Of a DNA stretch of 42,362 nt, positions 1 to 42,362 are shown one piece after another (within the stretch, counting starts at the first letter, position 1; each line of letters opens with the position of its first letter). Origin of the DNA: a bacterium. GTDB taxonomy: Bacteria; Patescibacteriota; Minisyncoccia; UBA9983. The position numbers and the translations under genes are program-made. Below the pieces are notes generated by a model that worked only from the letters and a program-made list of their open reading frames with translations, was not told the origin of the DNA and ran no database searches. Location of the stretch: NCBI GenBank assembly GCA_013152035.1, contig JAADHB010000013.1:1-42362 (forward strand), given 5' to 3'.

Positions 1-2
1 CG

Positions 3-1400
3 GAGCGGCGGAAGCCGACGCTTTTAATCATTCTTGACGGCTTTGGAATCTCCCCCGACAAGATAGGGTCGCCGTGGGAGGCGGCGAAACACCCGACCTT
101 TTCGGAGATAGAGAAGAATTATCCGTTCACCGCGCTGCAGGCGTCCGGCATTGCCGTGGGGCTTCCGTGGGGAAAAGAGGGGAACAGCGAGGTGGGGCAT
201 TTCACCATCGGCGCCGGCAGAATTATCCTGAACTCCCTTCCGCGAATCTCAACCGCCATACATGACGGAACTTTTTTCAAAAACGAAGCGTTCCTCAAGG
301 CGGCGGGTCGCGCCAAAAGCGGCGGGTCGCTGCACATAATGGGGCTTTTTTCCAGCGGAACGGTCCACTCCTACGCCGAACACCTGTACGCCCTGCTTGA
401 TATGGCGAAACAGCAGGGGGTTGAGCGGGTGTTTTTGCATCTTTTCACGGACGGGAAGGACGCTTATATGAAAGAAGGGGCGGATTTTTTTCAAAAACTT
501 GAGGCCGCCCTCGCGGAGAATTATCCGAACGCCAAACTCGCGTCAATAATCGGGAGGAAGTACGCGATGGACCGCGACGGCAATTGGGATCGGACGGAAA
601 AAGCGTTCAAGCTGTTTACGGAAAGGACGGGCGCCGAATTTGAAAACGCGGCGGAATACATAAAAAATCAATACGAAAAGGGCATTTTTGACGAGTCAAT
701 CCCCGGCGCGAAGCGCGAGGGGGAGGAGGGCGGAATAACGGACGGCGACGCGGTTATATTTTTTAATTTCCGCGAGGATAGCGTCCGCCAGCTGACACGT
801 GCCTTCACGGATGAAAATTTCAAAGAGTTTGAACGGCCGGCGTTTAACAATCTTTTGTTCGTGACAATGACGGAATATGACAAAAATCTTCCCATTCTGC
901 CCGCCTTTAAATCGGCGGAGGTGGAGTGGCCGTTGGCGCGAGTAATTTCGGAAAACAAATTAAAACAGCTTCATATCGCCGAATCGGAAAAATACGCCCA
1001 CATAACATACTTTCTGAACGGCGGCGTTGAAACTCCGTTTGAAAACGAAGACAGAATCCTCGTTCCGTCCCCGCGCGCCGTTTCATACGACCAAACGCCG
1101 GAAATGTCCGCCGACAAAATAACGGATGCCGTCGTTTCCAATATGGAAAACTATGATTTCATCGCGGTGAATTTCGTTTCGCCAACGCGGACATGGTGGG
1201 GCACACGGGCAGTTTTGAAGCGACAGCCCGCGCCTTTGAAAAAATTGACGAGAGTATCGGAAAAATTCTGCCCAAAGTTCTGGAACTCGGCGGTTCGCTC
1301 ATTATTACGGCGGACCACGGCAACGCCGAAGAAAAACTTTATAAAATCACCGGGGAAAAACGCACAAAACATTCAATCAATCCCGTTCCGTTTTACCTGA
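3..1400 (+). CDS. gpmI: 2,3-bisphosphoglycerate-independent phosphoglycerate mutase, N-terminal fragment (5' end off the window; frame breaks at 1172-1181)
   Basis: Frame 3 is open from base 3 (..KPTLLIILDGFGISPD..GNSEVGH.. = iPGM N-terminal motifs) and continues through the listed 156..1400 ORF. After ..NYDFIAVNF the translation becomes nonsense, while frame 2 carries the expected ANADMVGHTG. Confidence 0.85.
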   Translation, partial: ERRKPTLLIILDGFGISPDKIGSPWEAAKHPTFSEIEKNYPFTALQASGIAVGLPWGKEGNSEVGHFTIGAGRIILNSLPRISTAIHDGTFFKNEAFLKAAGRAKSGGSLHIMGLFSSGTVHSYAEHLYALLDMAKQQGVERVFLHLFTDGKDAYMKEGADFFQKLEAALAENYPNAKLASIIGRKYAMDRDGNWDRTEKAFKLFTERTGAEFENAAEYIKNQYEKGIFDESIPGAKREGEEGGITDGDAVIFFNFREDSVRQLTRAFTDENFKEFERPAFNNLLFVTMTEYDKNLPILPAFKSAEVEWPLARVISENKLKQLHIAESEKYAHITYFLNGGVETPFENEDRILVPSPRAVSYDQTPEMSADKITDAVVSNMENYDFIAVNFVSPTRTWWGTRAVLKRQPAPLKKLTRVSEKFCPKFWNSAVRSLLRRTTATPKKNFIKSPGKNAQNIQSIPFRFT

Positions 1401-1573
1401 TAGGGAATAAGTTCAAAAAACAAAACAACGCGTCGGAAGAGGAGGTAAACAGGCAATACGCGGACGTAAAAGGGACACTCACGGATGTGGCGCCCACCGT
1501 CCTCGCGCTTATGGGAACCAAAAAACCGGCCTCAATGACCGGAAAAAGCCTGCTGGAAAAATTATCTATATAA
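1193..1573 (+). CDS. gpmI: iPGM C-terminal fragment (same gene as 3..1400; homologous frame is open from about 1182)
   Basis: MVGHTGSFEATARAFE..LIITADHGNAEE.. are conserved iPGM C-terminal motifs. Removing one copy of the TTTCG tandem duplication joins both fragments as ..VNFANADMVGHTG.. Confidence 0.85.
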   Translation: MVGHTGSFEATARAFEKIDESIGKILPKVLELGGSLIITADHGNAEEKLYKITGEKRTKHSINPVPFYLIGNKFKKQNNASEEEVNRQYADVKGTLTDVAPTVLALMGTKKPASMTGKSLLEKLSI

Positions 1574-1816
1574 ATCGTGGTCATCCACGTCAAGAAAAAC
1601 AACATCGGATCCGTCAAACTCAAACAAAATCCTGTATTTTCTGTCAACCGAGAAACTCCATTGGTTTTTCAGTTTACCATGGAGTTTGTGCGTATCAAGG
1701 CGGGGATCAAAAGCGTCTTTTTCAAACAATAAAGTTCGTTCAATGACTTTTTCAACAAGAGAAGCGGTGAGTTTTTTAATCGCTCTTTCAAATTTAGGGC
1801 TATGGACGATTTTCAT
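1562..1816 (-). CDS. RelE/YafQ-like type II toxin (mRNA interferase family)
   Basis: 84 aa with ..DPRLDTHKLHGKLKNQWSFSV..YRILFEF.., a RelE/YafQ-type signature as I recall it. It overlaps the upstream antitoxin ORF by 4 nt and has a paralog at 20390..20665. Confidence 0.7.
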   Translation of the reverse strand: MKIVHSPKFERAIKKLTASLVEKVIERTLLFEKDAFDPRLDTHKLHGKLKNQWSFSVDRKYRILFEFDGSDVVFLDVDDHDLYR

Positions 1817-2061
1817 AAACGGTGTTTTTTCGCCAAGGCGGGATATTCTTTTTTAATTAAATCCTTAAACAATGGCAACTTGCCTTCCTTCTTGAGTTTT
1901 TTCGCCTCCTTGGACCACCGCAAAACATCATCTTCGGTAACCCGCGCCGTTTTTACTTCCCTCAACTCCAAAAACGCCTCGTATTCTTTGCGGGGAATGA
2001 CGACTAAATCGTCGTTTTTTATCAAGTTCTTGGGGATAGTTAACACACTCATTATTTTCAT
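1813..2061 (-). CDS. cognate antitoxin of the RelE/YafQ-like toxin
   Basis: 82 aa lying directly upstream of and overlapping the toxin. The N-terminal ..LTIPKNLIKNDDLVVIPRKEYEAF.. is shared with the antitoxin at 20164..20397. Confidence 0.6.
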   Translation of the reverse strand: MKIMSVLTIPKNLIKNDDLVVIPRKEYEAFLELREVKTARVTEDDVLRWSKEAKKLKKEGKLPLFKDLIKKEYPALAKKHRL

Positions 2062-2095
2062 CCTACCACAAGCCGCAAAAGCAAGGCAAGGTTTC

Positions 2096-2689
2096 TTATT
2101 TGGAATTTCCGTTCTTGTTCTTTAAAACGGTGTCTATAATGCCGTATTTTTTCGCCTCTTCCGCCTCCATAAAATAGTCGCGGTCCGTGTCTTTTTCCAC
2201 CTTGCTCACCGGCTGGCCGGTGTGTTTTGAGAGGATTTTATTCAGCCGGTCTTTCACTTTAATGATATGCCTTGACTGAATGGCGATATCAACGGCCTGC
2301 CCCTCCGCGCCGCCCATAACTTGATGAATCATAACTTCCGCGCTCGGCAAAGCGAACCTTTTTCCTTTTTGTCCCGCCGCCAAGAGAATCGCGCCGCCGG
2401 ACGCCGCCAAGCCGACGCAGATGGTGGAAACATCCGGCTTGATATGCTGCATCGTGTCGTAAATCGCCAAAGCGGCGGTGACGGAGCCGCCCGGGGAGTT
2501 AATGTAAAGGCTGATGTCTTTTTTCGGGTCCTGTGCCTCCAAAAACAACAGCTGCGCGATTATCGTGTTCGCCATCCCGTCATTTATCGGGCCCGCCAAA
2601 AAAACAATCCTGTCCTTCAAAAGGCGGGAGTAAATATCATAAGCCCTTTCTCCATATTGAGTTTTTTCAATTACCGTTGGTATTAACAT
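2096..2689 (-). CDS. clpP: ATP-dependent Clp protease proteolytic subunit
   Basis: 197 aa with ..[36 protein letters not shown].., the canonical ClpP layout. It follows tig as in many bacteria. Confidence 0.95.
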
Positions 2690-2733
2690 GATAGATTTTT
2701 TTGGTGAGCGAAGCGAGCCTTAGAAAATCATCA

Positions 2734-2771
2734 CCCCGCACATAAATTTTTGAAAAAATTTATGTGCGGGG
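2734..2771 (-). terminator. long perfect hairpin between tig and clpP
   Basis: CCCCGCACATAAATTTTT-GA-AAAAATTTATGTGCGGGG, with about 17-18 bp perfect arms. It sits in the tig-clpP spacer and could be a terminator or attenuator. Confidence 0.5.
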
Positions 2772-2791
2772 TTCTCGGAAATTATGGTCGC

Positions 2792-3838
2792 TTAACTCCC
2801 TAATTTCCGGAACGCTCTTTCGTTTCGCATCATCCCGTAAGTATATTCTCTAACCCTGCCGCGGTCAATATCTTGGTTGGCGGTTTTGTAGTAGTCAATT
2901 ATTTTATCAATTTCCTTGTTTAGTTCGTCCTCCGGAACTTCTATTTTTTCCTTAATCGCGATTTCATTGAGCACCAATCCTTGTTTTACTCTTTTTGAAG
3001 CATCCTTGTCCCATCCTTTCACTATCTCGTCCTCGGTTTTTTTGAGATGTTTAAGGTAGTCCTCCCATTTGAGGCCCATTTGGCTTATGCTCGCCTTCAT
3101 TTCTTCCAGCATTTTTCTTTTTTCCGCTTCAATAAGAACTCTTGGCGCTTCTATTTCCGAACCTTCAATGATTTTGTCCAGAATTTCCACCCTTTTTTTC
3201 TCTTTCGCTTTCGCCTTCTTGTCCAAAAGAATATTTTCGCCGATTTTCTTCTTAAAATCCTCAACGCTTTCGAAATTCCCCACCGCCTTGACGAATTCGT
3301 CCGTCAGTTCCGGCAATTCCGGTTCGGCGGCCTCTTGCCCGGCGGGCGCCGGTTCGCCGCCCTTGTTTTTCGGAACCGCCCTGGATTTTCTGATCTGTTC
3401 AATCACCTGTTCAATGTCTTTTTCGCTGACGCTGATTTCTTCTTTTTTGGCGTTGATTTCGGGCGCGATCGCCTTATAGTCCGCCAGTTTTATTTCCGGC
3501 ATAACCGCCGTTTTTATTTTAAATCCCAGCGGATTGTTCGGGGCGATTTTGGTAATGGTTATTTCCGGACGCCCGATGGCCTCAATTTTGTTTTCTTTGA
3601 TAATCTCCGGATAAATTTTTTTCAGGGAGAGTTCCGCCATTTCTTCAAGGACGGCTCCCTCGCCGATTTTCTCCGCCAAAACTTTCGCCGGAACCTTTCC
3701 GGGCCTAAATCCGTCAATTTTCACTCCCTCGGACAATTTTTCAAGCGCCGGCTCGCGATTCGCCTCAAAATCACCTGCCGATATCTCGCCGGTTATCTCA
3801 ACTTCGCAACCGGGCATTTTTTTGATTTCTATTTCCAT
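2792..3838 (-). CDS. tig: trigger factor, short form apparently lacking the PPIase domain
   Basis: 348 aa. The N-terminal ribosome-binding motif ..GFRPGKVPAKV.. and the C-terminal arm region are present. Where the FKBP domain is expected there is only a short linker, ..RAVPKNKGGEPAPAGQEAAEPELPELTDEF.. Confidence 0.85.
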   Translation of the reverse strand: MEIEIKKMPGCEVEITGEISAGDFEANREPALEKLSEGVKIDGFRPGKVPAKVLAEKIGEGAVLEEMAELSLKKIYPEIIKENKIEAIGRPEITITKIAPNNPLGFKIKTAVMPEIKLADYKAIAPEINAKKEEISVSEKDIEQVIEQIRKSRAVPKNKGGEPAPAGQEAAEPELPELTDEFVKAVGNFESVEDFKKKIGENILLDKKAKAKEKKRVEILDKIIEGSEIEAPRVLIEAEKRKMLEEMKASISQMGLKWEDYLKHLKKTEDEIVKGWDKDASKRVKQGLVLNEIAIKEKIEVPEDELNKEIDKIIDYYKTANQDIDRGRVREYTYGMMRNERAFRKLGS

Positions 3839-3865
3839 AATTTTTTGCTCTGATTTTTAAAAATT

Positions 3866-3876
3866 TTTATTGTTTA
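3866..3876. repeat. left copy of 11-bp direct repeat TTTATTGTTTA bracketing the vapBC module
   Basis: Identical 11-mer at 4433..4443. This copy ends 1 nt before the vapC stop codon. Confidence 0.5.
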
Positions 3877-4248
3877 TTAAATTGATAATAAGGGGAAATT
3901 TGGGATTTTTTGAAAATCGCGGACATTTCTTGTGATTAAGGTGGTGCCGGTAAAAATTGCAGTAGCCGCGATAACACTGTCCGGCGTTTTAACTCCATAT
4001 TTTCTTCTTAAAAATCCGGCAAGGCGGGCAATCCGCGAATCCAGTGAAATAACCGAAAGAGTGTTAATTAAACTGTCAATCTGTTTTGATTCCTTTGGCG
4101 TCAATCTCGGAAATCCAAACAATTCAACCTCCGTAATCGACGAAATATAAACAGGGGAACTTTTTCTAAAAACATCTTCAAGGATGCTTGCGGCGTTTTC
4201 ATTACCCTTAAAATAATAAATTATGGCATTTGTATCAAGGGTATACAT
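3877..4248 (-). CDS. vapC: PIN-domain ribonuclease toxin VapC
   Basis: 123 aa with MYTLDTNAIIYY.. and conserved acidic positions typical of PIN/VapC. A small upstream ORF is present. Confidence 0.8.
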   Translation of the reverse strand: MYTLDTNAIIYYFKGNENAASILEDVFRKSSPVYISSITEVELFGFPRLTPKESKQIDSLINTLSVISLDSRIARLAGFLRRKYGVKTPDSVIAATAIFTGTTLITRNVRDFQKIPNFPLLSI

Positions 4249-4266
4249 AAAATCAATAAGGGTTGA

Positions 4267-4431
4267 TTAAACTCTTTCCCATTCTTTGCGCATTTTACTT
4301 AATTCTCTCGCAGGATCCGGCTTCCGCCTTTTCCACATACCCTTAACCTTTCTCCAAACCAAAATTCGCTCCTGGGGCATAACGAGCGGGTATATAAGCT
4401 TAATATCTCTTTTTATTGTTTTATAAGCCAT
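4267..4431 (-). CDS. small putative VapB-type antitoxin (54 aa, below the ORF-track cutoff)
   Basis: My own translation is MAYKTIKRDIKLIYPLVMPQERILVWRKVKGMWKRRKPDPARELSKMRKEWERV*. It ends 18 nt upstream of the vapC start. Support is position and size only. Confidence 0.45.
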   Translation of the reverse strand: MAYKTIKRDIKLIYPLVMPQERILVWRKVKGMWKRRKPDPARELSKMRKEWERV

Positions 4432-4432
4432 A

Positions 4433-4443
4433 TTTATTGTTTA
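4433..4443. repeat. right copy of 11-bp direct repeat TTTATTGTTTA (contains the jag stop codon)
   Basis: Identical to 3866..3876. It starts 2 nt after the vapB-like ATG (4431) and includes the jag stop codon (TTA on plus, 4434-4436). Confidence 0.5.
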
Positions 4444-4922
4444 ATCGGTTTTATGACGACTTTCCTGTACGGATCCTGCCCGACGCTTTCCGTCTCAATG
4501 TCAGGGTAGCCGGTCAAGGCGGAATGGACAATCCTCCTCTCGTAGGCGCTCATCGGCTCCATTTCCACGGCTCTTTTGAAATACGCCGCCCTTTGGGCGC
4601 CCATCTGCGCCAAATTCCTCAGCTCTTCGTCTTTTTTTTCTCTATAGCCGTTGATATCCAGAAAGAAGGGGATTCTGTCCATATCGTTTCTTTTGAACTC
4701 GTTGTCCGCCATCTTTTTCAAAATATGGTTGAATGCCATAAGATGGCTTCCGTTTTCCCCTATAAGAATTCCCGCCTCTCTTATTTTAATCGTAAATTGC
4801 GGATATTCTCCGCGTTCAAACAATTCAATGTCTCCGTCAATGGACATCCTCTGAAGAAGATTTTCTATCAGCGATTTGATTGTTTCCAGTTGCTTTTCCA
4901 TTGTTTTGGCCTTTATTATCAA
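4434..4922 (-). CDS. jag: Jag/KhpB-like KH + R3H RNA-binding protein (short form)
   Basis: ..ERRIVHSALTGYPDIETES.. is an R3H motif, preceded by a KH-like ..ILIGENGSHL.. It lies downstream of yidC as usual. The ATG at 4901 (MEKQLE..) is a more likely start than the TTG at 4922. Confidence 0.75.
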   Translation of the reverse strand: MIIKAKTMEKQLETIKSLIENLLQRMSIDGDIELFERGEYPQFTIKIREAGILIGENGSHLMAFNHILKKMADNEFKRNDMDRIPFFLDINGYREKKDEELRNLAQMGAQRAAYFKRAVEMEPMSAYERRIVHSALTGYPDIETESVGQDPYRKVVIKPIKQ

Positions 4923-5649
4923 CGATTTTCTCCGCCTTTTTCTTCACAACGCTTTCATGCACTATAGCAAAGATATTCATCGTTGTCCAATAAAGCGCCA
5001 TCGCCGAGGAAAATTTCAACGCGATGAAGAAAATAAAAGCGGGCATAATGTATTTCGCCTGAACACTCATACTCCTCGCCAGGTCGTCTTTAAATGATTT
5101 TCCCGCCTTCGCCGCCTTTTTTATGGGAGGAATCGCCAGTTTCATCTGGAAAAACTGCGTAATTCCCGCCGTGACGGCAAGAAGGTAGCTCACTTTGGTC
5201 ATATCAATAAGCCCGAGAAATTTAATGTTGATGTCCGTTGGAGCGGCAATAAATGAGTAAAGGCGGGAGAGATCAAAACCCGTGCCAACCATAAAAATTT
5301 TATAAAGGGCGATAAAAACCGGCAGTTGAATCAAGATTGTCACGAAACCGGAAAACGGATTAACCCCGTGCCGTTTATAAAGCTCCATTGTTTTTTTCGC
5401 CTGCTCCTGGCCGTCTTTTTTGTATTTTTCCTTTATTTCCTCCAGCTCCGGCTGTAAACTCTTCATTTTTCTCTGGGCGATTACGGAACGGTGCTGGAAC
5501 GGGAAAATAATAAACTTAACGATAATCGTCAAAATAATGACAGCAATGCCTATGTCGTGCGTTGGCAGAACATTAATCAAAAAAACCAGAGCGTTCAGCA
5601 ACGGCTCATAAAATGCGGTGTAATAAAAAGAGACTAAAAATCCAAACAT
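4837..5649 (-). CDS. yidC: membrane protein insertase YidC (short Gram-positive-like form)
   Basis: 270 aa and multi-TM, with ..ELYKRHGVNPFSGFVTILIQLPVFIALY.., the conserved YidC core. It has rnpA-yidC-jag synteny. Confidence 0.88.
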   Translation of the reverse strand: MFGFLVSFYYTAFYEPLLNALVFLINVLPTHDIGIAVIILTIIVKFIIFPFQHRSVIAQRKMKSLQPELEEIKEKYKKDGQEQAKKTMELYKRHGVNPFSGFVTILIQLPVFIALYKIFMVGTGFDLSRLYSFIAAPTDINIKFLGLIDMTKVSYLLAVTAGITQFFQMKLAIPPIKKAAKAGKSFKDDLARSMSVQAKYIMPAFIFFIALKFSSAMALYWTTMNIFAIVHESVVKKKAEKIVDNKGQNNGKATGNNQIADRKSSSEDVH

Positions 5650-5677
5650 TTATACATTAACTATACAGTAATTTTAT

Positions 5678-6016
5678 TTATTGTAAAATTCCCGCCTTTT
5701 TGCAGATGTTCGCCATTTCTTTTTCCAGTTCCTTAAAATCAAGCTTTTCGGATCCCTTTTTGAAGAAAAAAATCACCGTGACGCCTCGCTTGAACGAGGG
5801 GAGGAGTTTCGCGGCGATATGGCGCGCCCTCCTTTTGAGCTTATTTCTGTCCACGGCCTTTTTCGCCGTTTTCGCGGAGACAACAAAGGCGAAACGCGCG
5901 TTTTCTTCCTCTCCTTTCGTTATTTTCAGCGAAATAAGTCCGGAATGAACACTTCTTCCCGAGGGAAAAACTTTTTTGAACATTTCTTTATTGATTCTGT
6001 GTTTTTTGGGCAGCAT
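5678..6016 (-). CDS. rnpA: ribonuclease P protein component
   Basis: MLPKKHRINKEMF.. ..FAFVVSAKTAKKAVDRNKLKRRARH.. is the RnpA signature. The start is taken at ATG 6016 rather than the listed 6088. No rpmH was seen upstream. Confidence 0.8.
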   Translation of the reverse strand: MLPKKHRINKEMFKKVFPSGRSVHSGLISLKITKGEEENARFAFVVSAKTAKKAVDRNKLKRRARHIAAKLLPSFKRGVTVIFFFKKGSEKLDFKELEKEMANICKKAGILQ

Positions 6017-6163
6017 ACCGTTTATTGTTCGTCCGTTAAATAATACAATGAAAAAGCGCGTATGGCAATATTCACATCTTATCCACAACCTATTAACATA
6101 TTCAGCAACATTCGGGGTTTTTAAAGATGAACTATTTTTTTTATAAGTGGTATACTGTGAACA
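6017..6163. promoter_or_regulatory. divergent rnpA/dnaA spacer with a perfect DnaA box and the dnaA promoter
   Basis: A consensus TTATCCACA sits at 6079..6087. An extended -10, TGGTATACT, lies at 6148..6156, exactly 7 nt before the dnaA ATG. No SD is present. Confidence 0.6.
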
Positions 6164-7537
6164 ATGGCTGTTGATTATAAAAAACTGTGGAATGACGCTT
6201 TGATTGAGATAGAGCTCAATGTTTCAAGAGCCAATTTTATTACATGGTTCAAGAACACCGCCATTGTCGGGGAGGAGGACGGAACCGTCTTTCTCAGTGT
6301 CCCAAATGTATTCGTTCAGGAATGGCTCAGCACTAAATTTAATAAGTTCATACTCGGAGCGTTGCACAGTCTTTGCCCGGCAATTCGGAGTGTTGAATAC
6401 CTTATCAACCAGGAAGAATCGCCGAAAACGGAAAAGAAGAAAGAAAATATCATTAATGTCAAAGAATTAAAAAGTGACGAGCAGCTCGGTTTCAGTGAAC
6501 TGTATGTGGACAAAGAAGCGAACCTAAACCCCAAATACACATTTGATTCTTTTATCGTCGGCTCTTTTAACGAGGTCGCTTACGCGGCGGCGCTGGCGGT
6601 GACAAAAAATTTGGGGACATCCTATAATCCTCTCTTTATTTACGGCGGTGTCGGACTTGGAAAAACCCATCTTCTCCAGTCGGTCGGCAATAAAATAAAA
6701 CAGGAAAAACCGGGCGCGAAAGTCCACTACCTCACCTCTGAAAAATTCGCGAATGATTTCGTTATGAGCATGAAAAACAGCGCCATCCACTCTTTTAAGG
6801 AAAAATACAGGAAGTATGATTTATTAATAGTGGATGATATCCAATTCTTCTCGGATAAACTGAAAATACAGGAGGAGTTTTTCCATATTTTCAACTCATT
6901 ATACGATAAAAACAATCAGATTATATTTTCATCGGACAGGTCGCCAAAACACATCGTGGGGCTTGAGGAGCGGCTCAGATCAAGGTTTGAAGGCGGTATG
7001 ATGGTGGATATTTCAAAGCCGGAGTATGAATCTCGGCTTGCGATATTGAAATCAAAGTCCGAGGCCAAGGGTTTCTTGGTTGATGACGAGATCTTGGACC
7101 ATATCGCGTCTTTCGTTCAAAGTAATATAAGGGAGTTGGAGGGCGCCCTTAATTCAATAATAGGGCAGTGTAAGATACGCGGAAGAATTTTATCACTTAA
7201 TGAAATAAAAGAGCTGCTCAAAAAAAACGCCAAGCCGGAAAAATCGGTCACTATGTCGCAGGTGATAAGGGCCGTGACTGATTTTTACAACATTGAAGAA
7301 AAAAACTTGTTTGAGAAGACAAGAAGGAAGGAGATTGTCAAACCGAGGCAAGTGGCGATGTATTTACTGAGAAACGACTTACAGATATCCTACCCATATA
7401 TTGGGGAAAAATTCGGGCAGAGGGACCACACCACCGTTATCCACGCGTATAAAAAAATAGACAGAGTAATTGAAAAAGACGATAAATTAAACAGAGAAAT
7501 AATGGATATACGAGAGACGCTTTTTGGTAAGAATTAA
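6164..7537 (+). CDS. dnaA: chromosomal replication initiator protein DnaA
   Basis: 457 aa with Walker A ..GGVGLGKTHLL.., ..LLIVDDIQF.. and the C-terminal DNA-binding ..HTTVIHAYKKI.. Confidence 0.97.
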   Translation: MAVDYKKLWNDALIEIELNVSRANFITWFKNTAIVGEEDGTVFLSVPNVFVQEWLSTKFNKFILGALHSLCPAIRSVEYLINQEESPKTEKKKENIINVKELKSDEQLGFSELYVDKEANLNPKYTFDSFIVGSFNEVAYAAALAVTKNLGTSYNPLFIYGGVGLGKTHLLQSVGNKIKQEKPGAKVHYLTSEKFANDFVMSMKNSAIHSFKEKYRKYDLLIVDDIQFFSDKLKIQEEFFHIFNSLYDKNNQIIFSSDRSPKHIVGLEERLRSRFEGGMMVDISKPEYESRLAILKSKSEAKGFLVDDEILDHIASFVQSNIRELEGALNSIIGQCKIRGRILSLNEIKELLKKNAKPEKSVTMSQVIRAVTDFYNIEEKNLFEKTRRKEIVKPRQVAMYLLRNDLQISYPYIGEKFGQRDHTTVIHAYKKIDRVIEKDDKLNREIMDIRETLFGKN

Positions 7538-7771
7538 AAGTGTAAAAAGTATGGAAAAAATGTGTAAAACATAGGAATAGTTTTGTGAATAAAAAGATGG
7601 AAATCGTTTATTGATTTTTTATTCACAACCGGGTGCCACCTTATCAACAGCGGAATTTTAATTTTAACGGTATGAGTAAATAATATTTTCCGGTTATCAA
7701 CATATTTATCAATCTTAATAACAATAAAGGTGTTAAATTTTTAAAAATTAATATTATTTATTGTATAGAAT
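7538..7771. promoter_or_regulatory. candidate oriC (dnaA-dnaN spacer) with DnaA-box-like 9-mers and an AT-rich unwinding stretch
   Basis: TGTGAATAA at 7584..7592 (reverse complement TTATTCACA), TTATTCACA at 7619..7627, and TTATCAACA at 7641..7649 and 7694..7702. GTGTAAAA occurs twice (7540, 7562). An almost pure A/T run lies at about 7733..7771. Confidence 0.6.
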
Positions 7772-8113
7772 ATGAAAGCATTTTGTTTGAAAAAATATTT
7801 TAAAGACGCCGTGTTAATGTGCGAGAAAATTACCGGCAAAAACCTTACGCTTCCCGTGCTGGGGAATATTATTATTTCCGGGGAAGATAATAATTTGAAA
7901 TTTATCGCCACAAATCTTGAGGTTGGCGTGGAGGTGAGCGTGCCGGCGAAAATAGAGGAAAAAGGAAAGGTCGCGGTTCCGGCGAATGTTATTAGCGGTT
8001 TCCTGTCAAATCTTTCCTTTGACGACAATATCTCAATTGAATCAAAAAATAATAACCTCTCATTAATGACATCAAACACTTCAACCTTAATAAAAGGCCA
8101 GCCTTTCTTTTGA
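7772..8113 (+). CDS. dnaN: DNA polymerase III beta sliding clamp, N-terminal fragment (frame break 8094-8110)
   Basis: 113 aa of clamp domain I (..LPVLGNIIISGEDNNLKFIATNLEVGVEV..). It stops at TGA 8111-8113 while frame 3 continues with ..SFDDFPNLPKI.. Confidence 0.9.
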   Translation: MKAFCLKKYFKDAVLMCEKITGKNLTLPVLGNIIISGEDNNLKFIATNLEVGVEVSVPAKIEEKGKVAVPANVISGFLSNLSFDDNISIESKNNNLSLMTSNTSTLIKGQPFF

Positions 8114-8153
8114 TGATTTCCCGAATCTTCCAAAAATAAAAAACGAAAAAGAG

Positions 8154-8879
8154 GTGGAAATGCCGGCGCGCGATTTTATTTCCGGATTAAAGTCGGTTAT
8201 GTACGCGGCGTCATTATTAAATATTAAGCCGGAAATTTCCTCGGTTTACATTAATTCCGATGATAAAAACACTATTATATTCGCCGCCACTGATTCATTC
8301 AGGTTGGCTGAGAAAAAAATCAACCAATCTTTGAATGACTTTAAAAATATTCTCATACCGTTAAAAAGCGTTTCGGAGATTTTGAGGATTTTTGACGGAA
8401 GAGAAGGAAATATAAAATTAATTCCCGACAAAAACCAGATTATGGTGTCAATGGATAATATAAAATTCATATCAAGGCTCACGGAGGGCGTTTTTCCGGA
8501 CTACCGGCAAATAATTCCAAATAAATTCACGACGGATATTATCGTCAATAAGGATTTATTTTTAAATTCCCTGAAAATGGCGAGTGTTTTTTCAGGGAAA
8601 TTAAACGAAGTTAATATCATCACCGGATCAGACAATAAATCATTGACGATTAACACCGTTAATTCCGAGTCCGGCGAACATATCACGAATATTCCGGCGA
8701 AAATAACGGGTGATGAACTAAAAATGTCTTTTAATCATAAGTATATTTTTGACTGCCTCCAGCAGATACCGTCATTGGATATTATTTTAAGATTTTCCGG
8801 AGACGGGAAACCGCTCATTATAATCGGAGTTGACGACAATTCTTTCCAATATCTTGTGATGCCGATGAATAATTTGTAA
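8154..8879 (+). CDS. dnaN: DNA polymerase III beta sliding clamp, C-terminal fragment (frame is open from 8094)
   Basis: ..IFAATDSFRLAEKKI.. ..ISRLTEGVFPDYRQIIP.. ..PLIIIGVDDNSFQYLVMPM.. are typical DnaN domains II-III. Confidence 0.9.
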   Translation: MEMPARDFISGLKSVMYAASLLNIKPEISSVYINSDDKNTIIFAATDSFRLAEKKINQSLNDFKNILIPLKSVSEILRIFDGREGNIKLIPDKNQIMVSMDNIKFISRLTEGVFPDYRQIIPNKFTTDIIVNKDLFLNSLKMASVFSGKLNEVNIITGSDNKSLTINTVNSESGEHITNIPAKITGDELKMSFNHKYIFDCLQQIPSLDIILRFSGDGKPLIIIGVDDNSFQYLVMPMNNL

Positions 8880-8893
8880 TTTTCCAGCGTATT

Positions 8894-9736
8894 ATGGATA
8901 AAGATAAAAACAAAAAAAACAAAAAAAATTTCATCCATCCACTTAGGACGTTCAAGACGGATATGAATGATTACGTGAAAAAGAAAGGGGTTTCAATGGT
9001 TGATATTATGCTGGCAAACCAAAAGAAGAAAAACTTTTGGAGCCTAAAAAACAGAAGAAAGGTGTTTTCAGGAAAGGCCGTGATTATTACGGCGGCGGCG
9101 TTATTGTTTATTGGGGGTTTTTCGTTGATTTTTTTACTGGCGCGAAAAAACAGCGAACCAAATCCGGTTGTTGAAGTTTCGTTAAAGCCGATAATCACCG
9201 CCGACAGAGATGAGGCCGTTTCCGTAAAAAATATCGGCGATATCCTTAAGGTGCCGGTTCCATCAAAGAAACTTTTGAATATTTCCGTTTTTTCCGGAAA
9301 CGGCGAAAATAAAAAAACAATTTTGTCGGCCGATAAGTTTTTTGAGGGAGCGGGTATAAGTGTTCCGCGGCCCCTCGCCGATTCTCTTGACGGAAAATTT
9401 ATGCTTGGTGTTTTTCGTTCGTCGCGAAAGTCTCCGGTTTTAATATTGAAAGTTAAATTTTACGAGCGCGCTTTCGCCTCAATGATAAATTGGGAGAAAA
9501 ATATGTTTGAGAATTTGGGGATATTTTTTGGCGGGGAGGAAACGGAACCAAACTCCGACGGCTTTATTGACAAAGAAATCAGAAACACGGACACAAGAAT
9601 TTTGTATGACACCGAAGGGAACCCTATTTTAATTTACGCGTTTTTCGGAAAAAAATATCTGGTGATTACCGACAATAAAGACGCCCTTGTTGAAATATTC
9701 CGCCGCCTGTCCTCGTCGCGATACCTGGATAATTAA
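8894..9736 (+). CDS. hypothetical single-pass membrane protein
   Basis: 280 aa with a Lys-rich N-terminus and one TM helix (..AVIITAAALLFIGGFSLIFLLA..). I recognise no family. Confidence 0.55.
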   Translation: MDKDKNKKNKKNFIHPLRTFKTDMNDYVKKKGVSMVDIMLANQKKKNFWSLKNRRKVFSGKAVIITAAALLFIGGFSLIFLLARKNSEPNPVVEVSLKPIITADRDEAVSVKNIGDILKVPVPSKKLLNISVFSGNGENKKTILSADKFFEGAGISVPRPLADSLDGKFMLGVFRSSRKSPVLILKVKFYERAFASMINWEKNMFENLGIFFGGEETEPNSDGFIDKEIRNTDTRILYDTEGNPILIYAFFGKKYLVITDNKDALVEIFRRLSSSRYLDN

Positions 9737-9788
9737 ACAATCAAATCCTATTGCCGTTTTTTTGGGTTTTAGGTATAATCAAATTATC

Positions 9789-10163
9789 ATGCCGTTAACA
9801 AAAGAAAAAATTGAATATTTTAAGGAGAAGCTTAATAAAAGAAAAGCCGAATTGGAAAAGGAGCTTTCCGTTGTCGCGAGGAAAAATCCGGACGTGAAAG
9901 GGGATTGGGAGCCGACGCAGGCCGATATGAACCCGATGGTTTCCGACAGAAATGAAATGGCGGACACTTTTGAAGAAATGGAGGAAAGGGCGGTGGTTGA
10001 AGACAGCCTTGAAGAGCAGTTTGATTTGGTTGTCCAAGCTCTGGAGCGCGTTAAAAAAGGAACCTACGGAATATGCGAAACATGTGGGGAGGATATAGAC
10101 GAAAGAAGGCTTGAAGCGCTTCCCGCCGCGAAAAATTGCGTTAAACACACTAAAAATAAGTAA
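9789..10163 (+). CDS. DksA/TraR-family C4 zinc-finger protein
   Basis: A coiled-coil N-terminus and the C-terminal ..GTYGICETCGEDIDERRLEALPAAKNCVKH.. (CxxC-N17-C..). The start is taken at ATG 9789, 9 nt after TATAAT (9774..9779). Confidence 0.8.
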   Translation: MPLTKEKIEYFKEKLNKRKAELEKELSVVARKNPDVKGDWEPTQADMNPMVSDRNEMADTFEEMEERAVVEDSLEEQFDLVVQALERVKKGTYGICETCGEDIDERRLEALPAAKNCVKHTKNK

Positions 10164-10180
10164 ATCCAATTTAAACATTT

Positions 10181-11740
10181 ATGTCCGTTAAGGTTCACTC
10201 CGTTCAGACTGTCGGCTTGAAAGCGAATATCATTGATGTGGAGGTTGACCTTTCCCAAGGCCTCCACTCCTTTTCCGTCGTCGGTTTGCCGGATAAGGCG
10301 GTTGAGGAAGCGAAGGATAGAATTTCCGCCGCCATAAAAAATTCAGGCTTCGCCTCGCCTCAAAAAAAGAACCAAAAAGTAATAGTTTCTCTTGCTCCGG
10401 CTGACCTCAAAAAAGAGGGCCCTATTTTTGACCTGGCGATAGCTTTGGGATATATGCTCGCTTCAAAGCAGATGCTTTTTGACAGCAAGGAGAAAATTTT
10501 TCTCGGCGAGCTGGCGCTGGACGGAACACTCAGGCCCATTAAGGGAGTTCTGGTTCTCGTAAAATCCGCGAAGAACGCGGGATATAAAGAAATTTTCGTT
10601 CCGAAGGAAAATACCAAAGAGGCGGGGCTCATCGGCGGAATTAAGGTTTTCGGATGTGGGAGTCTTTCCGAAATAATTTGGCATTTTGACAGGCACAGCG
10701 ATTTTGAATTAACGGAACAGCCGCGGACGGAGATAAAAGCCGGGGAGCTTGAAAGGGAGAATATCTTGGATTTTTCGGATGTCAAAGGGCAGGAAAGCGC
10801 GAAGCGCGGACTGGAGATTGCCGCCGCCGGAGGGCATAACATTTTGATGGTTGGTCCTCCGGGAACCGGAAAAACAATGCTCGCGAAAGCTTTTTCGGCT
10901 ATCTTGCCGCCGCTTTCATTTGACGAGATTCTGGAAACGACGGCGATTCACAGTGTCGCCGGAGCGTTGATGGATGATTTTGTTTTGCATCGCCCGTTCC
11001 GCAGCCCGCACCATACTTCTTCTTATGTCGCGATTGTCGGCGGGGGAGCGTATCCGAAACCGGGGGAAATTACGCTCAGCCACCGCGGAGTTTTGTTTTT
11101 AGACGAATTTCCGGAATTTGAACGGAGGGTTATTGAGTCGCTCAGGCAGCCGCTGGAGGATGGGGTCGTCACTGTTTCGCGCGCGAAGGGGACTTTGGTT
11201 TTTCCGGCGAGATTTATAATGGCATGCGCGATGAACCCGTGCCCTTGCGGGCAAAGCGGCTCAAACACGAAGCAATGCGTGTGTTCGCAGGGAGCGCTTA
11301 TGCGATATAAAAGAAAGATTTCCGGACCGATTGTTGACAGGATTGATTTATGGCTTGAAGTTCCGCAGGTGGAGCACGAAAAGCTGGCGGATGACGGAGT
11401 TTCGTCAGAGCCGTCAAAAGTGATTCGGGAAAGAGTGATAAAAGCGCGCGCGATACAGGAAAAACGGTTTTCCGCCGAAGGCGGATCCGCTCTCGGCGGA
11501 GAAACAAAACTTTTGACGAACAGCGAGATGGGAGTGCGGGAGCTGAAGAAATTCGCCCCGCTCTCCGAAGATGTCAAAAATATACTGGGAAAGGCGGCGA
11601 AACAATTTGACCTTTCGGGGCGCGCCTACCACAGGGTTATCAAACTGGCGAGAACAATCGCCGATTTGGCGGGCGAAGAGGATATCTTGAAAGATCATAT
11701 TTTGGAAGCCATGCAATATCGCCCGAAACAAAACGACTAA
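10181..11740 (+). CDS. comM: Mg-chelatase-like AAA+ protein ComM/YifB
   Basis: 519 aa with an N-terminal Lon-like domain, ..ILMVGPPGTGKTMLA.. and ..VLFLDEFPEF.., plus a C-terminal ..RAYHRVIKLARTIADLAG.. Confidence 0.92.
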   Translation: MSVKVHSVQTVGLKANIIDVEVDLSQGLHSFSVVGLPDKAVEEAKDRISAAIKNSGFASPQKKNQKVIVSLAPADLKKEGPIFDLAIALGYMLASKQMLFDSKEKIFLGELALDGTLRPIKGVLVLVKSAKNAGYKEIFVPKENTKEAGLIGGIKVFGCGSLSEIIWHFDRHSDFELTEQPRTEIKAGELERENILDFSDVKGQESAKRGLEIAAAGGHNILMVGPPGTGKTMLAKAFSAILPPLSFDEILETTAIHSVAGALMDDFVLHRPFRSPHHTSSYVAIVGGGAYPKPGEITLSHRGVLFLDEFPEFERRVIESLRQPLEDGVVTVSRAKGTLVFPARFIMACAMNPCPCGQSGSNTKQCVCSQGALMRYKRKISGPIVDRIDLWLEVPQVEHEKLADDGVSSEPSKVIRERVIKARAIQEKRFSAEGGSALGGETKLLTNSEMGVRELKKFAPLSEDVKNILGKAAKQFDLSGRAYHRVIKLARTIADLAGEEDILKDHILEAMQYRPKQND

Positions 11741-11741
11741 A

Positions 11742-12191
11742 ATGACCAAAACAATTATCACAAACAGCGCGGAAGAAACGCGAAAGCTCGCCGAAAATTT
11801 GGCGGAAAAAATAACGGCGTCCCCGGTGGGAAGCGGGGCGGCGGTAATCGCCTTGACGGGCGATCTGGGAAGCGGCAAGACCGCGTTTACGCAAGGTTTC
11901 GCGAAGGCGTTGGGAGTAAAGGAAAAAATAACCAGCCCAACATTTGTTATCCAAAAGAACTACAAACTACAAACTAAAAACCACAAACTGTTAATCCATA
12001 TTGACGCGTACAGAATAAAAGATCCCAAAGAAATTATCGGTCTCGGCTGGGAAGAAATGATTTCCAACCCCCCAAATATCATAATCATGGAATGGGCGGA
12101 ACGAATTAAAAAAATCCTGCCCCAAAAACATATTCAAATAAATTTCGAGCATCTGGGAGGAGATAAAAGGAGGATAAAAGTAAAGAATTAA
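11742..12191 (+). CDS. tsaE: tRNA t6A37 biosynthesis ATPase TsaE
   Basis: ..IALTGDLGSGKTAFTQGFAKALGV..ITSPTFVI.. ..HIDAYR.. is the TsaE/YjeE signature. Confidence 0.88.
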   Translation: MTKTIITNSAEETRKLAENLAEKITASPVGSGAAVIALTGDLGSGKTAFTQGFAKALGVKEKITSPTFVIQKNYKLQTKNHKLLIHIDAYRIKDPKEIIGLGWEEMISNPPNIIIMEWAERIKKILPQKHIQINFEHLGGDKRRIKVKN

Positions 12192-12199
12192 ATACCAAA

Positions 12200-12232
12200 C
12201 CACCACTTGGAGATTGAGTCTCCAAGTGGTGG
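12200..12232. other. 14-bp perfect hairpin downstream of tsaE
   Basis: CCACCACTTGGAGA-TTGAG-TCTCCAAGTGGTGG, with no U-tract on either side. Confidence 0.5.
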
Positions 12233-12329
12233 ACAAGTGTAATCGGCGTGATATAGTGGAAGTAGATTTAGATTTTAAATAAACCACTTAAGGGGAGGTG
12301 AGAGTGTGTGCTGGCGGGATGAAATAATC

Positions 12330-12434
12330 ATGGAAAGGTGGTGTTTTGTGTGTGGGGGGATTTACCACGGAAACCTGGGGCACGTTGGTTGCCCAGGGTT
12401 TCCGGAAGAAGAGGAAAAGGAACCCGAAGAATAA
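12330..12434 (+). CDS. candidate 34-aa Cys/His-rich peptide (competes with the antisense 62-aa ORF 12288..12476)
   Basis: MERWCFVCGGIYHGNLGHVGCPGFPEEEEKEPEE* has a CxxC-x4-H-x4-H-x2-C pattern. It lies between the 12200 hairpin and a plus-strand intrinsic terminator. No homology is recognised. Confidence 0.25.
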   Translation: MERWCFVCGGIYHGNLGHVGCPGFPEEEEKEPEE

Positions 12435-12459
12435 AATAATAAGAGTGCCAATTAGTTTG

Positions 12460-12488
12460 CCGGTCCGGCGCATCACGGACCGGTTTTT
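12460..12488 (+). terminator. intrinsic terminator (plus strand)
   Basis: CCGGTCCG-GCGCATCA-CGGACCGG followed by TTTTTGTTT. The opposite orientation has no U-tract. Confidence 0.65.
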
Positions 12489-12517
12489 GTTTGGGAAATT
12501 TCAAACCGGCGATAAGG

Positions 12518-12526
12518 TGCTATAAT
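12518..12526 (+). promoter_or_regulatory. extended -10 (TGCTATAAT) 7 nt upstream of the polA ATG
   Basis: TGCTATAAT lies at 12518..12526 and the ATG at 12534. No SD lies between them. Confidence 0.5.
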
Positions 12527-12533
12527 ATGATGA

Positions 12534-14846
12534 ATGGGAAAAGGCGAAAGAAAGACTTTGGTTTTATTGGACGCGCATGCGATTTTGCATCGCGCGTTTC
12601 ACGCTCTGCCCAACTTTACTTCTCCGAAGGGCGAGCCGACCGGCGCGCTTTACGGTTTCACCGCCTTTCTTTTGAAAGTTATCCGCGAGTTGAAGCCGGA
12701 CTACATCGCCGCCTGCTACGACCTGCCCGAACCGACATTCAGGAAAATCGCCTATGAGCAATATAAAGGGAAAAGGCCCAAGATGGACGATACACTGGCG
12801 AAACAGATAAACCGTTCGCGCGACATTCTGGATGTTTTCAAAATCCCCGTTTACGCGGAGCCGGGTTTTGAAGCGGATGACATTTTGGGAACAATCGTTG
12901 AAAATCTCAAATCTCAAATCTCACCGCGCCCGACATCGCCTTGCGAAGCCAAGGCGGGCGGGAATCTCAAAATTATTGTCGCCTCCGGCGACTTGGATAC
13001 TCTCCAGTTGGTGAAGGATGACGATGTCGTCGTTTACACCTTGAGCAAGGGGATAAAAGAGGCGGTCATATACAACGAAGACAAAGTGAAAGAACGCTAC
13101 GGATTTGAGCCGAAACTTTTGCCGGACTTCAAAGGGCTGAAGGGTGACCCGTCCGACAATATCATAGGCGTCCCCGGAATCGGAGACAAAACGGGAGGAG
13201 AATTGATACAAAAATTCGGAACGATTGAAAACATATACAAAATTCTCAAGGAGGATAAAAGCGTTTTGGAAAAAGCCGGCATCAAGCCGAGGACAATCAA
13301 GCTTTTGGAGGAGAACGAAGAAGAGGCGATGTTTAGCAAAGGCTTGGCGGAAATCAGGCGCGACGCTCCGATAAAATTTTCTTTGAAAGATTGCGAATGG
13401 AAAAAACAGTTCGATATTGAAAAAGCAAGAACGCTTTTTGGTGAATTCGGATTTAGAAGCTTAATCGCGCGGCTGGAGAATAATACGGGCAATTCATCCT
13501 CAGAGCGGGCGGACGAATTGCCGCGGGAGAACGGCGGAGACGACGGGGAAACTGAAAAAACCGGCGAGGAAGAACTCTTTGAAAGGTTCAAGGGAACCGT
13601 TCCGGAAAAACTGTTCAAAGAAGTGGAGCTTCCTTTGTCAAAAATACTCGCCGAAATGCAGGACAGGGGGATTCTTTTGGACACCCCGTATCTCGCGAAA
13701 TTGTCAAAAGAGTATCACAAGGAGCTTGACCGCCTTGAGAAAAAAATTTGGTCGCTGGCGGGCGAGGAGTTTAATGTTAATTCTTCCCAACAGCTCGGAA
13801 AGATATTGTTTGACGGCTTGAAATTGAACGCCAAAGGTTTGAGAAAGACGAGCGGCGGAGCGCGCTCCACAAACATCGCTGTGCTGGAAAAACTGAAAGA
13901 CCTGCACCCGATTATTAAGGAAATAATATCTTATCGCGAGCTGAGCAAACTTGTTTCAACTTATGTTGACGCTTTGCCGAAACTGGCGGATGAAAACGGC
14001 CGCCTTCACACGACCTTTGACCAGGCGGGAACCGCCACCGGAAGAATTTCTTCAAAAAACCCCAATCTTCAAAATATCCCGAAAAGAACGGAACTCGGCA
14101 GAAAAATACGCAGGGCGTTCGTGGCGGACAAAGGGTTCAAGCTTGTCGCTTTTGATTACTCGCAGATTGAACTGAGGATAGCCGCCATTCTGAGTAAAGA
14201 CCCAAAAATGAAAAAAGTTTTTACGGAGGGCGGCGACATACACACCGCCGTCGCTTGCGAGGTTTTTAACGTGGAGCCGGACAAAGTGACGGACGAAATG
14301 CGGAGGAGGGCGAAGGTGATAAATTTCGGGATTATTTACGGAATGGGCATCAACGCCCTTCGCGCGAATCTCGGATGTTCGCGCGAGGAGGCGCGCGTTT
14401 TTTACGATGAATACTTCAAGGGTTTTGAGGGGATGGCCGCCTATATTGAGCGCGCTAAAGAATCCGCCCATAAGAAGGGATACACGGAAACCCTACTCGG
14501 AAGAAAGCGTTTTTTCCCGGAGATAAATTCGCCGATTGAGTATATAAGAAAAGAGGCGGAAAGGATGGCGGTCAACGCGCCGATACAAGGCACCGCCGCG
14601 GATTTTATAAAACTGGCGATGGTCAGAGCCGACAAGGCGCTTAAAGAGAGCGGGCTGAAGGACAGGGCGTTTATGCTTCTTCAAATTCACGATGAACTGC
14701 TTTTTGAGATAAGCGATGAGGCCGTCGGCGAGGCGGTTCCGGTAATCGTTAAAGCGATGGAAGGGGTTTACGAAGGGGATATCCCCATAAAAACCAATGT
14801 GTCCGTGGGCAAAAACTGGGAGGATATGGTAGAATATAAAAAATGA
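12534..14846 (+). CDS. polA: DNA polymerase I (5' nuclease + polymerase domains; short or absent 3'-5' exonuclease region)
   Basis: 770 aa with 5'-nuclease motifs (..LLDAHAILHRAFHAL.., ..GFEADDILGT.., ..GDPSDNIIGVPGIGDKT..) and polymerase motifs (..DYSQIELRIAA.., ..RRRAKVINFGIIYG.., ..QIHDELLFE..). Confidence 0.95.
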   Translation: MGKGERKTLVLLDAHAILHRAFHALPNFTSPKGEPTGALYGFTAFLLKVIRELKPDYIAACYDLPEPTFRKIAYEQYKGKRPKMDDTLAKQINRSRDILDVFKIPVYAEPGFEADDILGTIVENLKSQISPRPTSPCEAKAGGNLKIIVASGDLDTLQLVKDDDVVVYTLSKGIKEAVIYNEDKVKERYGFEPKLLPDFKGLKGDPSDNIIGVPGIGDKTGGELIQKFGTIENIYKILKEDKSVLEKAGIKPRTIKLLEENEEEAMFSKGLAEIRRDAPIKFSLKDCEWKKQFDIEKARTLFGEFGFRSLIARLENNTGNSSSERADELPRENGGDDGETEKTGEEELFERFKGTVPEKLFKEVELPLSKILAEMQDRGILLDTPYLAKLSKEYHKELDRLEKKIWSLAGEEFNVNSSQQLGKILFDGLKLNAKGLRKTSGGARSTNIAVLEKLKDLHPIIKEIISYRELSKLVSTYVDALPKLADENGRLHTTFDQAGTATGRISSKNPNLQNIPKRTELGRKIRRAFVADKGFKLVAFDYSQIELRIAAILSKDPKMKKVFTEGGDIHTAVACEVFNVEPDKVTDEMRRRAKVINFGIIYGMGINALRANLGCSREEARVFYDEYFKGFEGMAAYIERAKESAHKKGYTETLLGRKRFFPEINSPIEYIRKEAERMAVNAPIQGTAADFIKLAMVRADKALKESGLKDRAFMLLQIHDELLFEISDEAVGEAVPVIVKAMEGVYEGDIPIKTNVSVGKNWEDMVEYKK

Positions 14847-15226
14847 AAGAGCAAAGCATTCTCATAATTGAAGACGATAAATTTTTCAGGGACCTTGTCG
14901 CCAACAAGTTGGGCAAGGAGAATTTTAAGGTCCTGAAAGCTCGCGACAGCGAGGAGGCGTTCAAAATCTTGGAAGAAGAAACTCCGTCCTTGATAATTCT
15001 TGATCTCATTTTACCCGGACTGGACGGCTTTGAGATACTCTCCCTTCTGAAAAAAGACAAAAAAACCAGCGGCATTCCGGTTGTCGTCCTTAGCAATTTG
15101 GGGCAGAAGGAAGATGTTGACAAGGCGAAGTCTTTGGGGGCGATTGAGTTTATGATAAAAGTCAATTTCACTCCGGATGAAATCGTGGCGAAAGCGAAGC
15201 GCGCCCTAAGCGAGCAATATCTGTAA
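14843..15226 (+). CDS. stand-alone response-regulator receiver (CheY-like)
   Basis: 127 aa with ..ILIIEDD.. ..LIILDLILPGLDGFEIL.. ..PVVVLSN.. ..K.. receiver signature and no output domain. Confidence 0.85.
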   Translation: MKEQSILIIEDDKFFRDLVANKLGKENFKVLKARDSEEAFKILEEETPSLIILDLILPGLDGFEILSLLKKDKKTSGIPVVVLSNLGQKEDVDKAKSLGAIEFMIKVNFTPDEIVAKAKRALSEQYL

Positions 15227-15227
15227 A

Positions 15228-15923
15228 ATGATTTACCTGCTTTACGGTCAGGATACTTTCAAGGGGAAACGGAAACTGGTTGAGATTCTGGATTTTTTTC
15301 GCGCGAAGATAGGCAATCTCGGTATTTTCAGATTGGATGGCGACGGCTTCAAAGTGGCGGAATTAGAGGAGCTGCTTAAATCAAGGACGCTGTTTGGCGA
15401 GAAATACGTGGTGGTTTGCGACAGGGTTTTGGGCATCCCCGCCGCGAACAAGCTTGTCGCGGACAATATAGAAAAATTCGCCGAGTCGCAAAGCGTTTTT
15501 ATTTTTTTTGAGGAGGAGATTGAAAAAGAGATCCTTAACTTGCTTAAAGATCGCGCCCAAAAGGCCCAGGAATTCAAGCTGCCGGCTGGAAATCCGGAAG
15601 AAAAATACAACCCGTTTCCCCTCTGCGACGCTTTCGCTTCAAAAAACAAAAAAAGGGCGTGGGTGCTGTTTCGGAGGGCGATTTTATTGGGCGCGCCTGC
15701 GGAGGAGATTTTTTGGAAAATATGGTGGCAGTTGAAAAACCTGCTGCTGGTGAAAAAATTATCGCGGATTAACGGCGTTAATCTCGCCAAGGAGTCGGGG
15801 CTCAAGCCGTACCCGCTCAAAAAGGCGACGGCGGCGGCCGCCAATTTCAGCGAAGAGGAGCTCTCGGACTATTCCTCCAAAATGCTTCAACTTTACCACG
15901 ACGCGAGAAAAGGCCGATTTTGA
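15228..15923 (+). CDS. holA: DNA polymerase III delta subunit (HolA-like); C-terminus apparently continues in the +1 frame to 15957
   Basis: MIYLLYGQDTF.. ..LFGEKYVVVCD.. resembles the HolA N-domain. The listed ORF stops at TGA 15921-15923, but the +1 frame reads ..DFEIGVEKILIGL* (stop 15955-15957). Confidence 0.6.
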   Translation: MIYLLYGQDTFKGKRKLVEILDFFRAKIGNLGIFRLDGDGFKVAELEELLKSRTLFGEKYVVVCDRVLGIPAANKLVADNIEKFAESQSVFIFFEEEIEKEILNLLKDRAQKAQEFKLPAGNPEEKYNPFPLCDAFASKNKKRAWVLFRRAILLGAPAEEIFWKIWWQLKNLLLVKKLSRINGVNLAKESGLKPYPLKKATAAAANFSEEELSDYSSKMLQLYHDARKGRF

Positions 15924-15930
15924 AATCGGC
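15913..15930 (-). terminator. hairpin plus U-rich tail on the minus strand (end of the tRNA-Lys/ncRNA unit), overlapping the holA 3' end
   Basis: GCCGATT-TTGA-AATCGGC. The minus-strand sequence after the stem is CTTTTCTC. Confidence 0.45.
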
Positions 15931-15956
15931 GTGGAAAAAATTTTAATAGGGTTGTA

Positions 15957-16136
15957 ATGTCCGCCAGTTTGTCGAAAGATGAGACTCGGTCACGAGTTAC
16001 TAAGTCTTTTGTTCGCGCTGCGCGCTCCAAAAGCCTAAATACTCTCGACCCCGGCTCGTCCGTCGCCTGCGGCGACATGGCTCCGCCTTTCGAGTCCTGA
16101 CGCAAGCAAAGCAGTTTGCTTGCTGTGGGCGGACAT
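15957..16136 (-). ncRNA. unclassified structured RNA candidate (~180 nt) immediately downstream of tRNA-Lys
   Basis: A 9-bp closing stem (15957-15965 / 16128-16136) encloses three hairpins: 16102-16123 (9 bp perfect), 16062-16076 (6 bp) and a long one at about 15988-16050. Non-Watson-Crick positions are G:U only when read on the minus strand. The region looks more GC-rich than other spacers and has no credible ORF. Confidence 0.5.
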
Positions 16137-16160
16137 TCGCTCCACTTCGTTCCGCTCTTG

Positions 16161-16233
16161 TCCGCCCACCAGGACTCGAACCTGGGACACTCGGCTTAAA
16201 AGGCCGCTGCTCTACCAACTGAGCTATGGGCGG
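16161..16233 (-). tRNA. tRNA-Lys (anticodon UUU)
   Basis: The reverse complement CCGCCCATAGCTCAGTTGGTAGAGCAGCGGCCTTTTAAGCCGAGTGTCCCAGGTTCGAGTCCTGGTGGGCGGA folds as a cloverleaf. It has a 7-bp acceptor stem, GCTC/GAGC D stem, anticodon loop CTTTTAA and T arm CCAGG-TTCGAGT-CCTGG. No CCA is encoded. Confidence 0.93.
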
Positions 16234-16263
16234 ATGCTCGCTCAACATAGGCGAATTATATCC

Positions 16264-17154
16264 TTAATATGACTTCCAGTCAATGATTTTACCGTTTCCG
16301 TCGCGAAGGATTATCGTTTCCCTCTTTGCCCTCCAGAGTTCCGCGCCCCTCCCGAGATATATTCTCCATTCCGGCTTGTAAAAATCCGGATCTCTTTTAT
16401 GCGCGTCAACGCACGCGTTGTAGTTTATTTTTCTTCCGAGATATTCTCGGCACGCCGGCGAAAGGGGTATCGCGCTCAGGTCTGCCGGCACCTCGCATCT
16501 GGGCAGCCGCTCAAGATAATCAAGGCAGGAGTCGCCAAGATTGTTGGGCAGGTCTTCGTCTATGGGGCGAGGGCATTCCTTTGGAATATACGGCTCAAAA
16601 TCCTGAAACTGCTCAAGGTAGCCGGAGCATTTGTTCAATCGGAAACTGACCCCGATGGGGCTTTCTCCCGTCACCACGACGGCCTTCTCTCCCGGATTGA
16701 GAAACACCGGATATTCCCTGTTGAGCCGCCCGGAGTAAGGCAGGGGCGAGGCACCCCCTATTTTTATGTCCAGCCCCGTTTTTCCTTCAAGCGTCCAACC
16801 ACTGATGAGAAGCGGTTTTTCGCTCCTTGAAGCCGCGCGGATTTCCACGAACTCTTTTCGCGGATCGGTCCTTTTCGCGGCGTATCCCGCGCGAAGCGTC
16901 GCCTTGTATTTATACGCCGACTCCGTGGTTGGTTCTTCCGTCTTTACTTCCTCCTTCGGCGCTTCCTTGGCGACCTCTTCGGAAATCTCGCTCGTTTCTT
17001 TCCGTATTTCTCTTTGGTGAGTTTTCAGCGGTTCATGCAGCACCGGTCCGCTTGTCGCCGACGGCCTCTGCGGCCCGCCGGTGTAAAACCACACTATCGC
17101 GAGTCCGAACAGCATAAGCGCCACGAAAATCAAATCTTTTTTTGCGTCATCCAT
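16264..17154 (-). CDS. secreted/membrane-anchored protein with a lamin-tail-like (LTD) domain and a Cys-rich C-terminal region
   Basis: 296 aa with an N-terminal TM (..LIFVALMLFGLAIVWFY..). ..EFVEIRAASRSEKPLLISGWTLEG.. ..PGEKAVVVTG.. resembles LTD. Eight Cys lie in the last ~110 aa. Confidence 0.5.
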   Translation of the reverse strand: MDDAKKDLIFVALMLFGLAIVWFYTGGPQRPSATSGPVLHEPLKTHQREIRKETSEISEEVAKEAPKEEVKTEEPTTESAYKYKATLRAGYAAKRTDPRKEFVEIRAASRSEKPLLISGWTLEGKTGLDIKIGGASPLPYSGRLNREYPVFLNPGEKAVVVTGESPIGVSFRLNKCSGYLEQFQDFEPYIPKECPRPIDEDLPNNLGDSCLDYLERLPRCEVPADLSAIPLSPACREYLGRKINYNACVDAHKRDPDFYKPEWRIYLGRGAELWRAKRETIILRDGNGKIIDWKSY

Positions 17155-17196
17155 CTTTTCATTCTAGTAAAGTTTCGCCTTAATTTCCACTTTTTC

Positions 17197-17232
17197 GCGG
17201 CGGCTTCCGGCGGGCGGGGCAGAAATGGGCGC
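17197..17232. repeat. left copy of a 36-bp imperfect direct repeat (relic of the fpg 3' end)
   Basis: GCGGCGGCTTCCGGCGGGCGGGGCAGAAATGGGCGC matches 18344..18379 at 32 of 36 positions. On the minus strand it reads ..AHFCPARRKPP.., compared with fpg ..AHFCPVHQKPP.. Confidence 0.75.
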
Positions 17233-17293
17233 CGGGGGAACCGACACCGGGCTTGTTTTTTCACGTCATTTATGATACGATTTTCATATAAAA

Positions 17294-18340
17294 ATGATAC
17301 GATTAAACAAAAGACAGGATGAGATTTTGTCGCTTTTGGAAAGCGGCGGCCTGTCCGTTTCCGAAATACGCGAAAAGCTTTCCGCCACCCTGGGCGAGGT
17401 TTCCAAAATCACCGTCAACAGGGACCTGGAGAAGTTGATCGGCTTAAACTACGCGGCAAGAACAGGCAGGGCAAGGGCGGCGCGATATTTTCTGTCTCCC
17501 CACTTTAATCTCGTCAGGCCCGTCAAAATTGAAGAGTATTTCAAGGTTGAACCGGACAAAAGAGACGCGAAAGAGCGTTTTGATTTCAGTGTTTTCGCCA
17601 TTCTTAAAAATATTTTTACAAGCGAAGAAGGAAAGCGGCTCAACGAACTGAACGAAGAATACCGAAAAAACCTCAAAAAACTTTCTCCCGCGTTGCGGAA
17701 AAAAGAATTTGAACGGCTGGTGATAGAATTGAGTTGGAAATCCTCCTTGATTGAGGGCAACACCTACACGCTTTTGGAGACAGAATCCTTGATCAAGGAA
17801 AAGAAAGAACCCAAGGGGCACAAAAAGGAAGAAGCGATAATGATTTTGAACCACAAAAAGACTCTTGATTACATTAGGAAAAATCAAAACAAATTCAAAA
17901 CGGTAAGCGTGTCAAAAATAGAAGACATCCATTATTTGCTTACCAAGGGATTGGGGATTTCAAGGAGTATAAGGAAGTCCGCCGTGGGAATCACCGGCAC
18001 CAAGTACAAGCCGCTGGACAATCAATTCAAAATCAGAGAGGCGCTGGAAAAGACTTGCCGTTTGATAAACAAAGAAAAAGACTTTTTTGCCAAGGCGCTT
18101 CTCGTGTCCGTTATGATCGCCTATATTCAACCCTTTGAGGATGGCAACAAGAGAACCAGCAGATTGACGGCCAATGCGGTTTTAATGGCCCACGGGTCTT
18201 GCCCGCTGTCTTACCGAAGCGTTGACGAAACGGAATACAAAAAGGCGGTTATTCTTTTTTACGAACAAAACAATATCAGTTATTTTAAAAAACTGTTCAT
18301 TGAGCAGTTTGAGTTCGCGGTGAAAAATTATTTTACTTAA
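17294..18340 (+). CDS. HTH-Fic/Doc family protein with a degenerate active-site motif
   Basis: 348 aa with an N-terminal wHTH (..LSVSEIREKLS..VSKITVNRDLEKLIG..) and an inhibitory-helix-type motif S-S-L-I-E-G (17741-17761). The Fic core reads QPFEDGNKRTSR (18128-18163) instead of HxFx(D/E)GNGRxxR. Confidence 0.85.
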   Translation: MIRLNKRQDEILSLLESGGLSVSEIREKLSATLGEVSKITVNRDLEKLIGLNYAARTGRARAARYFLSPHFNLVRPVKIEEYFKVEPDKRDAKERFDFSVFAILKNIFTSEEGKRLNELNEEYRKNLKKLSPALRKKEFERLVIELSWKSSLIEGNTYTLLETESLIKEKKEPKGHKKEEAIMILNHKKTLDYIRKNQNKFKTVSVSKIEDIHYLLTKGLGISRSIRKSAVGITGTKYKPLDNQFKIREALEKTCRLINKEKDFFAKALLVSVMIAYIQPFEDGNKRTSRLTANAVLMAHGSCPLSYRSVDETEYKKAVILFYEQNNISYFKKLFIEQFEFAVKNYFT

Positions 18341-19238
18341 TCTGCGGCGGCTTCTGGTGAACGGGGCAGAAATGGGCGCTCCGTTGCCCTATTTTGATTT
18401 TTTTGATAATTCCGCCGTCATTCTTTTTGCATTTGGTTCCCGTCATTTGGTAGGCGTAATGCATTTCTTGGTAGCGCCCCTTCCTTCCGAAGGCGTCGCG
18501 GTAATCAATATATGAGCTTCCTCTCGCTTTTATCGCTCGCCTGAGAATCGGCTTTATGGACGAATATATTTTTTTAATTTCCTCCGCGGTTAATTTGTCC
18601 GTTTTCTTCGCCGGGTGGACTCCCGCCGCCCATAATATCTCATCCGCGTAGATGTTGCCGATGCCGGCGATTATTTTCGGATCCATCAAGACTTGCTTAA
18701 TCGCTCGCGAGCCGCGCAAACGCTCCTTGAATTTTTTGAGAGTCAGGTTTTTGTCAAAAGGGTCCGGTCCCAATTCCCCAATGTCCTTAAGTTCCGCCAG
18801 TCTGTCCGTCGGCCAAAGCAAAACTTTGGCGAATTTCCGCATGTCGCACAGCGCTAGTTGAAATCCGCTGGACAAAAAGAATACAAGGCGGATGAAGCGG
18901 TTTTCCGGATCGTCCCGCAGGGGGCCGGGAATGGCGCTTTTCCACGCCGTTTTTCCGTCCGGCGTTTTTTTCTCCTTCCATTTTCCATACAGCAGATGCC
19001 CTGTCATTTTCTGGTGGACCAAGAGTGTCATGTTTCCGGACAAATGAACAAGAACATTTTTCCCCTTTCTCTCAACGCCCAAAATCTTCCGTCCGACTAT
19101 CTCTTTTTTGAATTTGCCGAAACTTTTCGGCTCCTTGATGTATTTTTCAAAATCAGTCCAAACATCCCGGATTTTCAATCCGGGCAGGACGCTTTCCAAG
19201 CCGCTCACGATTGTTTCCACCTCGGGCAACTCCGGCAT
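18333..19238 (-). CDS. mutM: formamidopyrimidine-DNA glycosylase (Fpg/MutM family)
   Basis: MPELPEVETIVSGL.. is the N-terminal catalytic signature, so the start is taken at ATG 19238 rather than the listed 19337. An H2TH region follows. The 3' end overlaps the convergent fic stop by 8 nt. Confidence 0.9.
   Translation of the reverse strand: MPELPEVETIVSGLESVLPGLKIRDVWTDFEKYIKEPKSFGKFKKEIVGRKILGVERKGKNVLVHLSGNMTLLVHQKMTGHLLYGKWKEKKTPDGKTAWKSAIPGPLRDDPENRFIRLVFFLSSGFQLALCDMRKFAKVLLWPTDRLAELKDIGELGPDPFDKNLTLKKFKERLRGSRAIKQVLMDPKIIAGIGNIYADEILWAAGVHPAKKTDKLTAEEIKKIYSSIKPILRRAIKARGSSYIDYRDAFGRKGRYQEMHYAYQMTGTKCKKNDGGIIKKIKIGQRSAHFCPVHQKPPQIK
18344..18379. repeat. right copy of the 36-bp direct repeat (inside the functional fpg 3' end)
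   Basis: GCGGCGGCTTCTGGTGAACGGGGCAGAAATGGGCGC; see 17197..17232. Confidence 0.75.
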
Positions 19239-19277
19239 ACACCCATTATAGCAAAATTTGCAAAAAATCGGGGTTTT

Positions 19278-19286
19278 TGGTATAGT
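19278..19286 (+). promoter_or_regulatory. extended -10 (TGGTATAGT) 7 nt upstream of the rpsO ATG
   Basis: TGGTATAGT lies at 19278..19286 and the ATG at 19294. No SD is present. Confidence 0.5.
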
Positions 19287-19293
19287 GATGGTA

Positions 19294-19572
19294 ATGTTAA
19301 CCGCAAAGAAAAAACAGCCAGTTATTGAAAAATACAAGGTTCATGAAAAAGACACCGGTTCTCCGGAGGTTCAGATTGCCGTTTTGAGCGCCAAAATAGA
19401 CGCTTTAGCGAAACATCTCAAGAAAAACCACAAGGATAACCATTCGCGCCGCGGACTTTTGAAAATGGTGGCCGATCGCCGCGCGCTGCTTGCCTATTTG
19501 CAGAAAAAAGACGAGAAAAGATACAATACCCTCGTTAAAAAACTGGAACTGAAGAAAGCGAAGAAAAAATAA
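19294..19572 (+). CDS. rpsO: 30S ribosomal protein S15
   Basis: ..[49 protein letters not shown].. is the S15 signature. The start is chosen at 19294 (MLTAKKK..) rather than the listed 19258. Confidence 0.93.
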
Positions 19573-19599
19573 TAATTTGCCCGGAGCGGCGAAATTCGC

Positions 19600-20115
19600 A
19601 TGTTTTCAATCACAAACTCAACAATATACAAGAACCAGCGAGTCGCTGTTTTTATTGATGTTCAAAACCTTTACCACTCGGCGCGCGCGATTTACCAAAA
19701 ACGCGTGAATTTCAAGGAGCTTTTGGATGTCACGGTGGGGCAGAGGAAGCTTATCCGCGCGTTCGCCTATGTCGTCAGAACGAAAACCGGCGAGGAAAAG
19801 CCGTTTTTTGAAGCGTTGGAAAAACTTGGGATTGAGATGAGGATTAAGGATTTGCAGGAGTATTACGGGGGAATGAAAAAAGCGGACTGGGATGTTGGAA
19901 TCGCCGTTGACGCCATTAAGACTTCTCAAATTGTTGACGCGATAGTCATTGCCAGCGGGGACGGGGATTATATCCCTCTCGTTGAATATCTGAAAAACCA
20001 AGGAAGGAGGGTTGAGGTGATAGCCTTCGGCCGCTCCACTTCGGCAAAACTCAGGGAAATCGCCGACGAATTTATAGATCTGGATGAAAACCCGAAGAAA
20101 TATTTGCTGAAATAA
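19600..20115 (+). CDS. NYN-domain (LabA/DUF88-like) putative RNase
   Basis: 171 aa with ..VAVFIDVQNLYHSA.. ..DWDVGIAVDAI.. ..IVIASGDGDYIPLVEYL.., the NYN/LabA pattern. Confidence 0.75.
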   Translation: MFSITNSTIYKNQRVAVFIDVQNLYHSARAIYQKRVNFKELLDVTVGQRKLIRAFAYVVRTKTGEEKPFFEALEKLGIEMRIKDLQEYYGGMKKADWDVGIAVDAIKTSQIVDAIVIASGDGDYIPLVEYLKNQGRRVEVIAFGRSTSAKLREIADEFIDLDENPKKYLLK

Positions 20116-20163
20116 GGGAAAAAGCGGTTGCGGAATCGGGATAATTTTGATACATTGAAAATA

Positions 20164-20397
20164 ATGACTACGCTCACTATTCCGAAAAAATTAACCAAAG
20201 GAGAGGATTTGATGATAGTTCCCAAAAAGAACTACCAGGAGTTTTTGAGGTGGCAAAAATTCGTCGGGAAAAGAATGGCGGAAGAAAAAGACACTGATGA
20301 AGCAATCAGGGTTTATAAGAGAGAGAAAAGAGCGGGGAAATTAAAAACAGCGGTTTCGTTCAAGGAAATACTAAAAGAAGCCAAACGCCATGCCTAA
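20164..20397 (+). CDS. antitoxin, paralog of 1813..2061
   Basis: MTTLTIPKKLTKGEDLMIVPKKNYQEFL.. is shared with the first antitoxin. It overlaps the downstream toxin by 8 nt. The listed ORF starts earlier, at 20128. Confidence 0.6.
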   Translation: MTTLTIPKKLTKGEDLMIVPKKNYQEFLRWQKFVGKRMAEEKDTDEAIRVYKREKRAGKLKTAVSFKEILKEAKRHA

Positions 20398-20665
20398 GTT
20401 CGCCGTCAATAAGATTGATTATTCTTCTTATTTTGCCCGCGCCTTGGGTAAATTAACTCCCAAAATTCAACAAAAATTTATTGAGAAAGAAAAAATATTT
20501 ATGGCTAACGCGTTTGACGCGAGATTAAGGACGCACAAGCTCCACGGAAAATACAAGAATCATTGGTCATTTTCAGTTTGCGGATCCTGTAGGGTTATGT
20601 TCGCGATTACCGGGAAAGAGGCGGTTGAATTTATTAACATTGGCGATCACGATATTTACAATTAA
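20390..20665 (+). CDS. RelE/YafQ-like toxin, paralog of 1562..1816
   Basis: ..DARLRTHKLHGKYKNHWSFSV..RVMFAI..IGDHDIY.. parallels the first toxin motif for motif. Confidence 0.7.
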   Translation: MPKFAVNKIDYSSYFARALGKLTPKIQQKFIEKEKIFMANAFDARLRTHKLHGKYKNHWSFSVCGSCRVMFAITGKEAVEFINIGDHDIYN

Positions 20666-20710
20666 TTTTGACAGCCGTTTGCCGCGGCAATATCGTTTTC
20701 AAATAAAATT

Positions 20711-21661
20711 ATGAACAAAAAAGAGTATTCTATCGATTTTGGAGGGGAAAAGCTTTCCGTTGAAATATCGGATTTGGCGGAGCAGGCGAACGGCTCCGCG
20801 CTCGTCCGCTACGGAGAAACAACTGTTTTCGCCACCGCCGTAATGTCAAAACACAAGCGCGAGGGCCTGGACTATTTTCCGTTATCCGTTGACTATGAAG
20901 AGAAATTTTACGCCGCCGGACAAATTCTTGGCAGCCGTTTTATGCGCCGTGAAGGCAGGCCGTCCGAGGAGGCGATTTTGACGGGCCGCGCCATTGACCG
21001 GACCATTCGCCCGCTTTTCAATAAAAAGATAAGGAACGAGGTCCAGGTTGTGGTGCTGGCGCTTTCCGTTGACAAGAAAAACGATCCCGATGTTCCGGCG
21101 ATAATCGCCGCTTCGCTGGCTCTCGGCATTTCCGACATTCCATGGGGAGGGCCCGTCGGGGCGGCGAGGATTACCTTCGCTGACGGGAAATATCTGACCA
21201 ACCCGACGCACGACGAACGGAACGGCGTTGATTTGAGCGTGCTCGCTTGCGGAAAAGACGGGAAAATAAATATGATAGAGGCGGGCGGATTAGAAGTGAA
21301 AGAAGACATCGCCGTTTCGGCATTGGAGGCGGCGGCGAAGGAAATCAAAAAAATTCAAAAATTCCAGGAGGAAATAATCAGGGAAATCGGCAAGGAAAAA
21401 CGCGCGGTGGAAATCAAGGGGGACCCCAAGGGAATGAAAGAATTGTTTGATGAAAAATTTTTGTCAAAAGTGAACGAAATCATCTATGGGGGCGAAATGG
21501 GCGAACTGAACGATTTAAAAAGCGAATGGCTGAAGGCGGTTGAAGAAAATATCGGCGAAGGAAATAACTTGCCGGCGGACGATTTTTTTGAGGAAAAAAT
21601 AAACGAAATAATACACGAAGAAATCATAAACAACGAAAAAAGGCCCGACGGCAGAAAATAA
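20711..21661 (+). CDS. pnp: polynucleotide phosphorylase, fragment 1 of 3 (first RNase PH domain)
   Basis: ..[10 protein letters not shown].. ..[23 protein letters not shown].. ..RTIRPLF.. It ends ..RPDGRK* at TAA 21659-21661. Confidence 0.92.
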
Positions 21662-21663
21662 AA

Positions 21664-22542
21664 TTGGACGAAGTGCGCCCCATTTTCGCCGACACGGGAG
21701 TTTTGCCGGTCGTCCACGGATCCGGAGTTTTTTACAGGGGCGGAACGCACATTCTTTCTCTAGTCACTCTCGGCGGACCGAAAGAGGGCCAGCTGATTGA
21801 GGGAATGGAAGTGCAAACCGTAAAGCATTTTATGCATCATTACAATTTTCCTCCGTTTTCAACCGGCGAGACGGGCAGAATGGGAGGAACCGGCAGGAGA
21901 GAAGTCGGGCATGGCGCCTTGGCGGAGAAAGCGTTGTCGGCTGTCATTCCCTCTCGCGAAGATTTTCCCTACACCATCAGGGTTGTTTCGGAGTCAATGG
22001 CGTCAAACGGATCCACATCTCAGGGGTCAATCTGCGCGTCAACAATGGCGCTGATGGATGCCGGAGTGCCCATTAAAAACCCGGTGGCGGGGATTGCCAT
22101 GGGATTAATGTTGAAAGACGAGAAGAATTACAAAATACTAACGGATATTCAAGGGCCGGAGGACCACCATGGCGATATGGATTTCAAGGCGGCGGGCACC
22201 AAAGAGGGCATTACCGCCATCCAAATGGATGTTAAAGTCGCCGGCGTCACCGTTGAAATTCTCAAGGAGGCGCTGGAGCAGGCGAAAAAGGCGAGGGAGG
22301 GGATTTTGGAGGTTATGCTTAAGGCGCTGCCCGGACCTCGCGAGCTTTCAAAGCGCGCTCCCGTGATCATGAAAATTATGATTGACCCGAGTAAAATCGG
22401 CGCGGTTGTCGGTCCCGGCGGGAAAATGATCAACAGTATCATTGAAAAAACGGGCGTTGAAATAGACATAGACCAAGACGGAACGGTGCTCATCACCGGA
22501 AAAGACCGCGAGGCGAGGACGCGGACAAAGCGAAAAAGATAA
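21664..22542 (+). CDS. pnp: polynucleotide phosphorylase, fragment 2 of 3 (second RNase PH domain + KH)
   Basis: [25 protein letters not shown].. ..[15 protein letters not shown].. ..[14 protein letters not shown].. ..[12 protein letters not shown].. ..[14 protein letters not shown].. Confidence 0.92.
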
Positions 22543-22568
22543 TAGAAGGGCTGACGCACGAATACGAA

Positions 22569-22880
22569 GTGGGGGAAATTGTTGAGGGGCCGGTTTCAAG
22601 GTTGTTTGACTTCGGCGCCATGGTGGAAATCGGACCGATGCAGGAGGGCTTGGTCCACATTTCCGAACTCACTTTGTTCAGGGTGAACAAAGTGACGGAT
22701 GTGGTCAATGTCGGAGACAAGGTGAAGGCGAAAATCATCAGCATTGACGAAAAAGGCAGAGTTAATCTCTCCGTTAAGCAACTGGATCCCAACTACAATC
22801 CGTCCGCCGACCCGCGACGGAACGGAAACGGCAGAACCTTTGGAAACAACAACCACTCGCGAAACGGCGCCGGCAGATAA
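22569..22880 (+). CDS. pnp: polynucleotide phosphorylase, fragment 3 of 3 (S1 domain; homologous frame is open from about 22518)
   Basis: ..[33 protein letters not shown].. ..[22 protein letters not shown].. is an S1 domain. The same frame upstream reads [18 protein letters not shown]. Confidence 0.9.
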
Positions 22881-22885
22881 AAACC

Positions 22886-23152
22886 ATGGCTTGGAATAAT
22901 ATCGGGATTTTTTTGGAGAGGTTTAAGGGGTTGAAGCCCCCGAAGCAATTTACGCGGGATGAGACCGCCGGCGCCGTTGGTAGGGCGATTGGCGTTTCCG
23001 TCAATCCGGAAGAAATTGAAGAAAGAGGGGGTGTTGTTTACATTAAAACAAAAAATCCGATTTTGAAAAATCAGATTTTTATGAATAAAGAAAAAATTTT
23101 GGAAGAACTCTCAAACACTCTCGGAAACAGAATAAAAGACATCAGATTTTAG
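22886..23152 (+). CDS. small conserved hypothetical, possibly DUF721/DciA-like
   Basis: 88 aa. The C-terminal ..[41 protein letters not shown] resembles the DUF721 pattern as I remember it. The assignment is weak. Confidence 0.35.
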
Positions 23153-23214
23153 CGTTTCAACGCGCCGGCGAATCTTATTAAAAAGGATTTCTCGGCGCGT
23201 TTTTGCCGCGTATT

Positions 23215-24117
23215 TCAAAGTGCAAAGTGGGTGTGGCATCCGGTTGACATCCCGGTTGAGCCCACATATCCAATAACTTGCCCTTTCACCACATGCCACC
23301 CCCTGAAGACAATGGTCTTGCTGAGGTGCGCGTAAAGCGTTTGCGTGTTGTTCGGGTGCTTGATTACTATATATTTCCCAGCCCCCGCGTTCCACCCCCG
23401 GCTTTTGCTCACGATCACGTCTCCGCTCGCCGACGCAACAACCGGGCTTCCGCAAGATATGGCTAAATCAACACCGTTGTATCCGTGAATTCCCTGCGTC
23501 TTTCGCCCGCCTTTTATCGGTCGCATATAGTATCCGGAGGAGTACCTGTTGGCGGGCCTTATTTTTCTTGAATACCGCTTGCTTATCTTTGGCGCGGCGT
23601 ATTCTCCGTTCGGTATGGTTATCACTTGCCCGACGGCGAGCCCTTTGCTTAAGTTAAGGTTGTTGAATTCAACAATTTCGTCCACGCTGCCTCCGAGTTT
23701 TTTGGCGATGGATTTCAGGGTGTCTCTCTTTTTAACGGTGTAGCGGATGCCGGTGATCGGAAGAATTACCAGCTCTTGCCCAGTTTTGATGAGGTCTCCG
23801 CGGTTGATGTCGTTCGCCCAGATAATCGTGTTTACGGAAACACCGAACATTTTCGCGATTTGAGACAAATTATCCCCCTCCCTGACTATGTAAACGCTGA
23901 TCTGGTCGCTGAGCGGTTTTTCTTCTTCTATGTCGGCGATGGTGCCCAGTGGTCCGGAATCGGGCAAAAGGGCGTTTTTGTTGACGATGGTTATGTCTAT
24001 CCCGCCCTTGCCGTTTTCCGTATTCGGATTAAGCGCGCTTTCCAAAAGGGCGACCGTCTGGGAGTTTATTTGAACGGTTTCTTCGCTTGAATTCTTGGAA
24101 CTGAACAGATCCCCCAA
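23215..24117 (-). CDS. LysM-repeat M23 family metallopeptidase (true N-terminus probably upstream, up to about 24211)
   Basis: Two LysM repeats (..YIVREGDNLSQIAKMFGVSVNTIIWAN.., ..YTVKKRDTLKSIAKKLGGSVDEIVEFN..) and an M23 core (..HGYNGVDLA.. ..YAHLS.. ..GSTGMSTGCHTHF..). The same frame upstream encodes the signal peptide KFVAITVFIAAFSFSPQAHA. Confidence 0.88.
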   Translation of the reverse strand: MGDLFSSKNSSEETVQINSQTVALLESALNPNTENGKGGIDITIVNKNALLPDSGPLGTIADIEEEKPLSDQISVYIVREGDNLSQIAKMFGVSVNTIIWANDINRGDLIKTGQELVILPITGIRYTVKKRDTLKSIAKKLGGSVDEIVEFNNLNLSKGLAVGQVITIPNGEYAAPKISKRYSRKIRPANRYSSGYYMRPIKGGRKTQGIHGYNGVDLAISCGSPVVASASGDVIVSKSRGWNAGAGKYIVIKHPNNTQTLYAHLSKTIVFRGWHVVKGQVIGYVGSTGMSTGCHTHFAL

Positions 24118-24404
24118 AAAAGAGAAAAACCCGGCATGAGCCTGGGGTGAAAAGGAAAAAGCGGCTATAAATACGGTTATAGCGACAAATTTCAGTATGT
24201 AATTCCGCCATAACCCGTGAGGTGTGTCGGTGGAATCTTTTAAGTTAGTAGAAATAAGCCTAAAATAAAGGGTTTTTCGGATAATTTCCAGAAAAGTGTT
24301 TAAAACAAAGGGTTTTTCCGGATCGCCAACCTTTCAGTATGCTCATACATTACTTCAAAACCGGACCAAAGTCAATAGTTCAACAAGGGACTGTGGAAAA
24401 CTTT

Positions 24405-25799
24405 TTATTCGCCATTCGCTCTGTTTGGGAGATAGGAAAGAGGGTTCAGGTAGCCATTGTTCGGCGAGATCGGAATTTTTAACTGGACTCCTTTGCAAAC
24501 TTTACTGAAATACGGTTTCTCCCCGTTTTCTCCGGTCACCCGCACCGCCTTCGTGGCGAAAACGGTGAAGTGCAAGTGCGGCCCGGTGACATATCCGCTC
24601 TCCCCGCTGTATCCGATGAACTGCCCCGCCTTCACCCTCTGTCCGGGAACGACCTTAATCAAAGAAAGATGGGCGTAAAGCGTTGAGAGATTATTGCCGT
24701 GGTCTATGAGAATCCATTTTCCCCCGTAATAGGCGCCGGTGCACGGCTTGTCTCTGTAAACAAATCTCACGACTCCGCCGGCCGCCGCCGTAACCTTCGT
24801 CCCCACCCCGGCGCGCAAGTCAATGCCGCGATGCCCTTTGCCCTTGTATATCTGAGGACTTTTCGTGGCGAAAGAGGTGTTGCCGAAAAATTGAGTGACA
24901 CAGTTTCTTGTTATTTTGCCTCCACCCCAGCAGGATATCGCGGAGCCGTACTTGAGAGGCCACTTCAATACGCCGGTTCCGGTCGGAGGCAGGGAATTAG
25001 GATCTATTTCAATTCTGATTTGCTGCTCAAGTTCGCGAATTTCGTTTTCCAGCGCCTTTTGCCGCGCCTTCCGTTCGCTCAAAATTTTTCTGTAATTCGC
25101 CTCTTTGTTTTTTGTTCTCCACAAAAGAGTGTCCTTCCTTTTTTTGTTTCTGTTGACGAGAACCTTTTGGTCAACGAGTTCTTCCCGCAATTCTTCCTGC
25201 CTCTCTTTTTCTTTTTCTTTCGCGGTTTTTTCCGTTTGCAGAATTTCTTTCAGCTTCTTTAATTCCTTCAGATTTACGCTTATTTTTTCTTGGATGCCGT
25301 TCATTTGCTCCAAGTCGCTGAAAAAATCTGACAGCGTGTCGTTGGCGAGGGTGATTTCCACCATGGTTTTGGACTCCATCTCGTTCATCTTTCGCATCAC
25401 TTCCGCCAGGGAATCCTTTTTGCCGGTTATTCCTTCCGCTTTTCTGCCAATTTCCAGCGCGAGTTTTTTGATGGTGAGGTCGGACGCCTCTATCTTTTTT
25501 TCCGTCAGATAAATGCCCGTGTTGAGTTTTTTCGCCCTTACCCGCAGGAGGTAGATTTCATTTTTCAGGGTCTTTTTCTCTTTCAGGGTCGCGTCTATTT
25601 GTTTTTCATACGCTTCAATTTCTTTTTCAATCGCGGCGATCTGCCCGCTTTTATCGCTTATTTGGTTTTTAAGCTCGTTGACGCGGGAAGCGCGGGCGGC
25701 GGAAGCCAAAAACAGCAAACCTGCGGCAAGTATCAATAAAATAAATCCTTTTTGAACAGCTTGCGGTATTTTTTTACGAAAGGTTCCAGTTTCAGCCAT
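24405..25799 (-). CDS. coiled-coil M23 family peptidase (EnvC-like architecture)
   Basis: 464 aa with a signal/TM segment, about 250 aa of heptad-rich coiled coil, then an M23 core (..HRGIDLRAG.. ..YAHLS.. ..GESGYVTGPHLHF..). Confidence 0.88.
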   Translation of the reverse strand: MAETGTFRKKIPQAVQKGFILLILAAGLLFLASAARASRVNELKNQISDKSGQIAAIEKEIEAYEKQIDATLKEKKTLKNEIYLLRVRAKKLNTGIYLTEKKIEASDLTIKKLALEIGRKAEGITGKKDSLAEVMRKMNEMESKTMVEITLANDTLSDFFSDLEQMNGIQEKISVNLKELKKLKEILQTEKTAKEKEKERQEELREELVDQKVLVNRNKKRKDTLLWRTKNKEANYRKILSERKARQKALENEIRELEQQIRIEIDPNSLPPTGTGVLKWPLKYGSAISCWGGGKITRNCVTQFFGNTSFATKSPQIYKGKGHRGIDLRAGVGTKVTAAAGGVVRFVYRDKPCTGAYYGGKWILIDHGNNLSTLYAHLSLIKVVPGQRVKAGQFIGYSGESGYVTGPHLHFTVFATKAVRVTGENGEKPYFSKVCKGVQLKIPISPNNGYLNPLSYLPNRANGE

Positions 25800-26806
25800 A
25801 CTTCATAATAGAATTTTTTCACCGGCATATCAAATGATCCGGCGAACTCTTTGTACTCTCCGCCGAACCGCGACTTGAAAATTTTCAGCCCAGCCATATT
25901 TTTTTGCCCGAGAGCGTCCTTTTCGCAGGGCGTTCCCCCGAGATCGTACCGCCCAACCCCGAGGCGTTTGAGCCGTTTCATAATTTCAAACTGCAGGAGA
26001 TATGACGCCGTTATTTTATCGTCGTTTCTGGCGGACCCCCCGTAGGCGTACCACGCTTTTTCTTGGAAAATAAAAACAACCGCTCCGGACAACACCTTTT
26101 CGCCGCGTTTCGCCAGAAAAACCTTCGCCCGCCCTTCGCCGACAAAATGATTCATAAGCTCAAGCATATACCGTTCGTTTCTCAGAAAAATGCCAGTTCT
26201 CTTTCCCATATCGTAATACAGCTTGAGAAATTCTTTTATTCCCGCCGTCGAGGAATCTTCCACCACCATGACCCCGCTTTTTTCCGCCGCCCTGATTTCA
26301 TATCGCGCGTTTTTCTTTATCTTTCCGAAAAGTTCTTCCTCGCTCGCGTCCAGATTGTTTATTATCGTGCAGTCGGTCATTTGAACGGACCGTTTTTTCA
26401 AAAAGCCGTCTTGAAAAAACTCGCCGGGCGAAGTTTGCGGCTCCAATTTCACCAAAAAGGCGTTGTTCGCGCCGGCGATTTTTTCAAGCTCCCTCTTAAA
26501 CTCTTTCCAAAAAGGCGCGCTTTCTGAGAACGGCTTTTTGATAGAAGGACCCTTGGGGCAGTACAGAATGTTTTTCCCGAGCACCGTTTTTCTTTTGAGG
26601 AGCTGCATCGCCCCGATTGTTTCGCCATCCGCGCCCTTGATGGCGTACCGCAGCGGCTTCCATCCTTTTCGCGCCTTAAAATCACCCCACTCTTTCGTTT
26701 GGAGATAATGAAAATCAGGCATACCGAAAAGGAGGCGATCCCATTCCTCCGCGTTTTCAAACGGAACGATATTTATTTTGATTTCAGTTTTTTGTAAATT
26801 TTCCAT
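25733..26806 (-). CDS. FemAB-family peptidoglycan aminoacyltransferase
   Basis: 357 aa with ..FHYLQTKEWGDFKARKGWKP.. ..AWYAYGGSA.. ..LQFEIMKRLKRLGVGRYDLGG.. in the FemX/FemAB style. Confidence 0.75.
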   Translation of the reverse strand: MENLQKTEIKINIVPFENAEEWDRLLFGMPDFHYLQTKEWGDFKARKGWKPLRYAIKGADGETIGAMQLLKRKTVLGKNILYCPKGPSIKKPFSESAPFWKEFKRELEKIAGANNAFLVKLEPQTSPGEFFQDGFLKKRSVQMTDCTIINNLDASEEELFGKIKKNARYEIRAAEKSGVMVVEDSSTAGIKEFLKLYYDMGKRTGIFLRNERYMLELMNHFVGEGRAKVFLAKRGEKVLSGAVVFIFQEKAWYAYGGSARNDDKITASYLLQFEIMKRLKRLGVGRYDLGGTPCEKDALGQKNMAGLKIFKSRFGGEYKEFAGSFDMPVKKFYYEVWLKLEPFVKKYRKLFKKDLFY

Positions 26807-27717
26807 AACAAGTAATATTTTTTATCAATTACGCAATCAAGCGGCTCGGAGTATTCGTGTTTGCGCGCGTTGAAAAATTTTTTAAGCTGCCCCGATCCGG
26901 CAAGCCCCGCGTTGTGGTCCTCGCTTCCCCAAAAATCAAATTCGCGGCATCCCGCCTCCTTGGCGCGCAGTATTCCGTTCCACAGCGCGAAGGAAAGGCA
27001 TTTCAGTTTTTTGCATTCGGGCAGGGCGAATGTGTGGAGGGCGGTCGCGCGGCCTCCGTAAAAGACGAAAATCGTGGAGGAGATTATTTTGCCTTCGTAT
27101 TCAAGCGAAATTATTTTCGCGATATTGCCGAGCAATTTTTCTCCCATTGTTTCGTAATATTTTTCCGAAAACGCCCTGAATTTCAGATTCTTTTTCGCTT
27201 CCCCGAACACTTCCAAAAAATCGTTTATTGCGCCTTTGTCCTCCCTGAATATCGGCTTCAGCCCATGCCGCTCCGAATATTTTATATTGTATCTCATTCC
27301 TCTGCTCAAATTCCTGAAAAGCTCTTCTTCGGACGGAGCGATGTCCAGCAGATAGGTCGCCTGCGGATTTATTTTTTTCGGGGATTTTACGCATCCGAAT
27401 TTTTTCAGCCGCTCGCCGTTCTCACTCCCTTTCGCCAATGGCGGTTCAATATGGACAAAGGCGGCGTTTTCCTTTTTTCCGAGGGCTTTGATTTTATCAA
27501 GCCACTCTTTCAGGTCTTTTTCGTTCGCCTCTCCGACGGGCCCTCGGGGAACGAACAGAATGGTTTTTTTGCCCAAAAAATTTTGCTTCACCGCGAAAGA
27601 GGACAGCCCGCCCGCCTCCACCTTAAAAACCTCCGCACCGGCGGCCTCTTGGAAGTCCGCCCATTCCTCGGACTGAAGAAATTCCACGCCTGTTTTTCGC
27701 TGTTTTTGATTTTGCAT
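26773..27717 (-). CDS. FemAB-family peptidoglycan aminoacyltransferase (second copy)
   Basis: 314 aa with ..FLQSEEWADFQEAAG.. ..ATALHTFA.. ..ALWNGILRAKEAGCREFDFWG.., a divergent paralog of the neighbouring gene. Confidence 0.72.
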   Translation of the reverse strand: MQNQKQRKTGVEFLQSEEWADFQEAAGAEVFKVEAGGLSSFAVKQNFLGKKTILFVPRGPVGEANEKDLKEWLDKIKALGKKENAAFVHIEPPLAKGSENGERLKKFGCVKSPKKINPQATYLLDIAPSEEELFRNLSRGMRYNIKYSERHGLKPIFREDKGAINDFLEVFGEAKKNLKFRAFSEKYYETMGEKLLGNIAKIISLEYEGKIISSTIFVFYGGRATALHTFALPECKKLKCLSFALWNGILRAKEAGCREFDFWGSEDHNAGLAGSGQLKKFFNARKHEYSEPLDCVIDKKYYLLWKIYKKLKSK

Positions 27718-27745
27718 AATTCCGCGTCCGCCAAAATTCTAAAAC

Positions 27746-30268
27746 TTAAAATTGAAACTTGACCGGAACAACCGTTTCGGATTTGTTTTTAACCTTGTCG
27801 TAGGCGACGATTTTTATGTCGTAGGATTCCGTCGTGGTCGCCGGCGCCAGGGCGCCCGATGGGACGAAGGAAAATCCAAACGGTTTCTTGTTGGAGGAGC
27901 CGAGATACACGCCGTTCAAAAAGAAATCAACCTGGTCCAGCCCGAATTTGCTTTTGCTTGAAAAGCGGACGCTCATTATGCTTCTCGGGTTGTAGGACGC
28001 CATCGGGGTGGGCGATTTGACGCTGATTTTTGGAGCGTATTCCGGCTTATGAACATCGTCAAATTCTTGGGGAATGTCATTCATCGTCTTGTCTTTGATG
28101 TTCTGTTTTTTCGCCCACTCCCTCACCGGCGTTTCCCACAGCGAAAACTGAGAATCGTTTTCGGGATTTTCCGGAGCCGGACCGAGCGGGTCATTCTTGT
28201 TTATCCAGTACAGAATTGAATGGGGTTGGGTCAGCGTTTTCTTTTCAATCAATTCCGGCGGCGTAAATTTTGTCGCCAGCTTTCCGGAGATTTTGTCAAT
28301 GGAATAAGTCTTTCCTCCCCGCCATTCGCCGCGGAGAAACGGTTTCGGCTCCGGCTGGGGAACCGGCTTTTCAAATTTTTCTTTCGGGAGCATCGGCAAA
28401 ACTTCTTGCATAAAGGCGTTCCAAAAAGGGGCGGCGATGAAGCTGGCGGTTTCGTATTTCATTTGGGTGTTGTCATTGTTTCCCACCCACACTCCGACGG
28501 CGATGTTGGGGGAGTATCCCACGACCCACGCGTCTTTGAATTCGTTTGTCGTTCCCGTCTTCGCCGCCACATCGTAGCCGTCAATATGCAGAGGGGAACG
28601 CGCTCCGAACATCGGCGTTCTCGCTTTGTTGTCCGACAAAACATCGGTGACGAGCAGCGCTACATTTTTATCAATGGCTTTTTCCGGACGCGGGGAAAAT
28701 TCTTCCAACACATTTCCTTTTGAGTCCTCCACCCGCAAAATTCCGGTGTACGGATTCCGCATCCCCTTGTTGGCGAACGCGGAATAGGCGCCGGTCATTT
28801 CAAGAAGGGAAACCTCTCCTCCTCCGAGGACCAAAGTCAGCCCGTACCTTTGCAGGTCCGCGAGTGTCGTAATTCCCATATTTCGGATAACCTCGCCGGC
28901 TTTTTTCAGTCCGGTCAAATACAAAACTTTCACGGACGGAACATTCAGCGACTGCGCCAGCGCGTCCCTGAATGTCAGCGGTCCCCGATATTTTCCGTCG
29001 GAGTTTTGCGGCATATAGCATTTTATTTCGGGATTGTCGGTTTTTGGCGTTCCATTTGGGTTGCAGGAGCTGTTGAATTCCGTTTTCAAATCAAAAACGA
29101 CAGTGTCCGGAGTATATCCTTTTTTGAAGGCGGCGGCGTAAATAAAAGGCTTGATGGCGGAGCCGGGCTGGCGGCGCGCCAGCGTAACATTGAAATTTCC
29201 CTGGTCCTCGACATTAAAATAATCTTTTGACCCGACCATTGAAAGAATCTGCCCTGTCTTCGGGTCAATGACAATCATGGCGGCGTTTTTTGCTCCGAAT
29301 TTTTTAAAATTTATTTCCGCGTATTTCGCCGTCATTTCCTCCGCCTTTTGCTGCAAATCGTAATTCAGGGTGGTTATCACCTTTAACCCCCCCCGCTCAA
29401 CCATATCCTTTCCGTATTTTTTCTCAAGATAGGAGCGGACGAAAATGGAGAAATGGGGGGCCTTGATTGACTGGTTGCCTCTGCCGACAAACACCACTTT
29501 TTCCTTCGCGGCGGCTTCTTTTTCCTCTTTTGTTATGAAGCCGAGCTTCAGCATTCTCTCCAGCACGAGATTTTTTCTGTTTTCCAGCTCCTCGCGGTTG
29601 TTGCCGTACGGCGAATAATACGTCGGGGACTGGGGGAGCGCCGCCAGATAGGCGGATTCCGCGAGCGTCAAGCCGCTGGCGTGCTTGCCGAAAAAACTTT
29701 GGCTCGCCGCCTCAATTCCGTAATTGACCCCGCCGTACGGAATCTCGTTCAGATACAAATCAAGTATTTTCTCCTTGGACAGTTTTTTTTCAAGCTTGAG
29801 CGTCAAAATCGCCTCTTTTATTTTTCTGGCGTAACTTTTTTCTCTCGTCAAAAAGGCGTTTTTGATAAGCTGCTGGGAAATCGTGGACCCGCCCTGCCTG
29901 GAGTTTTTATTTCTCAAGTTTGCTAGGAAGGCGCGAGTGATCGCCTTGAAATCAATGCCGTTGTGGTTGTAAAAGTTTGAATCCTCAATGGCGACCGTGG
30001 CGTTTTTCAGGTCTCTGGAAATTTTGTCAAACGGCACCACCGTCCGGCGAATATCCTGGTGAATGTCCCAGAGCAGGATATTTCCGGTGCGATCGTAAAT
30101 TTTCGTTGACTGGATTACTTTTATGTTGTCAAAAGAGCCGAAATCCGGTATTTTCAGCGTTGAAATCCAGAAAAAAAGCAGCCCCCCGCCGAACATTCCG
30201 GCGATTAGAAGCAGGAGAATGGAAGCGTGTATAAATTTTGCCAAACGAGAGTGTTTTTCGCGCGTCAT
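27746..30268 (-). CDS. class A penicillin-binding protein (glycosyltransferase GT51 + transpeptidase) with a C-terminal extension
   Basis: 840 aa with an N-terminal TM, GT51 motifs (..VAIEDSNFYNHNGID.., ..GGSTISQQLIKN..) and TPase motifs (..RQPGSAIKPF.., ..SLN.., ..KTGTT..). Confidence 0.93.
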   Translation of the reverse strand: MTREKHSRLAKFIHASILLLLIAGMFGGGLLFFWISTLKIPDFGSFDNIKVIQSTKIYDRTGNILLWDIHQDIRRTVVPFDKISRDLKNATVAIEDSNFYNHNGIDFKAITRAFLANLRNKNSRQGGSTISQQLIKNAFLTREKSYARKIKEAILTLKLEKKLSKEKILDLYLNEIPYGGVNYGIEAASQSFFGKHASGLTLAESAYLAALPQSPTYYSPYGNNREELENRKNLVLERMLKLGFITKEEKEAAAKEKVVFVGRGNQSIKAPHFSIFVRSYLEKKYGKDMVERGGLKVITTLNYDLQQKAEEMTAKYAEINFKKFGAKNAAMIVIDPKTGQILSMVGSKDYFNVEDQGNFNVTLARRQPGSAIKPFIYAAAFKKGYTPDTVVFDLKTEFNSSCNPNGTPKTDNPEIKCYMPQNSDGKYRGPLTFRDALAQSLNVPSVKVLYLTGLKKAGEVIRNMGITTLADLQRYGLTLVLGGGEVSLLEMTGAYSAFANKGMRNPYTGILRVEDSKGNVLEEFSPRPEKAIDKNVALLVTDVLSDNKARTPMFGARSPLHIDGYDVAAKTGTTNEFKDAWVVGYSPNIAVGVWVGNNDNTQMKYETASFIAAPFWNAFMQEVLPMLPKEKFEKPVPQPEPKPFLRGEWRGGKTYSIDKISGKLATKFTPPELIEKKTLTQPHSILYWINKNDPLGPAPENPENDSQFSLWETPVREWAKKQNIKDKTMNDIPQEFDDVHKPEYAPKISVKSPTPMASYNPRSIMSVRFSSKSKFGLDQVDFFLNGVYLGSSNKKPFGFSFVPSGALAPATTTESYDIKIVAYDKVKNKSETVVPVKFQF

Positions 30269-30478
30269 TGCTTAATATGGTAGCACAAAACCCCTCCGCG
30301 TCAAAAAAATGCCCCCCCAGTTCAACAATTAATTGCAACACCAAAGCGTTTTTCTTGGATTCCCGATTCTAAGAATGTAGTAATGACACGAATTTAGGCT
30401 AAACCGCGCTCAATGTGGTTATCCACAAAATCTTGGCAATGTATTGACTCTTTTGCAAAACGGTAATACGATAAGAAT

Positions 30479-30535
30479 GTGCTTGTGGGCGAAAGCCCCG
30501 TTCAGTTAAGGAATTCCTAAACTGAAGGCAAGCAC
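30479..30535 (+). ncRNA. compact three-way-junction RNA element (strand uncertain)
   Basis: P1 is GTGCTTG/CAAGCAC, P2 is GGGC-GAAA-GCCC and P3 is TTCAGTT..AGG-AATT-CCT..AACTGAA. It is preceded on the plus strand by TTGACT(30444)-17 nt-TACGAT(30467), and followed by a 15-bp A/T-rich hairpin at 30536..30570. Confidence 0.35.
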
Positions 30536-30570
30536 AACAAAAATATTCTGCTTGGCAGGATATTTTTGTT

Positions 30571-31041
30571 TTAATCATCCTCAATTTTGCCTGTCGCCAG
30601 TTTTTGCTCCCTACCTCGTTTTAATTTTGAAAAAGGCATAACGCTCCAAAAAATTATATTACCGTCACCAATTTTTTTTAACACAGTTTTTATTTTTAAA
30701 TTATTTTCTCCAACAATGGCTATAAAACCCCAATATTCCACCTGCTTCATTGTTTGAAAACCTCCTCTTTTTGATTTCTTCCCCGTAGCCACCGGCATTT
30801 TCCTGTACTCCTGGACGGTTCCTGTTTTTTTGATTATCTTAATCGCGAGAGGCAAAAGCGTGAATTTGAGTATCTGCTCATGCTTGTTTCGCTCTCTTCT
30901 GGCTGAAAAACGCAGGTGGTGAAATCCATCCGAGTTAAATATGATATTTTTTTGAAAATACGGGCAAAATACATCTCCAACTTTATTAAAAATATCTTGA
31001 GCCCTTTCCTTTTGTTTTCTGTGATAATCTGTTTGATCCAT
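30571..31041 (-). CDS. hypothetical protein (156 aa)
   Basis: An intact ORF that looks coding (no low-complexity shadow character). I recognise no family. It sits between two att-like repeat copies. Confidence 0.5.
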   Translation of the reverse strand: MDQTDYHRKQKERAQDIFNKVGDVFCPYFQKNIIFNSDGFHHLRFSARRERNKHEQILKFTLLPLAIKIIKKTGTVQEYRKMPVATGKKSKRGGFQTMKQVEYWGFIAIVGENNLKIKTVLKKIGDGNIIFWSVMPFSKLKRGREQKLATGKIEDD

Positions 31042-31063
31042 AATTTACCCCAGATAATAGCAC

Positions 31064-31131
31064 ACCCGCCCCATTTTCAAAAACGGCGAAAAGTGCTATT
31101 ATGCCGAATATGGACAATGAAGAAAAAATAG
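31064..31131 (+). repeat. left copy of the duplicated tyrS promoter/5' end (43 bp perfect core 31089..31131)
   Basis: The core AAAAGTGCTATTATGCCGAATATGGACAATGAAGAAAAAATAG is identical to 33718..33760. The upstream ~25 bp are imperfectly similar. It starts a chimeric 26-codon ORF (31101..31181) whose TGA overlaps the ATG at 31178 (ATGA). Confidence 0.9.
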
Positions 31132-31177
31132 CGGACACGCTCGGCGCTCCGCCCGAGGATTTAATACGAAGAAACCT

Positions 31178-31861
31178 ATGAACGAAATTATTTATATACT
31201 CACAAACGAAGCAATGCCCGGTTATGTGAAAATCGGCAAAACCACCACATCTGCTGAGCAGCGCGTATTAGAACTATCCAGATCGTCCGCGGTGCCCTTA
31301 CCGTTTGAGTGTTACTACGCTGCTCAAGTAGCCGATGCAAGCAAAACTGAAGAAGCTCTCCACGATGCGTTTGGCGACCACCGTGTTAATCCTCGGAGAG
31401 AATTTTTCAGTATAGCCCCGGAACGGATTATTGCGATCCTTAAACTTTTAGAGCTTAGGGATGTTACACCCTCAAGAAATGTAGGCGTTGAATCTAGGGA
31501 GGACGCTATAGCACTTGAAAAAGCGAAGAAAAGAAGGTCTGCTTTCAATTTTAAAATGTTAGATATTCCGGCTGGGGCAGAATTAAAGTTTATACGCGAT
31601 GAAAAAATTACATGTATCGTTGCTCCCGACCAAAAACATGTAATTTTTAATGACAAAGAGATGTCGTCTTCTGAGGCTGCAGCGCAAGTATTAGGAAATA
31701 AGTGGTGGCCCGCAGGATCGGATTATTGGACATATGATGGTGAAATATTAAGCGAGCGACGGATACGCCTAGAAGAGGACGATAAAACTACAGAGGAAGA
31801 AATTGAGGCTGCTGGTGACGCATGGATTCAAAATCAGATTGACCAAGAAAGAGGAAAATAA
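31178..31861 (+). CDS. T5orf172 (MUG113) / GIY-YIG-like domain protein
   Basis: MNEIIYILTNEAMPGYVKIGKTT..RVLEL..PLPFECYYA..V.D..EEALHDAFGDHRVNPRREFF.. is the T5orf172 pattern. A C-terminal ~100-aa extra domain is unassigned. Confidence 0.7.
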   Translation: MNEIIYILTNEAMPGYVKIGKTTTSAEQRVLELSRSSAVPLPFECYYAAQVADASKTEEALHDAFGDHRVNPRREFFSIAPERIIAILKLLELRDVTPSRNVGVESREDAIALEKAKKRRSAFNFKMLDIPAGAELKFIRDEKITCIVAPDQKHVIFNDKEMSSSEAAAQVLGNKWWPAGSDYWTYDGEILSERRIRLEEDDKTTEEEIEAAGDAWIQNQIDQERGK

Positions 31862-31946
31862 TTATCAATAATGATATTACAAACAAAAAGGCGTTTATCT
31901 TTACATACTGACTTGCAACGAGAAACACCTTTCAATCCGTGCATTT

Positions 31947-32131
31947 TTGGACGCAATGAAGCAAAAGGTTTATGAAAAACAGAAAGGTACTTGTGTCCAT
32001 TGCAAAAAACACTTTGAATTGGAAGAAATGGAAGCAGATCATATAACTCCTTGGCATGAGAGAGGAAAAACGACAGAAAAAATTGCCAAATGCTATGCAA
32101 AGAATGTAATAGACGAAAGTCTGGGAAATAA
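31947..32131 (+). pseudogene. small HNH endonuclease, frame broken in an A6 run (32077-32082)
   Basis: ..KQKVYEKQKGTCVHCKKHFELEEMEADHITPWHERGKTTE is in frame 3. The next frame then reads NCQMLCKECNRRKSGK* (stop 32129-32131). Together they make a complete HNH beta-beta-alpha motif. The N-terminal boundary is uncertain (an ATG at 31871 is in another frame). Confidence 0.7.
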
Positions 32132-32137
32132 AATTTT

Positions 32138-32455
32138 ATGTTAACACTATATAATAGAGAAGATGATGAAATAAAAAAATTACATGAAGAATGGCCAAAG
32201 ATATCATATGAGAAAAAGGTTGATAAATTTTTGTGGAAAATGGTGTGGTTTCATCACGAAAAGCACATCCCGGGAAGTCCTTCCAAGCCGATTAACGAAC
32301 TAAACGAGACAATTAAAAAAGCATCAGACTCTTCCGAAAAACTTACTAATTCTATTCGCACGGCAACTTGGGTAGCGGCAATAATTGGAGGACTTGCTTT
32401 GCTGGTAGCGGCAATTAGTTTACTGAAGGATTTCGGGGTCTTTGATTTGAAATAA
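32138..32455 (+). CDS. small tail-anchored membrane protein (105 aa)
   Basis: A single C-terminal TM helix (..TWVAAIIGGLALLVAAISLL..) and a hydrophilic N-terminal part. No family is recognised. Confidence 0.55.
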   Translation: MLTLYNREDDEIKKLHEEWPKISYEKKVDKFLWKMVWFHHEKHIPGSPSKPINELNETIKKASDSSEKLTNSIRTATWVAAIIGGLALLVAAISLLKDFGVFDLK

Positions 32456-32571
32456 ATTTATGGTGTTTGATCCAATAAAATCAGCAACGGAAATGGTAAA
32501 AAGGTGTGTATAACTTTCTTTACATTGCCCTTGACAAGAATTTCTACATCGCTTAGGATGGAGGTGTAATT

Positions 32572-33360
32572 ATGCTTGCGGATTTTATCAAAAAACAGCG
32601 TATCAAGCGAAACATGACGCAGGGATATTTGGCGTCGGAACTTGATATGTCCCGTCCCACCTATACGCAAATTGAGCGCGGCGAGCGGGAACTTACCATA
32701 TCCGAAGCAAAAAAACTTGCGGCGATTTTTGATATGTCGCTGGAGGATTTCCTTGCCGGCAGGAACGCGAGTTTTTCCGTTTCAATTGGAAAGAGTGGAA
32801 GTAAAAAAAATAAAACAACCGCGGAAAAATCGGAAATACGAATCAATGTGCCGCAGGAAAAAGCTGAAAAATTTAAGCAGGTGCTCTTATATATACTCGC
32901 TAAAATAGGCGGAAAGCCGAATATTGGGCAGACGGTATTGTACAAACTCTTGTATTTTATTGATTTTGATTATTACGAAAAATTTGAGGAACAACTCATT
33001 GGAGCGAAATATATCAAAAACCATTACGGTCCGACGCCCGTGGCGTTCGCCAAGATAATTGGCGATCTTGACCGCGCCGGCAAGGTTGAAAAAATAAAAA
33101 GCAAGTTTTATAAGCACGAGCAGACGAAATATCTGGTTAATCCGGAAGAGCCGATTGATCTTTCCGCGCTTTCCGCGCGGGAACTCGCCCATATAGATTG
33201 GGAGATTGATCGGCTTGGCGATTTGACCGCGACGCAAATTTCCGCGCTTTCGCATATTGACACCCCATGGAAGGTCGCTAAAGAGAGGGAGGCGCTGGAA
33301 TATGAGCATGTTTTCTATCGGCCCGAAGAAACTTCCGTGAGAAATTATGACGCGCTTTAA
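32572..33360 (+). CDS. XRE-family HTH fused to a DUF4065 (Panacea/SocA-like) antitoxin domain
   Basis: The N-terminal ..RIKRNMTQGYLASELDMSRPTYTQIERGERELTISEAKKLAAIF.. is an HTH_XRE. The C-terminal ..TVLYKLLYFIDFDYYEKFEEQLIGAKYIKNHYGPTPVAF.. is the DUF4065 signature. Confidence 0.78.
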   Translation: MLADFIKKQRIKRNMTQGYLASELDMSRPTYTQIERGERELTISEAKKLAAIFDMSLEDFLAGRNASFSVSIGKSGSKKNKTTAEKSEIRINVPQEKAEKFKQVLLYILAKIGGKPNIGQTVLYKLLYFIDFDYYEKFEEQLIGAKYIKNHYGPTPVAFAKIIGDLDRAGKVEKIKSKFYKHEQTKYLVNPEEPIDLSALSARELAHIDWEIDRLGDLTATQISALSHIDTPWKVAKEREALEYEHVFYRPEETSVRNYDAL

Positions 33361-33690
33361 CGAAACTGATCAATTTAAAAAAGAATCTAAAAAACTTTTC
33401 AAAAAATACAAAACATTGGACGGCGATCTTGAGAGGTTTAAAAAATACTCGCTATTTATCCGACGGGCGTCGGCAAGAATTTCATAATTATTCATTCCGC
33501 GAAAGATTTGAAAATCGTAAAAGCGCATCTGGCTTGCCGCGCGTTGCGGAATAATCATTTACTGCGCGTTATTTATTCTTATTTTGAGCGGGAGCAACGG
33601 ATTGAGTTTATTGAGTTGTATTTTAAGGGCGACAAAGAAAACGAGGACCGCGAGCGAATAAAAGAGTATTTGAAAAATAACCAAATCTAG
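33347..33690 (+). pseudogene. RelE/ParE-superfamily (Gp49/HigB-like) toxin, frame broken in an A6 run (33440-33445)
   Basis: MTRFNETDQFKKESKKLFKKYKTLDGDLERFKK| then, in the next frame, |ILAIYPTGVGKNFIIIHSAKDLKIVKAHLACRALRNNHLLRVIYSYFEREQRIEFIELYFKGDKENEDRERIKEYL.. The start overlaps the antitoxin 3' end by 14 nt. Confidence 0.65.
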
Positions 33691-33691
33691 C

Positions 33692-33760
33692 CCCCGCCCT
33701 GTTTTTAAAAAAAGGCAAAAAGTGCTATTATGCCGAATATGGACAATGAAGAAAAAATAG
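33692..33760 (+). repeat. right copy of the duplicated tyrS promoter/5' end (core 33718..33760)
   Basis: See 31064..31131. It contains the extended -10 TGCTATTAT (33723..33731) and ATGs at 33730 and 33739. Confidence 0.9.
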
Positions 33761-34920
33761 AGCGGCTTTTGGCCCGCGGGACCGCGGAGGTGATTGAGAA
33801 GAAACACCTTGAAGAAAGGATTAAAAAGGGCGATAAATTAAGAATAAAAAACGGAGCCGATCCGACAGCCCCGGATTTGCATTTGGGGCACGCGGTTATT
33901 TTGAGAAAGCTGAGGGAATTTCAAGATCTCGGGCACCAAGTCGTTTTCATTATTGGAGATTTTACCGCCAGAGTGGGAGACCCTTCGGGCAAGTCGGCGA
34001 CAAGGCCGATGTTGTCCGAAGAGGAAATTAAAAAAAACGCCAAGACTTATTTTGAACAGGCGGGGAAAATTATTGACATTGAAAAAACGGAAATCCATTA
34101 TAACAGCGAATGGTTTTTGAAAGAGGGGTGGGCGGAAGTTTTGGAGATTGCCGGGAAATTCACCGTGCAGAGAGTTTTGGAGAGGGACGACTTTGAAAGG
34201 CGCATCAAGGCGGGAGTGGAAATTACAATGAAGGAGGTTTTGTATCCGCTGATGCAGGCGTACGACTCAGTTAAAATAAGGGCGGATGTTGAAATAGGCG
34301 GAACGGACCAGAAATTCAATATGCTCGCGGGCAGGACGCTTCAGCGAAAGATGGGGATGGCGGAGCAGGATGTAATCATGATGCCCATTCTCACGGGGCT
34401 GGACGGAGAGCGAAAAATGTCAAAGTCGCTGGGAAACTACATCGGCGTGACTGACGCTCCGAACGATATGTTCGGTAAGGTGATGTCCATTCCGGACAAA
34501 ATCATTATGGAGTGGGCGGAGTTGGCTGCGGATTATTCCGGGGAAGAGCTGGTGGAAATCGGAAAAAGGCTTGAGCGTGGAGAAAATCCGAGAAACATAA
34601 AAATTGAGATGGCGGAGAGGATTACGGCGATGTACCACGGAAAAGAAGAGGCGACCTCCGCGAAAGAAAATTTCATAAAGCTTTTTCAAAAGAAAGAAAT
34701 ACCGGATGATATTCCGGAAATTGCCGCCGAGAAAGGCGACGCGCTCGGGGACATTCTTATTGAGAACAAAATTGTCGCGTCCAAGAGTGAGTTCCGCCGG
34801 CTGGTCAAGGCTGGAGCGGTGGACGCGGACGGGGAGCCGATTGTTGATATTCATTTCGCCATTGAACGGCCGACCGTCGTCAAGGTCGGGAAGAGAAGAT
34901 TCGTTAAGGTGAAAATTTAA
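33730..34920 (+). CDS. tyrS: tyrosine--tRNA ligase
   Basis: 396 aa with HIGH-type ..PDLHLGHAV.., KMSKS and a C-terminal S4-like domain. If the mRNA is leaderless the real start is ATG 33739, 7 nt after the -10. Confidence 0.95.
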   Translation: MPNMDNEEKIERLLARGTAEVIEKKHLEERIKKGDKLRIKNGADPTAPDLHLGHAVILRKLREFQDLGHQVVFIIGDFTARVGDPSGKSATRPMLSEEEIKKNAKTYFEQAGKIIDIEKTEIHYNSEWFLKEGWAEVLEIAGKFTVQRVLERDDFERRIKAGVEITMKEVLYPLMQAYDSVKIRADVEIGGTDQKFNMLAGRTLQRKMGMAEQDVIMMPILTGLDGERKMSKSLGNYIGVTDAPNDMFGKVMSIPDKIIMEWAELAADYSGEELVEIGKRLERGENPRNIKIEMAERITAMYHGKEEATSAKENFIKLFQKKEIPDDIPEIAAEKGDALGDILIENKIVASKSEFRRLVKAGAVDADGEPIVDIHFAIERPTVVKVGKRRFVKVKI

Positions 34921-34930
34921 AAACAAAAAA

Positions 34931-34958
34931 CCGCCGCGTTTAACGCGGCGGTTTTTTT
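34931..34958. terminator. bidirectional intrinsic terminator
   Basis: AAAAAA-CCGCCGCG-TTTAA-CGCGGCGG-TTTTTTT lies between convergent tyrS and the small acidic ORF. Confidence 0.85.
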
Positions 34959-34965
34959 GACGCTT

Positions 34966-35139
34966 TTAGTATTCGTCTTCGTCCATTCCCATATCCGGCG
35001 TTTCATCCTCCTCTTCATCGTCCGCGATTCCGATCCCGTTCTCCGAATCAAGGTCGTCCATCATGGCGATGTTTTCGTCCTCGCCTCCGGCGAAATCGTC
35101 GTCGTAATCCAACAGGGGATTATTTAATAATTCTTCCAT
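34966..35139 (-). CDS. 57-aa extremely acidic small protein (below the ORF-track cutoff)
   Basis: My own translation is MEELLNNPLLDYDDDFAGGEDENIAMMDDLDSENGIGIADDEEEDETPDMGMDEDEY*. It ends at the shared terminator. No homology is recognised. Confidence 0.4.
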   Translation of the reverse strand: MEELLNNPLLDYDDDFAGGEDENIAMMDDLDSENGIGIADDEEEDETPDMGMDEDEY

Positions 35140-35267
35140 AAATGATAAATTAGTTTTTGATATAAGGTTACGACCCCGCGCCTCATTTTTGGCACCTTAT
35201 ATTTTTATCAAAAAGAGATTTCTTTGTAAAGCGTTTTATTTTGGGGTGTGGATATCTTTTTTGGCGG

Positions 35268-35741
35268 CTAAAGACGGCACTGGGCGGAGCAGGTCAGGGC
35301 GCACGCGATGGCGTCAACCTCGTCGTCTGATTTAGGAATAACGGGCATTTTCAGCACCGCTTTCACCATTTCCTGCACCTGCCTTTTTTCCGCCTTTCCG
35401 TAGCCGGTCAGGGCGATTTTTATCTCAAGAGGGGTGTATTCCTTGATTTCAAGTTTTTTGGCGGCGGCGAGAAACAAAACCATCCCGCGCGCTTCGGACA
35501 CCATCATCGCCGTTTTCTGGTTTTTTGTGAAAAACAGCTTCTCAATGGCGAGAATGTCAGGCTTGTGCTTTTTGATTATTTTTTCAATTTCCCTGCCGAT
35601 GCTAAAAAGCCGCTCCGCGTGCGGGGCTTTTTTGTCGGACATCAAACAGACTGAATAAATCAATTTTTCCCCCGCCCGCGATTTCTCCAAAACCGCGCAC
35701 CCCATCCGGTCAAACCCGGGGTCAATGCCTAGAATAACCAT
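35268..35741 (-). CDS. ruvC: crossover junction endodeoxyribonuclease RuvC
   Basis: MVILGIDPGFDRMGCAVLE.. ..ILAIEKLFF.. ..DDEVDAIACAL.. are RuvC catalytic acidic motifs. Confidence 0.92.
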   Translation of the reverse strand: MVILGIDPGFDRMGCAVLEKSRAGEKLIYSVCLMSDKKAPHAERLFSIGREIEKIIKKHKPDILAIEKLFFTKNQKTAMMVSEARGMVLFLAAAKKLEIKEYTPLEIKIALTGYGKAEKRQVQEMVKAVLKMPVIPKSDDEVDAIACALTCSAQCRL

Positions 35742-35775
35742 AACAAAATTATAACACTAGAAACAAAGATTTGCT

Positions 35776-36474
35776 TTACCTTTTTTTAAAAACGTATTCT
35801 AAGTGTTTTGCGGTTACATCGGCGGTTACGCTTGGGCGGCCGCGGAGCTCTTTGTATAATATTTCAAACCCACTGAACAATTCCTCCACTTCTTTTTCCT
35901 TAAAAAAGTGATGTGGCAAATAACCGTCTTTTTGTTTTGTGTTGATTCTTGTTCCGGGTTCCACCTCTTCGCCGGTCAGATAGCGCGGATCATCTGTCGA
36001 GGGTACGGAAAAAGCAAGCAAGCCGCCCCTTTTTAAAACTCTTTTAATATCAAGACACCATTTTTTAATCTGATTCATATATCCGTGCTCAACGACCAGG
36101 GTTGACAACACTCCGTCAAAATACTCATCTCTGTATGGCAATTTGTCGTCTAAATTATGAACAAGGGTGTTAATTGAAATATCTTGATTTTTTGATATCC
36201 CTGCTTGTTCTATGACATTATTTAATATTTCAATTGCTTTGTTGGATATATCAAGAGATTCAAAACGCGCCTTTTTGTGATGGTTTGCCAACTTTTCCGC
36301 CACAAACATCGTGTGCCTTCCCGTCCCGCAACCGTTATCCAACAATACAAAATCCGGCTTATCCTGCTGAAGCAGGAGGTCTGTGATTTTTTCTACGCAG
36401 GGCATAATTTCCTTCTGCACAATATTAAGCTCTTTATATATTTCTTCCCACCCTTTTATGTTTTTTGTATCCAT
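35776..36474 (-). CDS. class I SAM-dependent methyltransferase
   Basis: ..VLLDNGCGTGRH.. is motif I and ..GGLLAFSV.. is post-motif. The substrate is unknown. Confidence 0.8.
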   Translation of the reverse strand: MDTKNIKGWEEIYKELNIVQKEIMPCVEKITDLLLQQDKPDFVLLDNGCGTGRHTMFVAEKLANHHKKARFESLDISNKAIEILNNVIEQAGISKNQDISINTLVHNLDDKLPYRDEYFDGVLSTLVVEHGYMNQIKKWCLDIKRVLKRGGLLAFSVPSTDDPRYLTGEEVEPGTRINTKQKDGYLPHHFFKEKEVEELFSGFEILYKELRGRPSVTADVTAKHLEYVFKKR

Positions 36475-36527
36475 CGTTTTTGCTGAACAGTTTTTTAAAT
36501 TTGATAATACTTAAGGTGTTTCAGAAT

Positions 36528-37061
36528 CTATTCACTATTTACGAATAGATTCTGAACATCATCATTATCGTCCAGCGCTTCAAGGAGCCGGTCAAGTTTT
36601 CCAGCGTCTTCCTCGCTTATTTCAATTTTGTGTTTCGCTTCCCATTTTCCATGCGCATTCTCAAACGCCCAGGTGACGGACCCGCTCTCCGCGAACTTGC
36701 CGTTGTTTTTTGAAAGGATGTGCTTTATTTCCGCCACGGTGCGGTTGTTGTTGTCCGTAATCGCTTCAATTATAATGGCGACGCCTCCGGGGCCGTACGC
36801 CTCGTAGCGGACATTTTCCATCTGCGCGCCCTCCAATTTTCCGGCGCCTTTCTTTATCGCCCTTTCAATGTTGTCCGCCGGCATATTCACGCCCTTCGCC
36901 TTATCAATGGCGGCGCGAAGATCCGGATTCATATCCGGGTCGTCTCCTTTGCGCGCCGCGACGGTTATCATTTTCGCCATCTTTGAAAAAATCTGGCTCC
37001 GCTTCGCGTCCGTGGCGGCCTTCTGATGTTTAATTGTTGACCATTTGGAGTGTCCTGACAT
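36528..37061 (-). CDS. yebC: YebC/PmpR-family protein (short, 177 aa)
   Basis: [25 protein letters not shown].. ..[23 protein letters not shown].. ..DDVQNLF.. About 60 residues of the usual middle/C-terminal domain appear to be missing. Confidence 0.88.
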
Positions 37062-37133
37062 AAGTTTAGAATAATGAATTATGGATAAAGAATCAAGCGA
37101 CGGCGCGTGAGAAAGATTCCCCGCGCGACCCCC

Positions 37134-38135
37134 CTAAAGCAGCGGTTTTTGAGGATGTGGCGCCATTTTGCCGAGGTGTTCGTAGGCGCGGGGGGTGGCG
37201 ACGCGGCCGCGCGGAGTGCGTTCTATGAATCCGAGCTGAAGGAGATACGGTTCGCACACTTCGCCGATGGTCGCTTCCTCTTCGGACGCCGCCGCCGCCA
37301 AAGTCTGCAGCCCCACTGGCCCGCCGCCGAATTTTTCTATCAGTATCTCAAGTATTCGGCGGTCGTTGGCGGTCAGTCCGGACTCGTCAATTTCCAGAAG
37401 CTCAAGCGCTTTGGCGGCAGAATCAATGCCGATTATTCCGTCGCCGTGAACCTGCGCGTAATCCCGGCACCTTTTCAGCAGGTGGTTCGCGGTTCTCGGG
37501 GTGGAACGGCTTCTTTTGGCTATTTCCGCCGCCGCCTCCTCCGCGAGCTCCGCTCCGAGAATTTTCGCGGAGCGCGCGACGATTCTTTGTATCTCTTTTT
37601 CGGTGTAGAATTCAAGCCGGAAAGTTCCGCCGGAAAATCTTGAACGGAGAGGGGAGGAGAGAAGCGAGATTCTGGTGGTGGCGGCGATGAGCGTAAAAGG
37701 CGGAAGGTCCAGCTGAATGGTTCTGGCGGACGGGCCTTTGCCGATAATGATGTCCAAAGCGCCGGACTCCATCGCCGGATAAAGCACTTCTTCAATCATT
37801 TTGTTCAGGCGATGGGCCTCGTCAATAAAAAGAATATCTCCCGGGGAAAGGTTCGTGAGAATGGACGCGAGGTCGCCCACTCTTTCTATCGCCGGCCCGG
37901 ATGTTGATTTCATCTGCGCGCCAATCTCTTTCGTGATAAGGTGGGCGAGCGTTGTTTTTCCGAGACCGGCGGGGCCGTAGAAAAGAAGATGCTCCGGCGG
38001 CTCTTCCCGCTCCATCGCCGCGCCGAGCAGAATTTTCAGATTATTTTTTATGCTTTCCTGCCCGATATAGTCGCCCCAGTTGTCGGGGCGGAGGGTTTGG
38101 TCCAGATATTTATCATTGTTGGCAGGGGTTGACAT
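37134..38135 (-). CDS. ruvB: Holliday junction branch migration helicase RuvB
   Basis: ..[18 protein letters not shown].. ..[10 protein letters not shown].. ..TLIAATTR.. and a winged-helix C-terminus. Confidence 0.96.
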
Positions 38136-38180
38136 TTTGTTTTTTGTTTGCTATTATATCCTTAGTTTGAAATTAATAGT

Positions 38181-38341
38181 CCGCCATATAATCCTCCAAG
38201 CAATCCGCCATTAGGCGGATCGGGATTTTTTTGAGGACATCTTGGTGGCGCGCTTGCGCGATTCACTGGGGTTATCCTTAAGAAAAATTCTAAACTTTTG
38301 GTACCCATATTAAAAGAATTGCTTGGAGGATTATGCGGTGG
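38181..38341. repeat. 161-bp element bounded by 24-nt inverted repeats
   Basis: CCGCCATATAATCCTCCAAGCAAT (38181..38204) pairs with the reverse complement of ATTGCTTGGAGGATTATGCGGTGG (38318..38341) at 21 of 24 positions, including a 17-nt perfect core. Inside it are the hairpin TCCGCC-ATTA-GGCGGA plus a T-run, and a GC-rich palindrome. Confidence 0.55.
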
Positions 38342-38381
38342 ACCATTTTTTAATGTTCAAACGCGAACGCGTTCGGTTCGC

Positions 38382-40055
38382 CTACAACTCAACCACTCTT
38401 TGGAGCTCTTCCAGCGATGTTATTCCTCTTATGACTTTCAGCATTCCGTCCTGCTGCATATTCAATATCCCCTGGCTTTTCGCGGCTTCAGTAATTTCAG
38501 TTTCGCTCGGGTTGTTCATAATCAACCCTTCAATTTTTTCGTTCACCAGAATCGCTTCAAAAATTCCTATTCTTCCTTTGTATCCGGTGTTGTTGCACTT
38601 CTCGCACTTTCCCGCCTTCCAGAATTGAACATCCTTGGCGTTCGGCCGCTCCGGAAAATCTTCCGGAAGCTCCGAAATTATTTTCTCCACTTTTTGCATT
38701 TCCGCCTCGGAAAGGGCGGCTTTTTCTTTGCAGTCGGGGCATAATTTTCGCACAAGCCGCTGCGCCATGGCGACATTTATCGCCGGCGCGATGATGCTCG
38801 GGTTCACTCCAAGGTCAATCAGGCGGGGGATTGTTCCGGCGGCGTTGTTCGTGTGCAGGGTGGAGAACACGAGGTGTCCGGTGAGCGCGGCGTTCATCGC
38901 GGTTTTTGCTGTTTCCAAGTCGCGGATTTCCCCGACCATTATGACATCCGGGTCCTGCCTCAGCGCGGCGCGCAATCCGCCGGCGAAGGTGTAGCCCCTC
39001 TTTTTCTCAACCTGAGTTTGTATTATTCCCTTCAAATGATATTCAATCGGATCTTCAATCGTGAGAATCTTAACTTCCGGCGTGTGGATTTTTTTCAGGA
39101 ACGCGTAGAGCGCCGTCGTTTTTCCGGACCCGGTGGGGCCGGTCGTCAGGAGCATGCCGTTCGGCTTTCTTATTTCCTTGATGAGTATGGAGTAGAGCCG
39201 GTCTTCTATCCCGAGTTCTTCCAGCGGAACGGAGATCGCTTTCGGGTCAAGTATTCTCATAACGATTGATTCCCCGTACGCCTCGGGTATCACCGAAACT
39301 CTCACCTCGGTTTCACTCCCCTTTAATTTAATGCTAAATCTTCCGTCCTGCGCCTGGTCGCGGACATTCAGCTTGAGTCCGGAAACGAGTTTTATTCTGG
39401 AAAGGAGTAGGGGATAGGTTTTTGGATTTAAAAGCGCGACATCGTGCAATACTCCGTCAAGGCGCAGCCGCAGGCGGACATCGCCGTCTTGCGGTTCAAT
39501 GTGTATGTCGGAAGCGTCTGAGGCGATCGCTCCAGCAAGCACGATTTCCAGCACCTCGGATATTTTCCTGCTCTTTTTTGAGTCTGTCGCTTCGGACAAG
39601 ATACTCCGCAACCCGTCAAGATTTTTCGCCTCGCCCATAAACTCCTCAAGTTTTTCCGGAGAAACATCAATAATTCCTCTTGAAATTTCAACAAAATCGG
39701 GCACTTCCGAGTATCTTTTCCACACCCGTTCAAGGCTCGTTTCCGAAACCATATACAGCGTTGTTTTGAACCCTTTTTCCTCCAGCTCTTTTATTATTTT
39801 TTTGGTCGGGTCGGGGTTGGGGCTGAGAATGGCGACTTGCAGCCGCTTCCCGGATTTTTGGAAGACCGCCAGTTTTGCTTCCCTCGCGTCTTCTTCCGGA
39901 ACAAGTTTTAGGGCGTCCAAATCTATGGTGACTCTTGAGAGATCAAGGTAAGGCAATTTGTATTTCTGGGCGAGAATTTGCGAAAGCTCTTCCGCTTCGC
40001 GTTCCCGCATTTCTTCAACTCTTTTCTGCTGTTTTTCGTCCGTGAAATTAATCAT
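38382..40055 (-). CDS. pilB: type II/IV secretion-family ATPase (PilB/GspE-like)
   Basis: 557 aa with ..LLTTGPTGSGKTTAL.., ..ILTIEDPIEY.. and ..PDVIMVGEIRD.., plus C-terminal tetra-Cys ..CPDC..C.KC.. Confidence 0.92.
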   Translation of the reverse strand: MINFTDEKQQKRVEEMREREAEELSQILAQKYKLPYLDLSRVTIDLDALKLVPEEDAREAKLAVFQKSGKRLQVAILSPNPDPTKKIIKELEEKGFKTTLYMVSETSLERVWKRYSEVPDFVEISRGIIDVSPEKLEEFMGEAKNLDGLRSILSEATDSKKSRKISEVLEIVLAGAIASDASDIHIEPQDGDVRLRLRLDGVLHDVALLNPKTYPLLLSRIKLVSGLKLNVRDQAQDGRFSIKLKGSETEVRVSVIPEAYGESIVMRILDPKAISVPLEELGIEDRLYSILIKEIRKPNGMLLTTGPTGSGKTTALYAFLKKIHTPEVKILTIEDPIEYHLKGIIQTQVEKKRGYTFAGGLRAALRQDPDVIMVGEIRDLETAKTAMNAALTGHLVFSTLHTNNAAGTIPRLIDLGVNPSIIAPAINVAMAQRLVRKLCPDCKEKAALSEAEMQKVEKIISELPEDFPERPNAKDVQFWKAGKCEKCNNTGYKGRIGIFEAILVNEKIEGLIMNNPSETEITEAAKSQGILNMQQDGMLKVIRGITSLEELQRVVEL

Positions 40056-40141
40056 TTGCGTTTACCCCTTTGTTATTTTATTCGTAGCATTTGCGGCGGA
40101 CTTAATCAATCTTGACCGTCGTTTCTTGTGTGTCATAAATA

Positions 40142-41332
40142 TTATTCCGCCTCCAGGTTCTTGATTGCTTCCGCGACAAGGTTTTCAATATCCAATTCTT
40201 CCTCCGCCTTTTCCACTTCTTTGATTTTCGCTTTCGTTTCCGGCCGTTTGGGGACGAAAAGGGAGCAGCAGTCCTCATGCGGCAGGACCGAAACATCGTA
40301 GGTGCCGATTTCTTCCGCCTTGGCGATGATTTCCTTTTTGTCAAAGCCGATGACCGGTCTCAGGATTGGAAGCTCCGAACATTTTTCAATGGCGCTGATG
40401 TTTTCCAGCGTTTGCGAGGCGACTTGCCCCAATGATTCGCCGGTGACAATCGCCAGGGCCTTTTCCCGCTCGGCGACCCTCTCGGCGATTCTCATCATAA
40501 ATCTGCGGTAAAGGATAACCCTCAGTTTCGGGGGAGACTTTTTCATTATTTCTTTTTGGATTTCCGAAAAGGGCGCGAGAAAGAGTTTTGTTTCGGGCTG
40601 GAATTTGCTCAGAATGCCGGCGAGCTCTTTTGTTTTTTCCAGCGACGCCCGCGAAGTGAAGGGAATGGAATGAAAGTGTAGAAAAACGGCGGACGCGCCC
40701 CGCTTGAGAATGTAGTAGGCGGCAACCGGCGAATCAATCCCTCCGGAAAGAAGAACGACGACCTTCCCGCTTATGCCGACGGGGAGCCCGCCGGCGCCCC
40801 TGGTTTTTTCAAGATACAAAAAAGCGAAACTGTCCACGATTTCAATGAAGCAATTCGCGTCGGGATTTTTCAAGTTCACCCGAACGCCGCCCTCCGCCTT
40901 TTCGCCAAAATTCTCCAAAACATATTCTCCGACTTCCGCGTTTATTTCCTGCGATGTCAGCGGGAATTCTTTTTTTGATCTTTGCGCGGAAATTCTGAAA
41001 GTTCCAAATTCTTTTTCGGATAAAATTTCCAGCGCCGTCTTTTTGATGGCGCCCATTTCCTGTTCGCAGCCGACGGCGAAAGCGAAGTAGGCGATTCCGA
41101 AGATATTTTTCAGAACTTCTTTTATTTCGTTTTCGTCCGCGGGTTTCGCGAGATTAACGATTATCCTGCCGGAAATTCTTTTAACGCGCGCGGCGCTGTC
41201 CGGAAAGTTTTCATCCAGTTTTTGCTTGATGTTGTCCCGCAACTTGTCCTCAAAAAATTTCCGGTTTTTTCCTTTCAGCCCTATCTCGTCATAATGGCAG
41301 ATTATGGTTTTCGCAAGAAGTTTTTGTTTCAT
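40142..41332 (-). CDS. thiI: tRNA 4-thiouridine synthase ThiI (no rhodanese domain)
   Basis: A THUMP-type N-terminus and PP-loop ..VVLLSGGIDSPVAAY.. Confidence 0.9.
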   Translation of the reverse strand: MKQKLLAKTIICHYDEIGLKGKNRKFFEDKLRDNIKQKLDENFPDSAARVKRISGRIIVNLAKPADENEIKEVLKNIFGIAYFAFAVGCEQEMGAIKKTALEILSEKEFGTFRISAQRSKKEFPLTSQEINAEVGEYVLENFGEKAEGGVRVNLKNPDANCFIEIVDSFAFLYLEKTRGAGGLPVGISGKVVVLLSGGIDSPVAAYYILKRGASAVFLHFHSIPFTSRASLEKTKELAGILSKFQPETKLFLAPFSEIQKEIMKKSPPKLRVILYRRFMMRIAERVAEREKALAIVTGESLGQVASQTLENISAIEKCSELPILRPVIGFDKKEIIAKAEEIGTYDVSVLPHEDCCSLFVPKRPETKAKIKEVEKAEEELDIENLVAEAIKNLEAE

Positions 41333-42362
41333 AGAACCTTTTCTCTTTTTTTGAAAAAAATTTCGGCCTGTTTTTCTATCGCGCGATTTGTTTCTTCGGT
41401 GTTCATTCTTTTTGTCCTTTTTATGAAACTCGCGGCGCGGTCAAGGTAGAGCGGCTCAATCTCGGAGATTATTTTCTTCCGTGATTTTCCGGCGCCGTAT
41501 TCGGACAGCGCTCCGTAAAGGATGTCCGCCCACTGCTCGGCGTTGATGAGATTTTCCCTGTTCATTATTCTTTCAAGCCCGGAGGGAGGAGGGATTCTTT
41601 TGTTTTGCTTTTTTATCCGATACGCCACCGGAATTTTTTTAGTTTCGGTTATTTTCTTTCTCCACCGCTTCTCGTTTTCCCAAATTATTTTAAACATCGT
41701 CAAGACAACCTGGTCAAACATGCTGTCCAGTTTGGGTCCGCTTGAGCGGTGGATTTTTTGCCCCAAAAACGCCTGACCCGTTTTGAAATCCCCGAACAAA
41801 GCGTTCAGTGTCATAAAAATATCCACTCCGAAGTTTTTAACATTGTTGTCCCAGTTTTTGCTCAGCCACAGCTTTATGATTTTTTGATTGAACGCGAAGT
41901 CGCCCCCGATTGGCTGGCGCGCGTCAGTTTTCAGCAGTCCGTAAACCAGCGGGTAGCAAATATGGTTCGTGATGGTGGCGTCGTAGGGATGGCGTTCGTA
42001 AAGGGGGAGGATGAAGTCAAATTTTTTATCCAGAACGGGGCCGGCGAGCGCCTTCACCCACTCCGGAGTGATGCTCTTCAGGTCGGCGTCGGCTATCATC
42101 GCCGCCTTGGCGTCAAGCTTGAGAATCAGCTTGAAAAGATTTCGCAGGTTGTTTCCTTTTCCTTTTATTCCTTTTGGGGTGGTCAGATAAAGTTTTGGAG
42201 TTTTTGTTTTTGTCGTTAAAAAATTATTTTTGGTGTTGTCGGATGAAAAATTGTCAGCGTTCACGATAACACATTTTTTATTCGGAAAATATTTAACAAG
42301 CCCTTTGTCAATTTGGCTCGCCACAAAAGAAATATTTTTCTCCTCGTTGTACGAAGGAATCC
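41329..42362 (-). CDS. family 2 glycosyltransferase (5' end beyond the window)
   Basis: The frame stays open to the window edge, reading ..IPSYNEEKNISFVASQ.. (GT2 N-terminal motif). ..MIADADL.. is DxD-like. It overlaps the thiI start by 4 nt. Confidence 0.75.
   Translation of the reverse strand, partial: IPSYNEEKNISFVASQIDKGLVKYFPNKKCVIVNADNFSSDNTKNNFLTTKTKTPKLYLTTPKGIKGKGNNLRNLFKLILKLDAKAAMIADADLKSITPEWVKALAGPVLDKKFDFILPLYERHPYDATITNHICYPLVYGLLKTDARQPIGGDFAFNQKIIKLWLSKNWDNNVKNFGVDIFMTLNALFGDFKTGQAFLGQKIHRSSGPKLDSMFDQVVLTMFKIIWENEKRWRKKITETKKIPVAYRIKKQNKRIPPPSGLERIMNRENLINAEQWADILYGALSEYGAGKSRKKIISEIEPLYLDRAASFIKRTKRMNTEETNRAIEKQAEIFFKKREKVL

Follow-up and report, generated by a model that had tools for sequence, protein, structure and literature searches.

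Within the window, which is the whole stretch of 42,362 nt of DNA from an uncultured Patescibacteria bacterium analysed here, the promoter and start of tyrS are present twice, and the copies are separated by 2,561 bp of other DNA. The features of the locus, in order, are:

31065-31131, + strand: left copy of the duplication, tyrS promoter and start (identical core 31089-31131)
31110-31181, + strand: 23-codon fusion ORF, TyrS codons 1-7 followed by the last 16 codons of an HTH controller gene
31132-31177, + strand: what is left of the HTH (C-protein-like) controller gene, its 3' end, with the first ~47 codons missing
31178-31861, + strand: T5orf172/MUG113 (GIY-YIG-like) protein, 227 aa, candidate defence family PDC-S57
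31862-32128, + strand: deletion scar, ~25 nt of a methyltransferase gene 5' end joined to a GmrSD_N/HNH gene 3' end, with a frameshift
32138-32455, + strand: 105-aa ORF with a C-terminal hydrophobic segment, predicted small membrane protein
32500-32571, + strand: toxin-antitoxin promoter region (TTGACA-17-TAGGAT at 32531-32559), kept in related loci L087-L095
32572-33360, + strand: HTH_3 and SocA/Panacea antitoxin (PanA type), 262 aa
33347-33690, + strand: predicted cognate small toxin, overlapping the antitoxin gene by 14 nt
33693-33760, + strand: right copy of the duplication, the working tyrS promoter and start
33739-34920, + strand: tyrS (tyrosine-tRNA ligase), intact, leaderless start at 33739

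The tyrS repeat and its contents

The first-pass annotation had described a 43-bp direct repeat, and reading of the sequence, a repeat finder and string equality all agree that 31089-31131 and 33718-33760 are identical. The imperfect similarity it saw further upstream also holds, extending the repeat to 68 columns at 91% identity with one 1-nt indel (31065-31131 and 33693-33760); compared in register, the copies are 95% similar over 58 nt. The right copy starts 2 nt past the toxin stop. No second repeat of this kind is present in the window. A 30-nt core occurs exactly twice there and, with 3 mismatches allowed, in none of 100 dinucleotide-preserving shuffles. The six differences between the copies all fall within the upstream 25 of the 68 columns (P about 0.002-0.003), identity being 43/43 in the core vs 19/25 plus the indel upstream. 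In this upstream part the left copy is closer to relative L001 and the right copy to relative L002.

The left copy comprises a C-rich block, a -35-like TTTTCA, an extended -10 TGCTATTAT (31094-31102) and a leaderless ATG at 31110, from which 7 tyrS codons plus 1 nt are read. The tyrS promoter of the right copy is TTTAAA-16-TATTAT with TG. The repeat had been thought to include the first 10 tyrS codons, but translation almost certainly begins at the second ATG (33739): TGCTATNAT, followed after 6-8 nt by ATG, is found again at tyrS of relatives L002, L003 and L004, and the motif is counted 6 times in the window vs 0.5 expected. Its spacing from 33739 points to a leaderless tyrS mRNA and to a repeat holding 7 codons plus 1 nt. 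Because the left copy is the sole promoter-like element ahead of T5orf172, capture of a host promoter, as proposed in the first-pass annotation, is plausible, and the left copy may be what transcribes this gene.

From its gene content, the insert appears to be a contracted, decayed defence island with toxin-antitoxin genes. The T5orf172 protein matches the PADLOC PDC-S57 profile PDLC05041 over its full length (E = 2.3e-71, residues 2-201 vs positions 5-209 of 212) and keeps every family-invariant residue; no Zn-finger or CapR-type DNA-binding domain is found by Pfam and none is recognised in its C-terminal half. Five accessory genes had been counted between the copies, but one of them (31881-32128) is a scar, in which only the 3' end of a 360-aa GmrSD_N/HNH gene survives (~83 codons, residues 278-360); in front of it stand ~25 nt from the start of a methyltransferase gene of the EcoRI_methylase family. 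Relative to loci L084 and L096, ~1.9 kb is absent; intact operons, with methylase and HNH genes after T5orf172, occur in both of these and in L097 and L099. The 105-aa ORF has no family match and no counterpart in related islands. The antitoxin carries PF13274 (E = 4e-17) as well as HTH_3, and the predicted toxin is 70-88% identical to partners of 110-116 aa in L087-L095; a SocA/Panacea domain and an overlapping small predicted toxin gene are the features by which PanA antitoxin-toxin pairs are recognised. The predicted toxin gene is split into ORFs of 46 and 60 aa by an A missing from the run at 33440-33445. Since dnaN, pnp and gpmI have similar frameshifts, the split is probably a homopolymer sequencing error.

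Mobility functions are missing, as was first noted. Examining the window's ORFs with Pfam or by eye gave no integrase or transposase, and Pfam, NCBIfam and PHROGs revealed no recombinase either in the cassette or in the rest of the window; there is no tRNA near the cassette, and no inverted repeats were found at 31132 and 33692. Nothing in the phage collection matches the island, and among plasmids only the HNH remnant is matched. A DNA transposon or insertion sequence was rejected, there being no transposase or inverted repeats and a duplication of 43-68 bp rather than 2-15 bp. An att-flanked integrative element was also disfavoured, with no recombinase found in 42 kb and a left end that lies in a truncated HTH gene; homology to other T5orf172 and toxin-antitoxin copies ends at gene boundaries and not at conserved element ends. 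A homing site, expected to be one conserved site free of target duplication, does not describe a locus with a 68-bp duplication and homologues at unrelated loci.

Joints, ancestral site and related repeats

The frame opened by the left ATG ends in the ATGA overlap that had been described, MDNEEKIADTLGAPPEDLIRRNL being followed by a TGA (31179-31181) that overlaps the T5orf172 ATG at 31178. The 16 codons before this stop, first taken to be unrelated, are instead the 3' tail of the cassette's own HTH controller gene. A 69-aa HTH gene lies immediately 5' of T5orf172 in L096-L100, and the window matches its last ~22 codons: blastn against HTH-T5orf172 loci gives alignments of 770-789 nt at 77-79% identity beginning at 31104 or 31123, and tblastn with residues 48-69 of the HTH protein matches 31104-31169 (E = 0.002). 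The left joint, between 31131 and 31132, falls at a microhomology of 7-8 nt between tyrS and the controller gene (AAAAAAT(A/C)G, read from the 77-79% homologues), within a 28-nt patch that is identical to tyrS at 19 of 28 positions. Such a position, inside a controller gene and at a microhomology, marks the joint by its sequence as illegitimate, and as neither an att site nor a homing site. On the other side, homology of the toxin-antitoxin module to its relatives ends at the toxin stop, and the right joint lies within the C-rich block CCCGCC. This block is also found 3' of the toxin in L087 and L088, where the toxin flank bears CCCCACCCGCC, resembling the start of the repeat; here too the donor is read via homologues.

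That foreign DNA was inserted at the tyrS start, as had been claimed, is borne out. The insert has a GC fraction of 0.41 vs 0.49 in the flanks, and T5orf172 and the toxin-antitoxin pair have copies of 72-85% DNA identity in unrelated Patescibacteria contigs; the best match to TyrS anywhere is 68% (aa). PBP1A and tyrS are divergent neighbours in 30 of 80 related loci, typically with a gap of 12-130 bp. Relatives L001-L004 each have one tyrS promoter of the TGCTATNAT-N6-8-ATG type, and PBP1A adjoins tyrS in L002 and L004. The empty site that the first-pass annotation proposed to look for is thus seen at the family level only (62-68% TyrS identity), because the searched collections contain no conspecific genome. 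It had also proposed to look for the cassette beside further gene starts with different duplications. Homologues of T5orf172 lie in HTH-T5orf172-methylase-GmrSD/HNH operons at many unrelated loci (purN/dnaJ, guaA-like and others), the T5orf172 and PanA loci examined have no comparable flanking repeats, and neither do the other insertions examined between PBP1A and tyrS. The cassette is at tyrS in none of the 80 related tyrS loci and in none of the T5orf172 or PanA loci examined.

The same logic had been suggested for two further genes of the window. At fpg it recurs, in that a Fic gene is bracketed by a 36-nt repeat, but this repeat duplicates the fpg 3' end and not a start; at jag the resemblance is weak (14-17 nt, AT-rich). 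Related Fic loci have bracketing repeats in 11-12 of 61 cases (~20%), locus-specific and 28-143 nt long, vs 7-12 of 405 control ORFs (Fisher P about 1e-6). One Fic clade has conserved inverted cassette termini, TAGCTCAT ... ACGAGCTA, and at two independent Fic loci these termini are directly abutted by unrelated duplications of 125 and 127 bp.

Origin of the cassette

With modest confidence, we consider it probable that the cassette arose in one step, by a microhomology-guided illegitimate insertion with long target duplication at the tyrS promoter and 5' end. The foreign donor would have been a Patescibacteria defence island with an HTH controller, T5orf172, methylase, GmrSD/HNH and further genes, ending in the PanA antitoxin and toxin. 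The left end of the insert would have joined tyrS past codon 7 at AAAAAAT(N)G, cutting off the controller gene, and the right end ~68 bp farther upstream, in the C-rich CCCGCC block of the tyrS promoter. This stagger of the joints on the target would leave 68 bp on both sides of the insert. Two routes may lead to this arrangement. In replication template switching, a strand would leave tyrS at +30, copy the foreign DNA and re-enter at -38; alternatively, a break whose ends are long and staggered would trap the fragment and then be filled in. In either case tyrS would remain intact behind the right copy. The left copy would substitute for the lost controller and promoter, giving T5orf172 a -10 box and leaderless start as well as a coupled leader of 23 codons. 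Since the duplicated target is a promoter with a leaderless 5' end, the first gene of the cassette would be rewired to a housekeeping promoter. The methylase gene and most of the HNH gene would have been deleted subsequently. The 43 identical bp correspond to the -10-to-+30 segment, which may be functionally used in both copies.

A fresh duplication would begin identical throughout, yet the upstream 25 columns differ. For differences to be confined to this part, either gene conversion or selection that preserves the core promoter in each copy is needed; they may instead mark a crossover between diverged sequences. Such a crossover would be of Campbell type, in which a circle or repeat-flanked segment carrying a diverged tyrS start fragment recombines through RecA in the 43-bp stretch and leaves two hybrid copies. 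We consider this unlikely. It would fit the perfect core beside a diverged upstream part and the split affinities of the two copies to L001 and L002, and RecA pairing usually has a minimal length below 43 bp. Several of the repeats that bracket Fic genes have likewise diverged, to 81-89%, and some of these (L170, L179) are identical over a long 3' block; a cycle of repeat-mediated amplification and release was proposed by Kobayashi's group (PMC2853133). However, a Campbell-type event adds steps, because both illegitimate joints, from toxin flank to tyrS -55 and from tyrS +30 to truncated controller, would have had to form beforehand; the searched collections yielded neither a circle nor a second copy nor a related strain, and selection acting on the -10/+30 segment of each copy can account for the asymmetry between core and upstream part. 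An integrase-less element, CIME- or satellite-like, is quite improbable. The repeats would then be attL and attR, the recombinase would act in trans, and the element's own promoter and start would restore tyrS. Exact direct repeats do bound the cassette, they enclose foreign, GC-poor DNA, restoration of the target gene is seen, and with only 42 kb of the genome visible a trans-acting recombinase could lie beyond. Against this stand the failure to find a recombinase in the window, the left end in a truncated controller gene instead of a conserved arm, the lack of a common att-like sequence at other T5orf172 and toxin-antitoxin copies, and the absence of the cassette from tyrS in the related loci examined. 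Moreover, the repeat differs at every bracketed Fic locus, which speaks for duplication of the target and against a fixed att site.

The first-pass annotation had put forward homing, in which T5orf172 (GIY-YIG-like) or the HNH nuclease cuts the empty tyrS start and the cassette is copied in by repair. This now seems scarcely credible, even though T5orf172 is predicted to be intact from its invariant residues. T5orf172 proteins of ICP1-like and T5-like phages are regarded as homing endonucleases, and their free-standing genes cluster beside essential genes (PMC10448857); the cassette shares with them the T5orf172 nuclease domain and a position beside an essential gene. The phage proteins, however, have Zn-finger (CapR-like) repeats, which Pfam does not find here, and homing works through homologous flanks without the target duplication seen at tyrS. 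The HNH candidate is only the 3' remnant of a deleted gene. The T5orf172 gene belongs to the PDC-S57 operon family, whose close members lie in R-M-like operons at many unrelated chromosomal sites and never at tyrS, and the left joint truncates the controller gene of that very operon. An assembly artefact, with two molecules that have the 43-mer in common threaded into one contig, is very unlikely. The contig is of metagenomic origin, dnaN, pnp and gpmI contain frameshift errors, and a graph with k <43 could not separate an integrated cassette from a circle beside an empty site. Both junction sequences must nevertheless occur in real molecules regardless of threading, and the left junction, an in-frame gene fusion at a microhomology with ATGA coupling kept, is a biological signature; the homopolymer-type errors suggest long reads, which would span 2.6 kb, and the same architecture is present in independent assemblies for Fic cassettes.

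Relation to known systems and significance

The tyrS cassette is most likely one more case of the known class of "insertion with long target duplication", reportedly described under this name by Nobusato and colleagues in 2000 for the insertion of an R-M gene unit. R-M units of this kind are flanked by repeats >30 bp, have no mobility genes, lie at gene ends and deviate in GC (Furuta, Abe and Kobayashi, 2010, PMC2853133). In Haemophilus and Thermus cases the long target duplication is 46-47 bp, a size similar to that at tyrS, and double-strand breakage has been suggested (PMC2853133). Measured against Furuta et al. (2010), the locus has direct repeats above 30 bp (43 bp exact; 68 columns at 91%) and an insert far below 20 kb (2,561 bp) with no mobility genes in or beside it; for a single repeat at the empty site, L001-L004 offer a family-level counterpart only (one tyrS promoter of this type each), and R and M genes are present as scars, ~25 nt of methylase and 83 GmrSD/HNH codons. 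The cassette resembles these units in size (<20 kb), in its defence or addiction genes, in its deviant GC and in lacking integrase and transposase, and its repeat is likewise a duplicated piece of the target, >30 bp and often, in those units, overlapping the end of a neighbouring gene. It differs from them in several respects. Its R-M part is decayed (methylase deleted, HNH truncated) and a PanA toxin-antitoxin pair is added; the target is a promoter with a leaderless 5' end and not a 3' end or intergenic DNA; and the host is a member of the Patescibacteria (CPR), for which the empty site comes from relatives with 62-68% TyrS identity and not from a conspecific strain.

MMBIR/FoSTeS template switching and short-patch double illegitimate recombination of taken-up DNA, both microhomology-mediated, are documented experimentally for short patches or in other organisms. 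Like their products, the tyrS locus has a 7-8-nt microhomology in a 68%-identical 28-nt stretch, a short C-rich second joint and a flanking target duplication; unlike them, it has an insert of 2.6 kb, and the process is deduced from a single end product. CIMEs and IMEX-type elements are integrase-less islands mobilised in trans; their att or dif-like core is fixed, conserved between copies and recognised by a known recombinase. The tyrS cassette, being recombinase-free and lying between direct repeats beside a conserved gene, is similar to them, but its end is a truncated gene and related cassettes have no att sequence in common.

Patescibacteria are largely without classical integrases near their islands. 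From this starts a reading that we regard as rather unlikely, namely that a dedicated Patescibacteria pathway places small defence cassettes, or genes on their own, at the boundaries of genes and makes long target duplications of 28-190 bp there; if it were true, its products would be the cassettes at tyrS and at fpg (Fic) together with ~20% of related Fic loci. The duplications that abut the inverted termini in the Fic clade would then hint at an element-specific "ruler" mechanism without a known counterpart. Insertion with long target duplication is rare and is already known for restriction-modification genes in other bacteria. It has been known for 25 years; the tyrS junction offers a readable microhomology signature, and repeat-bracketed Fic cassettes, which are frequent in Patescibacteria metagenomes, could supply many independent events for work on the mechanism. 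At tyrS, the event would have rewired the incoming gene, its own controller and promoter being swapped for a copy of a leaderless housekeeping promoter. A streamlined, integrase-poor CPR genome can, it appears, gain defence genes at the start of an essential gene without harm.

Promoter and start of tyrS in two copies

The window is a chromosome segment of Patescibacteria (CPR) carrying dnaA, dnaN, polA, fpg, pnp, PBP1A, tyrS, ruvC, yebC and ruvB, and the closest TyrS relatives are found in Patescibacteria MAGs. Its longest direct repeat is 43 bp, with all 43 positions identical between 31089-31131 and 33718-33760; allowing one indel, the similarity extends over 68 columns (31065-31131 and 33693-33760, 91%). 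The 30-nt core occurs exactly twice in the window and in none of 100 shuffles with 3 mismatches tolerated, which bears out the duplication reported in the first-pass annotation. The repeat comprises a C-rich/T-run/A-run upstream block, a -10 box and the first 7 codons of tyrS, start codon included, plus 1 nt. The motif TGCTATNAT is present 6 times in the window (0.5 expected), and five of these copies lie a few to a dozen nt 5′ of a gene ATG: polA, fpg, orf156 (an ORF between PBP1A and tyrS) and, twice, tyrS. Because the motif sits just 5′ of these ATGs and tyrS of three relatives (L002, L003, L004) has the same arrangement, the tyrS mRNA would be leaderless, transcribed from an extended -10 promoter; the true start of tyrS is so predicted at 33739 (MDNEEKIERLL...).

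PBP1A is the divergent neighbour of tyrS in 30 of 80 related tyrS loci, usually with a gap of 12-130 bp; the gap in the window is 3.47 kb. In 12 related loci PBP1A and tyrS are 0.3-1.8 kb apart, and no second tyrS-start copy was found in any of them. The TyrS homologue search yielded no strain-level empty site, since the best non-self match in a collection of 5.8 billion proteins is only 68% identical. Looked up as exact proteins, TyrS and T5orf172 had no entry on record, and scanning metagenomes for the coding part of the repeat, written as a degenerate pattern, gave 0 matches.

Cassette contents and joints

The DNA between the repeat copies (2,561 bp) has a GC content of 40.9%, compared with 49.4% for PBP1A and 48.5% for tyrS.

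Genes and remnants between the two repeat copies
31178-31861: T5orf172/MUG113 protein, full-length match to the PADLOC candidate family PDC-S57 (E = 2e-71)
31862-32128: deletion scar, first ~25 nt of an EcoRI_methylase-family gene and last ~83 codons of a 360-aa GmrSD_N/HNH gene
32138-32455: 105-aa ORF with a hydrophobic C-terminus
32572-33360: PanA-type HTH+Panacea antitoxin with its own TTGACA-17-TAGGAT promoter
33347-33690: small toxin partner of the PanA antitoxin, split by one missing A in the run 33440-33445

Many other Patescibacteria contigs carry homologues of T5orf172 (86-90% amino acid, 84-85% DNA identity) and of the toxin-antitoxin pair (78-82% and 72-76%), whereas the best TyrS match reaches only 68%. 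In the closest PanA locus (L087-L089) the genes follow the same order as in the cassette: methylase, two small ORFs, GmrSD/HNH, three small ORFs, PanA and toxin. The closest T5orf172 loci have the order HTH (69 aa), T5orf172, methylase and GmrSD/HNH. Compared with these loci, the cassette is a shrunken form of a defence island that is widespread. Relatives of the 105-aa ORF were not found in the related islands. Neither the cassette nor its surroundings yielded an integrase, a transposase or a tRNA; no terminal inverted repeats were found at the cassette ends, and no recombinase among the ORFs screened across 42 kb. Phage and plasmid collections gave no match except weak DUF262/HNH similarity, and an Rfam search of 30200-33800 returned nothing, even at E = 1.

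Single-base frameshifts also split the essential genes dnaN (7772-8879), pnp (20711-22880) and gpmI (156-1573); those in dnaN and the toxin fall inside homopolymer runs. The split of the toxin is probably a homopolymer sequencing error, since these three genes carry similar frameshifts. The assembly thus probably contains homopolymer indel errors, and the split ORFs of the window are not readable as pseudogenes without read support.

The window T5orf172 keeps all residues invariant among 27 homologues. It is intact while its operon partners, the controller, the methylase and the GmrSD/HNH gene, are lost; PADLOC lists its family as a single-gene candidate. If T5orf172 were the restriction nuclease of the ancestral operon, the present partner-less state should be lethal.

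At the left end, the 16 codons following the repeat had been described as unrelated; they align instead with the C-terminal end of the HTH controller, a C-protein-like gene preceding T5orf172 in related operons (window PNMDNEEKIADTLGAPPEDLIRR, PTIDTVQKIAKALGVGLEDLTK in L097). Alignments (blastn) with five such operons (L096-L100) begin at 31104 or 31123 and run for 770-789 nt at 77-79% identity, and tblastn with HTH residues 48-69 matches 31104-31169 (E = 0.002). An origin of the repeat's coding part in the HTH gene instead of tyrS was rejected, since relatives have kept both the tyrS promoter and the '(E/S/Q)KI(E/K)xLL' N-terminus of the protein. The boundary between repeat and cassette DNA is AAAAAAT(A/C)G, present both in tyrS codons 5-7 (GAA AAA ATA G) and in the HTH gene (CAA AAA ATC G), within a 28-nt patch identical at 19 of 28 positions between the two genes. 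Because this sequence is common to both, the left joint is best read as a microhomology joint at which the controller gene lost its promoter and ~47 codons, the donor sequence at both joints being inferred from homologues. The ATGA coupling to T5orf172 continues the tight HTH-T5orf172 arrangement of the ancestral operon. On the right, toxin-antitoxin homology stops at the toxin stop codon and the repeat begins 2 nt further on with CCCCCGCCC. Since the toxin 3′ flank of L087 and L088, CCCCACCCGCC, resembles this start, a short C-rich microhomology is plausible at the right joint too.

Other insertions and repeat-bracketed genes

The DNA left of the left repeat copy (30305-31064, GC 0.37) is a separate, earlier insertion with two features:
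30444-30572 (+): small structured RNA
30571-31041 (-): orf156

The orf156 family is uncharacterised (670 clusters). A hidden recombinase was rejected: the confident AF2 model is without PDB match and shows only weak LPD3 similarity. In 3 of 3 homologue loci examined, a conserved structured RNA of ~95 nt is convergent with the 3′ end of the orf156 homologue (L101:1911-2010, L102:2108-2206, L105:788-888). This RNA has its own TTGAC-type promoter and terminator, a fold z-score of -8, compensatory changes in 7 of 34 base pairs and no Rfam match. Its core is ~90-95% identical across loci, compared with only 54-59% for the orf156 proteins. Because the genomic contexts of the loci differ, the pair looks like a mobile protein-plus-RNA module. 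On the other side of tyrS, a class I SAM methyltransferase gene (35776-36474, -, GC 0.40) lies between ruvC and yebC, which adjoin each other in four relatives (L001-L004). It looks like another small insertion in the tyrS neighbourhood; no flanking repeat was seen around it. The likeness of GTTTTTAAAAAAAGGCAAA to its 3′ end (35775-35794) was dismissed as chance, being coding sequence that 2 of 100 shuffles match equally well.

A recurrence of the tyrS arrangement had been proposed at fpg and jag. At fpg, a 36-nt repeat (17197-17232 and 18344-18379, 89%) does bracket an HTH-Fic gene (17294-18340, PDC-S04/SoFic-like), but its right copy corresponds to the final 12 codons of fpg, so that the 3′ end of the gene is duplicated and not the start. 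Of the 61 metagenomic loci from L106-L185 that encode relatives of this Fic and have enough flank, 11-12 (about 20%) show the Fic gene between copies of a locus-specific repeat, 28-143 nt long, against 7-12 of 405 similar-size control ORFs (Fisher P about 1e-6), a roughly 10-fold higher frequency. The right copy begins -4 to +28 nt from the stop, and 51-224 nt separate the end of the left copy from the start that follows it; the L138 repeat consists of the first 27 codons of a glycosyltransferase gene. Accessory genes also occur among the bracketed controls (two other Fic families, a DUF4143 ATPase). Inverted termini are conserved in one clade of the Fic cassettes: TAGCTCAT lies at -82 to -84 relative to the ATG, ACGAGCTA 10-21 nt past the stop (L162:2677-4088, L175:1962-3360, also L158, L166, L172, L173, L177, L179 and L181). 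In L162 and L175, mutually unrelated direct repeats (125 and 127 nt) abut exactly these termini. We know of no precedent for defined ends plus a target duplication of ~125 bp. Direct repeats and integrases both go unmentioned in a recent survey of Patescibacteria horizontal transfer (PMC12455944).

At jag, the 33-nt repeat (3853/7737) was rejected as only AT-rich promoter-like similarity. A VapBC-like pair between tig and jag (PIN gene 3877-4248, small antitoxin-like ORF ~4268-4424) is flanked by the AT-rich repeat TAAACAATAAA (14-17 nt, 3863-3880 and 4410-4443), which includes the jag stop codon and is too short for a confident target-duplication call.

Around other T5orf172 and PanA islands, no relevant flanking repeat was found except a 191-bp direct repeat, 98% identical (L092:7190-7380 and 9716-9906, likewise in L093, L094 and L095, Ryanbacteria-like genomes). 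It holds the promoter of an APH/HAD kinase gene together with that gene's first ~19 codons and brackets a 2.5-kb APH-NUDIX-103aa cassette directly 3′ of the PanA toxin-antitoxin module. In addition, a 126-nt repeat (L085:62-187 and 901-1026) lies between small cassettes upstream of a T5orf172 operon. The hairpin motif TTATTTCGCACAAtctatgTTGTGCGACATTT, which could be a REP-like or terminator-like element, recurs after several genes (L085:21-54, 1450-1490 and 3345-3381; L084:422-456 and 2314-2347).

Origin of the duplication

An inserted cassette with a captured promoter, as first proposed, is supported by the low-GC foreign genes, by PBP1A-tyrS adjacency in relatives and by the left copy, the only predicted promoter for T5orf172. 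Two illegitimate joints on the target with a stagger of ~68 bp would give exactly the observed structure, either through replication template switching or through a break with long staggered ends that captured the fragment and was then filled in. The six differences between the repeat copies are all confined to the 25 columns at the upstream end (P about 0.002-0.003). This clustering is attributed to both copies being constrained over the -10-to-+30 segment, because T5orf172 has no other predicted promoter than the left copy and the right copy drives tyrS. Campbell-type integration, by crossover between diverged sequences, would confine the differences to the same columns and is for this reason kept as the main rival.

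The homing-style nuclease suggested in the first-pass annotation fares less well. T5orf172 proteins are considered homing nucleases in some phages (PMC10448857), but here the HNH gene is a scar, homing yields no target duplication and the T5orf172/HNH homologues are located at unrelated loci; homing is not supported. A site-specific integrase acting in trans is disfavoured, as the element end sits in a truncated gene and no att-like sequence is common to other copies.

Two illegitimate joints with a long stagger would match the "insertion with long target duplication" described for R-M systems, in which repeats >30 bp flank DNA of deviant GC without mobility genes and overlap gene ends, the mechanism being unknown (PMC2853133). 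The tyrS cassette has the same pattern, but is unusual within this class in that a promoter and a predicted leaderless start are duplicated. The event most likely belongs to a known, mechanistically unsolved class and is new for the phylum Patescibacteria.
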